64,000 nucleotides of DNA from an uncultured delta proteobacterium (GTDB lineage: Bacteria > Desulfobacterota > Binatia > UBA9968). This document shows, piece after piece, positions 1-64,000 of the stretch (positions are counted from its first letter, which is position 1; each line of letters starts with the position of its first letter). Both the position numbers and the translations under genes were made by a program. The notes beneath the pieces were generated by a model, which was not told where the DNA came from, ran no database searches, and saw only the letters and a list, made by a program, of their open reading frames with translations. The stretch spans positions 128,001 to 192,000 of the forward strand of contig CAVSHR010000009.1 in the NCBI GenBank assembly GCA_963727625.1, read 5' to 3'.

Positions 1-961
1 CCTGGACCATCTCCACTCGTCCAACCTGCACGACTTTCAACCGGGCGCATTCAATAAAGTCGGTCCCGACGGCTGGGTCGACTTCTTGGAAGACGTCGGT
101 ATCGAGACCACCGTTCTTTACACCACCCTCGGGCTCGCCTTCGGCAAGATCGTCAGCCGGGATTGGGCCATTGATGTGGCGCGGGCGTATAACGACTGGC
201 TCTATAACACTTACATGAAACGGAGCCCGCGCTTTAGGGGAATGGGCTTGATTCCGTTACAGGAACCGCAAGCGGCCGTGGACGAACTGCGCCGGATCGT
301 CAAGGAGCTCGGCATGAGCGGCGCCATGCTGCCATCGACAGGTATCCAAGCGAACTTGGGCGATCAACGCTACTGGCCGATTTACGAAGAAGCCAATCGC
401 CTCGGCTGCGCCATCGGCGTGCATGGCGGTGCCCACGAGAATCTCGGGCTTGATGACTTGACTCCTTATGCTCCGGTGCACTCCCTGGGCCATCCCTTCG
501 GCCAGATGATTTCCTTCGGCGGCATGGTGTTCAACGGCATCTTTGATAAATTTCCCAACGTGAAATTCGGCTTCATGGAAGGCGGCGTCGCCTGGTTCCT
601 GGTCTGTATGGAGCGCTTTGACCGCTCGTGGGAAACCCATATTCAGCAAGACCCGCGCAAACGCTTTTTGGAACTCCGTCCCAAAGAAAAAGTCAGCCAA
701 TACATCCAGAGACAGATCGACGCGGGGCGCATCTTCGTCGGCTGCGAAGGCGAAGAGCCGGATATCGCACACGCCATCAAGCGATTCGGCAATAAGCCTT
801 GGGTTTTTTCCAGCGACTACCCGCACGAAGTCAACAACGAGTTCTGCAAACACGAGATCAACGAGTTTATTGAAAACGAAGAGATCGGCGCCGCCGATAA
901 AGCGGCGTTCTTGCATGGCAACGCGCGCCGGTTTTACAGCCTCGGAGCACCGGGACTGTGA
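1..961 (+). CDS. Amidohydrolase_2 family protein (metal-dependent decarboxylase/hydratase-like), 5' end outside the window
   Basis: Frame is open from position 2 (LDHLHSS...DFLEDVGIE). Motifs: ARAYNDWL, YWPIYEEA..LG..IGVH, GIFDKFPNVKFGFMEGG, FSSDYPH, NARRFY. Confidence 0.85.
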   Translation, partial: LDHLHSSNLHDFQPGAFNKVGPDGWVDFLEDVGIETTVLYTTLGLAFGKIVSRDWAIDVARAYNDWLYNTYMKRSPRFRGMGLIPLQEPQAAVDELRRIVKELGMSGAMLPSTGIQANLGDQRYWPIYEEANRLGCAIGVHGGAHENLGLDDLTPYAPVHSLGHPFGQMISFGGMVFNGIFDKFPNVKFGFMEGGVAWFLVCMERFDRSWETHIQQDPRKRFLELRPKEKVSQYIQRQIDAGRIFVGCEGEEPDIAHAIKRFGNKPWVFSSDYPHEVNNEFCKHEINEFIENEEIGAADKAAFLHGNARRFYSLGAPGL

Positions 962-1659
962 GCACCCCGACGAGCATTGGCCTGATCATTCCGTCCGGCA
1001 ATCGCCTGACGGAGCCACAATTTAATCGATATCTCCCGCCAGACGTGGGCGCTCATGTCACGCGCTTGCGCATGACCGGAAAATTTCGCAAACCGCTAGC
1101 GGAACTGAAGCGCCCGCTGATTGAAGCGGCCGAAGCGCTGTCGGATTTGAATCCAAGCCTGATGGTGTTTCACTGCACGGCCAACTCGATGGAGAGCGGT
1201 CTGGCGCATGAAAAAGCTATCGTCGATATTGTCGAGCAAGCCAGCGGCTGCCCAACGATCACGACGGCGCAAGCGCTGACGCAAGCCTTTGACCGGGTCG
1301 GCATCAAGAAACTGGTGCTCATCAGTCCCTACGTCAAGGAAACCAACGCCCACGAGGTTGAGTATCTCAACGAGGCTGGCTATACCGTGTTACACGAGTT
1401 GGGCCTCGGCTTGGAACCCCACGCCTATTCCCAAGTCACACCGGCAGAATGGCAAAAAGTCGTCAAAGAAAATACTCGCGCCGACGCCGACGGATATTTT
1501 CTCAGCTGCACCAACACGCGCATGATCGAAGCGATTGAGAATTTAGAACAGGATCTGGGCAAACCGGTGATCAACAGCAATCAGGCGACGCTCTGGGCCT
1601 GCTTGAAAAAACTCGGCATTAAACACAGCGACACCAAGCTTGGCCGGCTGTTTCAGTAA
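958..1659 (+). CDS. Maleate cis-trans isomerase / arylmalonate decarboxylase (Asp/Glu racemase superfamily)
   Basis: IGLIIPSGN..TE, two Cys motifs (FHCTA, FLSCTN), LGKPVINSNQATLW. GTGA overlap with the upstream stop. Confidence 0.85.
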   Translation: MSTPTSIGLIIPSGNRLTEPQFNRYLPPDVGAHVTRLRMTGKFRKPLAELKRPLIEAAEALSDLNPSLMVFHCTANSMESGLAHEKAIVDIVEQASGCPTITTAQALTQAFDRVGIKKLVLISPYVKETNAHEVEYLNEAGYTVLHELGLGLEPHAYSQVTPAEWQKVVKENTRADADGYFLSCTNTRMIEAIENLEQDLGKPVINSNQATLWACLKKLGIKHSDTKLGRLFQ

Positions 1660-1661
1660 AC

Positions 1662-3908
1662 TCAGAGCAGCCGTCCGGCTTTGGCCAGCTCGGCCAACTT
1701 CTCTCTCAAACCGGTGTTTCTTTTCTCCACCCGCAGGTTGCGAATTGCCATGGCCACCGCCTTGCGGCTACCGACCAACACGACCAGTTTTTTGCCGCGC
1801 GTCACCGCGGTGTAGAGAATGCTGCGGTGCAGCATCATGTAGTGGGAAGTGTGGAGCGGAATGACCACGGCCGGATATTCGCTGCCTTGGCTTTTGTGCA
1901 CCGAAGTGGCGTAGGCCAGACTGATCTCATCGAGCTCATCGGACTCGTAATCAACCACCTTATCGAAAAAATCGACTTTGACGCTGCCGTCTTCGCTGTC
2001 GATGCCGACGATCCGCCCGAGGTCGCCGTTGAACACACCCTTGTCGTAATTGTTGCGCAGCTGCATGACTTTGTCGCCCAGGCGCAGAGTGAAGCCGCCG
2101 CGCTCTAGCGTCTGCCCCTGCGGATTGAGCAGGCTCTGCATCTCGCGGTTGAGATTGACGGTGCCGAGCAAGCCTCGGTGCATCGGCGTCAAGAGTTGGA
2201 TTGTCTGAGCCACCTCAAGCGGTTCCAACTGCAGCGACCTCGGGATGCTTTCGTGCATCAGCTCTTTCACCGTGTCGAGAATCTCATCTTCGGACTCCCG
2301 CGCTATGAAGACAAAATCCTGCGCTTCGCCTTCGTCGCTCAACACCAGGGATTGTCCCTGCAAAATCCGGTGCGCGTTCACCACGATCAAGCTCTCGCGA
2401 TCCTGACGGAAAATGCGCCGCAACACGACCTTGGGCACGACTCCGGAATCGATCAAATCGCGCAGCACGCTGCCCGGTCCTACCGACGGCAATTGATCGA
2501 CGTCGCCGACCAAAATGACATGGCTGTGCGGATCGACGGCGCGCAGCAGATGATCCATCAGCGAAATGTCAACCATCGAAGTTTCGTCGACGATGATGAA
2601 ATCCACTTGCAGAGGGTTATCTTCGCTGCGCTGAAAGCCGCCTTCGCGCGGATTGTATTCGAGCAGCCGGTGGATCGTCATCGCTTCTTCGCCGGCGCTT
2701 TCCGCCATGCGCTTGGCGGCCCGTCCGGTGGGCGCCGCGAGCGCGAAAGTCACCTTGGCGCGGCGCAGGATCGTCAGCAGCGCCATCAATAACGTGGTTT
2801 TGCCGGTTCCCGGCCCGCCGGTAATGACCAGCACCTTTTCCCGCAGGGCTTGCTGGGTGGCGTACACTTGATCCTCATCCAAGGTAAGCGCGACGGGCCC
2901 GAACAACTCGGGGTTGACCAGATCGACCGCGCCCCGCGCGGCGCGGGCCGAGCGATCCCAGGGTCCGATGAACTTTTCGCTCTGCACATAGGAAGGAGTC
3001 GACAACAAATTTTGCAACGTCGCCGCCACGCGTCGCTCGGCATGATAGAGCTCGGCAAGATAAATCTGCGTGGCCTCGCCTTCGCTCCATTCTTGCAGCA
3101 CCAGATCACCCTTCGACGCCAGCTTGCGCACCGCCGCATCGACCGGATCCTCGTCGATGTTCAACAGCGCGGCGGCGTTGCGCTTGAGTGAATCGAGATG
3201 CGCGTAGCAATGACCGCGCTCAGCCAGCTCGCGCAACACGTGCAAAACCCCGGCCTGCGCTCTGAGCGGAAAATCACCGCGAATGCCGATATGATGGGCG
3301 AGTCGATCGGCAAGTAGAAAGCCGATGCCGTGCACTTGCTGCGCCAGCGCATAGGGATTTTCCCTAACCTGGGCGATGGTATCGGCGCCAAAGACCCGGT
3401 AAATTCGCAGCGCCAGCGAAGCGCCCACACCGTGGCCTTGGAGAAACACCATTACATCCTGCATGCCGCGCTGTGTTTGCCAGGCTTCCATGATCCGGCG
3501 CGCGCGCACTTCGCCGATGCCGTCCACGTCAAGGATGCGCAAAGGTTCTTCGGACAACACGCGCAAGGTGTCGAGGCCGAAGGCGGTGACCAGGCGCTTC
3601 GCATAGCTCGGGCCGATCCCTTTGATCAGCCCCGAGCCGAGATATTTTTCGATGCCTTCGATGGTGGCGGGATCGATCTTTTCCCAGTGCTCGACTTGAA
3701 ACTGCAGGCCGTAACGCGGATGGCGTTTCCACATGCCGGAGACTTTTATCTCTTCGCCCTCGGCGACGGGGAAAAGCGTGCCGACCACTGTAACGGCGGG
3801 ACCGCCGTCCTCGTCCAACCGTGCCACCGTGTAATGGGTTTCCGGGCTGTGGTAGGTGATCCGGCTGATAGTGCCTTGTAACGCTGTTTCGCTCTGTTTT
3901 TCGGCCAA
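1662..3908 (-). CDS. recD2: ATP-dependent RecD-like DNA helicase (RecD2)
   Basis: HPRYGLQF, HhH motif YLGSGLIKGIG, Walker A ITGGPGTGKT, VDETSM, GDVDQLPSVGPG, YATSVHKSQGSE, LYTAVTRGK. Confidence 0.93.
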   Translation of the reverse strand: MAEKQSETALQGTISRITYHSPETHYTVARLDEDGGPAVTVVGTLFPVAEGEEIKVSGMWKRHPRYGLQFQVEHWEKIDPATIEGIEKYLGSGLIKGIGPSYAKRLVTAFGLDTLRVLSEEPLRILDVDGIGEVRARRIMEAWQTQRGMQDVMVFLQGHGVGASLALRIYRVFGADTIAQVRENPYALAQQVHGIGFLLADRLAHHIGIRGDFPLRAQAGVLHVLRELAERGHCYAHLDSLKRNAAALLNIDEDPVDAAVRKLASKGDLVLQEWSEGEATQIYLAELYHAERRVAATLQNLLSTPSYVQSEKFIGPWDRSARAARGAVDLVNPELFGPVALTLDEDQVYATQQALREKVLVITGGPGTGKTTLLMALLTILRRAKVTFALAAPTGRAAKRMAESAGEEAMTIHRLLEYNPREGGFQRSEDNPLQVDFIIVDETSMVDISLMDHLLRAVDPHSHVILVGDVDQLPSVGPGSVLRDLIDSGVVPKVVLRRIFRQDRESLIVVNAHRILQGQSLVLSDEGEAQDFVFIARESEDEILDTVKELMHESIPRSLQLEPLEVAQTIQLLTPMHRGLLGTVNLNREMQSLLNPQGQTLERGGFTLRLGDKVMQLRNNYDKGVFNGDLGRIVGIDSEDGSVKVDFFDKVVDYESDELDEISLAYATSVHKSQGSEYPAVVIPLHTSHYMMLHRSILYTAVTRGKKLVVLVGSRKAVAMAIRNLRVEKRNTGLREKLAELAKAGRLL

Positions 3909-4122
3909 GAGTCGCTCCCGGCCGCTATCCTACTTGAAAGCTTGGGTGGCGTAAACGACGGCCTTGCCTTTTCCATGTTGGGCGCTACAATTCCAGCCAA
4001 ATCAAGGATGTCCAAACCCGCTTCCTATAATAGGCTGTCCCCCGCCTAAACCTTTTGGCCAAAGCGCGACACACCGCCGCGGTACCGACCGGCCGGCCGA
4101 TCGATACCAGGAGAGGTTGAAT

Positions 4123-5430
4123 ATGACCATAGATGACTTTTGGCTCGAAGCGCTTCTGATCTTCGCCTTAATTTTTGCCAACGGTTTTTTTGCCGCTTCG
4201 GAAATCGCCATGATTACGATGCGCAAGAGCCGCATCGCCACCTTGTTGGAAAGAGGCGTCAAATCCGCCGCCATCGTCGCCCGATTAAAAGACGATCCCG
4301 ATCGCTTCCTCGCTACCGTGCAGATCGGCGTCACCCTGGTCAGTTCTCTGGCATCCGCCATCGGCGGCGCAGCGGCCATCGGCTACTTGAAGCCGCAGAT
4401 CGCCGCATTGCCTTTCGCCGCGCGTTGGTCTGAAGCGATCGCCCTGATAATCGTTGTCGTGCCGATTTCTTATTTTTCGCTCGTGCTCGGCGAGCTCGTG
4501 CCTAAATCTCTCGCGCTCAGATACTCTGAGCAGATCGCCTGTTTCGTCGCCCGGCCCATCGAGCTCCTCGCCCGCACCAGCTTTGTCTTCGTCAAGGCGC
4601 TGACGGCGTCGAGCAACGCGGTGCTGCGCCTGCTCGGCGGCAAGGACGCCGAAGGCGCAAGCTTCATTTCGGTGGACGAAGTCAAGTCGCTGATCCGCGA
4701 GGGCGCTGCCAAGGGAATCTTCAACGAGACCGAGAAGGAGCTGATTCACAGCGTATTCGAATTCGCCGACACGGCGGTCAAAGCGGTGATGATCCCACGC
4801 ACAGAGATTCACGCGATCGAGGCCCACTCCTCCCTCGCCGATGCCGCCAAGAGCTTTGTCGAAAGCGGCTTCTCACGCATTCCCGCTTATGAAAGCGAAC
4901 TCGATAAAATCATCGGTATTGTTTACAACAAAGACGTTTTTAAAGCGCTCCAGGAAAAGAGTGATTTTCGCGTGCGCGACCATCTCCACCCGGCCTTTTT
5001 CGTGCCCAGCACGCTGCCGATCAGCGAGCTCTTAAAGCAGCTTCAGCGCCGCCGCCTAGCCATGGCTCTGGTGGTCAACGAGTTCGGCGAAGTCGAAGGG
5101 CTGGTCACCCTGGAAGATCTGGTTGAAGAGATCGTCGGCGAGATTCGCGACGAATATGATCGCGAAGAACGCGGGCCGGTGGAGCGCCTGCCAGACGGCT
5201 CCATGGTGATTCAAGGCTCGGCGCTGCTCAAAGACTTAAAAACCGATTTTGATCTACCCTTTGAAGAGTCCCCGGACTACCACACGCTTGCGGGATTTAT
5301 GCTCGCCCGGCTAAAGCGCATTCCGCGTGGCGGCGAATGGGTCGAGGAGCACGGCCACAAGCTAACCATCGTCGATATGGAAGGGCGGCGCATCTTGAAA
5401 ATCAAGTCGGAAAAAACCGTCGCGGCGTGA
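4123..5430 (+). CDS. HlyC/CorC (CNNM) family membrane protein with CBS pair and CorC domain
   Basis: ANGFFAASEIA, FLATVQIGVT, LVLGELVPK, VMIPR, GFSRIP, GLVTLEDLVEEIVGEIRDEYD. ATG at 4123 follows AGGAGAGG. Confidence 0.92.
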   Translation: MTIDDFWLEALLIFALIFANGFFAASEIAMITMRKSRIATLLERGVKSAAIVARLKDDPDRFLATVQIGVTLVSSLASAIGGAAAIGYLKPQIAALPFAARWSEAIALIIVVVPISYFSLVLGELVPKSLALRYSEQIACFVARPIELLARTSFVFVKALTASSNAVLRLLGGKDAEGASFISVDEVKSLIREGAAKGIFNETEKELIHSVFEFADTAVKAVMIPRTEIHAIEAHSSLADAAKSFVESGFSRIPAYESELDKIIGIVYNKDVFKALQEKSDFRVRDHLHPAFFVPSTLPISELLKQLQRRRLAMALVVNEFGEVEGLVTLEDLVEEIVGEIRDEYDREERGPVERLPDGSMVIQGSALLKDLKTDFDLPFEESPDYHTLAGFMLARLKRIPRGGEWVEEHGHKLTIVDMEGRRILKIKSEKTVAA

Positions 5431-5464
5431 CCGCGTAAACACCCACTACACATTGTATGGCGGA

Positions 5465-5878
5465 TCAGTAACAACGGATCTCAATCTCGTTGCCGTCGGG
5501 ATCGAGAAAATAAACCGAAGTCGCACGACCGCACGCGCCCCAGCGTGACACCGGTCCTTCGCGGACGGAAACTCTATGTGCCGCCAGATAGTTGACGATA
5601 CCGGCAAAACCCGCGGCGTCGACGACCATGCAAAAATGATTTAGGTTGCCGTCATTTTTCGCGCCGCTGAGCGCCGGCATCTTCTCCTTGGCGGGAAACA
5701 AATCGATGATCGTCGCATCATTGATGCGCACCGATGGGAAGCCGACCCGGCCGGCTCTAAACTCCTCGACCCGCTCGCCCTTTAGGCCGAGAATTTCACC
5801 GTAGAATGCCAGGGAGCGCTCAACGTCGCCGACGTTGAGCACGATATGGTCCAACCCCGTGATGTTTAGCCTTGCCAT
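5465..5878 (-). CDS. VOC (glyoxalase/bleomycin resistance) family protein
   Basis: GLDHIVLNVGDVERSLAFY, NLNHFC, SVYFLDPDGNEIE. Confidence 0.88.
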   Translation of the reverse strand: MARLNITGLDHIVLNVGDVERSLAFYGEILGLKGERVEEFRAGRVGFPSVRINDATIIDLFPAKEKMPALSGAKNDGNLNHFCMVVDAAGFAGIVNYLAAHRVSVREGPVSRWGACGRATSVYFLDPDGNEIEIRCY

Positions 5879-5891
5879 GGTCGAACTCCTT

Positions 5892-6977
5892 TCACGGCAC
5901 CGCCGCCGCAGCGGTCACTGAGAGCGTGCCGATTGCCGCCAACTCTTTCAAGAGTACTTGAACTTCCTTGGGTTTGCCCACTGTGATGCGCAGGCAGTCT
6001 TGCAACCCCGGCAGATCGAAATAACGCACCAGTATCATCCTGCGCTTGAGCGCCTCATAGACCGGTTTCAAGCTCGCTCCCTGCTTGCGCGCCAAAACGA
6101 AATTCGCATGGGACGGATAAACCTGAAAGCCCAGCCGCTTGAGCGCCGTAGTGAGCCGCTTGCGGCTCTGTCGAATGCGCCGCGCGTTGCGATTCATCCA
6201 GGGCAGGTCTTGTAACGCCGCGGTCGCAGCGACAAGACTCAGGCGGTTCAAGTTGTAGGAATCTTTGACCTTCATCATGCCGGCGATGATTTCCTCTGAC
6301 GCGAAGGCCAGGCCGATGCGCATGCCGGCAAGGGAAAAGGATTTAGACAAGGTTCGCAGCACGACCAAATTGGGCAACCGCTGGATCAGCGGCATCGACG
6401 AGGCCCCTTCGCTATCGGCAAAGTCGATATAGGCTTCGTCGACGACCAGGATACCGGAAATCGCACGCGCCAGTTTTTCGATTTCTGGCGAGGGTACGAG
6501 CGTACCCGATGGCGCGTTGGGATTACATAGAAACGTTAGCGCCGCCTCCTGCCCGGCCAGTGCCAAGGGCATGGAAAAATCTGCCGGGTAATCGACCGTG
6601 GCCCGGATACCGTCGTGGATCTCAACCAGGGTATCGTAAAGCGAGTAAGTGGGAATCGGAAAAGCGACCCGGTCGCCCGGACCGACAAAACAACGGAGCA
6701 ACATCGACAAGAGCTCATCCGAACCGTTGCCGGCGATGATATTTGCCGGCCTGACGCCGAACACGCCCGCAGCCACCGTGCGCAAGCTATCGCTCAATGG
6801 TTCCGGATAGAGCCGCAGAGATGCGTTGACCGCTTGCCGAAGTGCGGCGTACACCTTGGGCGACGGCGGGTAGGGGTTTTCGTTGGTATTTAACTTAATA
6901 ATCCCCGGGTCCTGTAGCTGTTCGCCCGGGACATACCCCGCCATGGTGGCAATGTTCGATCGAAAATAATTCGCCAT
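5892..6977 (-). CDS. hisC: Histidinol-phosphate aminotransferase
   Basis: IKLNTNENPYPPSP, GNGSDE, NPNAPSG, VVDEAYIDF, PLP-Lys motif RTLSKSFSLAGMRIG, LRITVG. Confidence 0.93.
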   Translation of the reverse strand: MANYFRSNIATMAGYVPGEQLQDPGIIKLNTNENPYPPSPKVYAALRQAVNASLRLYPEPLSDSLRTVAAGVFGVRPANIIAGNGSDELLSMLLRCFVGPGDRVAFPIPTYSLYDTLVEIHDGIRATVDYPADFSMPLALAGQEAALTFLCNPNAPSGTLVPSPEIEKLARAISGILVVDEAYIDFADSEGASSMPLIQRLPNLVVLRTLSKSFSLAGMRIGLAFASEEIIAGMMKVKDSYNLNRLSLVAATAALQDLPWMNRNARRIRQSRKRLTTALKRLGFQVYPSHANFVLARKQGASLKPVYEALKRRMILVRYFDLPGLQDCLRITVGKPKEVQVLLKELAAIGTLSVTAAAAVP

Positions 6978-7139
6978 AGCCCTGAAGTTTATCGGCAGCC
7001 AGAACGCTTTTCAAATCGTCTTTCGCCGTCGAGGTGAAATGTCAAACTTGCAGAATTGCCACCTTCATCAATCCCGAACTCTGATTTAGCGGTTGATCCA
7101 AGTATCGCCAAGAGAGTCCGGTACACCGACAACTAATGA

Positions 7140-7278
7140 GACAAATTTGTCCAACGATTCCTGGAATTGTCCAAATTTCCTCAATTTTCCGGTTTACGCG
7201 GGATCCGGCCCAAGACCCTGGTTTTTAACTATATGATTTTAAATGACTCTTTATTCCGCCAGTGGCATGTTTTTGGCT
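7140..7278 (+). promoter_or_regulatory. Predicted sigma-54 promoter with IHF-like site and upstream palindrome
   Basis: TGGCATGTTTTTGGCT (7263-7278) has correct -24 GG / -12 GC spacing. TAACTATATGATT (7226-7238) is one mismatch from the IHF consensus YAANNNNTTGATW. Palindrome GACAAATTTGTC at 7140-7151. Confidence 0.6.
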
Positions 7279-7360
7279 ATAGCGTCATAGTTGGCTGAGC
7301 CCTTGGACCGTTGCAGCATTGATTTTCCAGCTCACCCGGCCGAGGCAGAGTTTTAGTTGC

Positions 7361-10300
7361 ATGGACTTCAGCAAATTCCCCAAAAGCGATCCTGCAGCCC
7401 TGCTGCTCAATGAGATCGAGATCTTGCAGGCGCAAGCCCGCTTGATCGAGCTTTACCTTAAACAAGCCCAGGCCACCTCCGATGATGAAATCGCGCGCCT
7501 GCACGCTCGTTATGAAAACGAGCTCACGGCGCTGCGCGCCGAGCTCGCTGCCAAAGAAGCTTCTGCGCGTCGCGAGTCCGAACCGGCGCCCGATGCCGGG
7601 CTGCGCGAACAATTCGAGTCTTTGAAAAACCAACTAGCCGAAGAACAACGGGCGGTCGAAAGCCGCAATGCCGAGCTGCATAGCGCCAAGTCGGATGCCG
7701 ATGATTTGCGCGACCGGATCAGCCAATTGGAATTCGTGCACCAGCAAGCGCAGGCGGCCGTGAGCCAGACTGTGCAAGCGCGACAAGAATTGGAGGCGGA
7801 CCTCGCGACCGTTCGCGGCCAACTGGCGGATCAGCAAGAGGGTCTCCAACAACACCAACGGGTCGCCCACCAGATTCAGGAGAGCTTACAGAGTCAACTC
7901 GCTCAACTACACGACCAGCTGGCAACGCAATCCTATAATGCCGCCACGGAGCTCGAAGCAGCAGCCAATGAAATCGCCGCTCTGCGTTACCACATCGGCG
8001 AGCTGCAAGCGAGCTTGCAAGAGACTCAAGGGCGCGCGGCGCGGGAAATCGAACAGGCTCGGGCGCAATCTGACGCCGAGCTGGCCATCCTGCGCTCTAC
8101 CCTGGAGACACGCGAGCAAAGCCTACGGGAAAATCAGGCCGCAACGATCGAGATCGAGGGCAATCTCAAGAGCGAAATACTCGGGATTCGGAACCAGCTC
8201 GCACAAAAACAGGCACTGGTGGAGTCGCGCGTTCAGGAACTCAGCGCCGCCAGCGCGCGCGTCGCCCTACTTGAGCAAGAGCTCGCCGAGCGCGTTGCAG
8301 CCCACCACTCGGCGCACGCGAAAGCCGAGGAGCTCGACGCCCTGCGTCGCGCCAATGAAAACCAGATCGCTGAACTAGAGCATCAAGTGGCAGTCAAAGA
8401 GCGCGCCCTCGGCGAGCGCCAAGAAGCAGTCACCGCCGTCGAGCTGGCGTTGCATAGTCGAATTCAAGCACTCCAACAGGAGCTCGCCCGCAACCGTAGC
8501 GAAATCCAGGAGCGCGAAGTTGACGCGAGCACAGCGCGGGCTGAAGCGGAAAGTCTGCGGGGGAGAATCAGCGCGCTGGAATCCGCAGCCGCCGACGCCG
8601 CGCTTCGCGCACAAGAGCTCGCCGAGGCCGCAAGTCGCGACCTGCAAAAGGAGATTAACGGCTTGCGCGCGACCCTGGCGCGACAAGAATCGACCGCCGC
8701 GTATCGAGAGAACGCTCTGAAATCCGCCCTCGATGAATTGAACGCCGAGATCAACCAAAGACGCAGGGAGCTGGAACAGCAACATGAATTAACCGACCAG
8801 CTCAACAGCGAGATCGAGCAGGTGCGGGGAAATATAGCTGCCGCCGAGAAGCAAAAGGCGCAGTCCGAGCAAGCCCGCAGCCGGGTCGAGGAGAACTGGC
8901 TGGAGGCTAGCAATATTTGCCGGGATCTGGAAACCCGTCTGGAAGCGAAAGACGCCGAGCTTAACGCGCGCCTCGCCGATTTGCGTGAGCACAATGAGTC
9001 GACGCTGCGCGAGCGGGAAGGCACCTTTCAAGCTCATGAAGCGCAGTTACAAGACGAGCTACGGCGCCTACGCGAGCAATGCCAAAACCACCACGATGCT
9101 ATGGCCGAGGCGCATCTGGAGCTCGATGCGCTGCGCGCCGAGATCGCCGCGCTTGAAGTCCGCCATTCTCAAACCGAACAATTTCGCTGCGAACTCGAAA
9201 AGAACTTGGAAGAAGCTCTCGCCCACGGCAAAGATTTACAATCCCGGCTTGATGCTAAAGACCAAGAGCTCCGTGACTCAGCCGCGGCCGCGCAGCTTGA
9301 AAAAGAAGTGGCGCTCACTGCGCGAGACGAAGCCCTCAAATCTCTAGTAGGGCAACTGAGCGGAGAGATCGATCAGTTGCGCGCTCAGACCCAAGAACAA
9401 CAGAGCGAAGCCGCCGAGGCACAAAATGAAATCAATCGACTGCGCGAGGCGATCACCGCGCTCGATGCAGGCGTACACGCCAAAGACGAAGAGCTCAAAG
9501 CCACGCGAATTACCGCCGTCGATCAAGCGCGCCAGCTCGACAGCAAAATTAAAGAACTGCAATGTCAAATCGCCGAAAAGCAATTGCTCGTCGAAAGTCG
9601 CGTGGCCGAGGTTGCCGGGCTGGAGGCCGAACTGAGCCGCGCCACGGAGCATCTTGCCCGAAGGGACGCCGCCGAAGACGAAACTAGAAACACCTATTTG
9701 AGAGACACCGAAGCCATCCGCACGGCGCACCTGGCCGAGCTATCAAGCTTGCAGGAACAATTCCGCGCCGAGCGGCAAGGCCCTGAGAACGAGCTTGCCC
9801 GCGCGCAGTTAGATGTCGCCCTTTTGAACCAGCAAGTTTCTGAGATGGAGGAGCAACGTCGTGCCGCCGAGACGCGACTGCAAGAGCGGGAACAGGAATT
9901 AGCCGCGGTAGCGGCCGAAGCTTCTCATTTGCACACGCGACTCGATCAAGTCGAAGCCCTGCGACAGAAAGAACAAGCTGCCACGGAAGCAGACGAGCAA
10001 GCTCGCCAAGGGCTGGATGGCGAGCTGGCCACGTTGCGCTACGAGCTGCAACAGAAAGCTTGGGCTCTGGCCCAGCAGCAGGCGACCCTGGACAATTCGG
10101 CGCTGGCCCATAAAAATCAGATCCAAAAGTTCGAAAGCAGGATCGACGAACAGCAACGCGGCATTGAAGAGCGGGACGGAGCACTCGAAAGTGCCCACCT
10201 GCGCGCCCAATCCTTGGAGCAGCGCGTTAACGAGCTGCAAGCCGAACTGCAACAAGCCGAACGGACGGCTCTGGAGCAAACCCAGCAGCTAACCGAAGAT

Positions 10301-10954
10301 TATGCCATCAAGATCGATGACATGACCCGGCGTCTTGCGCAAAACCCGGCTGAGCTACAGGATCGCGGCGAGACACAGGCCAACCGTGAACAAAGCCTCC
10401 GCAGCGAGATCGACCGGCTGATTCGCGAAGCACAGGAGAGGAATCAAATCCTCCAGGACCGCAACGAGGAGCTGGTACGGGTCAAGGCCGAGATGGACCA
10501 ACTGCACGATCGGCTTAATCAAATCGAATCGTCAGCGTCTCAAGCCGAGAACGCCCTTGCCAGCGAAACTGAACGCATGCGCGCTGAATTTCAAGCCCAG
10601 CTTGCCCTATTGCAGGCCGAGCTCAGTCAGAAGGAATGGGCGCTGGAGGAGCAGCGCGGCGCGGCCAAGGGAATCGACCAGACACAATCTCAACAAATCG
10701 AATCGTTGCACCAGCAGTATCGCCATCAGATTGAAACCCTGCGCCAACAGTTGACCCAAGCGGAATCTGGTCCAAAAGAAGCCAATGATCGATTCGTTCT
10801 CGGCGAAGATCGATTGAAACAGGAAAGAGAAGATCGGCTGAAAAAGTACCGAGAAGCGATGGCCGAAATATCGCATGGTCCGGATTCGTCATCTCCCGCT
10901 TCGGAGAATCGCCGCTGGCGCAGCCGGTTTAACTGGAAACGACGCTGGAAATGA
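7361..10954 (+). CDS. Giant (~1197 aa) repetitive coiled-coil protein of unknown function with basic/Trp-rich C-terminus
   Basis: E/Q/A/L/R-rich heptad sequence, almost no Pro/Gly, no Walker motifs, TM segment or signal peptide, internal repeats. Ends RRWRSRFNWKRRWK. ATG 7361 preferred over TTG 7319. Confidence 0.85.
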   Translation: MDFSKFPKSDPAALLLNEIEILQAQARLIELYLKQAQATSDDEIARLHARYENELTALRAELAAKEASARRESEPAPDAGLREQFESLKNQLAEEQRAVESRNAELHSAKSDADDLRDRISQLEFVHQQAQAAVSQTVQARQELEADLATVRGQLADQQEGLQQHQRVAHQIQESLQSQLAQLHDQLATQSYNAATELEAAANEIAALRYHIGELQASLQETQGRAAREIEQARAQSDAELAILRSTLETREQSLRENQAATIEIEGNLKSEILGIRNQLAQKQALVESRVQELSAASARVALLEQELAERVAAHHSAHAKAEELDALRRANENQIAELEHQVAVKERALGERQEAVTAVELALHSRIQALQQELARNRSEIQEREVDASTARAEAESLRGRISALESAAADAALRAQELAEAASRDLQKEINGLRATLARQESTAAYRENALKSALDELNAEINQRRRELEQQHELTDQLNSEIEQVRGNIAAAEKQKAQSEQARSRVEENWLEASNICRDLETRLEAKDAELNARLADLREHNESTLREREGTFQAHEAQLQDELRRLREQCQNHHDAMAEAHLELDALRAEIAALEVRHSQTEQFRCELEKNLEEALAHGKDLQSRLDAKDQELRDSAAAAQLEKEVALTARDEALKSLVGQLSGEIDQLRAQTQEQQSEAAEAQNEINRLREAITALDAGVHAKDEELKATRITAVDQARQLDSKIKELQCQIAEKQLLVESRVAEVAGLEAELSRATEHLARRDAAEDETRNTYLRDTEAIRTAHLAELSSLQEQFRAERQGPENELARAQLDVALLNQQVSEMEEQRRAAETRLQEREQELAAVAAEASHLHTRLDQVEALRQKEQAATEADEQARQGLDGELATLRYELQQKAWALAQQQATLDNSALAHKNQIQKFESRIDEQQRGIEERDGALESAHLRAQSLEQRVNELQAELQQAERTALEQTQQLTEDYAIKIDDMTRRLAQNPAELQDRGETQANREQSLRSEIDRLIREAQERNQILQDRNEELVRVKAEMDQLHDRLNQIESSASQAENALASETERMRAEFQAQLALLQAELSQKEWALEEQRGAAKGIDQTQSQQIESLHQQYRHQIETLRQQLTQAESGPKEANDRFVLGEDRLKQEREDRLKKYREAMAEISHGPDSSSPASENRRWRSRFNWKRRWK

Positions 10955-11062
10955 TAGCAACGACGAATCCGATCCGGGGTCAAAACTAAGCTTCAGGCCC
11001 TGCGCGCTATTCAACAATGAGGTGATCGCTTTGGGCGCTAAATTAGCCGCAAAAGGAAGAAC

Positions 11063-11791
11063 ATGATACAAACCGAACGCATCCCGACGGGAATCACAGG
11101 GCTCGACCCATTGATCGAAGGCGGCCTGCCGAAAGGGCGGTCGTTTCTCATAACCGGGGAGCCGGGGACGGGAAAAACCATATTTGCACTGCAATTTCTT
11201 TTTGATGGACTGAAGCGCGGAGACAAAGGCATCTATGTAACCGCCGATGAAAGTCCCGTGGATGTTCTCGAACAGGCGGCGTCCTTGGGATGGGATTTCG
11301 AGTCCTACGTCGAGACCAAAGAACTGGCGATCTTGAACGCCGGAACCTATCTCACCACACTGCCGGGGCAAGGCAAGGAGCGGCCCATCGATCTCATTAA
11401 AGCAGTCGGCGATCTTGCCGGCTTCGTCAACCAGATCGGCGCCAAGCGCCTCGTGCTCGATCCCGCCGGTCCGTTCGTGCTGCTGCGCGACAGCACGGTC
11501 AGAATCCAAGATCAAACCCGCTTGCTGATTAAGCTGCTGCGCTCATCCATGCAGACGACGAATCTTCTGACGACCTACGCGGTGCCGCGCACCGGCGAAC
11601 GCAGCATGCACGGCATCGAGGAATACCTCGTCGCCGGCGCCATCGTGCTCGAGATGATATGGAAGGACGAAGGCCTTGGCCGAAGCTTGATCGTCGAAAA
11701 AATGCGCTGCACGGACGTCAAACCGAGGCAAATCGAATTCGATATCATCAAAGGCCAGGGCATCGTCGTACAACCGCCGCCGGAGCTTTAG
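11063..11791 (+). CDS. Single-domain KaiC-like / RAD55 RecA-superfamily ATPase
   Basis: RIPTGITGLDPLIEGGLPKG, Walker A GEPGTGKT, YVTADESP, RLVLD, RSLIVEKMR. Confidence 0.9.
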   Translation: MIQTERIPTGITGLDPLIEGGLPKGRSFLITGEPGTGKTIFALQFLFDGLKRGDKGIYVTADESPVDVLEQAASLGWDFESYVETKELAILNAGTYLTTLPGQGKERPIDLIKAVGDLAGFVNQIGAKRLVLDPAGPFVLLRDSTVRIQDQTRLLIKLLRSSMQTTNLLTTYAVPRTGERSMHGIEEYLVAGAIVLEMIWKDEGLGRSLIVEKMRCTDVKPRQIEFDIIKGQGIVVQPPPEL

Positions 11792-12040
11792 TTGGCCGGT
11801 GCTACAAATTCATCCGTCATCCTACGGTCCTAAATTCCGCCCATCCGGCAGGTTGTTCTTCCGCGTCCAACCGCCGTCCCATCTCTCGGCGCCAACGACC
11901 CATTTCAGCGGTTGACTGTCGCCACAAACCGGTTCGGGATTAAATCAACCTCAACAAACAGAGTTTTTCGCTTTCGGTGATTCCGTGTTTCTGTCCTGGG
12001 CGCAATATTTTTCTGAGATTTCTTGCGATTTTTCATTTTC

Positions 12041-12069
12041 TTGACAGCCGGCGCAATGATGCTTAGCTT
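12041..12069 (+). promoter_or_regulatory. Sigma-70-type promoter of clpB
   Basis: TTGACA-17 bp-TAGCTT, followed by GAGGTG RBS before ATG 12092. Confidence 0.55.
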
Positions 12070-12091
12070 TTTAGCATACGCGAGGTGAGAA

Positions 12092-14719
<2,628 letters not shown>

Positions 14720-14786
14720 GCGCGTCGTCGAGAAGAATCGCTCCGGGACTGGCGCGGGTTCGAAAAGCAATTCCTCCCCCTGGCAA

Positions 14787-14900
14787 GGTCTTCAGAGACC
14801 AGAAGAGAGCGAGTCGCACTCGGTCTAAAGTGGAACTCCAACAAGAGCTGAAAGCATCTCAGCCGCGTAAATCTTGTTAACCGTCCTCTGCGATCTGCGA
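14787..14900 (+). ncRNA. Candidate structured RNA of unknown class between clpB and the MFS cluster
   Basis: Nested perfect stems AACAAGA/TCTTGTT and GCTGA/TCAGC, hairpins GGTCT/AGACC and CGAGT/ACTCG, immediately followed by a terminator. Confidence 0.35.
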
Positions 14901-14902
14901 TG

Positions 14903-14940
14903 AGAGGGGGGCAGTCCGATAAGGCGTGCCCCCTTTTTTT
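14903..14940 (+). terminator. Rho-independent terminator
   Basis: GGGGGCA (14907-14913) pairs with TGCCCCC (14927-14933), followed by T7. Confidence 0.8.
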
Positions 14941-14945
14941 AAGTC

Positions 14946-15281
14946 ATGGCCGATTCAATGATCGCGGACGAGCAAAAAGCCCGCTCTCGACGGGTCCTGT
15001 ACCGGGTTTCGCTCGGCCTTGCCCAAGTCGCCGTCAATCATCGCGCGATTCAGATCGCCTTGCCGACCCTGACTCATGGATTTGGGGCGAATTGTCGTTT
15101 ATCGAGTGGGTACGGATTGGCCGCCGGCGGCTTGACGACGCAGCAGACCGAATCGCCCGAGGGTGGGTCGGCCGCGCCCAAGCAATTTCTCCAGGTGTTC
15201 GGCTCCACCGTTCATTTCGTCAATGGCTTCGCGCTTTTGGCGATTTTGTTTTCAGCTTTGCGCGGGGGTAATAGAAGTTAA
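14946..15281 (+). pseudogene. Internally deleted MFS transporter paralog (first and last helices only)
   Basis: N-part VNHRAIQIALPTLT matches LDQRALLVALPTLT of the next gene; LSFIEWV (other frame) matches LSTIQWV; C-part YGLAAGG...TVHFVNGFALLAILFSALRG matches YGLAAAG...TVHIVNLFTLLSVLFSAVRG. Confidence 0.8.
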
Positions 15282-15323
15282 CCGCCGACCGGGTGATCAC
15301 GCTACCGCGGCCGCTAGGACACC

Positions 15324-16760
15324 ATGGAATCCTCCGAAGCAAAACCCGCCAATCAACGCCGTCTCACGCTCATTCTTTTCAACGTCTGTGTCGGTCAATT
15401 CATCGTCGGTCTCGACCAGCGCGCCTTGTTGGTCGCGCTGCCGACGCTGACCCAGACGTTCAAGACCAGCCTGTCCACCATCCAGTGGGTGCTGCTTATT
15501 TATGATTTGCTCCTGATCGGCACGGTGATCACCGTCGGGCGCCTCGGTGATCTATTCGGCCGGCGGCGCTTTTACAGCTGCGGCTTTCTGGTTTTTGTGC
15601 TGAGCTCGGCGCTCTGCGGCGCCGCCCAGTCGGCCTGGCAGATTATTTTATTTCGTGGCATGCAGGCCATCGGCGGCGCGATGATCTCGGCCAATGGACG
15701 CGCGGTCGCTTCCATCGCCTTGCCCGCGAGCGAGCGCGGCAAGGCAATGGGCTTCGCCTCCATGGCGTTTCACATCGGTTTTTTAACCGGCCCGACGCTC
15801 GGCGGATTTTTAATCGACAGCATCGGTTGGCGCTGGATTTTTTACCTTAATCTACCGGTCGGTCTTTGGGGCGCCTACCTGGCGTGGACGCTTCTGGAAG
15901 AAAGCAAAGAAACGGTCAAAGGCATCACGGTCGATTTGCCGGGGGCGATTCTGCTCATGCTGACTTGCACGCTGTTAATCTACGGCATGAACCAGCTACC
16001 GCATGTCGGTTGGGACAGCCCCTTGGTGACCTGGATGCTCGCGCTCGCCGCCGTCGCCCTGGTGCTGTTCGTGATCGTCGAGCTTAAATCGCCCATGCCG
16101 ATTCTGAGTTTTTCGCTGTTTCACAATCGGCTGTTTAGCGCATCCATCCTTAGCCTGTTTTTCATCACCTCGACGCAATCCGCCATCAGCTTTCTAATGC
16201 CATTTTACCTGCAAAACATTTTGCTTTTTTCGCCGACCCAAATGGGCTGGATCATCATCGCCAATTCGGTCGTCATCGTGATGGTCGCACCGGTCGCCGG
16301 CTGGCTGTCGGACCGCATGGGCTCGCGACTGCTCTGCTCGGTCGGTTCGGCCTTGATCGTCGCCGGGCAGTTTTTCATCGCCTCCCTGGGCGCCGACTCG
16401 TCTGTCCCGCGCATCATCTTTCCGCTTGTGCTGACCGGTTTCGGCTGGGCGATCTTCAATTCGCCGAACCAAAGCGCGATCTTGGGTTCCGTGCCGCGCG
16501 ACAAAGTCGGCACGGCGTCGGGCATGAATACCACCACGGCTCGCACCGGCGGCGCCATGGGCGTAGCCCTCTCCACCACCTTGTTTACCTACGGCCTGGC
16601 CGCCGCTGGGATGACCCGGGCACAAATCGAAGCGCCGCAATCTTGGGGCAGCGCGCCGGAGATTTTCGTTCACTCGTTCAATCACACGGTTCATATCGTC
16701 AATCTTTTCACCCTGCTATCGGTGCTTTTTTCGGCGGTCCGAGGCCAGCGTCAGGAATAA
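15324..16760 (+). CDS. MFS transporter, DHA2 (EmrB/QacA-like) type
   Basis: Motif A GRLGDLFGRRR, GPTLGGFLI..IGWRWIFYLNLP, AGWLSDRMGSR, about 14 hydrophobic segments. Confidence 0.92.
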   Translation: MESSEAKPANQRRLTLILFNVCVGQFIVGLDQRALLVALPTLTQTFKTSLSTIQWVLLIYDLLLIGTVITVGRLGDLFGRRRFYSCGFLVFVLSSALCGAAQSAWQIILFRGMQAIGGAMISANGRAVASIALPASERGKAMGFASMAFHIGFLTGPTLGGFLIDSIGWRWIFYLNLPVGLWGAYLAWTLLEESKETVKGITVDLPGAILLMLTCTLLIYGMNQLPHVGWDSPLVTWMLALAAVALVLFVIVELKSPMPILSFSLFHNRLFSASILSLFFITSTQSAISFLMPFYLQNILLFSPTQMGWIIIANSVVIVMVAPVAGWLSDRMGSRLLCSVGSALIVAGQFFIASLGADSSVPRIIFPLVLTGFGWAIFNSPNQSAILGSVPRDKVGTASGMNTTTARTGGAMGVALSTTLFTYGLAAAGMTRAQIEAPQSWGSAPEIFVHSFNHTVHIVNLFTLLSVLFSAVRGQRQE

Positions 16761-16783
16761 GCCGACCGGGCAAGGAAACTTTA

Positions 16784-18220
16784 ATGACGCCCTCGGTTGC
16801 ACAAGGAACTTCGCGGCGAACCTCGCAGCTCATTTTGTTGAGCGTCTGCCTCGGCCAGACTATCGTCGGCCTCGATCAGCGCGCCATCACCGTCGCGCTG
16901 CCGACGCTGACGACAACTTTCCACACGGCGTTCACGACCATTCAGTGGACCATTCTAGTCTACGATTTGGTGCTCATCGGCCTGATCATCACCATGGGCC
17001 GCCTCGGCGATATTTTTGGCCGGCGCCGCTTTTACACCCTGGGCTTTCTTATTTTCGTAAGCGCATCGGCGCTCTGTGGTCTATCGCAAAGCACCGGGCA
17101 ATTGATTTTCTTTCGCGCTATTCAGGCCCTCGGCGGTTCGATGATCGCGGCCAACGGCCGGGCCATCGTCTCGGTCAACTTGCCGCCTGAGGAGCGCGGC
17201 CGTGCTCTTGGGTTGACTTCCACGGCATTTCACATCGGCTTTCTCACCGGCCCGGCACTAGGGGGCTTTCTCATCGACACCATCGGCTGGCGCTGGATTT
17301 TCTACATCAACATGCCGTTCAGCCTATGCGGCGCCTACCTGGCCTGGAAAGTCGTCCCCGAGACCCGCATAACGGAGAAGACGGCGGTCGATATTCCGGG
17401 CGCCTTGCTGCTGCTTGCGACCAACGGTCTGTTTATCTACGCCATCGATCAATTGCCGCGCACCGGCTGGTTGCACCCGACCTTTCTAACAATCCTGTCG
17501 CTCGCCGTCGCGGCGCTGGTGGTCTTGTTGCGCGTCGAAGCCCGGACTCCAACTCCGATTCTGATCTTGTCCATGTTTCGCACCCGGCTGTTTAGCGCCG
17601 GCATCTCGAGCCTGTTTCTCGTTGCCGGCACCCTCTCGGCGATCAATTTTCTGCTGCCGTTCTTTTTGCAAAACCTGCTCGGCTACTCACCCTCGCAGGT
17701 CGGCTGGATCATCGTCGCCGACTCGGTGATCATCATGGTCATGGCGCCCATCGCCGGCTCCCTCTCCGACCGCTTCGGTTCGCGCCTGCTCTGCACGGTC
17801 GGCTGTGCCGTCATTGCCGTCGCGCAATTTTTCCTGGCCACACTGCACATGGACGCGACGCTGGCGCGGATCATCTTGCCGCTCGGCCTTTGGGGAATCG
17901 GCTGGGCGCTGTTCAATGCGCCAAACCAAAGCTCGATCCTGGGCGCGGTCGGTCCGGATAAGATCGGCGCCGCCGCCGGCATGATCGCAACCACCGCCCG
18001 TACCGGCGGTGCCATGGGCGTGGCGCTGTCGGCAACGCTGTTCGGCTATCTACTGGCGTCCGCAGGTTTGACCGGCGCGCAAATCGGCGCGCCCGAAAGC
18101 TGGCGCGCCGCGCCGGAAACATTTCTGCACGCATTCTCAACCACCATCTATGTGCTTAATCTCTTCACTCTGGCGGCGGTATTTTGCTCGGCGGTCAGGG
18201 GCCGGCGCCGGGTCGATTGA
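16784..18220 (+). CDS. MFS transporter, DHA2 type (tandem paralog)
   Basis: GRLGDIFGRRR, IGWRWIFYINMP, colinear with 15324-16760. ATG 16784 after AAGGA. Confidence 0.92.
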   Translation: MTPSVAQGTSRRTSQLILLSVCLGQTIVGLDQRAITVALPTLTTTFHTAFTTIQWTILVYDLVLIGLIITMGRLGDIFGRRRFYTLGFLIFVSASALCGLSQSTGQLIFFRAIQALGGSMIAANGRAIVSVNLPPEERGRALGLTSTAFHIGFLTGPALGGFLIDTIGWRWIFYINMPFSLCGAYLAWKVVPETRITEKTAVDIPGALLLLATNGLFIYAIDQLPRTGWLHPTFLTILSLAVAALVVLLRVEARTPTPILILSMFRTRLFSAGISSLFLVAGTLSAINFLLPFFLQNLLGYSPSQVGWIIVADSVIIMVMAPIAGSLSDRFGSRLLCTVGCAVIAVAQFFLATLHMDATLARIILPLGLWGIGWALFNAPNQSSILGAVGPDKIGAAAGMIATTARTGGAMGVALSATLFGYLLASAGLTGAQIGAPESWRAAPETFLHAFSTTIYVLNLFTLAAVFCSAVRGRRRVD

Positions 18221-18488
18221 CCGGCGACCCTTATTGATATTGAATTGCCGAATCGAGTGTTTTTTTGCACTTGACACAGATCATGGCGGCTCACTACTCT
18301 CCGGCGATCAAATAGCCGGCAGTCTACCCGGAGGTAGCCCTTAGAAATTGGATGGTGAAACAGTTCCATGCTGATAGTCCTGCTGGCTGTGGCAAGGCAA
18401 ATTTTATTTGGCTCCCCTATCTTCGCCGCCGAAGCGATCTCGGTGATTCGGCGCGACCAATGACTAAGAACACGACGCATCGCAACTC

Positions 18489-19610
18489 ATGAGCTGGTAT
18501 CTCCATATCGACATGGATGCGTTTTACGCATCGGTTGAACAGGTGCTCGACCCGAGCCTGAAGGGCAAACCGGTGATCGTCGGCGGCCGCAACGGCCGCG
18601 GCGTGGTCACTTCGGCTTCTTATGAAGCGCGCAAATTTGGCGTCCACTCGGCAATGCCGGGGTTTCAAGCGAAAAAGCTCTGCCCGCAAGGAATATTTTT
18701 GGCCAATCGGCGCCGTATCTATTCTGAATTCTCCGATAAAGTTTTTGCAATTCTGGAGCAGTATTCGCCAAATGTTAAGGCCCTTTCCATCGACGAAGGA
18801 CTCGTCGATTTAACCGGCACCGAGCGGCTCTTCGGCCCGCCGCTCACGACCGCCGACGGGATCATTCGTCGCATCGCGAGCGAGCTCGGCCTGCCCTCTT
18901 CCGGCGGGCTTTCGACCAGCAGAGTGACGGCGAAAATCGCTGCAACCCTGGCCAAGCCGCGCGGGCTTGTTTACGTGCCGGCCGGCTCGGAAGAAGATTT
19001 TCTCGAGCCCTTGGCCGTGGAAATGATTCCCGGCGTCGGCCCGAAAACGCTCAAGGCGCTTAATCTTAAAAAGATTAAAACTATCGCCGAGCTCTTACAA
19101 CGCGCTGATTTAGCGGCGCGCTATTTGGATCTCGGCGCAACGGCCGAGCGCCGCCATCATCACGATCATTCCGTCGGCAATGAAACGACTCTCGAAAAGC
19201 CGCTCAAGGGAATTGCCGAGATGGAAAAAATCCTCTGGGAGCTGGTCGAGGAAGTGGGCGGCAGATTGCGCAGGGAAGAATTATTCGCGCGCTGCCTGAC
19301 CGTAAAAATTCGCTACAGCGATTTTCACACGATCACCCGGTCGCGCACCCTGGCGGCACCGACTTGCTTCGACAAGGAAATGTTTGAAGTCACCGCCGGC
19401 TTGCTCCGGCAAAACCTCGCGCGCGGCCGAGCCGTGCGCCTGCTCGGCGTGAGCGCCAGCGCGCTGCAAAACTCGGGCTGGCAAGAACCGCTGTTGCAAC
19501 GTGACCGGCGCGAGTCTTTCGAGCGGCTTTATAAAGGCATCGACGCGCTGCGCCGGAAGTACGGCGAGAATGCTATCGGCGCAGCCACGCCGCGACAGCG
19601 CGCCGGTTGA
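18489..19610 (+). CDS. dinB: DNA polymerase IV (Y family)
   Basis: HIDMDAFYASVE, ASYEARKFGVHSAMP, SIDEG, AKPRG, VKIRYSDF, VRLLGV. Confidence 0.93.
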   Translation: MSWYLHIDMDAFYASVEQVLDPSLKGKPVIVGGRNGRGVVTSASYEARKFGVHSAMPGFQAKKLCPQGIFLANRRRIYSEFSDKVFAILEQYSPNVKALSIDEGLVDLTGTERLFGPPLTTADGIIRRIASELGLPSSGGLSTSRVTAKIAATLAKPRGLVYVPAGSEEDFLEPLAVEMIPGVGPKTLKALNLKKIKTIAELLQRADLAARYLDLGATAERRHHHDHSVGNETTLEKPLKGIAEMEKILWELVEEVGGRLRREELFARCLTVKIRYSDFHTITRSRTLAAPTCFDKEMFEVTAGLLRQNLARGRAVRLLGVSASALQNSGWQEPLLQRDRRESFERLYKGIDALRRKYGENAIGAATPRQRAG

Positions 19611-19655
19611 TTTTCCCCTCAAAGCTCCTTACTGTTTTTTCACACGTTACCGATC

Positions 19656-20708
19656 ATGGCCAATTCTACCCATGCTTTTCTCGCGGCTTGCCGGCGCGAG
19701 GCGGCTTCATACACGCCAATCTGGCTGATGCGCCAAGCCGGCCGCTATATGGAAGATTATCGCAAACTGCGAGCGCGGCATGATTTTCTTGAATTGTGCA
19801 AAAATCCCGACCTTGCCGCGGAAATTACGATCACGCCGGTGGAGCGACTCGGCGTCGACGCGGCGATTCTGTTCGCCGATATTTTACTGATCCTCGAACC
19901 CATGGGTGTCGGCTTGGAATATTCCAAAGGCGATGGCCCGGTGATCCATCGCCCGGTGCGCAGCGGCAAGGACGTCGACGGCCTGAAGGATTTCGCGCCG
20001 GCGAAAGATTTGGAGTTTGTTTACGATGCAGTGAAAAAAATCAGCAAGGCGCTGAAAAACAAAGTGCCGCTCATCGGCTTCGCCGGCGCGCCGTTCACGC
20101 TAGCATCCTATCTGATCGAAGGCGGCGGCTCACGCAACTACGTGCATACCAAGAAACTTTTCTATAACGCTCCGGAGGCGTGGCAGCGCCTGATGGAGCG
20201 GCTCGCCAATGCGGTCGCGGAATATTTGAATTGCCAGATCGCCGCTGGCGCCCAGGCGGTCCAGTTGTTCGACAGCTGGGCCGGCTGTTTGACGCCGATG
20301 GATTATGAACGCTTTGCTCAGCCCTACACCAAGACAGTGATCGACGCCATTACCCCGGGCGTTCCGGTGATTAACTTCAGCACCGGCACCACCGGCGCGC
20401 TCAAACAGATTCGCGCCGCCGGCGGCGACGTGATCGGTCTGGACTGGCGCGTGAACCTCGACGAGGGTTGGGCCACGGTCGGCCACGATGTTGCGGTGCA
20501 AGGCAATCTCGATCCGGTCGCCCTGTTCGCCGCACCCAAGGAAATTAAAGCACGCGCCGGCGATATTCTGCGCCGCGCCGGCGGACGGCCCGGCCATATT
20601 TTCAATCTCGGGCACGGCGTTTTGCCCGAAACGCCGGTGGACCACGTGATCGCCTTGGTCGAAGCGGTGCACGAGCTCAGCGCGAGGAATACTGGAGTAA
20701 TGGAGTGA
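19656..20708 (+). CDS. hemE: Uroporphyrinogen decarboxylase
   Basis: PIWLMRQAGRY, DAAILFADIL, LIGFAGAPFTLASY, QLFDSWAG, QGNLDP, IFNLGHGV. Confidence 0.96.
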   Translation: MANSTHAFLAACRREAASYTPIWLMRQAGRYMEDYRKLRARHDFLELCKNPDLAAEITITPVERLGVDAAILFADILLILEPMGVGLEYSKGDGPVIHRPVRSGKDVDGLKDFAPAKDLEFVYDAVKKISKALKNKVPLIGFAGAPFTLASYLIEGGGSRNYVHTKKLFYNAPEAWQRLMERLANAVAEYLNCQIAAGAQAVQLFDSWAGCLTPMDYERFAQPYTKTVIDAITPGVPVINFSTGTTGALKQIRAAGGDVIGLDWRVNLDEGWATVGHDVAVQGNLDPVALFAAPKEIKARAGDILRRAGGRPGHIFNLGHGVLPETPVDHVIALVEAVHELSARNTGVME

Positions 20709-20809
20709 TGGAGTACTGGAGTGACGGAGTACTGGAGTAATGTTTCATACGCGATGACCGATCAAGCCGTTATTCCATCATTCCAACACTCCATCACTCC
20801 AGTATTCCA
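20685..20809. repeat. Octamer tandem array (TGGAGTRV-like) with inverted complementary array
   Basis: Six to seven TGGAGTAA/TGGAGTGA/TGGAGTAC units at 20685-20740 and five TCACTCCA/TCATTCCA/GTATTCCA units at 20770-20809. Confidence 0.85.
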
Positions 20810-20819
20810 GTAAGTTCCC

Positions 20820-21764
20820 ATGCCGGAATCTTACCAGGCTATTCTTCTCATCGCCTTCGGCGGCCCCACGGCACCGGAAGAAATTCGCCCTTATCTGGCC
20901 CGTGTAACCAAGGGAATTCCGATCCCGCCCGAACGCCTCGAGGAAGTCGCGCATCACTACGAAGCGGTTGGCGGCAAGTCGCCGCTTAACGAAATCACTT
21001 TCCGTCAAGCAGCCGCGGTGCAAACATTATTAAACGCGCGCGGCATGAAACTTCCGGTGTATGTCGGCATGCGCAACTCGCCGCCCTTCTTTGTCGAAAC
21101 GCTAAAGACAATGGCCGGCGACGGCGTTAGCCGCGCGCTGGGTTTTATTCTCTCATCGCACCGCACCGAAGCGAGCTGGGAGCGCTATCAGAAAAATATC
21201 GCTGAAGGGAGCGCGGAGCTGGGCGGTAACGCGCCCGCCGTCGATTATTGCGACAGCTGGCACGATCATCCGCTTTTTATCCAAACTTGGTCGGAGCTCA
21301 TCGATGCCGCTTTTGCGAAGATTAAAGCGGATCGGAAAAATTCACCGTCGCTGGTTTTCACCGCTCATAGCCTGCCCGTGCCGATGGCGGCGAGATCGCC
21401 CTACGTCGAGCAACTTGAAACCAGCGCTCGCCTGATCGCCGAGCGGCTGGGCCGTCGACGCTGGTCGCTCGCCTATCAAAGCCGCAGCGGCAAACCAAGC
21501 GATCCTTGGCTCGAGCCCGACATCGACTCAGCCCTGCGCAAGCTCGCCGCCAATGGATGCCGGGAAGCCGTCGTCGCACCCATTGGTTTCGTTTGCGACC
21601 ACGTCGAGGTGCTCTACGATCTCGATATCGAAGCTCGGAACTTCGCCGCCGATTTGGGCGTGAATCTGGTCCGCGCAAGCTGCCCCAACGATCATTCGAC
21701 GTTTATACGCATGATCGCAGAAGTGATCACGCAAAGGATGAAACCGATCGACGATCGAGGATAG
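20820..21764 (+). CDS. hemH: Ferrochelatase (HemH/CpfC)
   Basis: AFGGP, HYEAVGGKSPL, VGMRN, FTAHSLP, AYQSRSG...WLEPDI, PIGFVCDHVEVLYDLD. Confidence 0.95.
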   Translation: MPESYQAILLIAFGGPTAPEEIRPYLARVTKGIPIPPERLEEVAHHYEAVGGKSPLNEITFRQAAAVQTLLNARGMKLPVYVGMRNSPPFFVETLKTMAGDGVSRALGFILSSHRTEASWERYQKNIAEGSAELGGNAPAVDYCDSWHDHPLFIQTWSELIDAAFAKIKADRKNSPSLVFTAHSLPVPMAARSPYVEQLETSARLIAERLGRRRWSLAYQSRSGKPSDPWLEPDIDSALRKLAANGCREAVVAPIGFVCDHVEVLYDLDIEARNFAADLGVNLVRASCPNDHSTFIRMIAEVITQRMKPIDDRG

Positions 21765-21817
21765 AAAATGGAGAATCGTCATCCTCAATCATCGATCCTC
21801 CACCTGCGACCTACGGT

Positions 21818-23248
21818 ATGATGAAGCGCATCGTTGTCATCGGCGGAGGAATCGCTGGACTTGCCGCCGCCCATCGAGTCGTCGAGCTCAGTAACGAACG
21901 AGCCCTCGGTCTCGACGTGCAGCTCCTTGAAGCCTCGGCTCGCCTCGGCGGTTCCATCGCCACCGAGCGCGTCGGCGACTTTATCGTCGAAGCCGGCCCG
22001 GATTCCTTCATTACCGAAAAGCCCTGGGCGCTGCGCCTCTGCGAGCGCATCGGTCTCTCGTCCCGCCTTGTGTCGACCCAGTCGGCGTATCAAAAAATTT
22101 ACATCATCCAGGGCGGCAAGCTCGTCGCTTTGCCTGAAGGGTTTTTCTTGCTGGCGCCGACGCGTCTTCGGCCGTTCGTCGAAACGCCGCTCTTTTCCTG
22201 GTCCGGCAAATTCCGCATAGCGGCCGAGCTATTCTTGCCTCGCGGTAAAGTTGACGGCGATGAAAGTCTCGGCGCTTTCGTGCGCCGCCGCTTCGGCAGC
22301 GAAGCCCTCGAGCGGGTGGCCCAACCGCTGGTCGGCGGCATTTACGCCTCCGACCCCGACCAGCTCAGCCTCGGCGCCACCATGCCGCGCTTCAAAGCGA
22401 TGGAGCGCCGGCGGCGCAGCGTGATCTGGGCGATGTGGTCCGAGCAACGCCGACGCGCGCGCAGCCGGGAATCCGGCAGCGGCGCTCGCTGGAGTTTATT
22501 CGTTACCCTTAAGGGAGGAATGCAGGAACTGGTCGAGGCTGTCGCCGAGCGTTTGCCCAAAGGCGCCCTGCGCGCCAACGCGGCGGTCACCCGTTTGAGT
22601 CTGGGCGAAAGCGGAAAGCATTGGCGCATCACGATTGCCGGTGACGAGACGATTTCGGCTGATGGTGTGATTCTCGCCACGCCGGCGTTTCAAAGCGGCA
22701 CAATCCTTTCATCGGTTGCCGGGAATACGGCCGGCGAGCTTAAGCAGATCGAGTACGCATCCACGGCGACCGTGAGCCTCGCCTATCGCCGCGCAGATTT
22801 TCCCAAGCCGCCCGACAGCTTCGGCTTTGTCGTGCCGGCTGCCGAGCGGCGCAAGATCATGGCCTGCACCTTCAGCAGCTTGAAATATCCCGGCAGAGCG
22901 CCCGAGACTGACATTCTTTTGCGCTGCTTTGTTGGCGGCGCTCTGCAGCCGGAGCTCTTCGACGTCGACGACGCAACGATGAAGAAAATTGTCCGCGACG
23001 AACTGGCGAGCCTGCTCGGTGTGACCGCACCGCCGCAAGTTTCACGCGTCTGGCGCCATCCTCTTTCGATGCCGCAGTATCACGTCGGCCACGAGGCGCG
23101 TATCCGAAGGATCGAAACCGCGTTGAAACAATTTTCAAGCCTTGCTCTAGCCGGCAGCGCGTACCATGGCGTCGGCATCCCCGACTGCGTCCGCACCGGC
23201 GAGGAAGCCGCGGAAAAAATCGTCAGTTATTTAGCATCGAACTCGTAG
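21818..23248 (+). CDS. hemG: HemY-type proto/coproporphyrinogen oxidase
   Basis: IGGGIAGLAAA, EAGPDSF, PLVGGIYA, FGFVVP, MPQYHVGH, GVGIPDCV. Start at ATG 21818 or 21821. Confidence 0.93.
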   Translation: MMKRIVVIGGGIAGLAAAHRVVELSNERALGLDVQLLEASARLGGSIATERVGDFIVEAGPDSFITEKPWALRLCERIGLSSRLVSTQSAYQKIYIIQGGKLVALPEGFFLLAPTRLRPFVETPLFSWSGKFRIAAELFLPRGKVDGDESLGAFVRRRFGSEALERVAQPLVGGIYASDPDQLSLGATMPRFKAMERRRRSVIWAMWSEQRRRARSRESGSGARWSLFVTLKGGMQELVEAVAERLPKGALRANAAVTRLSLGESGKHWRITIAGDETISADGVILATPAFQSGTILSSVAGNTAGELKQIEYASTATVSLAYRRADFPKPPDSFGFVVPAAERRKIMACTFSSLKYPGRAPETDILLRCFVGGALQPELFDVDDATMKKIVRDELASLLGVTAPPQVSRVWRHPLSMPQYHVGHEARIRRIETALKQFSSLALAGSAYHGVGIPDCVRTGEEAAEKIVSYLASNS

Positions 23249-23419
23249 GCTGCCTTGCCCACCCATCTTTGAATTCGACGCTGCCGGCGGGTACGGTGCC
23301 CAGGCGCTTCCTACGGCTCTTGTTCACGTTGATAGCGCAACCCGGCGTTAGGAAACTCCGACCCGAAAGAGCGATCATTTCCCTTGACGCCCATAGGAAA
23401 GCGAGGCTATGACTCGGGC

Positions 23420-24259
23420 ATGCTGATCATCGATTCTCAAGTTCACCTCTGGGCGCCCGAGACTCCGGAGAAACCCTACGCCACGGAAAACGCCTCCAAG
23501 CCGCACCGACAAGTTCCGCTCGGTGCCGACGAACTATTGCGCGAAATGGACGGTGCCGGCGTCGCGCGCTGCGTGCTCGTGCCGCCGACCTGGGAAGCCG
23601 ATCGCAACGATACTTCTCTCGACGCCGCGCGAAAGCACCCCGACCGGTTTGGCGTGATGGGACGATTGTCTCTGACCGACCCGGACAGCCGAGCTCGAAT
23701 CGCGACCTGGAAACAGCAGCCGCATATGTTAGGCGTCCGTATGGTTTTCAATCGGGGACAATCCGGCGCTTGGTTGACCGACGGCACTGCTGATTGGTTT
23801 TGGGACGCTGCCGAACGTTACGGCGTTCCGGTCATGGCTATGGCGCCGAACGATGTGCCGAAGCTGGGCGACGTCGCCGAACGCCATCCGGGCTTGCGGC
23901 TGATCATCGACCACATGGGGCTCAACTCGGTGTTGCGCGGCAAACCGCTCGGTCCGTCGGTTGAGAATGTTATCAAGCTCGCGCGGCTGAAAAATGTCGC
24001 CGTGAAAGTTTCCGCTCTGCCCTGCTACGTCGCCGAGCCCTATCCGTTTCCTACACTCCATCCGCTGGTGCGCCGTGTCGTCGACGCCTTCGGGTCACAG
24101 CGCTGTTTTTGGGGCACGGATCTCTCCCATCTCCCCTGCCCCTACAATCAAGTTGTGACGCTCTTTACCGAAGAGATGAAGTCGCTGTCGGCACCCGAGT
24201 TGGAATGGATCATGGGCCGCGGCCTCGCCCAATGGCTGAACTGGCCCTTGCCCGAATAA
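23420..24259 (+). CDS. Amidohydrolase family protein (lactonase-like)
   Basis: IIDSQVHLW, LIIDHMG, NVAVKVSA, FWGTD. Confidence 0.85.
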   Translation: MLIIDSQVHLWAPETPEKPYATENASKPHRQVPLGADELLREMDGAGVARCVLVPPTWEADRNDTSLDAARKHPDRFGVMGRLSLTDPDSRARIATWKQQPHMLGVRMVFNRGQSGAWLTDGTADWFWDAAERYGVPVMAMAPNDVPKLGDVAERHPGLRLIIDHMGLNSVLRGKPLGPSVENVIKLARLKNVAVKVSALPCYVAEPYPFPTLHPLVRRVVDAFGSQRCFWGTDLSHLPCPYNQVVTLFTEEMKSLSAPELEWIMGRGLAQWLNWPLPE

Positions 24260-24412
24260 CCCCCCACGTGTCGTACGTTCGACTTGAATTCGTCCCCGGT
24301 GTGGATGAATCGATCAGGAGATTATAGCGAGCCCTTTTTTAAGCCGAATATTCCCATAAAATAAGTCATAGATTCCACGGCGCAAGGCGCGCCGCAGGAA
24401 ATTGATTGGATC

Positions 24413-25699
24413 ATGACCATCGCCATAACAATCCTCATTGCCATTGCGTTCACCTTTTGTCTCGACAGCGTGAGTGCGCCCGCTCAGGAGAGCACGCTTC
24501 GTTTCGTCATCTGGAAGTCGGAAGCTCCCAAGCTGTGGGAAGACGCGATGCGCGAATTCGAGAGGCGCAATCCCGGCGTCCGCATGATTCAAGAGGTCGG
24601 TCCGCACTCGTCTACACAATTTCACGATCTGGTCACGCAGAAACTGAAGAACCGCGATCGCGAGATGGACGTGTTCCTGATGGACGTCGTGTGGCCCGCG
24701 GAGTTTGCCTCGGCGGGATGGGCTTTGCCGTTGGAAAAATTTTTCCCCGAGGCGGAGCAGAAAAAGTTTCTCGCCGCTCCGCTTCTGGCCAATCGTTATC
24801 GCGGCCGCATTTACGGCGTGCCCCTGTTCGTCGACGCCGGCCTGCTCTATTACCGAAAGGACTTGCTGGAAAAATATCACCTGACACCCCCGCGCACGTG
24901 GCCCGAGCTGGTCGACCAAGCCAAGCAGATTCTCGGGCGCGAAAACGATCCGCAATTGGTCGGCTACTCCGGCCAGTTCAAACAGTACGAAGGCCTCATC
25001 TGCGACATGATGGAGTTCATTCTCAGCAACGGCGGGGCGCTGTGGGACAAAAAACGGCTGGTGAGCGCGCTGCAGCATCCACCGGCCGTGGCGGCGGTCC
25101 GTTTCGTGCGCGACCAAATCATCGGCGAGATCTCCCACCGCGGCGTGCTTGCCTACCAAGAACCCGAGTCGCTGGCGCTTTTTACTCAGGGAAGAGCCAT
25201 CTTTCATCGCAACTGGCCCTATGCATGGAAGATCGCCAACGACCCTGAGCGCTCGAAGGTCGCGGGCAGAATCGCCATGGCGACCCTGCCTCACTTTCCC
25301 GGAGGGCACGGAGTCGCAACCCTCGGCGGCTGGCAAATGGGAATCAGCAGCTTCTCGCGAAAACCCGAGCTGGCGTGGCGCTTCGTCGACTTCATGACGA
25401 GCCCCGAGATGCAGAAGCGGATCGCTCTCGCCACCGGCCGTCCGCCCACACGCCTTGCGCTCTACGACGATTCGGAACTGCGCCGAAAAATACCGCAGCT
25501 CATGTCCCTTCTGGAAAATTTCAAGCAGGCGGTGCCGCGCCCCACAACGCCGGTGTACGTGCCGCTCTCGAATATCATGCAGCGCTATTTCAGCTCGGTG
25601 CTGTCCTTGCCGGACACCAACATCAAGGAGCGCGCCGCCCTGGCGGCCCGGGAAATGGACCGCGTCCTGGATCTTTTGCGCGGGGCGCCGGCGCCATGA
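24413..25699 (+). CDS. Sugar ABC transporter substrate-binding protein (trehalose/maltose-type)
   Basis: Signal peptide, DVFLMDVVWPAEFA, LLYYRKDLL, QYEGL, FHRNWPYAW, TLGGWQ. Confidence 0.9.
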   Translation: MTIAITILIAIAFTFCLDSVSAPAQESTLRFVIWKSEAPKLWEDAMREFERRNPGVRMIQEVGPHSSTQFHDLVTQKLKNRDREMDVFLMDVVWPAEFASAGWALPLEKFFPEAEQKKFLAAPLLANRYRGRIYGVPLFVDAGLLYYRKDLLEKYHLTPPRTWPELVDQAKQILGRENDPQLVGYSGQFKQYEGLICDMMEFILSNGGALWDKKRLVSALQHPPAVAAVRFVRDQIIGEISHRGVLAYQEPESLALFTQGRAIFHRNWPYAWKIANDPERSKVAGRIAMATLPHFPGGHGVATLGGWQMGISSFSRKPELAWRFVDFMTSPEMQKRIALATGRPPTRLALYDDSELRRKIPQLMSLLENFKQAVPRPTTPVYVPLSNIMQRYFSSVLSLPDTNIKERAALAAREMDRVLDLLRGAPAP

Positions 25700-26583
25700 G
25701 ACGCTATCATCGGCTGGCGTTGCTCTTTCTCTTTCCGAGTTTGATCTTCGTCGGCCTATTCACTTTCTATCCGATCTTCGAATCTTTCCGGTTGAGCTTT
25801 TACCGGATGATTTTGACCCTGCCATGGCTCGGTCAGAAAATGGTCGGCTGGGAAAACTACGCCGATCTCTGGACCGATCCCGTCGCGATGCAGTCGCTCA
25901 AGACCACTCTGACATTCGTCGCCGTGACCATCCCGCTGGAGCTTTTGTTCGGGTTGGGCATGGCGCTGGTGATGAACGAGGTTTTTCACGGCCGCGGACT
26001 GCTGCGGGCGATCGTGCTGGTGCCCTGGGCGATCCCCACGGTGGTTTCCTCGCAGATGTGGCGCTTTATTTTTAACGATCGCTACGGCTTGTTTAATTTC
26101 CTCTTGTTCGGCGACGATACCACGCGCTATATGGCACCGCTGGCTGAGCCGGGGCTAGCGCTCGTCGCGATCATGGTGGCGGAGATCTGGAAAACTACGC
26201 CCTTCGCGGCGCTGATACTTTTGGCTGGTTTACAGACGATCCCCGATGACTTTTACGAAGCGGCCGGCATCGACGGTGCCGGAACTTGGCAGAAGTTCCG
26301 TTACGTGACCCTGCCGTTGATCCGACCGGCTCTGCTCTTGGCGCTTTTGTTTCGCAGCATCGATGCCCTGCGGGTGTTCGATCTCGTCTTCGTCATGACC
26401 CAGGGCGGTCCCGCAGACGCGACCAATGTGCTGCAATTCTACGGCTACAAGAAAAGCTTCGCCGAAGGGATGATCGGTTACGGCTCCGCCATCGCCGTCG
26501 GAGTTTTTATCCTGTCATTGGCGCTCTCACTGGCCTATTTGCGGCTGCTTCGGGGAAGCCGGTTGGAAGGAGCGGCGCGATGA
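25696..26583 (+). CDS. Sugar ABC transporter permease (MalF/UgpA-like)
   Basis: ATGA overlap with the upstream stop. VGWENY, WKTTPF, EAA motif YEAAGIDGA, TQGGPADAT. Confidence 0.92.
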   Translation: MRRYHRLALLFLFPSLIFVGLFTFYPIFESFRLSFYRMILTLPWLGQKMVGWENYADLWTDPVAMQSLKTTLTFVAVTIPLELLFGLGMALVMNEVFHGRGLLRAIVLVPWAIPTVVSSQMWRFIFNDRYGLFNFLLFGDDTTRYMAPLAEPGLALVAIMVAEIWKTTPFAALILLAGLQTIPDDFYEAAGIDGAGTWQKFRYVTLPLIRPALLLALLFRSIDALRVFDLVFVMTQGGPADATNVLQFYGYKKSFAEGMIGYGSAIAVGVFILSLALSLAYLRLLRGSRLEGAAR

Positions 26584-27395
26584 AGCGTGGCGCCGCTTGG
26601 TTGATTTTTTCCCTCGGTATTAGTCTCTATTGCCTTTTACCCTTTCTCTGGTTCGTGCTCACCTCTTTTAAAAGCCAGACCGAGCTCACGGCGATTCCGC
26701 CGATCGTGATACCGTCTTTTCATTTGAATTTTTACCGGGCGGCGCTGGAAAAGTACGGCCTGCTAGGTTACGTCGGCAACAGCGCAATCGTCGCCGGCTC
26801 GGCGACGTTCGTGACCGTCGTCATCGGCTCGCTGGCGGCCTACGCCATTGCGCGCTTGGAACTGTGGTGGATGAAATATTATCTGCTCGCGTTGCTCTCG
26901 ATCTCCATGTTTCCACAGATTGCCATCGCCGGTCCGGTGTGGACCATACTCAATCGTCTGGACTGGCTGAATACCTATCACGGACTCGTATGCGCCTATG
27001 TTGCGCTGACACTGCCGCTGGCGACCTGGATTCTCACGACTTTTTTTCGCGAGGTGCCGCGGGAGATCGAAGACGCTGCGCTCATCGACGGCTGCAGCCG
27101 TTTGCAAGCGTTGCGCAAAGTCGTGCTGCCCCTGGCAGCTCCGGGGATATTGACCGCCGCGCTGCTGGTTTTTATCTATGACTGGAACGAGTTTTTCTTC
27201 GCGCTCATCATCATGACCAATCCCAACGTGCAAACATTGCCGGTGGGAATCGCGCTTTTTCCGGGAGAATACACCATGCCCTGGGGCGAGATCGCCGCGG
27301 CGTCCACCATGGCGACTCTGCCCTTGATCGCTCTCACGCTGCTGTTCCAACGAGGTATCGTCCGCGGCCTTTCAGCCGGTGCCGTAAAAGGCTAA
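26580..27395 (+). CDS. Sugar ABC transporter permease (MalG/UgpE-like)
   Basis: ATGA overlap. IEDAALIDGCS, WNEFFFA, TLPVGI, RGLSAGAVKG. Confidence 0.92.
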   Translation: MKRGAAWLIFSLGISLYCLLPFLWFVLTSFKSQTELTAIPPIVIPSFHLNFYRAALEKYGLLGYVGNSAIVAGSATFVTVVIGSLAAYAIARLELWWMKYYLLALLSISMFPQIAIAGPVWTILNRLDWLNTYHGLVCAYVALTLPLATWILTTFFREVPREIEDAALIDGCSRLQALRKVVLPLAAPGILTAALLVFIYDWNEFFFALIIMTNPNVQTLPVGIALFPGEYTMPWGEIAAASTMATLPLIALTLLFQRGIVRGLSAGAVKG

Positions 27396-27426
27396 ACATC
27401 GAACTAAACGTTGAGGAGGAAGAACC

Positions 27427-28503
27427 ATCGCTTCTTTATCTGTCAAAGCCCTGGTCAAAAACTTCGGCGCCAACGAAATCCTGAAGAATATTTCCTTCGA
27501 CGTCGCCGACGGCGAGTTTTGCATTCTGCTCGGACCTTCGGGCTGCGGCAAGTCGACGATCCTGCGCTTGATCGCGGGCCTTGAGGAATCAACCAAAGGC
27601 GAGATCAGCGTCGGCGAAGAGCGCATCGATGCCCTGCAGCCGCGCGACCGCGATATCGCTTTCGTTTTTCAAAACTACGCGCTCTATCCGCACATGAGCG
27701 TGTTTGAAAATCTCGCCTTTTCGCTGCGCCTGCGAGGCCTATCGAAAGACGCCATCGACCGGAAAGTCGCGGAGGCGGCGCGCTTGTTGGAAATTGACGA
27801 TCTGTTAAAGCGCCGGCCGCAAGCGCTGAGCGGCGGCCAGCGCCAGCGAGTGGCGCTGGGGAGAGCCATCGTGCGCCAGCCGCGGGTGTTTCTCTTCGAT
27901 GAGCCGCTGTCGAATTTGGACGCCACGTTGCGCGCCAGCATGCGCGTCGAGCTGGCGCGGCTACACCGCCGGCTCAAAGCGACGATCCTTTACGTCACCC
28001 ATGACCAAGCGGAGGCCTTGACCCTAGGTGAAAAAATTATCGTGCTCAATCGCGGCACGATCCAGCAAATCGGCACCGCTTCGGAAATCTATCACAAGCC
28101 CGCCAACACCATGGTCGCGCGCTTCGTCGGCACGCCGCAGATGAATCTTCTCGAAGGCAGATTGGACGATAACGGCGCCCTATTCCGGCGTCAAAGTCTG
28201 CGCTTGGATCTCGCCAGGCTGCCGCAAACGCGCTTGGCGCGGCTAGCCGGAAAACCTTTAACCCTCGGGATTCGTCCTGAAGATTTTCACGTGGCGGACG
28301 CCGCTCAGGCATGGATTTCCGGCGAGATTGACCTGATCGAGGACCTCGGCTCCGACCGGTTTCTGCACGTCCAATGCGACGGCATCGAAGTGATCGCCAG
28401 GAATGGTCGAGAACAAAACGTTCGGCCGGGGGATCGCGTCGGTCTCAATGTCGACAGTGAACGCGTGCATCTTTTTTTCGACGATAAACGCTTCGAACCC
28501 TGA
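27427..28503 (+). CDS. Sugar ABC transporter ATP-binding protein (MalK/UgpC-like), apparent ATC start
   Basis: Frame upstream of the listed ORF contains Walker A GPSGCGKST; LSGGQRQR, DEPLSNLD, YVTHDQ. GAGGAGG lies 7 nt before ATC 27427; in-frame TGA at 27412. Confidence 0.9.
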   Translation: MASLSVKALVKNFGANEILKNISFDVADGEFCILLGPSGCGKSTILRLIAGLEESTKGEISVGEERIDALQPRDRDIAFVFQNYALYPHMSVFENLAFSLRLRGLSKDAIDRKVAEAARLLEIDDLLKRRPQALSGGQRQRVALGRAIVRQPRVFLFDEPLSNLDATLRASMRVELARLHRRLKATILYVTHDQAEALTLGEKIIVLNRGTIQQIGTASEIYHKPANTMVARFVGTPQMNLLEGRLDDNGALFRRQSLRLDLARLPQTRLARLAGKPLTLGIRPEDFHVADAAQAWISGEIDLIEDLGSDRFLHVQCDGIEVIARNGREQNVRPGDRVGLNVDSERVHLFFDDKRFEP

Positions 28504-28592
28504 CTCGCGGCGGCGCACAATCCACCCCGCGATTGAGTTTTGGTTTCAATCGTAATAACAGCAAGCCAACAGACTGACGGAGGAACCCGCCC

Positions 28593-29300
28593 ATGAATAT
28601 CATCAACCGAGACCTTTCGGCGGAGAAAGACGGCGTGCCCGGCTATCTCGCCCATCCCGACCGCAAAGAGCCCGGACCCGCCGTGATGATCGTCCATCAT
28701 CATTTCGGCGTGACCGGAAACATGAAGGTCAACGTCTGCAACTACGCCAAGCTCGGCTACACGACCCTGGTGCCGGATCTGTATAAAATGCTCGGCGAAG
28801 CCGAGGGCGTCCATGAAGCCCAAAAGAAAACCAGCGACGGCCGCTTCAATGAAATCCTCACCAGCGCCTGGCGTTATTTGACGACCAGGCCCGAAGTCGA
28901 CGCCAAGCGCTGCGCCGTGGTCGGTTACTGCATGGGCGGGCGCATCGGCATTCACTTCGCCGCCGCCACGCCGAGCGTGCGCGCCTTCGTCGGCTACTAT
29001 CCATCGGTGCGCGAGGAGGGGCCGAGCCAACTCCGGCCGCGTCATCCGAACGACGCCGTCAAGGATATGAAGTGTCCGTCGCAGATTTTCTTCGGCGCCC
29101 ACGATCATGTCGCCAGCATCCCGGTACAGCAAAAACTGATGGAGAGTTTCCAAGCCAACGGCCAGCCGCTGGACTGGCATTTCTTCTACCGCGTCGGCCA
29201 TGGTTTCGCCATGGCCGACGGCGAATGCTACGATCCAAAACTAGCCGAGGTCGCCTGGAGTCTCACCGAAGACTTTTTGGCGCGCGAGTTGAGTGATTAA
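28593..29300 (+). CDS. Dienelactone hydrolase family protein
   Basis: Nucleophile motif VGYCMGG, VPDLY, GAHD, VGHGF. Confidence 0.88.
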   Translation: MNIINRDLSAEKDGVPGYLAHPDRKEPGPAVMIVHHHFGVTGNMKVNVCNYAKLGYTTLVPDLYKMLGEAEGVHEAQKKTSDGRFNEILTSAWRYLTTRPEVDAKRCAVVGYCMGGRIGIHFAAATPSVRAFVGYYPSVREEGPSQLRPRHPNDAVKDMKCPSQIFFGAHDHVASIPVQQKLMESFQANGQPLDWHFFYRVGHGFAMADGECYDPKLAEVAWSLTEDFLARELSD

Positions 29301-29307
29301 TAATGAT

Positions 29308-29709
29308 TTAGCCGAGCGGCAAGCCCATCTGGCGAAACTCGGCTGCGGAGTCGCGCGCGCCCCAGCGGCGGCGGATCAGGCCGTCTTTCAGCTCGAACCA
29401 TTCCATCGCCACTACTTCGTACGTACGGCCGGTCACCGGCCCGCCGCGGAAGGAGTTTGCCGACTTTCCTCGCTCGACGTAGCGAACCGCGACGAGTTCA
29501 CTCTCGGCGATCATCGCAACGATCTCCAGCTTTATCTGGAAGCACTCGATAATTTCGCGCCAGATGGGTCTGACCTCGTCGAGGGAACCCCACCCGAGTA
29601 CGCCGTAAATCAGCGCATCGGCGCTAAATAACTTACACAGTCCCTCGATATCCCCATGATTGAAAGCGTCGACGTATTGCATGACCGTCTGCTTGTTCCG
29701 CTCTTCCAT
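29308..29709 (-). CDS. SnoaL-like ester cyclase (NTF2 fold)
   Basis: NKQTV..YVDAFN.GD, MIAESELVAVR, FRGGPVTGR, FELKDGLI. Confidence 0.85.
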   Translation of the reverse strand: MEERNKQTVMQYVDAFNHGDIEGLCKLFSADALIYGVLGWGSLDEVRPIWREIIECFQIKLEIVAMIAESELVAVRYVERGKSANSFRGGPVTGRTYEVVAMEWFELKDGLIRRRWGARDSAAEFRQMGLPLG

Positions 29710-29810
29710 TGAAAGCCTCGCCTTGTTTAGCTCATTCGTTCCTGGCGCGTCGTGAATGCTCGTTTAGATTGACCTGCGCGCAAAAAAAAGCTGCCCCTTT
29801 GCGATAGCCG

Positions 29811-30989
29811 TTAGACCACCTGACCGGCCGCCCAGCCAGACGACCACGCCCATTGAAAATTGAAACCGCCCAGGTGGCCGGTCACATCGACCACTTCGCC
29901 GATGAAAAATAATCCCAGCACGACTTTCGATTCCATCGTCGTCGATGACAGCTCGTCGGTGCTCACACCGCCGACCGTCACCTCGGCGGTCCGATAGCCC
30001 TCGGTGCCGGCCGGGCTCATGGGCCAAGCCTGCAAGCGCTCGCAAAGCGCGGCCAATTCGCGCGGCGCATATTGGCGCAAAGACCGGCTGCCGAGTTCAA
30101 TTTCGCATAGACGCTGCGCCAGCCGCTTGGGCAAAAATCCGCCGAGCGCGGTTTTCAGCTCGGCATCGGAGCGAGATGAATGGCGGGGCTTTAGCCATTC
30201 AGAAAGATCGGCAAGCGGCAAAAAATTTACTGACAGTTCATCGCCAGGCTGCCAATAAGACGAAATCTGGAGAACCGCCGGGCCGCTGATACCGCGATGG
30301 GTAAACAGCAGGGCGTTGGCAAAACTCTGGCGCTTGCAACGGAGTTGGACCGGCAGACTCACGCCGGACAAATCACGATAACGAACTAAATCGTCCGGGC
30401 CAAAGGTCAACGGCACCAGCCCTGCGCGCGTCGGCTCGATGCTATGACCGAATTGCCTGGCAAGCTCATAACCGAAAGCGGTCGCGCCCATCTTGGGGAC
30501 CGATAAACCGCCGGTGGCAACGACGAGAGAGGTTGTCTGAGTCGCGCCACGATTGGATTTGAGTGTGAAGCCATCGGCGCGCCGTACCACCGAACTCATC
30601 ACACAGCCCGTCTCAATCCGTACTCCCGCCGCCCGCGCTTCATCGGTGAGCATCTTTACGATCAGTTTGGCCGACTGATCGCAAAAAAGCTGTCCGAGTT
30701 CTTTCTCGTGATAGGCGATGCCATGGCGCTCGACCAGGGCGATGAAATCCGCCTGGCTGTAACGCGCCAGCGCGCTTTTGCAAAAATGCGGATTGGCGGA
30801 AAGAAAGTTTTCCGGCGTGACGTGCAGATTGGTGAAATTACAGCGCCCGCCGCCCGAGATCAAAATCTTATTGCCGACTTTTTCGCTGCGTTCGATCACG
30901 AGAACGCGCCGGCCGCGCTTGCCCGCCTCGATGGCGCACATCAAGCCGGCCGCACCGCCGCCGAAAATGACCACGTCGTAACGAATCAT
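29811..30989 (-). CDS. HI0933/YhiN (BaiN) family flavoprotein
   Basis: GGGAAGLMCA, KILISGGGRCNFTN, ATGGLSVP, LFTHRGISGP, AEVTVGGV, GEVVDVTGHLGGFNFQWAWSSG. True start is MIRYDV at 30989. Confidence 0.93.
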   Translation of the reverse strand: MIRYDVVIFGGGAAGLMCAIEAGKRGRRVLVIERSEKVGNKILISGGGRCNFTNLHVTPENFLSANPHFCKSALARYSQADFIALVERHGIAYHEKELGQLFCDQSAKLIVKMLTDEARAAGVRIETGCVMSSVVRRADGFTLKSNRGATQTTSLVVATGGLSVPKMGATAFGYELARQFGHSIEPTRAGLVPLTFGPDDLVRYRDLSGVSLPVQLRCKRQSFANALLFTHRGISGPAVLQISSYWQPGDELSVNFLPLADLSEWLKPRHSSRSDAELKTALGGFLPKRLAQRLCEIELGSRSLRQYAPRELAALCERLQAWPMSPAGTEGYRTAEVTVGGVSTDELSSTTMESKVVLGLFFIGEVVDVTGHLGGFNFQWAWSSGWAAGQVV

Positions 30990-31044
30990 TAAAAAGAAGG
31001 CTGAACCGGCGGCGGGCGGCGCCAGTCGCCGCCCGAATGTTTCG

Positions 31045-32220
31045 TCAAATAATCCCCTTCTCTTTAAAGTCCGCGAGTTGTTGATCGCTATAGCCGAGCG
31101 GTTTGAGATATTCGGCATTGTGCTCGCCGAGCTCGGGCGGCGGGAGCGGGTGGGGAATTTTGCTGTCGCTGTATTCATTGGGAAACCCCACCGTTCGTAT
31201 ATTCGGCTTGTCTTTGCGCTCGATGGTGATCTCCAGGCCCATGTGCTTGATCTGCTCGTCTTGAAAGACTTCTTGTAAATTGTACACCGGCGTGTGCGGT
31301 ACGTCGTTGGCTTCCAATTGCGCCATCCAGTAAGCGCGCGGCTTTCCCTTGAAAAAATCCCCGAAGACTTTGGCCAGTTCGTTATAATTCTTGCGCCGGT
31401 TGGGACGCGTATTGAAGCGCGGGTCGTCGATCGTCTCGGCATGTCCCGCGGCTTTGCACAAACCCTCCCAAAATTTCTGCGGCGACGACAGATGAATCGC
31501 AAACGGCAAACCGTCCGAGCCGCTAAAGGCGTAGGTCTGCGATTGCGTCGGCCGGGTATACGGCCCGGGGATCTTGCCGGTGGCGAGAGAGTCCGTCGCC
31601 GGTGCGATCAAGAAAGCCAGAATCGACCCGGCCATGGTGGTATCGACCCTCTGGCCTTTGCCGGTTTTCGCGCGCGCGGCGATGGCGCCGAGCACGCCGA
31701 TGCAGGCGAACATACCGCTCAAACTATCGGCAAAGTTAGGGCCGATGGGGCGGGGATTTTTCGCGTCCATGAGTAGGCTCAACATGCCGCCGAGCCCCTG
31801 CCCCACGGTATCGTAGGCCGGCCGCTTGGCGTATGGGCCGGTCGGACCGGTGCCCGTGATCGACAGATAAATCACACCCGGATTGGTCTTGCTCACGGTG
31901 TCGTAATCGATGCCGAGTTTTTTCATGACGCCGGGACGATAGTTGTCGAGCACCACATCGGCCTTGTTGGCGAGGCTGAGAAAGATTTCCTTTCCCTCCG
32001 GCGTTTGAAGATTGAGCGTAATGCTTTTCTTGCCGCGATTGTACGCCCAGAAATTAGGCTGATCGCCGCCCAAGTCCCAACCGCGGAACGGATCGCCGCC
32101 CTTGGGATTTTCTACTTTGATCACCTCCGCGCCCATGTCGGCAAGCAACATGGCGCCGTACGGCCCGGATATAAAATTGCCGAGCTCCAAAACTCGGATG
32201 CCTTCCAGACAACCGTTCAT
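31045..32220 (-). CDS. Family III CoA-transferase (CaiB/BaiF)
   Basis: LEGIRVLEL, GPYGAMLLADMGAEVIKVE, NRGKKS, DNYRPG, catalytic Asp in FADSLSG, PPELGEHN. Confidence 0.93.
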   Translation of the reverse strand: MNGCLEGIRVLELGNFISGPYGAMLLADMGAEVIKVENPKGGDPFRGWDLGGDQPNFWAYNRGKKSITLNLQTPEGKEIFLSLANKADVVLDNYRPGVMKKLGIDYDTVSKTNPGVIYLSITGTGPTGPYAKRPAYDTVGQGLGGMLSLLMDAKNPRPIGPNFADSLSGMFACIGVLGAIAARAKTGKGQRVDTTMAGSILAFLIAPATDSLATGKIPGPYTRPTQSQTYAFSGSDGLPFAIHLSSPQKFWEGLCKAAGHAETIDDPRFNTRPNRRKNYNELAKVFGDFFKGKPRAYWMAQLEANDVPHTPVYNLQEVFQDEQIKHMGLEITIERKDKPNIRTVGFPNEYSDSKIPHPLPPPELGEHNAEYLKPLGYSDQQLADFKEKGII

Positions 32221-32269
32221 CTTGCTCTCCCCAATTTTGCTTGACGATCTTTGCGTTCTTGCGCGAGAA

Positions 32270-33445
32270 TCAGATGATCCCCTTTTCTTTAAACTCTGCG
32301 ACCTTGCTGTCGTCGTAGCCCAAAGATTTTAGAAACTCGCCATTATTTTCACCGAGCTCCGGCGGCGGCGCGGGATGGGGCGACGGAGTATCGCTGTGGG
32401 TCAAGGGAAACTTGACCGTGCGAATCGTCGGCTTATCTTTGCGCTCGATGGCGATTTCCATCCCCATATGCACGACCTGCGGATCGTGGAAAACTTCTTT
32501 CAGATTGTAGACCGGCGTATGCGGCACGTCGTTGGCCTCGAGCCGCTCGATCCACAGCGAGCGCGGCTGTTCCTTGAAAAACACCGCGAAGGTCCTGTTG
32601 AGCTCGTCGTAGTTGGCGCGCCGGTCTGGTCTTGACTTGAAGCGCGGATCTTCGATCAGCTCCGGATGACGGACCGACTTGCACAGCCCTTCCCAGAATT
32701 TTTGCGGTGACGATAGGTGGATCGCCAGCATGGCGTCGTCGGCACAGGCAAAGGCGTAGGTCTGAGACTGGCGCGGCCGCGTGTAGGGGCCGGGCACCTT
32801 GCCATGAGCCAGGGTTTCAGTCGCCGGCGCGTTCAAGAACGCCAGAATGGAGCCCACCATGGTGGCATCGACCTGCTGGCCCTTGCCGGTGCGCGTGCGT
32901 GCCATCAGCGCGCCCAAAATTCCCAGAGCGGAAAACATGCCGCTCAAGCAGTCCGCGTAGGCCGGACCGACGGGTTTGGGATTGTGCGGATCCATCAAGA
33001 CGCTCATCATGCCGCCCATGCCTTGACCGACGGTGTCATAGGCCGGCCGCTTGACGTAGGGCCCGGTCGGGCCGGTGCCGGTGATCGAGCAGCAAACGAT
33101 TTTCTCATTGATTTTGCACAGCGATTCGAAATCAATACCGAGCTTCTTGGTCACGCCCGGCCGATAATTGTCCATCACCACGTCGGACTGCTTTACCAAG
33201 CCGTAGAACACTTCCTTCCCTTCGGGGGTCTGTAAATTGAGCGTCACGCTTTTCTTGCCGCGATTGTAGGCCCAAAAATTCGGCTGGTCGCCGCCGAAAT
33301 CCCAACCGCGAAAAGGATCGCCGCCCTTGGGATTTTCTACTTTGATCACTTCCGCGCCCATATCGGCGAGCAACATAGCGCCGTAGGGCCCGGAAATAAA
33401 ATTGCCCAATTCCAAAACTCTGATTCCGTCCAAACACCCTTTCAT
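32270..33445 (-). CDS. Family III CoA-transferase (CaiB/BaiF), tandem paralog
   Basis: Same length (391 aa) and colinear with 31045-32220; YADCLSG. Confidence 0.93.
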   Translation of the reverse strand: MKGCLDGIRVLELGNFISGPYGAMLLADMGAEVIKVENPKGGDPFRGWDFGGDQPNFWAYNRGKKSVTLNLQTPEGKEVFYGLVKQSDVVMDNYRPGVTKKLGIDFESLCKINEKIVCCSITGTGPTGPYVKRPAYDTVGQGMGGMMSVLMDPHNPKPVGPAYADCLSGMFSALGILGALMARTRTGKGQQVDATMVGSILAFLNAPATETLAHGKVPGPYTRPRQSQTYAFACADDAMLAIHLSSPQKFWEGLCKSVRHPELIEDPRFKSRPDRRANYDELNRTFAVFFKEQPRSLWIERLEANDVPHTPVYNLKEVFHDPQVVHMGMEIAIERKDKPTIRTVKFPLTHSDTPSPHPAPPPELGENNGEFLKSLGYDDSKVAEFKEKGII

Positions 33446-33475
33446 TCTTGTCTCCTATTTTTCAGTCTTAGTTCT

Positions 33476-33630
33476 TCCTCACGTCTCGTGCCTAACGCCT
33501 GTCTTGGTGTAAACGATTTGAAGTGAGCGTCGCGGTCGAACGGCTTGAACGTTTTGAACGCTCCATGCTCTTGCCTATCGCCTCACGCCTCTTGCCTTGG
33601 TCCTCATGCCTTCCTATTGCCTATGGCCTT
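33476..33630. repeat. Intergenic mosaic of 7-mer (GCCTnnn) and 9-mer (TTGAACGnn) short tandem repeats
   Basis: cctcacgtctcgtgcctaacgcct; gtcgaacggcttgaacgttttgaacg; gcctatcgcctcacgcctcttgcctt...gcctatggcctt. Confidence 0.7.
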
Positions 33631-33679
33631 CGGCTTCGGATAAGAAACTTTCATATATCCCAATCATAAGGAGCACAAG

Positions 33680-35047
33680 ATGGCGACGCCTCCCCCTGTC
33701 ACCGACAAACTGGCCGAGTTCGTTTACCAAACGGAATTTTCATCAATCTCGGAGCAAACCCGCGTCAACGCCAAGCTGCATATTCTCGACACGCTGGGTG
33801 TTGCTCTTGCCGGCGTCGATCAACCTGCGGCGCATATCGCCCTCGCGTACTGCGAACGCCTGGGCGTTTCCAAAGCAGCATCGATCTGGGGCACGATGTC
33901 AAAAACATCGGTCTCGACCGCGGCCTTCGCGAACGGGCTGCTCGCCCACGCGTTGGACTTCGACGACTGGGACGCTTTGATCCACGTCGGCCATCCGAGC
34001 AGCATGCTCGTTGGCGCCGCGCTGCCGCTGGCGGAAAACCTTGGCGCATCGGGGAAAGACTTGCTCAAGGCTTATGTGCTCGGCATCGAACTGATCTGCA
34101 AGCTCGCGGCGAACGCTCCCAACGTGCAAGACCGCGGCTTTCACAGCACGCCGGTTTTCGGCAGCCTAGGTGCCGCAGTTGCTTGCGCGAGCTTATTGCA
34201 GCTCAATCCCGACAAAATCAAGGCGGCCCTGGGCGTTGCCGCCTCGGCCGCCGGCGGCATTCATCGCCAGCAGGGTTCCATGGTCAAACCGTTTCACGCC
34301 GGCAACTCGGCGCGCAACGGGGTCGAAGCCGCGCTGCTCGCCCAGGCCGGCTTCACCGCCGACGCGGCGATCCTCGAAGCGCCGCGCGGCTTCTGCGACA
34401 CCTTTTTCGGCCCGGCAACCTGCGACTACGAGAAAATGATCACCGACATCGGCAATCCCTACTTTCTCGAATCACCGGGACTGGGACTCAAATGGCACCC
34501 ATGCAGCGCACCGCAGTTCCTCGCCGCCGACGCCGCGCTTCATTTAAAGCGCGAACACGACATCGGATATCAAGACGTAGCGAAAATGAAAGTAAGCATC
34601 CCGCCGCTGCGCTACCAGCGCCACTATGCCGCCGAAGTCAAAACCGGCCTGCGCGGCAAATTTGCCATCAACTATGTCGTCGCCATGTGTTTCTTATACG
34701 GCAAGCTTGAACTCAACACCTTCACCGACGAAACGGTCAATCAGCCGATAGTTCAAGACGCCCTCAGCAAAGTTCACGTCATTTGCGACGAGAGCATTCC
34801 CGAGCCCGGCCCCTACTGCCCGGTGAGCGTGGAACTGAACGACGGCAAACGCTTTACCTTTACGGCAAAAATCGCCAAAGGCCACCCGCAAAATCCCATG
34901 ACCGAGAACGAAGTCGAAGATAAGTTTCTCGGCAACGCCAAGTCTGCGATCCCCGCGCGGCAAGCTGCCGAGCTCGCCGCGATCGTGCGCGATCTTGAAT
35001 CCGTTGACAATGTGCGGCGCTTAATCGAACTGCTCACGCCCGCCTGA
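33680..35047 (+). CDS. MmgE/PrpD family protein
   Basis: ILDTLGVALAG, AHALDFDD, GHPS, RGFHST, KPFHAG, KWHPC, KGHPQNPMT. Confidence 0.92.
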   Translation: MATPPPVTDKLAEFVYQTEFSSISEQTRVNAKLHILDTLGVALAGVDQPAAHIALAYCERLGVSKAASIWGTMSKTSVSTAAFANGLLAHALDFDDWDALIHVGHPSSMLVGAALPLAENLGASGKDLLKAYVLGIELICKLAANAPNVQDRGFHSTPVFGSLGAAVACASLLQLNPDKIKAALGVAASAAGGIHRQQGSMVKPFHAGNSARNGVEAALLAQAGFTADAAILEAPRGFCDTFFGPATCDYEKMITDIGNPYFLESPGLGLKWHPCSAPQFLAADAALHLKREHDIGYQDVAKMKVSIPPLRYQRHYAAEVKTGLRGKFAINYVVAMCFLYGKLELNTFTDETVNQPIVQDALSKVHVICDESIPEPGPYCPVSVELNDGKRFTFTAKIAKGHPQNPMTENEVEDKFLGNAKSAIPARQAAELAAIVRDLESVDNVRRLIELLTPA

Positions 35048-35109
35048 ATCATCTCTTTCCCCGCGGCTTTTCATGCCCGCTTGGACAACGATAGTCGCTT
35101 TCGGCGCGA

Positions 35110-35952
35110 TCACCTGCGCATCGCCGCTCGGGGAGTTTTGTAGCGGTTGTAGCTCCAAATATATTGACTCGGACAACGCCGCACTAGCTGTTCGATCGCG
35201 CCATTGAGTCTGGTCTCGTCGAAATTTTCCCGCGGCACCGAGTGGTATTCGATGCGATAGCCTTTTGCCTGCGGCAGCCGCTCGGCGAAACCGGCGATCA
35301 GCGCCGCCCCGGTGGCGCGCTGGAGTTTTTTCACCAGGGTCGTCGTATATGCCGGCCTGCCGAAGAAATCCGCCCACGCCCCGCCTTTTGAATTGGGCGC
35401 CTGGTCCGGCGGCAGGCCGACCGCTTCGCCACGTTTCAAAGCGCTCAAGAGCTGCTCGACGCCTTTTAAATCGGCGGGCGCCATGGATACTCCCGCGTTC
35501 CGGCCGCCGGCCAGCACAACAGGTTGACGCCATGGTTCTCGCGGCACACGGTACAAGACCGTCAGCGGCAGACGCCGCCCCGTGTAACGCACCGCGATTG
35601 GAAACGAGCCGAGATGAGGTAAAAGAAAGATAATACCTTGGCCGCCGCGCTGCGCCGCTTCAACGCTTTCCCAACCCGTGCAATCGATGCATAGACGATC
35701 GATCTCGGCGTGCGGCGCATACCAGGCTTTGAGCCACTCGGAGACGCCTCGGCCCGATTCAACAATCACTTCTTTGAGCAGCGCCCGATACTCTCGATCG
35801 TCGGAGCAGATACCGCTTTGATAGAGATTGTCCCTAAGGCGCGCCGCATCGACCCGCGCGCAGCGATATCCGATCCAGCCGACCAGCGCGCCGCTGTGGT
35901 AGTACCAGCGCATCGGCAAGCGGGCCAATAAATTCAAGAATGCAATAAGCAT
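35110..35952 (-). CDS. LpxL/HtrB-like lysophospholipid (lipid A) acyltransferase
   Basis: PHLG, LTVLYR, ALKRGEAVGLPPDQAP, FFGRPAYT, PSQYIWSYNRYK. Catalytic HxxxxE/D reads HLGSFP. Confidence 0.85.
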   Translation of the reverse strand: MLIAFLNLLARLPMRWYYHSGALVGWIGYRCARVDAARLRDNLYQSGICSDDREYRALLKEVIVESGRGVSEWLKAWYAPHAEIDRLCIDCTGWESVEAAQRGGQGIIFLLPHLGSFPIAVRYTGRRLPLTVLYRVPREPWRQPVVLAGGRNAGVSMAPADLKGVEQLLSALKRGEAVGLPPDQAPNSKGGAWADFFGRPAYTTTLVKKLQRATGAALIAGFAERLPQAKGYRIEYHSVPRENFDETRLNGAIEQLVRRCPSQYIWSYNRYKTPRAAMRR

Positions 35953-36154
35953 GGAACTATAATGACCGCTCGGAATTAGAACTTGCGGCTATGCGCCGGC
36001 GTCGAAGGATTCGCCGCCCGAATCTATGGGTCCGCTGCGATGATGTCAAACTTCACGTCAGCTCTTGCTCGCGTGGACATCATCAATTAACTACAGTAAA
36101 GAAGCGTTTTGTGTTGACTGCAAATCCATTGAAAATCGAGCTTGGAGGCCAGCC

Positions 36155-38275
36155 GTGTCCAGCGATAAACCCTTATCTCCGCTTTTCGACGCCGATCGCC
36201 TCGCCATCATCGGCGCCAGCGAGCGCAATCACTACGCCGTCAATATCTTCAAAAACCTGCAGAACCTTGGCTTCGATCTGTCGAAAATTATACCGATCAA
36301 TCCCGGCCGCCCGGAGGTTTTCGGATTGAAAGCCTATCCGAGCGTCGCCGAAGTGCCTGGCGAAATTCCCCTGGCCGTCATCGCGGTCAACAACAAGGCG
36401 GTGGTTGCCGTCGTCGAGGAGGCCGGCAAAAAAGGCGTGAAGGCCGGCGTGATCTTCGCCGACGGCTTCGCCGAGGGGGGCGAAGCGGGAAAGAAGCTTC
36501 AAGCAGATCTGACCGCGGCGGCCAAAGCGGCCAATCTCAAATTGCTCGGCCCCAACTGCATGGGTTTTGTCTCCATGCGCGCCAAGCTCGGCATCTGGGG
36601 CGGCGAGCTTCCGAAAAACCTGCGCCCGGGCAACATCGGCTGCATCTTTCAAAGCAGCGGCATGATGAATCTCTTGATGATGGCCGGCGCCAAGCGCGGC
36701 CTGGGTTTTCACGTTTGCGCCAGCGGCGGCAACGAGATCGTGCTCAACTCCGCCGACTATCTGGCCTATCTGGCCGAGTGTCCCGAGATCGAGGTCATCG
36801 CGACCTATTTCGAAGCCGCGCCTAAAGAGCCGGAACGTTTTGCCGCGGCCTTGGATCGCGCGATTGCCAATGGCAAGAGCGTTTTGGTTCTGCGCGCCGG
36901 AAAAACCGAGCGCGCCAAGCGTAACGTCATCGCCCATACCGGCCAGCTCGCCGGCTCGGCCGCGGCGTGGGATGCTTTTTTTGAACAGCATGGCGCGATC
37001 ATCGTCAACGACCTTGACGACTTGATCGATACCACGGCTTTATTCGCCGGCGCCAAAATTCGTCCGGACAAACACGAACGCGGTGTCGGCTTGATCACGA
37101 TCTCCGGCGGCGATTGCACGCTGCTTTCCGACATCGCCGAACAGGAAGGCATAACCGTGCCCGATCTCAGCCCGGAGACCCAAAAAATGCTGGTCGAAAG
37201 TCTCGACAAGCCGACACTGCTCGGCAATCCGCTCGACGTCGAAGATTTGCAGCGCATCAACCCCGAAGCCTTTGACCGCTGCTTAGAAAAGTTCTTTCAA
37301 GAACCGAAGATCGACATGCTCGGGGTGCGCTTGAATTTGCCCGAGACGATCACGCCGCCATCCGAAAAGCTCTACACGCAGATGTCTAATTTGAGCAAAG
37401 CCGCCGACAAACGCGTCTTCGTTCTGACCCGCGCCACTGAACCTCCCGCGCCGGTCTGGTACGACAGGCTCGCCGGTCTCGATCTCACCTTCACCGGCGA
37501 TTATCGCAAGTCGCTTCGCGCCATGAGCCGGTTGCGCAAAAACGAGCGCGACCGCGCCATCGGCCGCTTCGCGCCGGCGACGCGAAGCGCAGCCCAACCG
37601 AAGCACGCCGTTTTAACTTCCGGCGTCATGTCGTACCTGGAGAGCGAAAATTTACTGAAGTCCTATGGCATTGCGCTGGCGCCGTCGGTCCTGGCGCAGT
37701 CGTCGGCCGAAGCGATACAAGCAGCAGAGAAACTCGGCTATCCCTGCGTGCTCAAAGCGGCGTCAACAGAGATTCCGCACAAAACCGAGTTCGGCGCCCT
37801 CCGGTTGAACCTGCAAGATCATGCAGCCGTGCAAGCCGCCTACGATGAAATCCTCGCCGGGGTCAAAGCCAAAAAGCCGGATGCGAAGATCGAAGGCGTA
37901 CTCGTGCAAAAGCAGATGAAAGGGGTGGAGTGCCTGCTCGGCGTTTCCCGCGACGAGCAGCTCGGCCCGACACTGGTCATGGGCTTGGGCGGCGTTTTTG
38001 TCGAAATCCTCGCCGATGTGCAGCTCCGCATTCCCCCGATCAGCGCCGCCGAAGCCAGGCGCGCGCTCGAAAGCCTCAAAGGCGAAAAAATATTCTCCGG
38101 CGCGCGCGGCGCCCTTCCCGTCGATCTCGAGGCCCTCGCCGACATGGCCGCGCGCCTCTCCTGGCTCGCCTATGACCTGCGCGACAGGATCGCTGAATTG
38201 GATTTGAATCCCGTAGTCGTGCTGCCACGGGGCCAAGGTGCGTTCGCCGTCGACGCGCTGGTGGTGGCGCGTTAG
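36155..38275 (+). CDS. Acetate/acyl-CoA ligase (ADP-forming) family, fused alpha/beta
   Basis: AIIGAS, GPNCMG, QSSG, phospho-His in AHTGQLAG, NPLD, LGYPCVLK, HKTE, ELDLNP. GTG 36155 after GGAGG. Confidence 0.9.
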   Translation: MSSDKPLSPLFDADRLAIIGASERNHYAVNIFKNLQNLGFDLSKIIPINPGRPEVFGLKAYPSVAEVPGEIPLAVIAVNNKAVVAVVEEAGKKGVKAGVIFADGFAEGGEAGKKLQADLTAAAKAANLKLLGPNCMGFVSMRAKLGIWGGELPKNLRPGNIGCIFQSSGMMNLLMMAGAKRGLGFHVCASGGNEIVLNSADYLAYLAECPEIEVIATYFEAAPKEPERFAAALDRAIANGKSVLVLRAGKTERAKRNVIAHTGQLAGSAAAWDAFFEQHGAIIVNDLDDLIDTTALFAGAKIRPDKHERGVGLITISGGDCTLLSDIAEQEGITVPDLSPETQKMLVESLDKPTLLGNPLDVEDLQRINPEAFDRCLEKFFQEPKIDMLGVRLNLPETITPPSEKLYTQMSNLSKAADKRVFVLTRATEPPAPVWYDRLAGLDLTFTGDYRKSLRAMSRLRKNERDRAIGRFAPATRSAAQPKHAVLTSGVMSYLESENLLKSYGIALAPSVLAQSSAEAIQAAEKLGYPCVLKAASTEIPHKTEFGALRLNLQDHAAVQAAYDEILAGVKAKKPDAKIEGVLVQKQMKGVECLLGVSRDEQLGPTLVMGLGGVFVEILADVQLRIPPISAAEARRALESLKGEKIFSGARGALPVDLEALADMAARLSWLAYDLRDRIAELDLNPVVVLPRGQGAFAVDALVVAR

Positions 38276-38572
38276 CGTGCTTGATGCCCTGCGGGGAGAG
38301 TTTAAGCGCTTTTGTTGACGTCCATCTGGTTCAAGAGAGCGAGATGGCCGCCGCCACTGAGAACGGTCGGCCAAACCGGGACATCATTCGCTCCGATCCT
38401 TAGGATCATTAAGTTGCTGTCCGAATCCCAGGCGCAGATAACACGGCCGGAAAATTAGCTCGTCCCCTTTAATTTTAAATTTGCCCCTCGACTTAGAAAA
38501 TTGATTTTACTAATGTGGCCCGATAGCGCCGTTGCGCTTACTTGACAACTTCTTCCCAGGAGGAACCGCACG

Positions 38573-39550
38573 ATGAAAAAAATCACCCTCTCGATGATCT
38601 CGCTGATGATCGGCGTGTTTTTGCTTGCCGGCGAAACAGCCTTTGCCATCGATAAAGTCAACGTCACTCTGCCGTCCAAGTCGTTTCAGTTCATCATCTT
38701 TCCGCTCGCCAAGGAGCGGGGTTATATGAAGGAGGAAGGGATCGATCTCAACATCGTCGTCATGGCCTCCACTGCCGGCCTTCAAGCCGTGCTCGCCGGC
38801 GAAATGGATTTCACGGGCTCGGGGAGCAGCGCCCTGGTCGCCGTCACTCGGGGCAATGCTCCGCTCAAAACCGTGCTGGCCGTCAACGACCAGGTGCTAC
38901 AGTGGCTGATGGTCCGGCCGCAGTACGGCTCTTTCAAGGATCTAAAGGGTAAAAAGATCGCGGTCACCGGCGTCGCCTCGGTGGCAACGTTCATGTTGAA
39001 AAAAGTCGCGCCAAAGTTCGGCCTCGACGCCAACAAGGATCTGACGTTTCTAGCGCTGCCGGCGGGTCAGCGCCTAGGGGCGCTCACTTCCGGGGTCGTG
39101 GATGCCGGGCTATTGAGCTCGGAGGAACGTTTTGCCGCTCTCGATCAAGGCATGAAAGAGGTCTTGTATCTGGGCAAGGAGGTCAAGAATTCCTGGGGCA
39201 CGGTGGCAACCAACGACCAATTCATCAAGGAAAAACCCAAGTTGATGCATGGATTCATGCGCGCGCTCCTCAAAGCCCTGCGGCTGGTCAGGCAGAACCG
39301 CGAGGTCGCGATGGATACGATGATGAAATTTTCCCAGTTAAACCGGAACTTGGCGGCGCGCACCTACGACAGTATGATTGGAACTTTTACGACCAACGGC
39401 GTGGTCGACGAAGAAACACAGAGAAACGATCTCGACATCGTTGGCGAGGTCGTCAAATCCACCAAGGAAGTACCCATCGAGCGCGCCTACGATTTCAGCT
39501 TTGCCAAGAAAGCCGACAGCGAGCTGACCCAAGCCGGCTGGAAACCTTAG
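38573..39550 (+). CDS. NMT1/THI5/SsuA-like ABC substrate-binding protein (orphan)
   Basis: Signal peptide, AKERGYMKEEGID, DLKGKKIAV, YDFSF. Confidence 0.85.
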   Translation: MKKITLSMISLMIGVFLLAGETAFAIDKVNVTLPSKSFQFIIFPLAKERGYMKEEGIDLNIVVMASTAGLQAVLAGEMDFTGSGSSALVAVTRGNAPLKTVLAVNDQVLQWLMVRPQYGSFKDLKGKKIAVTGVASVATFMLKKVAPKFGLDANKDLTFLALPAGQRLGALTSGVVDAGLLSSEERFAALDQGMKEVLYLGKEVKNSWGTVATNDQFIKEKPKLMHGFMRALLKALRLVRQNREVAMDTMMKFSQLNRNLAARTYDSMIGTFTTNGVVDEETQRNDLDIVGEVVKSTKEVPIERAYDFSFAKKADSELTQAGWKP

Positions 39551-39709
39551 ACAGTTTCTACGAGGGAGGTCTTGCGGGCCTCGGCGCGAAAGGGGAATCG
39601 CATGATTTTCCGCCGGCTCTGCTCAATCTACTATCCTCCGACTTGTTCACGGCTCTGGCCAAGAAAATCGGGTTGTCGAATTATGACCGCGTCTTAATGA
39701 TTCCCTCTT

Positions 39710-40656
39710 TCATGGCAAAAAGCTGAGGTCGACGATTTGCGCGACGGTCAATCCTTTGGCTTTCGGGTCCTCCCGGGCAAAGTCTGCTATACATCCGCTT
39801 CAAGTCCCTTGATCGTCGGGCGCCCATCGTCCGGAAGGGAACGACTATAGACGTCAAACGCCTTCTCCGCGATCTCGCGGTCGTTCAGTCTGCTGAGCGC
39901 CATCATTTTTCGGACCGCCTCCTCCTTATGGGTTTTGAAAAAACGGATTGCTTCGAGGTAGGCGGCCATGAAGCGCCTGACGAGCGGCGCCTGCGCCTGG
40001 AGATATTCCTCCCGCGCCACGATGTTGACGTGAGGGAATTCGACGCCCTTGGCAACGAAATCGAGGAGCGGGTTCAGGCCGAGCTTTTGCGCCGCCAGCG
40101 CCTCTTCCGGGCTCAGGACCGTGGCGTCGATCGTTCCGGCTTTGAGCGCCACCAACCGGGACTGCGAGCCCCCGACCTGGAGGATCGTGACGTCGGCAGG
40201 GGTCAAGCCCAATTGCCCGAGCGCGAGTCGGACAACGAAGTCTGTGTTACTGCCAAAACGGCTGATGCCGATCTTTTTGCCACGCAACTGCTCTGAGTTC
40301 GTGATGCGGCTGCTGGTGATCAAAACGTACGGCAAAATGTTGGTGACGCCGCCGATGATTTTGAGCCTAGCGCCCCTCAGATAGGCGTTGAGAAACGGCG
40401 GGCCGCCGGTTTGGAGGAGATCGAGACTCTTCCCTATCAACGCTTGCGTCGAGAGCGAACCGCCGGCGATGAAGACCATTTCGAGCGTAAGGCCGTGTTT
40501 GCGGAAGATGCCGGCGTCCTGTGCGACGTAAAGCGGCGCGGCTCCGTAAAAACCGTTGAAGCCGACGTGCAGCGTCGTGGACTGAGCAGCGGCGGGTCGT
40601 GCGCTAATCAATAAGAGAGCGAGCACTAAAATTGCATGGATGGTGATCCGTTTCAT
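39710..40656 (-). pseudogene. NMT1/THI5-like ABC substrate-binding protein with a frameshift near the 3' end
   Basis: Main frame stops at 39787 (…IKGLEADV*). The family-typical tail ADFAREDPKAKGLTVAQIVDLSFLP* continues in another frame to 39710. Confidence 0.7.
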
Positions 40657-40911
40657 ACCGACCTCCATTAATCGCACCTAAATTGCCTCTTATGGTCGGT
40701 GTCGGTCAAGACAATAAATTATTCGTGCTCTTTTCCTTTTTTTAACGCTGCGACGTCGCGACCCCTGACACAAGAGCACATTTCTGTAGACAAAAACTTC
40801 AACACTAAAAGCTTACCGAGACTCTTCTGAACAGGTATAGTTATTCTGTCCATATCGAAATGAAGGATAGCGGAGGATTCACCTATTCCCCCGGACCAAG
40901 AAAGCCACAAG

Positions 40912-42408
40912 ATGACGCATGCAGATAACAACCCTGCCGCCGCGCGATTTGCCTTCGACAATACCTATGCGCGCGAACTCGAGGGTTTCTACGTGCCTTG
41001 GAAGTCGGCGCAAGTGGCGCGGCCCAGGTTGATTAAGCTCAACCGTGAGCTGGCTGAAGAATTGGCGCTGGATGCCGGTGCTCTCGATTCCGAGGAAGGC
41101 GCAAGAATCTTTGCCGGCAATGAGACACCCGAGGGAGCGGTCCCCTTGGCCCAAGCGTACGCCGGCCACCAGTTCGGCGGCTTCGCGCCCCAACTTGGCG
41201 ACGGGCGGGCGCTGCTGCTGGGCGAGGTGATCGACCGCAGCGGACGTCGTCGTGACATTCAGCTCAAAGGTTCGGGCCCCACCCCCTTTTCGCGTGCCGG
41301 CGACGGCCGGGCAGCCCTCGGGCCCGTGTTGCGTGAATATCTGATCGGCGAAGCGATGCACGCGCTTGGTATCCCGACCACCCGGGCGCTTGCCGCAGTC
41401 GTCACGGGCGAGCCCGTCTATCGCGAGACTGCGCTGCCGGGCGCGGTTTTGACGCGCGTCGCTGCCAGCCACATCCGTGTCGGCACCTTCCAAATCTTCG
41501 CCGCCCGCGGCGAGGCGGGCAAGGTGCGTCGCCTGGCCGATTACGTCATCGATCGCCATTACCCGGAGCTGAAGGGCCACACGAACCCTTATCTGGGATT
41601 GATCGAGCGCGTGTGCGACCAACAAGCGGCGCTCATTGCCGGCTGGATGCATGTGGGCTTCATCCATGGCGTGATGAACACCGACAATATGGCGATCTCC
41701 GGTGAGACGATCGACTACGGACCATGCGCCTTCATGGATCATTATGATCCGGCCACCGTCTTCAGCTCCATCGACGCGCGCGGCCGCTATGCCTACGCCA
41801 ATCAGCCCAACATAGCGCAGTGGAACCTCGCGCGGCTGGCGGAGACGCTCTTACCCCTGATCGATGCTGATAAACACCGCGCCATCGCACGCGCCACCGA
41901 GACGGTCAACGCCTTTCCGGAACAATACCAACGCCGCTGGCTCAAAGGCATGCGCGCCAAGCTCGGCCTGATCGATGAGGACGAGGCCGACCTCAACCTC
42001 GCCGAGGGATTTCTCAAGGCCATGCAAGGCAACAAAGCCGATTTCACGCTGGCTTTCCGTTACCTCGCCGATGCGGCCTTAGGCCAGGAGAAATCACTTC
42101 GCGCGCTGTTTGCCGATCCGTCGGCCTACGATGACTGGAGCAGACACTGGCGGGCGCGACTTTCGCGCGAGGCGGTGGCACCTTCGGAGCGAGCGCAGGC
42201 GATGCGGCGCGCCAATCCCGCGTTCATTCCGCGCAATCATCGAGTCGAGGAAGCCTTGAGCGCTGCAGTGGAACGGGACGATTACGCGCCTTTTACGACG
42301 CTGCTGAATATCCTATCACGCCCCTTCGACGATCAGCCGGAGCTTGCCGCCTTCGCCGAACCTGCGCCGGAAGGACGCGAGCGCTACCAAACTTTCTGAG
42401 GCACATGA
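40912..42408 (+). CDS. selO: Protein adenylyltransferase SelO/YdiU; candidate selenoprotein (TGA at 42397 = Sec, stop at 42406-42408)
   Basis: [56 protein letters not shown]. 3' end TAC CAA ACT TTC TGA GGC ACA TGA reads YQTF(U)GT*, against the usual Y.TFCGT. Confidence 0.9.
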
Positions 42409-42432
42409 CTCACGCGTCCGGGTGACGCGAAG
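42400..42432 (+). promoter_or_regulatory. Putative bacterial SECIS element
   Basis: Stem CGCGTC (42413-42418) / GACGCG (42424-42429) with loop CGGGT beginning 19 nt after the in-frame TGA; G at the second loop position. Confidence 0.55.
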
Positions 42433-42533
42433 AATTTTCCAGGGGAAAATTTGACACATTTGGATGGTCGCGCAATTCTTCCATCGAAACGAATCGCTTG
42501 TGGATGTTTGAAAAGGAGCTAGGTCGACGCGGC

Positions 42534-43289
42534 ATGGCGCAAAAATTCTACGTAGTATGGGCAGGGCGGCAGACCGGCGTATTCACTGATTGGGCGACTA
42601 CTCTGCGGGCCGTGGACGGGTATGCTGGGGCGCGCTTCAAGTCCTATCCGACCCGCGCGGATGCAGAGGAAGCTTTTCGCAGCGGCGCCGCAAGCGTTGG
42701 GCCCAAAACGCCGAGCAAGCAAAAGAGCGGCACAGATAATAGCGAACACCGCGCCGCGCATACCGCTCACCGGTTCGATGTCAGCATTTATTGCGACGGC
42801 GCCTGCGAACCCAACCCCGGCAATGCCGGCTCCGGCATCGTGGTGTATCGAGCCGGCAAACTCGCTGAATTATGGTATGGCCTGTACAACCCCATGGGGA
42901 CCAACAACACCGCCGAACTGAACGCGCTCTATCACGCCTTGCGCATGGCCGAAGCAGAAATCAAAGCCGGCCACACCGTCGAGGTGTGCAGCGACTCCGC
43001 GTACTCGATCAACTGCATTCGGAGTTGGGCACCGAACTGGGAAAAAAAAAGCTGGAAAAAACCCGGCGGCGAAATCAAGAACCTGGAAATCATCCAGGAC
43101 TGTTACGCGATCTACCGGCGCATTAAAAAAGAACTCACGCTCACCCACGTCGCCGGCCACGCCGGAACCGAAGGCAACGAGCTCGCCGACCGCATGGCCA
43201 TGCTCGGCGCGCAGCGTAAAGAAAAAAAACTGCGTCTGTATCGGGAAAAATTGCATATTCCGACGCTGCTCAAGCTGCGGGCGGGGTGA
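42534..43289 (+). CDS. rnhA: Ribonuclease HI with N-terminal hybrid-binding (Cauli_VI/viroplasmin) domain
   Basis: KFYVVWAGRQTGVFTDW, IYCDGAC..NPG, TNNTAEL, SDSAY, IKNLE, HVAGHAG..GNELAD. Confidence 0.9.
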   Translation: MAQKFYVVWAGRQTGVFTDWATTLRAVDGYAGARFKSYPTRADAEEAFRSGAASVGPKTPSKQKSGTDNSEHRAAHTAHRFDVSIYCDGACEPNPGNAGSGIVVYRAGKLAELWYGLYNPMGTNNTAELNALYHALRMAEAEIKAGHTVEVCSDSAYSINCIRSWAPNWEKKSWKKPGGEIKNLEIIQDCYAIYRRIKKELTLTHVAGHAGTEGNELADRMAMLGAQRKEKKLRLYREKLHIPTLLKLRAG

Positions 43290-43369
43290 TCAAGAACATA
43301 TGCTTATGCTAACGAGAGCCAATACGCTTGAACTTGAAGGAACCGCCAAGGACCTTTCAAGCCCGATCA

Positions 43370-44464
43370 TTAATGCTTCCCCGTGGCCGAAACGTAGCCG
43401 GTCTCTGCTAATTTGCCGCCTCGCGCATTGTTCCCGCCGCCGCTCACCGATAACGATTCAGGCATATTGAACTTGCGCCGATAGGCGCTCGCCGTGAGAC
43501 CCGTGAGGCGCTTGAATAGGCGGCGGAAAAAAGTTGGGTCTTCGTAACCAACTTGCCAGCCGATTTCATCCACCGGAGCATTCGTTCGTTCCAACCGCCG
43601 CTTGGCGTCGTCGATGCGCAAGCGCTGGACATATTCGATGGGCGCGCATCCCGTCGCTTTCTTGAAGCGGCGCTTAAAGCTGCGCTCGGCGACGCCGGAA
43701 AGACGCGCGGCTTGCTCGACGGGGCGCGCTACCGAGAAGTGCCCGTTCAGCCATTTCTGGACCTCAATGATCACGGAATCGCCGTGATCCATCGCCGGCT
43801 CGAACATGACATAGGGCGACAAACCCTCGACGTGCCACTGAAAGGCAAAAAACTTGGCGATCCCTTGCGCGGCGGTTGGGCCGGCATGCTGAGAAATCAA
43901 GTACAAAATCAAGTCATGCCACGACGTCGATGCCCCCGACATGATAAATCGATCGCGCTCCCCGACTGCCACCAATGCTTTCTCGAGGCGCAAATGTACG
44001 TTGGGAAAATTTTTCCGAAAGGTTGGCCCGTAAATCCAGTGAAGCGTAGCTTCTTTACCATCCAACAAACCGGTTTCTGCCAATAAAAGCACACCGGAAC
44101 AGGTTGAACACAACTGCGCCCCTTTTTTATGCATATCCGTCAACCAACGGATGACGTTGGGGTACCTGCCCTTGTGCCACTCGCCTCGCTCAACGAGCAC
44201 CGAAGGGATGATAATCACATCGGTGAAAGTTACGTCCTCGATCCAACGCGTCACTGGGATCGGAATCCCGCTCGCTGTTTGCGCTACGCCGCGCTCTGTC
44301 GAAATAATTTCAACGTTGAATGGGGCTTCAAGTGGCAATGCATCATTGTATGTCGAGAGCAACGGAAAAGAGTTCAACACGTCGTATAGACCGATCAAGG
44401 TCGAAGCCATGACCTCGGGAAACACTAACAAACTAACATGGAGCGATTTTTTCCCGGTCACCAT
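43370..44464 (-). CDS. GlxA/FtrA-type AraC regulator with DJ-1/PfpI domain
   Basis: STCSGVLLLAETGLLDGKEATLHW, RSFKRRFKKATG, VGYEDPTFFRRLFKR. Divergent from the methyltransferase. Confidence 0.9.
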   Translation of the reverse strand: MVTGKKSLHVSLLVFPEVMASTLIGLYDVLNSFPLLSTYNDALPLEAPFNVEIISTERGVAQTASGIPIPVTRWIEDVTFTDVIIIPSVLVERGEWHKGRYPNVIRWLTDMHKKGAQLCSTCSGVLLLAETGLLDGKEATLHWIYGPTFRKNFPNVHLRLEKALVAVGERDRFIMSGASTSWHDLILYLISQHAGPTAAQGIAKFFAFQWHVEGLSPYVMFEPAMDHGDSVIIEVQKWLNGHFSVARPVEQAARLSGVAERSFKRRFKKATGCAPIEYVQRLRIDDAKRRLERTNAPVDEIGWQVGYEDPTFFRRLFKRLTGLTASAYRRKFNMPESLSVSGGGNNARGGKLAETGYVSATGKH

Positions 44465-44581
44465 CGATTATCCCCCTCTGGCACGAACGAACCGTTTCTG
44501 ACCTTTTCCGCTCTTACCCAATCAGCAACAGAAGATTACCTTGGCAAGCATAAGTACAATCCAATTTAGGAGGATAAACCC

Positions 44582-45640
44582 ATGAAGGTCAACGAACAAA
44601 AGCTCAAAACATTAGTTGAAACAGCCGTCACCGATCTTGCTGCGGGTTACGGCGGCGTGATGATCGGTTTGGGACACAAACTGGGACTGTACAAGGTGAT
44701 GGCCGGTCGGGGGCCGCTAAGCTCCGTTGAAGTTGCCAAATCCGGCGGCTGCGCTGAGCGCTACGTGCGCGAATGGCTCAATAGCCAAGCGGCCGCTGGA
44801 TATGTCGACTACCACTCTTCCAGCCAAACCTACGAACTCACACCCGAACAAGCGATGGTCCTGGCTGACGAAGACAGCCCGGTATTTTTTCCGCCGGCCT
44901 GGGAAGTACCGCTAGCGATGTGGTTCGACGAGGACAAAGCACTCGATGCGTTCCGCACCGGCAAGGGTATCGGTTGGGACGATCATAGCGCCCCCTTGTA
45001 CCATGGCGTGGCGGCATTTTATCGCAACGCCTATCAAAACCATCTTGTTGCAGATTGGCTGCCGGCGCTAACAGGCGTCGTCACGAAATTACAGGCCGGT
45101 GCAAGAGTTGCCGATATCGGCTGCGGCCATGGTTACTCCACCATCTTCATGGCCGAAGCTTATCCCGAGTCACGCTTTTGGGGTTTCGATTTTCACTCGG
45201 GCTCGATCGCCGTCGCGCAACGCCAAGCGCGGGAGCGCGGCGTCATTGACCGGGTGAACTTCGAGGTCGCTGACGCCAAGACGTATCCCGCGCAAAATTT
45301 TGACTTGATCTGCTTTTTTGACTGCCTTCACGACATGGGCGATCCGGTTGGGGCGGCTCGGCACGCGCGCGAGTCGTTGGCCAATAATGGATCGGTCATG
45401 CTCGTTGAGCCCTTTGCTAACGACTGCATCGAAGACAATTTGAATCCCATCGGGCGTATATATTATTCGGCCTCGACAACTCTTTGTTGCGCCCATTCAT
45501 TATCCGAAGACGGCGGGGTTGCGCTCGGCGCTCAAGCAGGCGAACAGAAATTAGCCCGCGTCTTTGAGAAGGCCGGATTCAGTAAATTTCGTTGCGCTAT
45601 GAAAACACCCTTCAATTTGATTCTCGAAGCACAGCCGTGA
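44582..45640 (+). CDS. Class I SAM-dependent methyltransferase with N-terminal winged-helix (Rv2258c-like)
   Basis: GHKLGLYK, ERYVREWL, VADIGCGHG, FDCLHDMGDP, ALGAQAGE, TPFNLILEA. Confidence 0.9.
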   Translation: MKVNEQKLKTLVETAVTDLAAGYGGVMIGLGHKLGLYKVMAGRGPLSSVEVAKSGGCAERYVREWLNSQAAAGYVDYHSSSQTYELTPEQAMVLADEDSPVFFPPAWEVPLAMWFDEDKALDAFRTGKGIGWDDHSAPLYHGVAAFYRNAYQNHLVADWLPALTGVVTKLQAGARVADIGCGHGYSTIFMAEAYPESRFWGFDFHSGSIAVAQRQARERGVIDRVNFEVADAKTYPAQNFDLICFFDCLHDMGDPVGAARHARESLANNGSVMLVEPFANDCIEDNLNPIGRIYYSASTTLCCAHSLSEDGGVALGAQAGEQKLARVFEKAGFSKFRCAMKTPFNLILEAQP

Positions 45641-45782
45641 GAGGAGCAATGGCCACCCAATGACTATCATACGCTACGCAGGTTCCTGTAGTATGTAACA
45701 TGTAGGCTCCAACGCCCTCGAACCTTTCGAGGAATATGCAGGAAAGGGCCGCTTCCCATGAAGCGGTAGCGAATCGCAAACG

Positions 45783-46949
45783 ATGAAGCACAGCAAGGAA
45801 AGAATTCTCACCACCCACGTCGGCAGCCTGACGCGCCCGGTGGAAATCATCGACGCCATGCGGGCCAGAGTGAACAAAGAGCCCTACGACCGGGAACTTT
45901 TTGCCGAGAGTTTACGCAAAGGCGTAGCGGAGGTCGTGCGCGCACAGGCCGAAGTCGGTATCGACGTCGTCAGCGACGGCGAGTTCAGCAAGTCGGGCTT
46001 CGCGGCTTATATCAACGAACGGCTCGGCGGATTCGAGCGCCGGCCGGGCAATCCCGGCGACTCCGGCGTATCGCGAGGCAAGGACCGCAGGGACTTCGCC
46101 GACTTCTATCGCGAGTATGACCGCCTTACGCAGTCCCATCGTCCGGTGAGGGTGAGATGGGTGTGCACCGGGCCGATCACCTACGATCCGACCCTCCTCC
46201 GGATCGATATCGCCAATTTCAAAGCGGCGCTGGCGGTCGTACCCGTGGCAGAAGCGTTCATGCCGGTGGCCGCGCCGATCACCGTGGAGACCGACCGCCC
46301 GAACGAGTACTACCCGAGCCAGGAAGCTTACCTATACGCCATCGCGGATGCGCTCAAGCAGGAGTACAAGGCGATTGTCGACGCCGGCTTTCTGGTCCAA
46401 CTGGACGATCCCTGGATTACCGCGCGCTGGGATCAGATGCTGCCCAACATCGATCTGAAAGGATTTCAAAACTTTTGTGAAACGCGGATCGAAGCGACCA
46501 ACTACGCATTGGCGGACATTCCGCGGGAGCGCATCCGCTACCACATCTGCTGGGGCAGCTGGCATGGGCCGCACAGCACGGACATCCCGATCAAGCACAT
46601 TCAGTCGCTAATCCTGAAGGTCAAGGCCGGCGCCTATCTCTTCGAAGCGGCCAACGTGCGCCATGAGCATGAATGGGCGGTGTGGCAGGACGTCAAGCCG
46701 CCGGAGGGAACGGTGCTAATCCCCGGCGTCGTCACCCACGCGACAAATCTAATAGAGCACCCCGAGCTCGTGGCGCAGCGCATTGTCCGGCTCGCCAAGC
46801 TCGTCGGACGGGAAAACGTCCTCGCCGGCACCGACTGCGGCTTTTCCCAGGGCCCCTTCAGCGCCAAGGTCCACCCATCGATCCAGTGGGCAAAGCTCAA
46901 GGCGTTGGTCGAGGGGACGGAGCTGGCGAGCAAGGAGCTGTGGCCTTAA
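45783..46949 (+). CDS. Cobalamin-independent methionine synthase II family (single-barrel MetE-like / epoxyalkane:CoM transferase-like)
   Basis: TTHVGSL.RP, SDGEFSK, QLDDP, Zn ligands HICWG, FEAAN, TDCGF. Confidence 0.88.
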   Translation: MKHSKERILTTHVGSLTRPVEIIDAMRARVNKEPYDRELFAESLRKGVAEVVRAQAEVGIDVVSDGEFSKSGFAAYINERLGGFERRPGNPGDSGVSRGKDRRDFADFYREYDRLTQSHRPVRVRWVCTGPITYDPTLLRIDIANFKAALAVVPVAEAFMPVAAPITVETDRPNEYYPSQEAYLYAIADALKQEYKAIVDAGFLVQLDDPWITARWDQMLPNIDLKGFQNFCETRIEATNYALADIPRERIRYHICWGSWHGPHSTDIPIKHIQSLILKVKAGAYLFEAANVRHEHEWAVWQDVKPPEGTVLIPGVVTHATNLIEHPELVAQRIVRLAKLVGRENVLAGTDCGFSQGPFSAKVHPSIQWAKLKALVEGTELASKELWP

Positions 46950-47078
46950 GGCTGTTTGTGGGCTGTTCGCGCTTTCCCCTGAATCAGGATTATCAAGAAT
47001 GGAAAGCCCGGCTCCGGACTTCGACCTGTGATGATGAAATTTTTGAGTTCGACAAACAATTTAGCATCCGCTGGACTG

Positions 47079-47127
47079 ATAAACGGCTTGAACGGAGCGA
47101 AGCGATTGAACGGTTTGAACGGCTTAG
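47079..47127. repeat. Copy of the dispersed 9-mer-based repeat (inverted relative to 58562-58654)
   Basis: aaacggcttgaacggagcgaagcgattgaacggtttgaacgg; the reverse complement matches gttccattgcttcgctccgttccagtcgttt at ~58594-58624. Confidence 0.75.
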
Positions 47128-47220
47128 CCATTCAGTAATGAAAGTCACAGTTGAAAACTTTGCAACTTTCACGGGTGAAATAAAAAGCTAAAAAGCAAAT
47201 ACGCCGTTTCCGATTTTCCG

Positions 47221-48123
47221 ATGGCTGAAAACCTCTCCGACATGTTCGTAACCACCGAGCCAGCCTTGCTGACCACCGGCTGGGGCCGCACCGAAGGACC
47301 GCTCTGGCATTCTGGCGGGTATGTGACCTTTGTGGATATGGAAGCGAGCCGGCTTCTGCGCTGGGACCCAAACGGGTCGGTAAGGGTCGTGCGCAAGAAT
47401 ACCGGAGAGGGAAACGGCTGCACCCTCGACCGCCAGGGCCGTCTTATCATGTGCGAAGGCGCCGATCACCGGCGCATCACCCGGATGGCAGCAGACGGCA
47501 CGGTCACGGCCATCGCCGAGCGCTGGCAAGAAAAACGGTTCAACAAGCCCAACGACGTGGTGTGCCGCTCCGACGGCAGCATCTATTTCACCGACCCCGA
47601 GCTGCGTGTTCCAGCAGGGCTGCGGGAGATCGGCTTTTCCGGCGTATTTCGCATCGACCCGAGCGGCAACGTGCATCTGGCCACCGACGAGTGCGAGTAC
47701 CCCAACGGCCTGGCGTTCTCTCCCGATGAGTCGGTGCTGTACATAGCGATCAGCCGGCTGGACGAGCGCTGTTTCCAGGAAGCCGAACGCGGCGAGGTTT
47801 GTACCCATCGGCGTATCCGAGCCTTCGACGTCGCCCCCGACGGCACTCTCAGCAACAACCGCGTGTTCTGTGATATGTCCTCGGCGGCGCCCGGCGTCCC
47901 CGACGGCATGAAAGTCGATACCAAAGGTCGACTGTTTTGCGTCGGCTCCGGCGGCATCTGGGTGATAGCTCCATCGGGTGCGGTCATCTGTATCGTCAAG
48001 ATGCCGGAGGTGATTCGCAACCTCGCTTTCGGCGGACCGGACTTTCGCACCCTGTATCTCACCCCACGCAGTTCGCTCTTAAAACTCGAGGTCAAAACGT
48101 CAGGGATTGGGGCATTCAATTAG
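47221..48123 (+). CDS. SMP-30/gluconolactonase family protein
   Basis: TEGPLW, RFNKPND, IYFTDP, PNGLAFSPDE, PDGMKVD, NLAFGG. Confidence 0.92.
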   Translation: MAENLSDMFVTTEPALLTTGWGRTEGPLWHSGGYVTFVDMEASRLLRWDPNGSVRVVRKNTGEGNGCTLDRQGRLIMCEGADHRRITRMAADGTVTAIAERWQEKRFNKPNDVVCRSDGSIYFTDPELRVPAGLREIGFSGVFRIDPSGNVHLATDECEYPNGLAFSPDESVLYIAISRLDERCFQEAERGEVCTHRRIRAFDVAPDGTLSNNRVFCDMSSAAPGVPDGMKVDTKGRLFCVGSGGIWVIAPSGAVICIVKMPEVIRNLAFGGPDFRTLYLTPRSSLLKLEVKTSGIGAFN

Positions 48124-48161
48124 TCGGACGCTAAGTGCAAAACCTCACCGGTAGGAACTAA

Positions 48162-48326
48162 ATGGCAGCGGAGCTCATAAGCATGCATCCGCTCAAAATT
48201 CTCAAACCGCCGGTCGAGATCCCGGGATTCACCATGTGCCAGGGCTGTCATGAGATCCACCGTAATGATCCGGGTCACCGGTGGCTGCGCGATGCGCTTA
48301 TCGATGCCGCCAAGGAAAGAAACTAA
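48162..48326 (+). pseudogene. C-terminal remnant of a LysR-type regulator (NahR/LeuO-like)
   Basis: Translates LKILKPPVEIPGFTMCQGCHEIHRNDPGHRWLRD, resembling the LysR substrate-binding C-terminal motif WH...DP.HRWLR. No HTH part. Confidence 0.65.
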
Positions 48327-48702
48327 ATGAAGGCCGGCTCAAGACTGGCGCAATGCCAAATTTGCGTTAGATAAACTTACTGACCTTTCCGAGGGCTCGC
48401 GTGAAGATGTCGTCAAAAATCTCTTTACAGGATTCTTTTAAATCCTGCTACCTGCTAAATTCCAATGGTAGACGCCAGAACCCGACCCCAGAACCGGCCC
48501 GTAAATGATCCGGCGCGAGAATCGGAGTTGAGGATTTCCGGTCGAGTGCGCAACGCGGCCGCCCGTTTGGCGATGAGCGCTGGATCGTCGGATTTGCCCA
48601 TCGGCTTGGGCTAGAATTGACGCTGCTTTATCGGCCGGATAGAGTTCTAACCGGACCGCAGGAAGAGTAAAAAATTGATGATGCGGCTATGGAGGACACA
48701 CG

Positions 48703-49590
48703 ATGGAAGATAAAATGCGCGTTTGCATGCCACCCGATCCGAACCCGAAAAAGCCAAAGTTTACCCCGCCACCAAACACTTGCGATACCCATTGTCACAT
48801 CTTCGGACCGCCCCAAGTGTTTCCCTATTCCGAACGGCGACGTTACACACCGCCCGCTGCGCCAATCGAGCACTACTTGATGATGCTGGACGTCATCGGT
48901 GTTGACCGTGGCATCATCGTTCAGCCAAATGTTCACGACACCGACAATCGGGTGTCGGTTGACGCCATCGCGCGGAGCAACGGCAGGCTACGCGGAGTCG
49001 GACGCATCGATGACGACACCAGCGACAAAGAACTCGAGGAGATGCACCAAGGCGGCATACGGGGGATCCGTTTCGAGTTCGTCGAGGGTCGCCGCGGTAG
49101 CACGAACATTCCCCTCTTCGAACGCATGATCGAACGCATCCGCCCCTTCGGTTGGCATATCGAGCTTCATGTGGACCCCAAGGTGTTAGTGCAGCACGCG
49201 GATTGGTTTCGGGGCTTGGACTCGGTCTCGGTGGTCGACCATTTCGCGCGGCTTCGCAGCGCAGACGGGATCAATCAACCCGCCTTCAAGCTGTTGTTGG
49301 AGCTGATGGAACGACCCAATTACTGGGTCAAGATCTCCGGTGCCGATCAACGTACCGATGCACCCTATCCCTATGCTGACGTCGTGCCCTTTGCGCGCGC
49401 TTTGATCGCAGCCGCCCCGGACCGAATTCTCTGGGGCACCAACTGGCCACACTCCAACATGTTCGTGAATGGCCGCACGCCCAACGACGGGCTGCTGCTC
49501 AATCTCATGCTCGACTTCGCGCCTGACGAGTCGATAAGGAATCGGATCTTGGTGGATAACCCGGCTCGCATGTTCGGCTTCGACAAATGA
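48703..49590 (+). CDS. LigI-like amidohydrolase (2-pyrone-4,6-dicarboxylate lactonase family)
   Basis: CDTHCHIFGP, IVQP....TDN, GIRGIRF, VDHF, WVKISG, PDRILWGTNWPH, ILVDNPARMFGF. Confidence 0.88.
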   Translation: MEDKMRVCMPPDPNPKKPKFTPPPNTCDTHCHIFGPPQVFPYSERRRYTPPAAPIEHYLMMLDVIGVDRGIIVQPNVHDTDNRVSVDAIARSNGRLRGVGRIDDDTSDKELEEMHQGGIRGIRFEFVEGRRGSTNIPLFERMIERIRPFGWHIELHVDPKVLVQHADWFRGLDSVSVVDHFARLRSADGINQPAFKLLLELMERPNYWVKISGADQRTDAPYPYADVVPFARALIAAAPDRILWGTNWPHSNMFVNGRTPNDGLLLNLMLDFAPDESIRNRILVDNPARMFGFDK

Positions 49591-49727
49591 ACGTGACAAT
49601 TTATCCCGGACGTATGTCACGATCGCGGTCTGATCGGACCGATGGATCTATCGGCCGACGGTCATTGCACAAGCGGCGCTAAATAAAGTACTAGAGATTC
49701 GACATTGCTACAGCCAGGAGTGGGAAC

Positions 49728-50276
49728 ATGCCGAGAATACCGGCGTTGAGCCGAGACGAGATGGACGCGGAGCAGCAAAAGGTCTACGACGCGACCGTGG
49801 CACAGACGGGACGGGTCGGCCGCGGACCATCGGTTGGCTATGCCTATTCGCCGGGCCTGTGGCAGATTCACAACGCATCGAGCGCGCATCTGCTTGACTG
49901 TTCATTGACACCTGCGCAGGTTCGGATCGTGTCGTTGATGACCGCGCGACACTGGAACTCCGCTTACCCCTGGAGCGCACAAGCTGCGACCGCGTTGACC
50001 GCGGGCGTCGACCGCGCCGTGATTGAGGCCATCAACGCGGGGGAACAGCCGAAATTCACGGACAGCGCCGACGAGATGGTGCACGCCGTGGCGCGTGAAC
50101 TGCTGGCGACCGGATCGCTAACAGACGACATCTTCAAGGCCGCTGAATCGACGATTGGCTATCAGCGCCTCGCCGACGTGGTTGGAGTGATCGGTCATTT
50201 CTCTACAACTGCAATGATGGCAAATGTAGTTGGCGCCGAACCGCAGCCGGACGCGCCATCGCACCTCAAGCCGTAA
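49728..50276 (+). CDS. Carboxymuconolactone decarboxylase (AhpD-like) family protein
   Basis: MPRIP...EMDAEQQKVYD, LMTARHWNS.Y.W, all-helical pattern typical of the family. No CxxC. Confidence 0.75.
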   Translation: MPRIPALSRDEMDAEQQKVYDATVAQTGRVGRGPSVGYAYSPGLWQIHNASSAHLLDCSLTPAQVRIVSLMTARHWNSAYPWSAQAATALTAGVDRAVIEAINAGEQPKFTDSADEMVHAVARELLATGSLTDDIFKAAESTIGYQRLADVVGVIGHFSTTAMMANVVGAEPQPDAPSHLKP

Positions 50277-50631
50277 GCGCGAAGTTTGCGAAAAAGATGT
50301 GGCGGACGAGTTCCGGCAGCCATGGCTCTTCTGAAAACAAACAGGCCAGGCGACCCGCCAGGAGCCCGCTGCGGGGAAACAGCGACGGTTTTCGAAAAGG
50401 ACTGCCGAGCGCATCGCAGACTCGTTGCAGATCGCGCCACATGTGGTTCCCCTTGGCCGGATAAATATTGAAGGGAGAATCGTTCCAGCCTTGCGCCTTG
50501 AAGATCGGTCCACGCAGAAACGGCCGCCAGACCAATCGAACGCCCGCCCGTTGCGCGGCCTCTTCGATTCGGAGAGCCGCCGGATAAGAATAGCTGCTGG
50601 CGAACTCGAACCAGAATTCAATGGGTTTTAT
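50266..50631 (-). pseudogene. Truncated 2-hydroxychromene-2-carboxylate isomerase (DsbA/NahD family)
   Basis: Frame reads (ATA)KPIEFWFEFASSYSY...VWRPFLRGPIFKAQGWNDSPFNIYPAKG..MWRD. Start codon lost; C-terminal part missing where it meets the convergent gene. Confidence 0.8.
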
Positions 50632-50818
50632 AATAACGAGCCACCAATCGCATCCCTAGTAAGCCGCTGCTGAGATCGCTAAACCACTTTCCAACTTTCG
50701 GATCGGTCTCGATCTTTTTCCGCATACCTCGATGATCCCGGCTCGCTAAACCCTTGTCCAAATCTCCGAAGCGGTCACCGATCATCTGCTGCCGGACCTG
50801 TTTCTTGCAAAAATCCAG

Positions 50819-51220
50819 TCACCAGCGTTGATACGACAACCCCGGAATTCTCGGAAAGCTGCGCTCGTCGCGAGTGGTGACGATATAGCCCTTCGTCAAC
50901 GCCGTGGCGGCGATGATGAGATCGTGCGGACCGACCGCCGTTCCATTGGCTGAAAGCTCCGCAGAGAGCCGAGCGTGGATTCGGGCGGCAACGGCATCAA
51001 AAGAAATGACCGGGAACCGGGCCAGCAGGCCTTCGACAAAGGCCTCTCGTCTGCGGCGCTGCGCCGGGTTGGCGGCGCGATGAACCCCATGGAGCAACTC
51101 CGATGCGGTGATCGCCGAAATCGCAAAATCCTCCTCGGCGTATTCCGCCAACTGGGATTGTAGTTTGAGACGGTCCCGCTCCCAGGCGATTAGAACGCTC
51201 GAATCGATCAGGATCCCCAT
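50819..51220 (-). CDS. vapC: VapC / PIN-domain toxin
   Basis: ILIDSSVLI, SAITASELLHG, GPHDLIIAATA, TRDERSF.RIPGL. Confidence 0.92.
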   Translation of the reverse strand: MGILIDSSVLIAWERDRLKLQSQLAEYAEEDFAISAITASELLHGVHRAANPAQRRRREAFVEGLLARFPVISFDAVAARIHARLSAELSANGTAVGPHDLIIAATALTKGYIVTTRDERSFPRIPGLSYQRW

Positions 51221-51558
51221 GGCGAGTCAGGAACCGCAGGCGTTTGTTTCGTCCTGTCCTCTACCGCATCCCAGTAGCCGGGATCGGGTTTGGGCAGGGA
51301 ATGGAGCAAAGTCAGAAAATCGGCGCCGGTGAACCGCGGCGGTGTCACATGGGACATTTCACACACCGGCTCCCCGCCGCGCTCAATCACAAAGGTTTCT
51401 CCGCGGTAGCAAACCCGATCGAGTAATTCGGAAAAGCTGCGCGCCGCTTCCGTCGCTGAAATGACCCGGCTTCCTTTGACCGAATGCGCCGCATAAGTTC
51501 GCGGCTCCGGCTTCGAGCGTTTTCGCCCGCGAGATTTTCCTTTTTTGCCAGGTTTCAT
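51208..51558 (-). CDS. Phd/YefM-family antitoxin
   Basis: ISATEAARSFSELLDRV..RGETFVIERGGEPV; overlaps the toxin start. Confidence 0.88.
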   Translation of the reverse strand: MKPGKKGKSRGRKRSKPEPRTYAAHSVKGSRVISATEAARSFSELLDRVCYRGETFVIERGGEPVCEMSHVTPPRFTGADFLTLLHSLPKPDPGYWDAVEDRTKQTPAVPDSPWGS

Positions 51559-51559
51559 A

Positions 51560-51595
51560 ATAATCTGATTATCTGATTTCTAATTAAATTGTCAA
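51560..51595 (-). promoter_or_regulatory. Promoter/operator of the Phd-VapC operon
   Basis: Minus strand TTGACA-16-GATAAT, AATCAGAT direct repeat, and palindrome ATAATC(T)GATTAT at 51560-51572 next to the ATG. Confidence 0.6.
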
Positions 51596-51822
51596 ATCGC
51601 CGCAGCAGATCAATGATGCGTCACAGAGTCTGCAGGGGTGATTGGGGTCGCTGGTTAGGGTTGTGCCTGGATACTTAAACAATCGCGTAACAGCGGCACC
51701 CTTAAGTGGCGATTCACGTCGCTCTTATTCATTCAAATTGAGAAGTTGTTCGAATGGGTCAAGGAAAAAACGAGTCAGCGGGGGCAAGCAGCAACGACAT
51801 CGCGTCTGGACCTTGTGAGCGC

Positions 51823-52833
51823 TCACTGGGCCTTCTTCATTCGATCGAACTGGGACTTGAATTTTTCGCAAGGGTCTTGGTCGTCGACGCGCGGCGTAAA
51901 CCAGACGTAATCGAAAGGAAATCGGCCATTGGGAAATGAGAGAGCGTAACTCTGCGGTTGGGGCTTCTGTTTGTCGACTTCGACGAAAGCGATGCTAATC
52001 ACCTGCTTTTCCGGCGCCTTTGCCCTGAGATGAACCGGAATGCCGTAATCGTTGCGGACATGACCCGCTCCGGCCACCAGGATCGCACCGTCGGGATCGC
52101 CTGCCGCGATCAAGCTCTGCGCCATCTGAGCGTCTCTAGCCCGCTGTACCTCCACCATCGCTTTCACGCTTTTCTCGGATGCGTAGCCGCAATGAGCGTC
52201 GCGTATATCAGCCGCCATTCTGGCGAACACAGTTTCGGGGGGCGACTGGTCGAGACCCAGTTCATGCGCAACCCCCGGCCCGAGGGCTGACGGGCCGTCC
52301 CGGGTCATCTTTCTCGCAGTCGCAAGCGGCAGATTGGTCGCGACGATCCGAAGTTTTGCTTGAAGGGCGGCCTCGGCGATGGGTTGATACATCGCCCAAT
52401 CCGGCCATCCGCGTTTGTTCCAATTAACCGCCCGACCAAGCCCCGCGGCATCGTTCGGAGCGGCGGCGAGATGGCCGGCGATCGTGCCGGCGTCGTCAAG
52501 GCTGAGCATTTCGAAACCCACTGCGGGACGTCGTCCAACGGCAATCAGGCTCCGGAGCACTTCGGCCTGGAGCATGTGGTGGTCGGGGTTGTCATGCCGC
52601 TCGCCCAAGAGGATGAAGTCCGCGCGAGCTAAACGTTTGACCAGACTCCGCCGATCGATGAATCGAGCAGAAGAGACGTCCCAAATACGCCCGGTGAGAG
52701 GATGAATTCGACCCAGGGGTGATTGCCATGACGTGGCCGAGCAGCCCGCGACGGCGCATGCCGCCACGCCCAGGAACATCGCGAGCAGACTCGCCGTATC
52801 GGGTCTCACAGTGAAATACCCTATCGTTCTCAC
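51823..52833 (-). CDS. ChaN/PhuW-family heme-binding lipoprotein
   Basis: Lipobox VAGC, LLGERHDNPDHH, VGFEM, GWPDWAMYQPI, AHCG, QRARDAQMA, AGAGHVR. Confidence 0.87.
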   Translation of the reverse strand: MRTIGYFTVRPDTASLLAMFLGVAACAVAGCSATSWQSPLGRIHPLTGRIWDVSSARFIDRRSLVKRLARADFILLGERHDNPDHHMLQAEVLRSLIAVGRRPAVGFEMLSLDDAGTIAGHLAAAPNDAAGLGRAVNWNKRGWPDWAMYQPIAEAALQAKLRIVATNLPLATARKMTRDGPSALGPGVAHELGLDQSPPETVFARMAADIRDAHCGYASEKSVKAMVEVQRARDAQMAQSLIAAGDPDGAILVAGAGHVRNDYGIPVHLRAKAPEKQVISIAFVEVDKQKPQPQSYALSFPNGRFPFDYVWFTPRVDDQDPCEKFKSQFDRMKKAQ

Positions 52834-52923
52834 TCCGCTAAGCTTTGGGCCCTACCATCGGTTTTGGCTGATCCCAGCCTCCGGTATCTCTCGTCCAACT
52901 GCAACATGAACACTCCGGTTCCT

Positions 52924-53322
52924 TCACGGAATAACCGCGATGGCGTTGATCTCCAGCAGCAGCTCGGGCCGCGCCAGCGCCGCCACCTGCACCATCGTGC
53001 TGGTCGGGAAATTCGATCCCAAAACTTCGCGCCGGGTTTCGTTGATGTCACGGTGGTGGCGCACATCGGTGGTGAAGACGTTCAGCGCGACGACATCGTT
53101 GACCGTGCCGCCGGCGGCTTCGACGGCGCGTTGAATCTTCCCCAGGACAAAACGCGTCTGTGCCTTGGCGTCGTCGACGCCGACGACCTTGCCGTCATGA
53201 TCCGAAGCGGTCTGGCCGGCGATGAATACCATCCGGCCCGGCTGGGCGACGTTGACCAGTGAATAACTTCCGCGCGGCACCGGCAGCCCATCGGGATTGA
53301 ATGCGGTCTTGGCCATCGGCAT
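52924..53322 (-). CDS. RidA/YjgF family protein
   Basis: VFIAGQ, FPTSTMVQVAALARPELLLEI. Confidence 0.9.
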   Translation of the reverse strand: MPMAKTAFNPDGLPVPRGSYSLVNVAQPGRMVFIAGQTASDHDGKVVGVDDAKAQTRFVLGKIQRAVEAAGGTVNDVVALNVFTTDVRHHRDINETRREVLGSNFPTSTMVQVAALARPELLLEINAIAVIP

Positions 53323-53344
53323 GTCCTCCCATTATTGGCCGTTA

Positions 53345-53427
53345 AAGTAACGAACGTGTTCCAGCCGTTCCAAACGCTCAAAAAGTTCCAGCCGTTTAAG
53401 ACTCGGACGCTCAAGACTTCCCGAGAG
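53345..53427 (+). repeat. Dispersed intergenic repeat, copy A
   Basis: Core 53385-53427 is 38/43 identical to 58612-58654; preceded by GTTCCA-based 9-mers. Confidence 0.8.
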
Positions 53428-53472
53428 GGATAGTCTAGGTGAAACTTTTACATCTCGACTCTTTCGTTCGCC

Positions 53473-54153
53473 TTATTTCACCGCAAAGCAGTAAATCCGC
53501 CCTCCTCCTCCGCGCGGAGCGGTATCGGCGCAGCTTCCATTCTCATGTGACGAGTTCCATATGGCGTACCTCCCGGACGGATCGCCGCCAGGCCCCAAGC
53601 CATCCGAGTGACCTACCTGAGCTTGTTGGTCTTTCGCCTCCGATGTCCAATCGTTGCAGGTCTTTCCTACCATGAGCCTGCCGTCGGCCGTCGAGCCGGT
53701 CAGAATGTCATGCACGGTGGGTTTTGGTGAACCCGGCCAATTACCCGGAACTCGCTGCCCGTGCTCGTCGAGAAACATGTCGGCGTCTCCTTTGCGGGCA
53801 TGCAGCTCGTCAAGATCCTTCGCGACTACGACGCCCTTGGCATTCGACCAAGGGCCAGTGCCGATTCGACTGCGAGCGTCGGTCGGCTTGTTGCCGTTGT
53901 CGGGATCCCGCTCGGCGCTCAAGTAGGCGCGCCAGGTCTTGTTGCCGAGACCGACGGCGCTCGCCAGCTGCTGGCAAATCTTATCGGCTCCCCGTAGCCC
54001 GCCCAAGTTGACCGTCTTGCTCCCAGTGCTACTGACAAAAAAGCTCATGGCAGGACTGGTCTGCGCGCTTTCAGCGCCACTGCTCTGGCCCCCGTCACTA
54101 CTGACGGCGCCGAGCGCCGCCATCGCGGCGAGAATAAAGATACGTTGCTTCAT
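53473..54153 (-). CDS. Secreted lectin-like (endostatin/C-type-lectin-fold-like) protein
   Basis: Signal peptide from ATG 54153; MSFFVSS, NLGGLRGADKICQ.LA, WRAYLS, ARSRIG.GPW, HDILTGS, CNDWTS, RIYCFA. Confidence 0.7.
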   Translation of the reverse strand: MKQRIFILAAMAALGAVSSDGGQSSGAESAQTSPAMSFFVSSTGSKTVNLGGLRGADKICQQLASAVGLGNKTWRAYLSAERDPDNGNKPTDARSRIGTGPWSNAKGVVVAKDLDELHARKGDADMFLDEHGQRVPGNWPGSPKPTVHDILTGSTADGRLMVGKTCNDWTSEAKDQQAQVGHSDGLGPGGDPSGRYAIWNSSHENGSCADTAPRGGGGRIYCFAVK

Positions 54154-54650
54154 AAGCTTTTCCTTTCGCCAAATATTTAGGACGCCTCTCCGTTCAAAAA
54201 ACCTGTTCGTGTTTCGTGATTGCGTCTCCGGATCAATCCAGGACTTTGCGTCTAACCAAATCGCGATGAGCTTTGTCCGTTTCTTGCCAAAAAGCAAGAT
54301 CGTCGGGGGGCAGCATGACGATCATCGCAATTCATCGACGGCACTCCGTCCACTGGGCCGGCCAACGCGATCGCATCTCACTGATATTGCCATGGCGCAA
54401 TCGACCCCTGCGGCACTCGATGCCTCGCTCACCGAGAATCCAGCGGGGCTTCCCTCGCTCCGCATACGCTTGTATGGCGGCGGGTGGCTCCATGGTTGAC
54501 TTAAAATTTCTCGGCTTCATAAAGTTATAGATGTCACTCGCTCACGCGGCGGCCGAAAGCGGCGAGTCGCGCGCTCAACATCGGTCGCGACAAAATCCTG
54601 CGGGGCGGGGACAAAACAAGAAAAACTTACCCACACAGAAGGAGGTCGCC

Positions 54651-55688
54651 TTGAAGCTACAAAATTTATGGATCGTTGCTTTTGCCTTCGCTCTCATTAC
54701 CGTACCTCAGCTCGGAGCGAACGCCGCTCGCGCGCAGGAAAGAAGAGAACGGTTCGAAATACTTGTGCCCTCTCCGCCCGGCGGGTCCCGAGATGTCTAC
54801 GCGAGAGTCGTGGCGCGTCAAATCGGCAAATACCTGCCCGGCAATCCCACGGTCATCGTTAAAAATATGCCCGGGGCCGGCGGCGACATCATGTTGAACT
54901 TCCTCTACCATCGCGCCAAAAAGGACGGCAGCGTCTTTGCGACGGGCACCAACGCCATGTACCGAGCCCAACGCCTCGGCCTCAAGTCGGCGCAATACGA
55001 TTTACGCAAGTTCAATTTCGTTGGCGCGATGCCGGAGAGTCCCTATCTGCTCGTCATTCGCTACGACCATCCGGTGAAATCCTATCAGGAACTTCTGACC
55101 ACGAAAAAGCCGGTCTATTACGGCATGGAAAGGCCCTTTGGCGGCGGCTCCACTGAGCTCGTCGGCAACGCCTTGAAAGACGCGCTGGGCGCGCACCTGA
55201 GTTTCGTCACGGGCTACAAGGGCTCGGCGCTCCGCGTCAACGCGATCATGCGTAAGGAAATCGATACGACGTTGGATCGCCTGTCGACGGCTGAAGATTA
55301 CCTCAAGGAGAAGAAGCTTCGGATTCTTTTGGTTCTGACCTACGCCGACAGGGTTCCGGCAGAACTGCGCGGCGACGCTCCCGAATGGTTCAAGCTCGAT
55401 CTCAGCCCCGAGGTGCGGGAATTGTCCGATTTCGTCGTCACGCCCACCGATCTCGACAAGAGCTATTTAGCTCCGCCCGATGTGCCTGCGGAGCGCGTCA
55501 AAAACTTGCGCGACGCTTTCGAAAAGGTGCTTGCGGAACCGGGGGTTCAGAAATTTCTCAAGGACCGGGTCGCCGTCAGTCCCTCTATAACGGGTGAAGA
55601 TTTGCAGAATAAAGTCGTGCCTCGGCTCCTCGGCGTGAGCGAAGCGACCGTGACCAAAGTCAAGGCGTGGTTTGAAGAGAAAAAATAG
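54651..55688 (+). CDS. Bug/TctC tripartite tricarboxylate transporter substrate-binding protein (orphan)
   Basis: PPGGSRDVYAR, PGNPTVIVKNMPGAGG, VTGYKG, APPDVPAERVK.LR.AF. TTG after GGAGG. Confidence 0.88.
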   Translation: MKLQNLWIVAFAFALITVPQLGANAARAQERRERFEILVPSPPGGSRDVYARVVARQIGKYLPGNPTVIVKNMPGAGGDIMLNFLYHRAKKDGSVFATGTNAMYRAQRLGLKSAQYDLRKFNFVGAMPESPYLLVIRYDHPVKSYQELLTTKKPVYYGMERPFGGGSTELVGNALKDALGAHLSFVTGYKGSALRVNAIMRKEIDTTLDRLSTAEDYLKEKKLRILLVLTYADRVPAELRGDAPEWFKLDLSPEVRELSDFVVTPTDLDKSYLAPPDVPAERVKNLRDAFEKVLAEPGVQKFLKDRVAVSPSITGEDLQNKVVPRLLGVSEATVTKVKAWFEEKK

Positions 55689-55792
55689 CGGCGATTGCGC
55701 AGCCGCCCAACTCAAAAAAATTAGCGAATGGGTTCCCATCGTTCCAACGGATCGGTGGCCCCAGGGTAATCGAAAGAAATAATCCCATCGGC

Positions 55793-56116
55793 TCAGGCCG
55801 CTCGCGGAGTTGTGATGATCTGAGACAGCTCGTGCTCCGTTGCTCCGAGAGTGATGAGGGAGCGAATCAAGAGATCCAAGGAGACCGACGGGTCGCCCGC
55901 TTCCATCTTGGCAACCCGCGATTGGCTCGACTTAAGTTTTGCAGCGAGGTCCAGTTGAAATAAACCCTTTTGTTGCCGTCGCTGTCGCAAATCTGCCGCG
56001 AGCTTAATCTTCAGTTCGATGTATGCGGACTCCTCGTTGGAGAGACCCAAGAATTCCTCGACGGTGCCAACTTTCCAACCCTTTGCTTGCAAACGTTTTT
56101 TCTGATCGCTAGTCAT
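55793..56116 (-). CDS. XRE-family HTH antitoxin (HigA-like)
   Basis: KKRLQAKGWKVGTVEEFLGL, LAAKLKSSQSRVAKMEAGDPSVSLDLL. Confidence 0.85.
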   Translation of the reverse strand: MTSDQKKRLQAKGWKVGTVEEFLGLSNEESAYIELKIKLAADLRQRRQQKGLFQLDLAAKLKSSQSRVAKMEAGDPSVSLDLLIRSLITLGATEHELSQIITTPRAA

Positions 56117-56132
56117 TGCCCAGTTACCGCGT

Positions 56133-56231
56133 TCAAAGTAAGTCACCCGCTTCCAATCCGGCCTTCAACGAAAATGGAGGAGTTTGAACCTCCCCTTCCA
56201 GCCAGACGAGCGGTTTATCTCCCGAGACCAC
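56133..56231 (-). pseudogene. Truncated RelE/HigB (Gp49-like) toxin remnant
   Basis: Reads VSGDKPLVWLEGEVQTPPFSLKAGLEAGDLL*, matching the DKPLVWL.GE.KTPPFS...EAG.LL N-terminus of such toxins, directly upstream of the antitoxin. Confidence 0.75.
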
Positions 56232-56296
56232 CAACTCAACTGAATATCAGATTCGACATGTCGTCGATGATCAATGACCGGCAGCCGCAATCGCGA

Positions 56297-57343
56297 TCAG
56301 TATCCCCAGCGCGCTGCCACATCCTTCACCCGCTGATATTCCGGCGCTAATTCTTTGCGCTGCAGCAATTCCTGAAGGGCTTCGCTGACCAGATCCTGGG
56401 CGCATACGCTTTCGATCGGCGGAACCTCGTAATTGAGCTCGCCGAGCTTTGCTTCTTCCTTCAGCATGTCTTCGAACCCGGTCGCCAAACCGTCGATCGG
56501 AAACGGCATCGCCTCCAGGTCGCGCGGGGTGCGATTTGGATTATTTTCCACCACGCGCTCTTCCGGATCGGGGCTGAGAAAACGCAGCCGCTTTTCCAAA
56601 TTGATGAGGTAGTCGTAATTTTTCGGCATGTCACGCACGAACCAGTAGGCGCGAATCATCGCCTTGAGAAAACTCTTGACCATCTCCGGCTTTTCCTCGA
56701 GGATCCGGCCGGTGGCCGCGATGATCCGCTCGGGCCGCCCGTCGGGATATTGATCGGCGGGACTGACGAGCACGTTGCAGCCCTCGCGCTTTAAATCCTC
56801 GGCGTCCCAAGTTGGCACCGGCGCGCACTCCACCCTGCCGGTTCGGATGGCGTTCTTGAGCAGATGGTGGGCCACGCCGATACGCACCCATTCGACGTCG
56901 CGTTCCAAATCCAACCCGGCCTTCTTGAGCTGAATCTGAATCGCCCAATGGCGGATGCTGTTGAAGTCGCTGATGCCGACCCGCTTGCCCTTCAGGTTCG
57001 CCAAAGACTTGATATGCGGCGGCGCAACCCAAACGTTGGTGTGCTGATTGCGCCAGCCGGCGATGATGTACAGATCGGCGCCGCGCGCGCGCTGATAAAA
57101 CACCGTGCGCGATTGGACGTCGAGCGCGATGTCGACGGACTTTTCTTTCATCGCCTGGGAAATAGCCAATTTCTCCAGGCCGAAGGGCACCATCGAGTCA
57201 TGGGAAATTTGATAATTTAAAAACCCCTCCGCACTTCGGAGGCCCTCGTCGTACAAATAGTTCATCTCGTGCGCCGCCATCACCGGCACCTGATGGAGCA
57301 CGTGATAGCAAGTGGGCGCGATGCGCAGTTTACCGTCGAGCAT
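56297..57343 (-). CDS. NMT1/THI5-like substrate-binding-fold protein lacking a signal peptide
   Basis: IAGWRN, IKSLANLKGKRVGI, GLDLERDVEW, PEMVKSFLKAMIRA. N-terminus MLDGKLRIAPTC has no hydrophobic stretch. Confidence 0.8.
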   Translation of the reverse strand: MLDGKLRIAPTCYHVLHQVPVMAAHEMNYLYDEGLRSAEGFLNYQISHDSMVPFGLEKLAISQAMKEKSVDIALDVQSRTVFYQRARGADLYIIAGWRNQHTNVWVAPPHIKSLANLKGKRVGISDFNSIRHWAIQIQLKKAGLDLERDVEWVRIGVAHHLLKNAIRTGRVECAPVPTWDAEDLKREGCNVLVSPADQYPDGRPERIIAATGRILEEKPEMVKSFLKAMIRAYWFVRDMPKNYDYLINLEKRLRFLSPDPEERVVENNPNRTPRDLEAMPFPIDGLATGFEDMLKEEAKLGELNYEVPPIESVCAQDLVSEALQELLQRKELAPEYQRVKDVAARWGY

Positions 57344-57501
57344 GGGTTATCTCACTTTCTGGTTATCGATTTTTGCCGCTGGCCTTGGATAACTCCAAGC
57401 GGACGGCGCTGTCAACGCGTCTTCTCCGGCGCCAATCCACGGCGGATTTTTTTACCGACAAGGTCGTTGCTCGAAGATTTTTTGCGTGATAAGGGCGGAC
57501 T

Positions 57502-58494
57502 ATGAACTACAGTCTAGTGAAGATGCATTTTCGTTGGTTGACCGTGCTCGGTTGCTTGTGTGCTTTGCTCGCCGTGCCGCGCTCGGCTTTCGCGCAGGAT
57601 CTCCGCCGCATCTACTACGGCACCACGGCCTCGGTCTCCCATTTGCCGGTTTGGGTCGCCAGGGACAACGGCATGTTTGCCAAGCGCGGTTTGGACGTCG
57701 AGCCGGTGCAAATCCGCGGCGGCGCTTTGATCACCATGGGAATCATGAGCGGGCAATTGCAATTCTCCGGCGCAGGCGCGGCGTCGGTCATCGCGGCGCG
57801 CATCAAAGGCGGTGACGTCGTGCTGCTCGCCTGCCCGACCAATTTAGAGCCGATCTATCTGATCACTCGCCCGGAGATAAAGTCGCCAGCCGAATTGAAA
57901 GGCAAGCAGAGTGCGGTCACCCGCCTGGGCTCCTCCACGCACTTCTACTTGCGAGCCGCTTTGAGAGACATCGGCCTTGACCCGGAAAAGGACATGACCA
58001 TCCTGCAGCTCGGTGCCGGTCCGGAAATCGCTGCGGCCCTGGAAACCGGCAGGATCGCCGCGGCGGCGCTGAACATCCGCTACGCGCTGCCGTTTTTGGA
58101 GCGCAATTGGCCAGTGCTGGTCGATCTGAGCAAGACCGATTTGATCTATCCCTCCTCCTGCGTCACCAGCAGCCGCGCCTTCGTCAAAGCCGAGCCCAAG
58201 CTGGTCGAGAATTTTCTCGCCGCTTACAACGAGGCGATACAACTGATCAAGAAAGACCCGGCCCCGGCGGAACGTTCGCTCGCCAAGTGGTCCCGGGAGA
58301 AAGATTCCGACGTGGTCGCTAAATCCGTCGAGTCGCACCGCCGCATTCTAAATTCTCCTCCCTACGTCCCCGATAAAGGGATTGAGACCGTCGTCGAGGA
58401 CCTGGCAACGCGCACCAAGGTACCGAAAGAATTCATCGGCCATCCCGAACTATTTCGTGACAACGGTCCCTTGGAACGCGCCATCAAACGATGA
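57502..58494 (+). CDS. NMT1/THI5/SsuA-like ABC substrate-binding protein (orphan)
   Basis: Signal peptide (SAFAQ), LPVWVARDNGMFAKRGLDVE, ELKGK..AVTRLGSST, GLDPEKD. Confidence 0.87.
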   Translation: MNYSLVKMHFRWLTVLGCLCALLAVPRSAFAQDLRRIYYGTTASVSHLPVWVARDNGMFAKRGLDVEPVQIRGGALITMGIMSGQLQFSGAGAASVIAARIKGGDVVLLACPTNLEPIYLITRPEIKSPAELKGKQSAVTRLGSSTHFYLRAALRDIGLDPEKDMTILQLGAGPEIAAALETGRIAAAALNIRYALPFLERNWPVLVDLSKTDLIYPSSCVTSSRAFVKAEPKLVENFLAAYNEAIQLIKKDPAPAERSLAKWSREKDSDVVAKSVESHRRILNSPPYVPDKGIETVVEDLATRTKVPKEFIGHPELFRDNGPLERAIKR

Positions 58495-58561
58495 GTTGGC
58501 CGCGGAGAGCAATAAGGGTCAGAGCTATGATCGTCAATTCTTGGACTTTCGCAAACCGATC

Positions 58562-58654
58562 AAATTAGCGAGCGTGTTCCAGTCGCTCCGTGCGTTCCAT
58601 TGCTTCGCTCCGTTCCAGTCGTTTAGGAGTCGGACGCTCATGACTGCCCGAGAG
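58562..58654 (+). repeat. Dispersed intergenic repeat, copy B
   Basis: Matches copy A. A shorter related copy is at ~55718-55750 (aattagcgaatgggttcccatcgttccaacg). Confidence 0.8.
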
Positions 58655-58737
58655 TTCAGGAATATTCGAAAAGTCCAACTTCTTCGACTTCCCTTTTTTC
58701 CGGCTCGCGCGCCGCGCGCTGCTCGCGGCTTAATTCG

Positions 58738-59085
58738 TTAACTCTCATCAGCCAACAGTGTTCCAAGCTTTTGCAAAACCTCATCCGTGGCTTTCCGCGG
58801 CAGTTTGCAAATGAACTCGGCTTTTCGAACGCGCCAATCAAGACTCTTCACCTGATCCGCCAGAACGACTCCGGCGAGCTTTGATCCCGAAGGAATCGCC
58901 ACCTCGAATGGATAGCCTTTGATTTGGCTTGTGATCGAACACAGGATCGCTAGGCCAACCTTACCGTTGTACGCGGAAGGAGAAAGCACCAGCGCGGGAC
59001 GACGTCCGGCTTGCTCGTGCCCCGCTTGTGGATTAAGGGCTATCCAAACCGCGTCGCCGCGGGCGGGAACGTACCGTCGTGCCAT
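58738..59085 (-). CDS. mazF: MazF/PemK endoribonuclease toxin
   Basis: YVPARGDAVWI.LNPQAGHEQAGRRPALVLS, ITSQIKGYPFEV, DQVKSLDWR.R. Confidence 0.95.
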   Translation of the reverse strand: MARRYVPARGDAVWIALNPQAGHEQAGRRPALVLSPSAYNGKVGLAILCSITSQIKGYPFEVAIPSGSKLAGVVLADQVKSLDWRVRKAEFICKLPRKATDEVLQKLGTLLADES

Positions 59086-59327
59086 CACCAAATCTCGCGG
59101 CCTGCACGACGACCGAAATCCACTTCCCTATGCAGGTTTTTCTTATTCACCTTGGCCAAAAGCTCGCTGAGAGATATTTTTTTATGTTCCACGCGGGTCG
59201 CAATGACCTTGCCCTCGGAAACCGCTAAGTTTAACACCGTCCCTTCCATGACTTCCGCGTCTTTAGCCAAGGGTTTGGGAATTCTAAGAGCTAAACTATT
59301 TCCCCATTTTTGAACTCGGACGTGCAT
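59085..59327 (-). CDS. mazE: MazE (AbrB-type) antitoxin
   Basis: VQKWGNSLALRIPK, LSELL, NLHREVDFG...GREIW. ATG 59327 after GGAGG. Confidence 0.93.
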   Translation of the reverse strand: MHVRVQKWGNSLALRIPKPLAKDAEVMEGTVLNLAVSEGKVIATRVEHKKISLSELLAKVNKKNLHREVDFGRRAGREIW

Positions 59328-59345
59328 CAGCAGAACCTCCCGTCG

Positions 59346-59364
59346 GTCTCTACAATGAAGATAC
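59346..59364 (-). promoter_or_regulatory. mazEF autoregulatory operator palindrome
   Basis: GTCTCTACA-A-TGAAGATAC imperfect inverted repeat (7/9) just upstream of the mazE RBS. Confidence 0.6.
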
Positions 59365-59553
59365 AATTCAGTCTGAATTCGGTCAAGCTTTGATGGTGTT
59401 GCCTGTCGGCGGAGGATGCGCACTGTGTACAACCGAGGTCACCGTTCAGCACAGCCATCGAAGCGATTGGAAAGCGCCCCGGCAAAGTTGCAAAATGGCT
59501 GCGCGGCAAGTTTTGAAGGAGCCGCGTAAATTTGCGGCGGAGGCAACGGTTTT

Positions 59554-60431
59554 ATGACCCCCATGATGAATATGTACGAGACGATCCGCGAGAATTTGCA
59601 TTTCAATAAATTCGCGGTGGGGGGAGCTGCTTTTCGTGGAGTACAAGTGCCCGATCGAGCAAGAGGCCGCCGGCGTGTGGACGCCGATGGATTATTTTGT
59701 TCATGCGCTGAGCGGCAAAAAAAACCTGGCGGTCTACAGAGGGATCCTGCACCTTAGAAAAGGGCCAGACGTTGTTTTTCAAGAAAGGCGCCGCCATCCT
59801 GCACCAGGAGTTCAAGGACGATTTCTGCCTTTTGCTGTTTTTCGTTTCGGATGATTTTATCCGCGGTGTCGTCAGGGAAATTGCCGGCCAGTTGAGCAGG
59901 AGGCATGCTGGCGAAGTGCTCCGCAAAGGCGCGATACTCGTCAACGGCGATGTGACCCTGGCGGCTTATTTTCAATCCATGCTGGCCTATTTCACGGCGA
60001 CGGCAAAGCCGGCGGAAAAATTGTTGACGCTCAAACTGAAGGAATTGATCGTGACCCTATTGCTGGGAGGCAACAATCCCGAGCTCGCGGCCTACTTTCA
60101 ATCGCTCCTCAAAAGAGCTGCGCCGCCGCTGTCACAAATCATGGAGGCGAATTTTTGTTACAACCTCGCGCTGGAAGATTTCGCGAAACTCTCCCATCGC
60201 AGTCTGTCCACCTTCAAACGCGACTTCCGCAAGTCCTACAACCAACCGCCCGACAAGTGGCTATTGCAAAAGCGGTTGGAATACTCAGCCGTGCTGCTAA
60301 AAAATTCCACCCTGAACTTGTCGCAAGCCGTCCTGGATTGCGGCTTCGAAGACCTTTCCCATTTCAGCCGGGCGTTCAAGCAAAAATTCGGCAGGTCCCC
60401 GGCGAATTACCGTAAGGAAACAGGCTGCTGA
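59554..60431 (+). pseudogene. AraC-family regulator split by two +1 homopolymer frameshifts
   Basis: Removing one G (G6, 59619-59624) and one A (A8, 59717-59724) gives one continuous ORF ...FAVGELLFVEYKCP...LSGKKTWRS...FFKKGA... to the AraC HTH (RSLSTFKRDF, CGFEDLSHFSRAFK). Confidence 0.85.
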
Positions 60432-60544
60432 AAAAGACCCATATGCTCCGTTGCGCAATCCACTCGCGTCAACGCACTGCCAATGTTCGGCTCCGCTCGG
60501 CGATTCATCGCGCGTCTCGCCTCTGGATCTTTTTGAGCAGCCTG
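60421..60544. mobile_element. MITE-like element with 21-bp terminal inverted repeats
   Basis: CAGGCTGCTGAAAAAGACCCA (60421-60441) versus the reverse complement of 60524-60544, CAGGCTGCTCAAAAAGATCCA: 19/21. An extra right-end-like copy lies at ~60551-60569. Confidence 0.7.
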
Positions 60545-60673
60545 CAAGAGATCTTTATTCAGCAGCCTGCCAGGCGAAAGACCCGCTCAGTCAAATATCT
60601 GAACTCCCAGACAAAGCGCCGTTCTCCCAGCCGCTGTAACGTTGCGTTACATTAACCGGCAAGAAGGTCGATT

Positions 60674-61194
60674 ATGAATTACACTAACGCATCCCAATGG
60701 ATCGAGGTCGCTCACAGTCTCGGCGAGGAATTCGCCGGCCGGGCCGAGTCCCATGATGAGGGCGACACATTTGTCAGCCGTAACTAAACGGCGCTGAAAG
60801 AGCGGCGCCTGTTCACCGCGACGGTCCCCGAGGAACTGGGCGGGGGCGTAGCCTCGCACCGCGAGATCTCAGACATGCTGCGCACACTCGCCCGATATTG
60901 CGGCTCCACGGCGCTGGCGCTCTCGATGGACCAGCATCTCATCGCCGCTGCAATTTGGAAGTACCGGAGCGGCCAGGGCGGCGAGGCCATGCTCAAGAGC
61001 GTCGCCGAAAAACCAACGTGGCCAACGCCGCCATCCGCGTGGTCACCAGGGCGATGGAAATTGTCGGCGGTGCGGGTTTTTATCGGGGTTTCGGTCTGGA
61101 GCGGATGTTTCGCGACGTGCAGGCGGCACGCTATCATCCGCTGCCGGAAAACGATCAGGTGAAGTTTTCGGGCGAGTATCTATTGCGGGACTGA
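60674..61194 (+). pseudogene. Acyl-CoA dehydrogenase remnant (premature stop plus large internal deletion)
   Basis: N-part FAGRAESHD..., TAA at 60785, VPEELGGG, CGSTALALSM. Jumps at ~61010 to C-terminal AMEIVGGAGFYR..GLERMFRDVQAARYHP in another frame. Confidence 0.85.
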
Positions 61195-61219
61195 CGCATC
61201 TCGCGCGGAACCGGATTAT

Positions 61220-61465
61220 TCGACCACAAAGAGCACAAAAAAATCTGAATTCGTGTCCTTCGCAATACTATGTTTGAGAGTTTTCGCGGCTTGCGCAAAT
61301 TTCCCGACTCATGAAACATCTCGGATTCGGATCTTTCTCCCGCCAAGGCGCCAAGGACGCCAAGTTCGGAAAAATAGCCTTCTCTTTCTTTGCGGCCTTT
61401 GCGTCTTTGCGGGAGATACTCCGAGTTTTGGCTGCGGCTCTGCCGCGCTGTGCGCTTCGTGGTGA
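61220..61465. repeat. Intergenic mosaic of 9-mer-like repeats (CGCCAAG/CTTTGCG type) with internal inverted arms
   Basis: cgccaaggcgccaaggacgccaag; ctttgcggcctttgcgtctttgcg; ccacaaagagcacaaa versus tgtgcgcttcgtgg. A related stretch lies at ~32240-32268. Confidence 0.65.
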
Positions 61466-61870
61466 GCTCAATCAAGGTCGGTGCGCGGCCTGAGAGTCTC
61501 GCAACAAAGATATTACCTGTGAAAACAGAGAGTCCCGACGGAGTTCTGCTATGGTAATAGACCTGACCTGGTTCTCCGTTTCCTTTCAACGATGGGTTGA
61601 CTCACGAAATTTTTTGCCGCTATTTGGCTCTTGCGATTTATCGATGCCGCGCCGCAGATGACCGCCTTCTATACTTGAAAGGAAGCGCTCAAAAACGCTG
61701 GAAAATAATATAGTTTTGGCCTTGTTCTCAAAGATTTTTTTTTATAGCTTGGTCAACTGGGCGGTACGACTCCCATTTTTTGCCGGGGCGATCTTCGACT
61801 GGTTACCCGGCCGGGACCTCAAAATGACTCATGATGATGGTACGGTAAAATCGAAACAGGAGGTAATTCC

Positions 61871-62935
61871 ATGCAAGTTCAATCGGTCACAAGACGGCGA
61901 TTTCTGAAAACCGCAAGCGCGCTTGGCGGCCTTGCGCTGCTAATGCCCTTTGAAGGGCTAAATGCACTGGCGGCTAATTGCTACCAAGGAAAGCCGACCG
62001 TGCAATGGATCGTGCCCTATTCACCGGGGGGCGGCTTCGATACCTATTCTCGCCTGATTCAGCCCTACTTTGCCAAGAAGGCGGGAGCCGAGGTGGTTAT
62101 CCGAAACGTGACGGGAGCGGGAGGAATCAACGGGTTCCGCGAGTTGTATCGGGCCAAGCCGGACGGCCACACCGTAGGGATTCTCTTTGGATCGGGAGTC
62201 ATACTCTCCAAGCTGATCGGCAAAATGAAGATCACCCTGTCGGATTATACAGTTTTAGGTCGAATTGCGCCGGAGCAGCCGGTCTGGGCTTTCGGGAAGA
62301 ACTCGAAGTACTCGGATATATGGGATGTGGTCAAGAGTAAAAGACCCATCGTCGGGGTTGGGACCGGCCCCGGCAGCGCAAGCTTGTTCGACCAGTTCGC
62401 CTCGGCCTCGTTTATAGGGGTTCTGGATCGTCTCAAGATCGTGTCGGGTTTCAAAGGGAGCCGCCAGGCAACGCTTTCGGTCATTCGGGGCGAGGAAGAT
62501 CTTGGGGTTTACAATTTCTCATCGGTCCAAGATCGAATTGACAACGGGGATCTCCGGCCGTTTATGTCGCTCACCGAAGAGCCGGTGGGTCAGGATGATC
62601 CGAAGATGAAAGGCGTTCCGACCCTCTTCGACGTGCTGAAGAAAGTTCACCGCGAACAAGAAATCGACGATGCGAAGGGGCTGGACAGCATCTACAAGGT
62701 CGCCCGCGTGATCGCTGCACCCCCGGGCATTAAAGGCGATCTTCTCAAGTGTATGGGAGGAGCGCTCTTTGAGGCCATGTCAGATGACGCTTTCAAGGCC
62801 GCGGCGAGGAAGGGCAAGCGTCCGCTCGATGCGGCGAATGCGGAAGATCTGCAAGCGCCGCTTAAATCGGCAGTCGCGTTTGCGGCGAAATTTGCGTCTC
62901 GCTACAACGATTTTCTGAAGAAATCTGGAATGTAA
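61871..62935 (+). CDS. Bug/TctC substrate-binding protein with Tat signal peptide
   Basis: TRRRFLK twin-arginine signal, VPYSPGGGFDTYSR, NVTGAGG, AKPDGHT, VSGFKG. Confidence 0.88.
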   Translation: MQVQSVTRRRFLKTASALGGLALLMPFEGLNALAANCYQGKPTVQWIVPYSPGGGFDTYSRLIQPYFAKKAGAEVVIRNVTGAGGINGFRELYRAKPDGHTVGILFGSGVILSKLIGKMKITLSDYTVLGRIAPEQPVWAFGKNSKYSDIWDVVKSKRPIVGVGTGPGSASLFDQFASASFIGVLDRLKIVSGFKGSRQATLSVIRGEEDLGVYNFSSVQDRIDNGDLRPFMSLTEEPVGQDDPKMKGVPTLFDVLKKVHREQEIDDAKGLDSIYKVARVIAAPPGIKGDLLKCMGGALFEAMSDDAFKAAARKGKRPLDAANAEDLQAPLKSAVAFAAKFASRYNDFLKKSGM

Positions 62936-62956
62936 CCGAAAGAGGACTTAGACAGG

Positions 62957-62986
62957 GCCGGCAGGAAGATCAGTCCTGCCGGCTTT
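62957..62986 (+). terminator. GC-rich stem-loop after tctC (terminator or mRNA-stabilising hairpin)
   Basis: GCCGGCAGGA...TCCTGCCGGC followed by TTT. Confidence 0.6.
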
Positions 62987-63005
62987 GAATCCTGCAAGCA
63001 CAAAA

Positions 63006-64000
63006 ATGCCGATTTATCAGGCCGCCCTCGACGGTTTTTGGTTAAGCTTTTCTTACCCAAACATCATTTATCCCATCGCGGGAACCGTGATCGGCCTGAT
63101 CTTCGGTATTCTTCCGGGAGTCGGTGCCATCACGGCCATGGCCCTGCTCCTCCCCTTTACTTTCAGCTGGGGCTTGGTGCCCGTAATACTTTTGTTTGCC
63201 GCGATCCAGGGTGGGAGCTCACAGGGGGGTTCGATCACTGCGATCCTGGTTAACATCCCAGGAACTGCCCCTAACGCCGCTACGGTTCTCGATGGCTACC
63301 CCATGTCGCAGAGGGGCGAAGCTAAGACAGCGATCGGCGCCTCAGCGAGCGCATCGGCACTTGGTGCGGTGTTTGGTGTCGCAGTTCTGGTGCTTCTCAT
63401 ACCCGTGATGCAGGCGATTGTTTTGGCTTTCGGCCCGCCGGAATTTTTGATGTTGGCCGTTCTGGGTTTGACGGTGATCGCCGTCGTTACCGAGGGCAAC
63501 GTCATAAAAGGCCTTGCGGCGGCCGGCTTGGGCCTGATGTTCGCTTTCTTCGGCGAGGATCCTCTGACGGCTACGCCGCGGTTCAGCTTTGGCATCGAAT
63601 ATCTCTGGGACGGCTTGAAACTGGTGCCTGTATTTCTCGGCATCTTTGCTATCGGCGAAATGATCGATATGGCAGTCAGCGGTCGCCACACCATTTCCGG
63701 AAAAGAATCGCTGCAAGCCCTAACCGGGAACGTTTGGGACGGAGTCTTCTCTGTATTTCGCCACTTCTCGATTTTTATTCGGTCCTCGCTGATTGGTACC
63801 CTCATCGGCATTATCCCGGGGATCGGCGGAACGGTGGCGGGTTTCATCGCCTACGGCCAGGCGGTCCAGACGGCAAAGGACCGCGAGAATTTCGGCCGGG
63901 GTGACATCCGCGGAGTCATCGCGCCACAAGCGGCGAATGACGCCAAGGACGGAGGGGCGCTGGTACCGACAGTGACATTCGGGATACCGGGGAGCGAGGG
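63006..64000 (+). CDS. tctA: Tripartite tricarboxylate transporter permease TctA, runs off the window end
   Basis: From ATG 63006: GLIFGILPGVG, GGSITAILVNIPG, DGYPM..RGEA, FGPPEF, G.D...ATPRFSFG, IGIIPGIGG, AANDAKDGGALVPT..FGIPG. Confidence 0.92.
   Translation, partial: MPIYQAALDGFWLSFSYPNIIYPIAGTVIGLIFGILPGVGAITAMALLLPFTFSWGLVPVILLFAAIQGGSSQGGSITAILVNIPGTAPNAATVLDGYPMSQRGEAKTAIGASASASALGAVFGVAVLVLLIPVMQAIVLAFGPPEFLMLAVLGLTVIAVVTEGNVIKGLAAAGLGLMFAFFGEDPLTATPRFSFGIEYLWDGLKLVPVFLGIFAIGEMIDMAVSGRHTISGKESLQALTGNVWDGVFSVFRHFSIFIRSSLIGTLIGIIPGIGGTVAGFIAYGQAVQTAKDRENFGRGDIRGVIAPQAANDAKDGGALVPTVTFGIPGSE

Follow-up and report, generated by a model that had tools for sequence, protein, structure and literature searches.

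The stretch of DNA analysed here, termed the window, comprises 64,000 nucleotides from an uncultured delta proteobacterium. Within it, a gene for a long coiled-coil protein (CC) and a gene for a KaiC-like ATPase (KaiCl) lie side by side, flanked by hisC and clpB. The features of the locus are as follows.

5892-6977, minus strand: hisC (TIGR01141, 344 bits against a cut-off of 276.55)
7148..7172, plus strand: direct repeat TGTCC-N15-TGTCC, a candidate upstream activator site situated ~90-115 bp ahead of the -24/-12 element
7226..7238, minus strand: IHF-consensus-like site, located between repeat and promoter and deviating at one position in the window
7263..7278, plus strand: sigma-54-type -24/-12 element TGGCATGTTTTTGGCT (GG-N10-GC), kept in relatives
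7361..10954, plus strand: CC gene, encoding a 1197-aa all-helical coiled-coil protein without a known family
7385..7495, plus strand: conserved CC N-terminal head helix, residues 9-45, core LLLNEIEIL
10367..10759, plus strand: conserved CC C-terminal coiled-coil module, residues ~1003-1133
10910..10951, plus strand: cationic, aromatic CC C-terminal tail, RRW-x5-6-KRRW, following a disordered acidic linker
11063..11791, plus strand: KaiCl, encoding a 242-aa single-domain KaiC-like (CI-like) RecA-superfamily ATPase
12040..12068, plus strand: clpB promoter-like element (CTTGACA, spacer, GCTTAGCT), read in the sequence as the operon boundary
12092-14719: clpB (TIGR03346, 1421 bits against a cut-off of 1232.1)

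The CC reading frame on the plus strand ends with the stop at 10954 and is open from either TTG 7319 (1211 aa) or ATG 7361 (1197 aa). Of the two, ATG 7361 is likely the true start, because 18 related genes start at a matching methionine with the same N-terminal motif. KaiCl is the next plus-strand open reading frame, and the gap of 108 bp that precedes it was searched for a plus-strand terminator-like site without a match. A preliminary description of this DNA had proposed such a pair, a ~1200-aa frame and a co-oriented KaiC-like ATPase between hisC and clpB, and the ORF calls, PF06745 and the curated cut-offs of both flanking genes agree with it. It had also noted that kaiA/kaiB, histidine-kinase and gas-vesicle genes were missing, and among the 45 window ORFs scanned there is indeed no match to the KaiA, KaiB, histidine-kinase or gas-vesicle families and no kaiB, kaiA or sasA-type kinase partner gene. 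The same scan of 45 ORFs found neither rpoN nor a gene for an enhancer-binding protein. From 3964 to 16760, gene density leaves no space for a further gene.

For comparison, 32 related loci were used, every one of them from a single lineage of uncultured soil bacteria (Binatia-type MAGs). In 26 of the 32, the KaiCl equivalent (KaiCl-1) is followed by a second KaiC-like paralogue (KaiCl-2), which is absent from the window and has been lost at least four times, the window's lineage included; the two-gene system of the preliminary description is therefore not a fixed one. The CC gene lies immediately upstream of KaiCl-1 in 27 of 31 assessable loci and is decayed or absent in the other four. Gaps are short, at 7-132 bp between CC and KaiCl-1 (20 genomes) and -4 to 95 bp between KaiCl-1 and KaiCl-2 (18 genomes). 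Co-occurrence is also suggested by database homologues: at least five CC and KaiCl matches agree in the length of their longest contig (42096, 9393, 132916, 104160 and 5381).

KaiCl consists of a single Pfam KaiC domain (PF06745, E 4.1e-59, 200.2 bits against a curated cut-off of 26.6, residues 7-240 of 242), and this score places it in the KaiC family. Its Walker A motif, GEPGTGKT, occupies residues 32-39, and the residues D62, E63, D133, K213 and R215 do not vary across 31 sequences. D62-E63 fall on the EE pair of the KaiC CI domain, K213 and R215 on the K..R of KaiC; the Walker A motif, acidic pair, Walker B aspartate and trans-acting lysine and arginine are all present, and the acidic pair and the Lys/Arg presumably have the roles of their KaiC counterparts. 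Against solved structures, the KaiCl-1 profile matches KaiC CI (E 6.6e-54), PH0186 (6.7e-40), PH0284 (3.3e-36) and SSO2452 (4.7e-34), which have their fold and motifs in common with KaiCl; PH0284 and PH0186 (UPF0273) and SSO2452 are archaeal single-domain KaiC-like proteins. Foldseek on a low-confidence KaiCl model (pLDDT 60) agrees with the relation to KaiC CI, and in the Atlas the closest clusters consist of single-domain KaiC proteins from archaea (scores 0.96-0.98). KaiCl-1 is 73-88% identical across 31 loci and, as judged from these alignments, is the constant, strongly constrained part of the locus; it retains all the motifs for ATPase function and subunit contacts known from KaiC hexamers of the CI type. 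Passages of PMC5019145 report that PH0284 and PH0186 crystallised as hexamers; by analogy, and given the conserved interface residues, KaiCl probably forms a hexameric ring as well.

Several more specific assignments can be set aside. KaiCl is not a circadian-clock KaiC, since it has 242 residues and one domain rather than CI plus CII, lacks kaiA, kaiB and sasA-like genes nearby, and scores 102.7 against 546.25 bits (TIGR02655) and 136.6 against 408 bits (NF006799). KaiCl-1 and KaiCl-2 are also not a split CI and CII, as KaiCl-2 in the relatives is CI-like too. A search for a fused CC-KaiC protein found none, the best longer relative being an ordinary two-domain KaiC with 33% identity, although this is weak evidence. 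The preliminary description had drawn an analogy with archaeal ArlH/FlaH, which turns out to be distant: the ArlH/FlaH equivalogs reach 47.9 against 215 bits (NF052589) and 31.2 against 215 (NF006320), FlaH structures match the KaiCl profile at E 1e-6 only, and KaiC CI domains are the closest solved relatives. In addition, none of the archaellum genes arlI, arlJ and arlX occurs in the window or in the flanks of the compared loci, and CC lacks a transmembrane segment, unlike the membrane scaffold of the archaellum. FlaH has a Walker B motif of non-canonical form and no detectable ATPase activity according to parts of PMC5019145, whereas KaiCl keeps the CI-type acidic pair. The same parts of that paper describe ArlH (FlaH) with ArlX (FlaX) as a single-domain KaiC-like nucleotide-binding protein with a membrane scaffold, and the operon described here may work alike. 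They also present archaeal single-domain KaiC-like proteins as largely uncharacterised; KaiCl differs from these in being bacterial, in having a sigma-54 promoter and in being paired with a coiled-coil gene.

Profile searches with CC gave no family above any curated cut-off. Its composition is 16% Ala, 14% Glu, 12% Leu and 11% Gln, with 9 Pro in 1197 residues, and in 27 out of 41 windows along the protein its hydrophobic periodicity of 3.5 residues lies above the 95th percentile of shuffled sequences. In the AlphaFold2 model (mean pLDDT 67, pTM 0.26) all secondary structure is helical, strands being absent, and the end is disordered; the helices span residues 11-69, 79-190, 198-407, 419-612, 686-868, 885-993 and 1006-1133. 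No Walker A motif was found in CC, nor a transmembrane helix or signal-peptide-like stretch, the top 19-residue Kyte-Doolittle mean being 0.85. Composition, periodicity, model and hydropathy are therefore in line with the coiled coil without SMC Walker motifs, transmembrane segments or signal that had been proposed. The accompanying suggestion that CC is not an orthologue of a known protein also stands, as nothing exceeds a cut-off and Foldseek, PADLOC and Atlas give no significant relative. There are 84 CC homologues, of 719-1896 aa. One source labels them "chromosome segregation ATPase".

Conservation in CC is concentrated at its ends. In the head helix, which is present at the start of all 18 intact genes listed, L15, E18, L22, Q25 and E30 are invariant (48 sequences), and in the C-terminal module L1020, E1026, L1031, R1034, N1035, K1042 and D1046 are invariant. 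A profile of this module finds weaker copies along the rod, with 7 stretches in the CC of the window and 1 to 16 in relatives, and the number of these stretches follows CC length (r = 0.95). In the tail, the residues R, R, W ... K, R, R, W are invariant in 24/24 aligned tails; the tail has a net charge of +4 to +7, carries 3-4 aromatics per 12-13 residues and is modelled as disordered. From one end to the other, the CC rod comprises the N-terminal helix, module-like coiled-coil units in varying number, the C-terminal module, the acidic linker and the Arg/Trp tail. The tail may bind membrane or polyanions. It could also bind nucleic acid instead of membrane.

A long coiled coil beside a RecA-superfamily ATPase also brings DNA maintenance to mind, with CC as an SMC/Rad50-like or DNA-tethering rod and the ATPase as a RadA-like repair factor. 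Such a role could draw on the database label mentioned above, on an Arg-rich tail able to bind DNA, on RecD2-like and DinB-like genes 3-8 kb away in the window, and on SSO2452, a RadA paralogue, among the solved relatives of KaiCl. However, the SMC, Rad50 and LmuB matches of CC are weak and confined to coiled-coil stretches, with 14-71 bits for SMC and Rad50 where the cut-offs are 300-1087. CC has neither a Walker A motif nor an ABC head or a hinge, and the RadA and RecA models score only 34 and 27 bits on KaiCl (against 403 and 325), far worse than KaiC CI. The explanation is accordingly considered quite improbable. As specific assignments for CC, SMC, Rad50, LmuB and JetC were rejected: there is no Walker A motif, no globular head in the model and no match outside the coiled coil, that to LmuB spanning profile positions 524-823 only. 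The weakest reading, and a very improbable one, places the locus among anti-phage defence systems or other systems of conflict. Lamassu- and Wadjet-type systems do pair long coiled-coil proteins with NTPases, and CC has weak matches to LmuB (E 6.8e-10, coiled-coil part only) and mad8 (E 2e-5), but no PADLOC model matched beyond coiled-coil or P-loop similarity, the locus is a fixed housekeeping one in every genome rather than a variable island, and no nuclease or other effector gene is present.

Crescentin, FilP and Scy are, like CC, long heptad coiled coils free of other domains, enzymatic ones included. CC has no significant relation to them in sequence or fold. One Atlas lead for CC is a crescentin rod cluster, at 0.86, with all CC Atlas scores below 0.9; the Pfam Filament model reaches 18.8 bits against 40, and Foldseek gives 0 matches at E<=0.001. 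CC differs from the three proteins in its own conserved ends, its Arg/Trp tail, its extreme length variation and its adjoining ATPase gene. A KaiC ATPase is combined functionally with a coiled coil in a KaiC bearing a C-terminal coiled-coil extension, as described in parts of 10.1101/2022.11.28.518275 and PMC10076222 (structures 8dba and 8fwi, which the KaiCl profile also matches). There, the extension is short and belongs to a two-domain KaiC working with KaiB, whereas CC, which can reach 1634 aa, is a protein of its own beside a single-domain ATPase.

The region upstream of CC contains candidate elements of an enhancer-dependent promoter. The TGGCATGTTTTTGGCT element lies 98 nt ahead of ATG 7361 and is oriented towards CC. 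A single sigma-54-like match is at the chance level in one window (expected 2.5 at one mismatch), and the element is regarded as more than chance because it is conserved in relatives: it is kept in 27/27 sequences, namely the window and 26/26 loci holding this intergenic region. Its distance to the CC start codon is 77-98 nt in the seven genomes measured, and just 4 further sites with this pattern occur across all loci on both strands. This phylogenetic footprinting strongly backs the sigma-54-type promoter proposed earlier. The -12 triplet in the operon promoters reads G/A/C-GC, compared with the usual TGC. Further upstream, TGTCC-N15-TGTCC is the sole match in the window (chance expectation 0.74). 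Both GTC cores are invariant in 18/18 aligned promoter regions with a mean column identity of 43%, and a paired GTC element is found upstream of the promoter in 25/27 sequences with a loose regular expression. The repeat is a putative binding site for an enhancer-binding protein. The site at 7226..7238 resembles WATCAR-N4-TTR, which we take to be the IHF consensus; exact matches at the same offset occur in 11/27 promoters compared with 47/5400 shuffles (0.9%), and a TAA at this position is invariant in the promoter alignment. As far as the excerpted text of PMC3844500 goes, TGGCATGTTTTTGGCT resembles the Salmonella sigma-54 promoters listed there, and enhancers lie ~70-150 bp upstream of such promoters, which the position of the repeat fits.

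It is notable for the interpretation that the two proteins evolve differently. CC has a median identity of 38% (26 loci), compared with 68-88% for the flanking genes, and its length ranges from 282 to 1634 aa among related loci, with 1197, 508 and 282 aa inside one well-supported four-member clade. In the four loci where CC is decayed or absent (L016, L019, L024 and L031), and in a fifth, L002, where foreign DNA disrupts it, the ATPase genes are intact. KaiCl-1 in the four decayed loci has 76-78% identity, like other loci, which implies that the ATPase does not need CC. The promoter is also kept at these four loci, and thus it serves the ATPase genes as well. These findings raise the possibility that CC and KaiCl are co-transcribed yet functionally independent: the conserved unit, serving signalling or stress, would be the ATPases, and CC would be a rapidly evolving accessory or passenger gene that neither binds nor depends on them. 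This would account for a KaiCl-1 at 73-88% identity next to a CC that can shrink to 282 aa, remnants or nothing. KaiC-like proteins are, moreover, reported to improve stress resistance in Pseudomonas (in part of the preprint 10.1101/2022.01.26.477890). Nevertheless, the N-terminal, C-terminal and tail residues are invariant lineage-wide, so that CC must be under selection, and CC directly precedes KaiCl-1 behind the same promoter in 27/31 loci. Independence is therefore rated as unlikely, although a serious contender. Conservation of the neighbourhood had been suggested as a check of the pair, and it was confirmed to the extent that CC keeps its place upstream of KaiCl-1; as a test it is weak, because the 32 loci come from a single lineage and share synteny over the entire CNNM-VOC-hisC...clpB-MFS neighbourhood. 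The adjacency could be inherited rather than selected, and by itself it is weak evidence for joint function.

The same caution applies to clpB, which directly follows the operon in 32/32 loci. A protein-quality-control or heat-shock module working with the ClpB disaggregase, for example in marking or organising aggregates or damaged membrane, would explain this order. In 26/29 clpB upstream regions, CTTGACA followed by GCTTA is kept, and this promoter-like element presumably resembles a heat-shock promoter. Salmonella sigma-54 binding sites include pspA, pspG, rpoH and clpP, according to passages of PMC3844500. On the other hand, clpB has this promoter-like element of its own, a distance of 237-595 bp lies between clpB and the last ATPase gene, and the sequence suggests that it is transcribed separately from the CC-KaiCl operon; hisC, VOC, CNNM and MFS are equally syntenic, so that position carries little information. 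A joint module with ClpB is thus improbable. The PspF-PspA system offers a looser parallel, as an operon that depends on sigma-54 and an enhancer and mainly yields a helical stress protein able to bind membranes, with pspA and pspG among the promoters listed in part of PMC3844500. The psp operon, however, has no KaiC-like ATPase; the PspA_IM30 domain does not match CC, and a Vipp1/PspA Foldseek match is not significant (E 3.2).

The reading considered best, held tentatively and at somewhat less than an even chance, is that the locus is a lineage-specific, sigma-54-dependent CC-KaiCl operon of Binatia-type bacteria, which encodes a rod scaffold and a KaiC-like switch. The operon, as read from the DNA, appears to consist of an enhancer-type promoter (paired TGTCC repeats, an AT-rich IHF-like site at a fixed position, GG-N10-GC) and then CC, KaiCl-1 and mostly KaiCl-2, with short gaps. 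An enhancer-binding protein would turn it on in a particular cell state, most likely envelope or proteotoxic stress, since sigma-54 has known stress regulons and the heat-shock gene clpB adjoins. This link to stress comes solely from the neighbourhood and from general knowledge of sigma-54. CC would dimerise into a rod, its cationic, aromatic tail anchoring the rod to the anionic inner membrane or another polyanion, and the rod would act as a scaffold or tether of adjustable length. The KaiC-like ring or rings would be a slow nucleotide-dependent switch. Most likely the scaffold positions or concentrates the ATPase but is dispensable for it, given that loci with a decayed CC still carry intact ATPase genes. 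CC and the ATPase may be physically coupled, and CC may have a scaffold, polar or cytoskeletal role under control of the ATPase, as the preliminary description had it. A bolder and doubtful version holds that CC and the KaiC-like ring(s) form a new kind of ATP-regulated, membrane-anchored cytoskeletal tether, made solely in response to a specific state sensed by a sigma-54 enhancer-binding protein. The length of the tether would evolve by module gain and loss, giving a tunable spacer or ruler, and the KaiC-type hexamer would determine how far the tether is assembled or where it lies.

Single-domain KaiC-like ATPases occur widely among bacteria and archaea. To our knowledge, hardly any of them other than ArlH has been assigned a partner or a role. 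A literature search found no publication on the CC-KaiCl operon, and a comparable system does not appear to have been described. The operon is lineage-wide and cleanly delimited, with a well-defined signal-dependent promoter, and it provides a candidate scaffold partner in CC, whose conserved ends and tail offer precise candidate sites for interaction and anchoring that can be tested. Its natural variants, with one or two ATPase genes and a CC of 0 to 1634 aa, amount to an evolutionary deletion series. Because the Binatia hosts are uncultured, tests are confined to other hosts. The label "chromosome segregation ATPase" for CC is wrong in any case, and even if the coupling is false, the locus is a useful annotation for Binatia, as a member of the sigma-54 regulon and a new protein family. 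If the coupling is true, it would provide a first bacterial case in which a KaiC-type switch acts on a protein with a structural role, and would illustrate that a coiled coil in bacteria can change rapidly in length during evolution.

The preliminary description had proposed a long coiled-coil gene (CC) followed after 108 bp by a 242-aa KaiC-like open reading frame (KaiCl), under a sigma-54-type promoter and between hisC and clpB. The gene pair is borne out exactly, the promoter element is found and is conserved in relatives, and hisC (minus strand) and clpB both exceed equivalog cut-offs. CC was also said to lack SMC Walker motifs and transmembrane segments, and neither a Walker A motif nor a hydrophobic segment was found in its sequence. 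The CC frame is open from TTG 7319 or ATG 7361 through 10954, and its start is likely ATG 7361, since this is where related genes start, with the same motif. From CC onward, the gene string is compact. The features of the operon in the window are as follows.

7148-7172: two GTC cores of a direct TGTCC repeat (invariant promoter block 1)
Invariant promoter block 2: TAA within an AT-rich box
7263-7278: sigma-54-type -24/-12 element, GG-N10-GC (invariant promoter block 3)
7361-10954, plus strand: CC, 1197 aa
11063-11791, plus strand: KaiCl, 242 aa

Related loci were collected in a single genome scan with the KaiCl alignment, using patterns specific to orthologues of this ATPase (KaiCl-1), which gave 32 loci. 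Binatia or "delta proteobacterium" is the label of most of them, while a few are labelled otherwise. In all of them the genes run in the order CNNM, VOC, hisC, [CC], KaiCl, [second KaiC-like gene], clpB, MFS (brackets mark genes that may be missing), and the loci therefore represent one lineage; this single syntenic lineage limits what gene adjacency can prove. The fixed two-gene system of the preliminary description does not hold, as the second KaiC-like gene, KaiCl-2, is present in 26 of the 32 loci. Loci L001, L002, L005, L012, L014 and L031 are labelled Chloroflexota, Syntrophobacter, Limnocylindrales, Verrucomicrobiia or Udaeobacter. They show the gene order of Binatia records as far as each contig extends, and their ClpB is 86-94% identical to that of Binatia-labelled records; they are probably mis-binned or mislabelled contigs.

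The window and each of the 26 loci covering this intergenic region carry the -24/-12 element, while the GG-N10-GC pattern occurs elsewhere at just 4 sites across all loci and both strands. In an alignment of 18 promoter sequences with a mean identity of 43%, the invariant columns cluster in the three blocks listed. The AT-rich box fits the IHF consensus in 11 of 27 sequences compared to 0.9% of shuffles, and the window version has one mismatch. The -12 triplet is G/A/C-GC, not TGC. The spacing is consistent with published descriptions of enhancer-dependent promoters (PMC3844500). Neither rpoN nor an enhancer-binding protein gene was found in the window. This conservation establishes what is, by its motifs, a sigma-54-type, enhancer-type promoter. 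It is retained in all four loci where CC is gone, and therefore probably also drives the ATPase genes.

KaiCl consists of a single KaiC domain (PF06745, E 4.1e-59) and adds one more protein to a known family; the best 120 environmental proteins listed are 79-86% identical to it. Across 31 loci, KaiCl-1 identity is 73-88%, and its Walker A motif, D62-E63, Walker B D133 and K213/R215 are invariant. D62-E63 aligns with the acidic pair of the KaiC CI domain. At the level of sequence, KaiCl-1 thus stands out as the constant core of the system and a constrained ATPase. Its nearest solved relatives are KaiC CI domains, then PH0186, PH0284 and SSO2452, whereas ArlH/FlaH is distant from it. PH0284 and PH0186 form hexamers in crystals (PMC5019145). 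By analogy with these hexamers, and from its conserved CI-like motifs, KaiCl-1 is likely a hexameric, active, CI-like ATPase. The AlphaFold2 model of KaiCl, built from 24 near-identical sequences, has low confidence (pLDDT 60) and confirms only the KaiC fold.

KaiCl-2 is approximately 255-294 aa long, begins -4 to 95 bp downstream of KaiCl-1, and is 39-45% identical to it where intact. It is missing from the window, where a search for a remnant found none, and from six loci. The ClpB tree places the losses at four distinct points, one of them the window, whose sister L001 retains the gene. A split KaiC, with KaiCl-1 as CI and KaiCl-2 as CII, was rejected because CI is the best match of both; the paralogues are therefore tandem duplicates. 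In the loci that have it (for example L001:1020-1814 and L011:10747-11532; 26/32 in all), KaiCl-2 extends about 25-40 aa past the KaiC domain at its C-terminus, and this extension carries a short conserved motif, F/L-E-x-F-x-L-x-K, possibly a docking peptide. In locus L006, a single 502-aa ORF (9950-11458) spans both ATPases and clpB is fragmented, which may reflect a long-read assembly indel error and not a true fusion. No fusion of this type was found in the search among longer proteins.

No Pfam or NCBIfam model reaches its curated cut-off on CC, which thus belongs to a family without an existing model. Its matches to SMC and Rad50 models score 14-71 bits against cut-offs of 300-1087 and are coiled-coil noise. 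The protein contains just 9 prolines, has significant heptad-type periodicity in 27 of 41 windows along its length, and in its AlphaFold2 model (mean pLDDT 67) is entirely helical up to a disordered end. The sole long stretch not modelled as continuous helix, residues 613-685 (nt ~9197-9415, pLDDT ~50-55), may represent a hinge, or no more than a badly aligned region. The coding strand of the gene shows an AT skew of 0.32-0.35 (A over T; window 8001-11000) compared to ~0-0.1 in the surroundings, because of its Glu/Gln/Ala/Arg-rich composition. A Foldseek-type search of the CC model against the PDB gave no match at E<=0.001, merely short helical look-alikes, and an Atlas search with the C-terminal part returned generic coiled-coil clusters alone, every score below 0.9.

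The 84 CC homologues are 719-1896 aa long and 25-46% identical. For at least five of the CC hits there is a KaiCl hit with a longest contig of identical length. Among the related loci, median CC identity is 38%, compared to 68-88% for neighbouring genes, and intact lengths are 282 (L021), 435-436, 508-528, 1019-1064, 1197 (window) and up to 1634 aa. Lengths of 1197, 508 and 282 aa occur within a single well-supported four-member clade of the ClpB tree. Three parts of the protein are kept throughout.

N-terminal helix: core LLLNEIEIL
C-terminal module, ~130 aa: invariant residues include R1034-N1035
End motif RRW-x5-6-KRRW: invariant in 24/24, net charge +4 to +7, 3-4 aromatic residues, following a disordered acidic linker

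These ends persist, and CC, judged from its alignments, is very plastic and not junk: a structural protein whose ends are conserved and whose tail is cationic and aromatic. The family is small, since a search of 1.84 billion proteins with a profile of the C-terminal part gave only 238 cluster representatives. This profile also matches weaker copies along CC rods, 7 of them in the window protein, while a self-BLAST of CC found no repeats. The copy number of module-like units tracks CC length (r = 0.95, 16 proteins), and the rod therefore probably lengthens and shortens in whole units; part of this signal may, however, come from generic coiled-coil similarity.

CC has been reduced or lost in several loci. 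Only remnants are left in L016 (an N-terminal stub), L019 (a 153-aa ORF) and L024 (a 93-aa mini-gene keeping the tail), and in L031 CC is entirely absent. In L002, foreign DNA with an integrase-family gene replaces the 5' part of CC. This unrelated stretch (1-9190, ~9 kb) also replaces the hisC-side synteny. It contains one ORF of the Phage_integrase family (4200-4766) and one for an AAA ATPase. No tRNA gene call falls at the junction, and the stretch was either inserted or stems from a chimeric assembly. Within the one syntenic lineage compared, repeated loss of CC beside intact ATPase genes and the lack of fused forms argue against obligate coupling; a search among longer proteins found no CC-KaiC fusion, the best match being an ordinary KaiC (33% identical). 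The same losses favour the rival explanation that CC and the ATPases are functionally independent. Complex prediction with the naturally short, 282-aa CC of L021 and the KaiCl-1 of that locus, both given as alignments, scored 0.00 in two runs without controls and says nothing about binding in either direction.

A further rival is a quality-control role linked to ClpB. However, clpB appears to be a neighbour outside the operon, 237-595 bp from the last ATPase gene. Upstream of clpB, a conserved element of CTTGACA and GCTTA, with a 16-17 nt spacer, is found in 26 of 29 sequences (the window, at 12040-12068, and 28 loci). It may be a promoter of the heat-shock type. A short palindrome, ATGCT..AGCAT, overlaps the window's copy. 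Downstream of clpB lie two tandem genes for DHA2/EmrB-type MFS efflux transporters (15324-16760 and 16643-18220), and a second MFS match is likewise seen in most loci. Between them and clpB, a 123-aa ORF without a family match (14900-15271) is weakly conserved, with tblastn matches in 4 loci. Elsewhere, the window contains a RecD2-type helicase gene (1662-3908, minus strand), a DinB-type (IMS) polymerase gene (18489-19610) and a haem-synthesis run (19656-23248) of uroporphyrinogen decarboxylase, ferrochelatase and an amine-oxidase-type protoporphyrinogen-oxidase-like gene. Many Amidohydro_2, NMT1/THI5-like and TctC genes are found farther along.

In the mechanism that we propose, the operon would be induced by some signal, with stress favoured. 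The CC rod would serve as a scaffold or tether, anchored by its tail to a membrane or polyanion, and would position the ATPase ring, which would act as a nucleotide switch. Roles in DNA maintenance and in defence are rival proposals; for defence, PADLOC matches comprise just coiled-coil or P-loop noise. ArlH with its scaffold and psp, a sigma-54 stress operon, resemble the CC/KaiCl combination in outline only. A full-text literature search found nothing on this pair, on sigma-54 control of KaiC-like genes or on any KaiC from Binatia. The CC/KaiCl system is real and well delimited in hosts that are uncultured, and its role is offered as a proposal.

Follow-up and report, generated by a model that had tools for sequence, protein, structure and literature searches.

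A predicted selenocysteine-containing SelO in a Candidatus Binatia lineage, with a candidate SECIS hairpin beyond the stop codon

Introduction

Where does the selO gene of an uncultured soil-dwelling Candidatus Binatia bacterium end, and what does its first in-frame TGA encode? In the window analyzed here, a contiguous stretch of 64,000 nucleotides to which all positions refer, the selO frame closes with TAC CAA ACT TTC TGA GGC ACA TGA (42385-42408, plus strand). A preliminary description of this DNA had read the same end, YQTF and then TTC TGA GGC ACA TGA with two in-frame TGAs, and had held that standard annotation shortens the gene. Both points are borne out: Table 11 reads the first TGA as a stop, selO is conventionally called as the ORF 40912-42399, and three residues are lost. 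The recoded CDS occupies 40912..42408 on the plus strand and comprises 498 residues (MTHADNN...RYQTF-U-GT, then stop). On the same strand, the candidate selenocysteine (Sec) codon, U496, lies at 42397..42399, the tail Gly497-Thr498 (GGC ACA) at 42400..42405, and the true stop TGA at 42406..42408.

Judging from the genomic sequence and that of its relatives, it is very likely that this selO encodes a predicted selenoprotein, its first UGA being read as Sec by means of a hairpin in the 3' UTR. The same decoding had been put forward in the preliminary description, and it is supported by the Sec machinery of the genome, the recurrence of the TGA, a hairpin linked to the TGA, and the Gly-Thr tail.

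A full-length SelO

The selO product matches Pfam PF02696 with 397.9 bits (cut-off 22.8) over residues 14-467, and its residues 8-496 align full-length with the solved SelO/YdiU chains 9jym, 6iii, 6k20, and 6eac (E = 4.7e-105 to 1.1e-103). The HGVMNTDNM and DYGP motifs, which have a catalytic role, are conserved between the product and the solved chains. By family membership, we predict the full-length product to be an AMPylase (nucleotidyl transferase) of the SelO/YdiU type. In each of the four solved chains, the residue opposite U496 is the antepenultimate Cys. Ten more distant Cys-form SelO proteins of the phylum end in ...CGT-stop, and the Gly-Thr tail past the TGA is predicted to restore this ...CGT-COOH ending.

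TGA and TGC forms among related genomes

We typed the C-terminal codon in the 38 related genomes that have a C-terminal selO locus and found TGA in 23 (the present genome and 22 others) and TGC in 15. The alternative codon is always Cys (15/15 non-TGA relatives), and two genomes with TGA come from a different family within the order. The sequence past the Sec TGA is retained in frame as GGN ACN stop in 23/23 Sec forms, with synonymous variation only: Gly is encoded by GGC in 12, GGT in 8, and GGG in 3, and Thr by ACC in 21, ACA in 1, and ACT in 1. In the protein search, the stop codon that follows is TGA in 23/23 Sec forms, and TGA (11), TAA (2), or TAG (2) in the Cys forms. Among 185,579 species genomes scanned for the motif, the form Y-[QRK]-T-F-U-G-T-TGA is confined to this Binatia lineage.

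These counts bear on a rival reading in which the TGA exists in this record alone, through nonsense mutation, pseudogene formation, or misassembly; only the bare codon speaks for it. The preliminary description had treated a TGA private to the strain as evidence against Sec. It is not private: 23/38 typed related genomes carry it, 22 of them other species-level genomes with independent assemblies, and it recurs in 73/91 metagenome contigs and in 22/31 pattern matches among species-representative genomes, the latter being largely the same as the typed genomes. The remainder of selO is intact, at 78-89% identity to full-length relatives. A private mutation or assembly error is refuted by this recurrence across independent assemblies, and we assign it a negligible probability.

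Several loci were left out of the 23/15 count: an N-terminal fragment (L040), a 37%-identity fragment (L046), duplicates of counted genomes (L042, L045), and a second, partial copy in each of G004 (L043) and G003 (L044), both TGC. Genomes whose matches did not include the C-terminal locus were likewise left out, namely G065 and G068, flagged with one TGA, and G047, G048, G051, G054, G063, and G074, flagged with none. Fragments shorter than 480 aa (L039, L041) were excluded from the tree and from the count of Cys columns. Unpublished genomes outside the 38 are G059 (one fragment, 47/90 tally) and G005, G062, and G076 (77/90 selA tally). The flag of one TGA at L086 was dropped, the codon lying outside the tblastn alignment. 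Among sequencing runs, exact-match DNA contigs from X1 (the best, share 0.37) and X2 reach only 42312, short of the TGA. A contig from an RNA-library run (X17, record 15) covers 42251-42408 with 23 differences and comes from a relative; it is evidence neither of transcription of this gene nor of where its ends lie.

The hairpin downstream of the stop

The candidate SECIS hairpin lies in the 3' UTR at 42413..42429 (plus strand), with arms at 42413-42418 and 42424-42429 and the loop CGGGT at 42419-42423. Its stem is a perfect 6 bp, CGCGTC/GACGCG; its base is 13 nt past the first UGA, and no part of the 17-nt element falls within the reading frame. Measured to the start of the loop, the spacing is 19 nt from the first TGA and 10 nt from the second, and the 6-bp GC stem, loop, and both spacings are exactly those of the preliminary description. 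Published bSECIS criteria comprise a loop of 3-9 nt, a stem of 4-16 bp, a G in the first two loop positions, a distance of 16-37 nt from the UGA, and a free energy of -7.5 kcal/mol or lower (PMC13188914). The selO hairpin falls within all of them (loop CGGGU of 5 nt, G at position 2, 6 bp, 19 nt, -7.9 kcal/mol), while the 10 nt from the second TGA to the loop are below the 16-nt minimum.

How often would such a hairpin arise by chance? Among 1432 stop-to-stop frames of this genome that have at least 300 codons and end in TGA, 67 (4.7%) are followed by a hairpin that satisfies the published bSECIS model; under a stricter control (spacing of 16-20 nt, stem of 5 bp or more, energy not above -9 kcal/mol), 10 (0.7%) remain. 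Because of the 4.7% chance rate in the same genome, the hairpin by itself is modest evidence, and the weight for the Sec reading comes from the comparison with relatives, not from the hairpin alone. Compared with shuffled sequences, the fold of 42385-42450 is unremarkable (z = -1.34), and an Rfam scan of 42300-42520 with E up to 10 matched no family. A covariance model scores 64.2 bits at the selO hairpin and nothing else in the 6.6 Mb genome above 16.1 bits. Perfect 5-bp stems that carry a CGGGN loop and follow a TGA were also sought across the genome. There are 80, of which 15 lie 10-18 nt downstream of a TGA, and the search was uninformative.

Conservation and decay of the hairpin

The hairpin core, GCGTC-CGKGN-GRCGC, is present in 23/23 TGA forms and intact in 0/15 Cys forms, and no Cys relative with the same hairpin was found, which the preliminary description had named, together with a private TGA, as speaking against a Sec reading. 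Since the relatives are kin, the 23/23 and 0/15 are not counts of independent events. Folding of positions +9 to +42 gives a mean of -9.4 kcal/mol (sd 1.7) for the Sec forms versus -3.7 kcal/mol (sd 2.4) for the Cys forms, and model R1 gives 64-70 bits for the three Sec loci tested and values between 42 and 9 bits for Cys loci. All bSECIS criteria are passed by 13/23 Sec forms and 0/15 Cys forms. The other ten Sec forms have a 5-bp stem that agrees with the first three criteria and narrowly misses -7.5 kcal/mol when the hairpin is evaluated alone; folded in context, these hairpins reach -7.3 to -8.8 kcal/mol. The distance from TGA to hairpin is constant to within one nucleotide across the Sec forms. 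Over 72 distinct Sec-form sequences, the core shows 98-99% identity; the spacer has 74%, the downstream sequence 66%, and the wobble base of the Gly codon 47%.

Covariation in the stem is not significant, the observed score being reached in 146/500 shuffles. Of the six pairs, four are invariant in the test, and the outer pair is CG in 7, UA in 3, and unpaired in 16. In the set of 72 sequences, the outermost stem pair is a C.A mismatch in 42. In one variant from metagenomes (L135, 86% protein identity), the stem, of 8-9 bp, is for the most part unlike the others, with a G-rich loop still at 19-20 nt. Because the covariation is not significant, the case for the hairpin rests on conservation tied to the TGA and on this divergent variant rather than on compensatory change.

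The pattern of conservation can be set against the plainest alternative, in which translation simply stops at the first TGA, leaving a protein that ends in ...YQTF, three residues short, and the hairpin serves the stability of the transcript 3' end, termination, or some other role. That is how Table 11 reads the gene, and the 4.7% of long TGA-ended frames with a passing hairpin show that such a neighbor can occur by chance. An ordinary stop would leave the tail, retained in frame through synonymous changes only, and the near-constant hairpin-TGA distance unaccounted for, and the hairpin decays in just those Cys forms that would need a terminator or stabilizer equally. Moreover, neither promoter nor terminator sites turned up in a scan of 42000-42800, and the stem is followed by AAGAA ahead of TTTT, where an intrinsic terminator has its T run directly after the stem. 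We consider an ordinary stop quite unlikely.

Selenocysteine machinery and a model of decoding

The preliminary description had named selA, selB, selD, and selC as the genes to look for, and all four are present in the genome. The tRNA-Sec, with the anticodon tca (UCA), reaches 76.7 bits (cut-off 47), and selA (607.5 bits), selB (397.5 bits), and selD (377 bits) are each above their curated cut-offs. The selD gene carries one in-frame TGA, at KAAG-U-AAKLGP, and the organism therefore already decodes UGA as Sec. The SECIS of this selD, read by eye as GUGCAA-GUC-UUGCAC about 33 nt past the UGA, differs from the selO hairpin. Across the family, selA is present in 20/23 genomes flagged with a TGA-SelO; the three misses are MAGs with completeness of 93, 66, and 92%.

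A full Sec pathway also argues against read-through of the TGA without Sec, whether by near-cognate Trp or Cys or by Cys carried on tRNA-Sec, which would yield a sulfur or Trp protein. Two further observations point the same way: the SelB-type hairpin stands at the spacing demanded by the bSECIS model, and the relatives' alternative codon, TGC in 15/15, makes the classic Sec/Cys pair. None of the observations favors such read-through in particular, and it appears improbable to us.

Decoding of the first UGA as Sec would involve the following steps. The ribosome would arrive at the UGA at 42397-42399, and the hairpin at 42413-42429, with its G-rich loop 19 nt past this codon, would hold SelB with Sec-tRNA(Sec), from which SelB would deliver selenocysteine at the UGA. 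Gly and Thr would be read next, and translation would finish at the second UGA, which would escape recoding because it is too close to the hairpin. The product would end in ...YQTF-U-G-T, with Sec at the antepenultimate position that is Cys in characterized bacterial SelO.

The tree requires at least two Sec/Cys changes on well-supported branches. We infer that Sec was ancestral in the lineage and that repeated Sec-to-Cys replacement was followed by SECIS decay.

Cysteines and a candidate redox partner

The selO product has two Cys residues, C235 and Cys272. The latter, encoded by TGC at 41725..41727 (plus strand) within DYGPCAFMD, is invariant in 36/36 full-length relatives (21 Sec, 15 Cys), and C235 is present in 29/36. 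A third position of interest is Arg491 (CGC, 42382..42384, plus strand), five residues ahead of Sec, which is Cys in most Cys-form relatives: the Sec forms have R in 15, H in 7, and C in 1, and the Cys forms have C in 11, G in 2, and R in 2. Fisher's test of Cys at -5 against the Sec/Cys state gives 1e-5, a value that ignores relatedness, and an independent-pairs test allows no inference because only two pairs lie on well-supported branches.

Sec496 may provide redox sensing or switching, in line with the redox-regulated AMPylase supposed in the preliminary description; the most plausible route would be a selenylsulfide with the invariant Cys272, the presumed redox partner, which sits beside the DFG-equivalent DYG motif. 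More tentatively, this could be an independently evolved Binatia selenoenzyme in which the Sec496-Cys272 selenylsulfide gates AMPylation, with the -5 Cys co-selected as a helper thiol upon Sec-to-Cys replacement (R/H-xxxx-U to C-xxxx-C); we hold this fuller scheme possible but rather doubtful. If true, the lineage would offer a natural replicated experiment on what selenium contributes in SelO beyond sulfur. A Cys272-Cys476 disulfide is reportedly formed in P. syringae SelO; its numbers map uncleanly onto chain 6eac, and we set it aside as evidence.

Comparison with known systems

E. coli and Salmonella YdiU and P. syringae SelO (6iii, 6k20, 9jym, 6eac) have HGVMNTDNM and D-[YF]-GP motifs identical or nearly identical to those of Binatia SelO. 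They differ from it in having Cys rather than Sec, with the ending ...SC-x-x instead of ...TF-U-GT. The Cys of the activation loop in those proteins (FICNHSD) has no counterpart in Binatia SelO (VFSSID), and the Binatia-invariant C272 after DYGP is Phe in their chains. According to the available part of one report, YdiU/SelO proteins have AMPylation and UMPylation activities (PMC12409994).

A bacterial Sec-SelO has a precedent. The preliminary description knew of none, and this no longer holds: deep-Sep (mSystems 2025) predicted a Sec-containing SelO-like protein in Desulfosediminicola ganghwensis IMCC35004 (PMC12013277), and a 2026 review includes this SelO-like selenoprotein with PF02696 (PMC13188914). 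In the accessible portion of these sources, the D. ganghwensis protein resembles ours in being of the bacterial SelO family, with one predicted Sec, a TGA with Cys homologues, and a bSECIS-like structure past the TGA, and it is, like ours, a computational prediction. It comes from a different lineage, Desulfosediminicola as opposed to Candidatus Binatia; on the same portion, the likeness is one at the family level. The kind of protein was therefore already predicted in 2025, and what is new is a well-documented case from another lineage, in which Sec has apparently given way to Cys more than once and the decay of the SECIS can be seen. The case also documents a systematic annotation error: Sec-form selO genes are called three residues short, and their products therefore go unrecognized as selenoproteins.

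Little is understood of what the C-terminal Sec or Cys does in SelO, and recombinant production of vertebrate SELENOO is difficult; a lineage with closely related Sec and Cys species (23 versus 15) is a tractable system for the role of Sec in this AMPylase. In both Binatia SelO and human SELENOO, Sec occupies the antepenultimate position. By motif position, U496 would correspond to the human Sec. As described in the consulted part of the literature, human SELENOO carries Sec667 in a CxxU motif near the C-terminus, and 75Se labeling and redox behavior via Sec have been reported for it (PMC3994087). Set against that CxxU motif, the Binatia tail is R-Y-Q-T-F-U, with no Cys three residues ahead of Sec. 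The SECIS elements differ as well, that of SELENOO being a eukaryotic kink-turn element far downstream and that of Binatia a minimal bacterial hairpin 13 nt past the UGA.

The Binatia gene is a clear natural example of a bacterial 3' UTR SECIS and of SECIS decay after Sec-to-Cys replacement, and its 17-nt element is minimal and entirely outside the reading frame. The recent review places bacterial SECIS elements within coding regions (PMC13188914). By Sec position, the Lys-Cys-Sec-COOH DUF466 proteins of Campylobacter, from a family unrelated to SelO, are a precedent for a bacterial 3' UTR SECIS: in the part of the preprint available, their Sec is C-terminal (bioRxiv 10.1101/2022.07.06.499078), and because it lies at or next to the C-terminus, the SECIS must lie past the stop. 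In its architecture, the Binatia hairpin is like the minimal upper stem-loop of E. coli fdhF, both being short hairpins with an apical-loop G at a fixed short distance past the UGA. In the fdhF SECIS, this G is some 20-odd nt from the UGA. The Binatia hairpin differs from that of fdhF in having another sequence, no evident bulged U, and a position wholly beyond the coding region.

The selO gene and its C-terminal codons

The selO open reading frame runs on the forward strand from 40912 to a TGA at 42397–42399. Its product belongs to the SelO family (profile match to PF02696, 397.9 bits) and matches the solved E. coli/Salmonella YdiU and P. syringae SelO chains with E ~1e-104. In the alignment to these chains, the residue that the TGA is predicted to encode, Sec496 (U496), falls on the conserved antepenultimate Cys. 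The frame continues past this codon with GGC ACA (Gly-Thr) and a second TGA at 42406–42408, giving the translation ...RYQTF-U-G-T-stop. Further along the same strand, a perfect 6-bp stem, CGCGTC/GACGCG (42413–42418 and 42424–42429), closes the loop CGGGT (42419–42423), which starts 19 nt past the first TGA and 10 nt past the second. On re-reading the window, the preliminary description of the frame, both TGAs, the stem, the loop and the two distances proves exact. Its interpretation, that the first TGA is read as Sec with a SECIS in the 3′ UTR, is supported by the Sec machinery, the conserved tail and the linkage of the hairpin to the TGA, and we consider the predicted insertion of Sec at this codon very probable.

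The gene looks monocistronic. Its downstream neighbour encodes an RNase H with an RNase H1 N-terminal domain (PF00075 + PF01693; 42534–43289, forward strand), and its upstream neighbour, on the opposite strand, an NMT1/THI5-like substrate-binding protein (39787–40677); the domain matches give neither an evident link to selenium or redox chemistry.

Sec machinery of the genome

The assembly (6.6 Mb, 15 contigs), of which the window is C9:128001–192000, is 98.45% complete with 6.3% contamination. selA, selB, selD and tRNA-Sec, which the preliminary description suggested looking for, are all present: selA (607.5 bits), selB (397.5 bits) and selD (377 bits) adjoin one another at G000:C5:715112–719466, and tRNA-Sec (anticodon tca, 76.7 bits versus a cut-off of 47) lies ~49 kb beyond them at G000:C5:768830–768920. 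selD itself contains an in-frame TGA, at KAAG-U-AAKLGP, which together with this machinery predicts that the organism already makes at least one selenoprotein. A hairpin read by eye, GUGCAA-GUC-UUGCAC, lies ~33 nt downstream of the selD TGA.

Alternation of TGA and TGC among relatives

Using the SelO protein with U read as C as the query, we searched 41 relatives and 90 genomes of the family and examined the C-terminal codons of all loci obtained, which typed 38 genomes with a C-terminal locus. The codon at the Sec site is TGA in 23 (Sec forms), two of them from another family of the same order, and TGC in 15 (Cys forms); the TGA is thus not private to this genome. All 23 TGA forms continue with GGN ACN TGA, the Gly codon being GGC in 12, GGT in 8 and GGG in 3, and the Thr codon ACC in 21, ACA in 1 and ACT in 1. 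Since both codons are kept throughout and vary only synonymously, they are under purifying selection as Gly-Thr. Read-through yields a ...C/U-G-T-COOH ending common to ten more distant Cys-form SelO proteins of the phylum. The hairpin follows the same division: GCGTC-CGKGN-GRCGC, starting 12–14 nt past the TGA, occurs in 23/23 TGA forms, and an intact copy in none of the 15 Cys forms. Folding of the +9 to +42 interval gives a mean of −9.4 kcal/mol (sd 1.7) for Sec forms versus −3.7 kcal/mol (sd 2.4) for Cys forms.

Several features vary around this site. The true stop (42406–42408 in the window) is TGA in 23/23 Sec forms from the protein search and TGA in 11, TAA in 2 and TAG in 2 Cys forms; its uniformity in Sec forms could reflect a constraint of SECIS context or simple ancestry. 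Position −5 (Arg491 in the window, 42382–42384) is Arg in 15, His in 7 and Cys in 1 of the Sec forms, and Cys in 11, Gly in 2 and Arg in 2 of the Cys forms (loci L022–L065), so that most Cys forms read C-Y[QR]TF-C. One possibility is that this Cys was co-selected as a helper thiol when Sec gave way to Cys; the comparison is uncontrolled for kinship and holds only two independent pairs on well-supported branches. In each of two genomes (G004, locus L043; G003, locus L044), an additional partial copy of the selO C-terminus lies within a few kb of the full gene: an open frame of ~97 aa that is 69–70% identical to residues 409–498 and ends in CGT. In two others, selO is interrupted by frame changes that leave two or three adjoining pieces (G018:C13:143336–144815 and G068:C14:2683–4178), with the TGA tail kept in both; these are frameshifted pseudogenes or assembly indels.

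The hairpin as a probable SECIS element

Taken alone, the selO hairpin is modest evidence. Among 1432 long TGA-ended frames of this genome (stop-to-stop, at least 300 codons), 67 (4.7%) are followed by a hairpin compatible with the published bacterial SECIS model and 10 by one that passes a stricter version (spacing 16–20 nt, at least 5 bp, −9 kcal/mol or lower), and the local fold around the selO hairpin does not stand out from shuffled sequences (z = −1.34). The bSECIS criteria in the Fig. 2 legend of a 2026 review (PMC13188914) are a loop of 3–9 nt, a stem of 4–16 bp, a G within the first two loop positions, a distance of 16–37 nt from the UGA, and an energy of −7.5 kcal/mol or lower. The window hairpin agrees with every one (19 nt, 6 bp, CGGGU, −7.9 kcal/mol), as do 13/23 Sec forms; the remaining 10, with their 5-bp stem, fail the energy threshold only, and none of the 15 Cys forms satisfies all of them. 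A covariance model of the element scores 64.2 bits at selO and 16.1 bits (E ~1) at the next best site in the whole genome, so the hairpin is not a member of a repeat family.

Over 72 distinct sequences, identity is 98–99% in the hairpin arms and 94% in the loop; it is 74% in the spacer, 66% downstream and 47% at the Gly wobble base. Covariation is not significant, with 146/500 shuffles reaching the observed score: four of the six stem pairs are invariant, one changes from U-A to U-G, and the outer pair is C-G in 7, U-A in 3 and unpaired in 16 of the 26 sequences counted. The covariance model gives 64–70 bits on the three Sec loci tested and graded scores of 42 to 9 bits on Cys loci, which we read as decay of the SECIS following replacement of Sec by Cys. 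Three Cys loci (L023, L024, L049) that group with a Sec locus (L051) at 95% branch support retain a broken yet recognisably homologous 5′ arm. An A-run followed by a TTTCACCAGC-like sequence recurs ~5–20 nt past the hairpin in many Sec forms (alignments A1 and A2), and also in several Cys forms without the hairpin.

Proposed mechanism and relation to known SelO proteins

The gene, the codon, the conserved tail, the hairpin with its link to the TGA, and the Sec machinery are observed; from them we infer the recoding steps. SelB with Sec-tRNA(Sec) would bind the hairpin while the UGA sits in the A site, Sec would be inserted, followed by Gly and Thr, and translation would then terminate at the second UGA, whose 10-nt distance from the loop is under the 16-nt minimum of the model. 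That a bacterial SECIS can work past a stop codon has engineering precedent. Natural precedent for such a location is provided by proteins ending in Cys-Sec-COOH (10.1101/2022.07.06.499078).

Proteins of redox metabolism are AMPylated by SelO enzymes (PMC12409994). Human SELENOO carries Sec667 in a CxxU motif; it incorporates 75Se, and its redox behaviour through Sec667 is peroxide-dependent (PMC3994087). The window SelO has only two Cys, C235 and C272; C272, in DYGPC directly after the DFG equivalent, is present in 36/36 relatives and C235 in 29/36. On this basis, we propose speculatively that a Sec496–Cys272 selenylsulfide might act as a redox switch, which would fit the data.

The preliminary description knew of no bacterial Sec-SelO. 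The kind is already a computational prediction: the 2026 review lists a 'Selenoprotein O-like protein', PF02696, with one Sec (PMC13188914), the case being that of Desulfosediminicola ganghwensis IMCC35004, predicted by deep-Sep (PMC12013277). As listed, this case corresponds to the window SelO by family and the single Sec. The literature searched ties no Sec-SelO to Binatia or Binatota, although the supplements of the published case may list homologues from the lineage. The window thus adds a second lineage for predicted bacterial Sec-SelO, a family-wide Sec/Cys polymorphism in which SECIS decay is visible, and a SECIS lying wholly in the 3′ UTR.

Evolutionary history

A quick maximum-likelihood tree of 36 full-length proteins, computed without their 12 C-terminal residues, requires 11 Sec/Cys changes on its best topology, only two of them forced by well-supported branches, and the Sec/Cys labels are as scattered as shuffled ones. 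Sec forms share what is essentially one SECIS sequence, so the simplest reading is a single origin of Sec in the lineage and several losses. selA is found in 77/90 family genomes, including 20/23 flagged as TGA-SelO (the misses being 93, 66 and 92% complete) and 13/15 with Cys-SelO; replacement of Sec by Cys thus took place in organisms retaining the Sec trait. The selO tree departs from genus and family labels, with both genomes of one family (f2) nested inside another of the same order (f1), and two records titled Acidiferrales and Pseudomonadota (L088, L089) carry a selO 82–86% identical with the same SECIS. The mismatch suggests that genes were transferred, contigs mis-binned or submitter labels loosely assigned.

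Wider genome and metagenome scans

We scanned the genomes of 185,579 species, one per species, for the exact motif Tyr-[Q/R/K]-Thr-Phe-TGA-Gly-Thr-TGA. Both TGAs were part of this motif and are therefore invariant in scan-derived loci by construction, so that an unbiased view of the second stop comes from the 23 protein-derived loci alone; the motif did not include the hairpin. Of 31 matches, 22 fall at selO gene ends, each followed by the same hairpin. Protein identity to the window SelO is 79–89% for 21 of these and 68.6% for the last (L097), a fragment of 35 residues at a contig end. Their record titles read Candidatus Binatia, delta proteobacterium or Deltaproteobacteria, except for one Acidiferrales and one Pseudomonadota. 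The other nine matches have no SelO match and are attributed to chance.

The same motif in metagenome contigs returned 91 loci: 69 with a SelO match, four further fragments at contig ends that share this tail and the hairpin, and 18 chance matches. The canonical hairpin core is present in 65 of the 69. Two loci (L155, L210) have intact variants with stems of 6–7 bp and loops GGG or GGU. In another Sec-form selO (L135, oriented position 1645 onward; 86% identity), the stem AGCGAGCC ... GGUUUGCU (8–9 bp) is largely different and the G-rich loop keeps the 19–20 nt spacing from the UGA; no other locus shows so clearly a retained structure with a replaced sequence. A distant SelO (L154, oriented position 4403; 55% identity over 496 residues) has TGA-GGG-ACG-TGA at the same site and no downstream hairpin fitting the bSECIS model; the codon could be plain nonsense, or the locus could belong to a second lineage that uses a different SECIS.

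Of 401 genomes drawn evenly from the phylum, 23 have a SelO match, with TGA in the window's genome only. The SelO proteins of this draw show two C-terminal types, ...Y.TFCGT and ...CSMLSCSS, all with Cys. The second type, seen in nine phylum relatives (L077–L085), has Cys in all nine, with Ser in place of Cys at the first position concerned in L083, and its CxxC-SS tail resembles the CxxU-SS with which human SELENOO ends.
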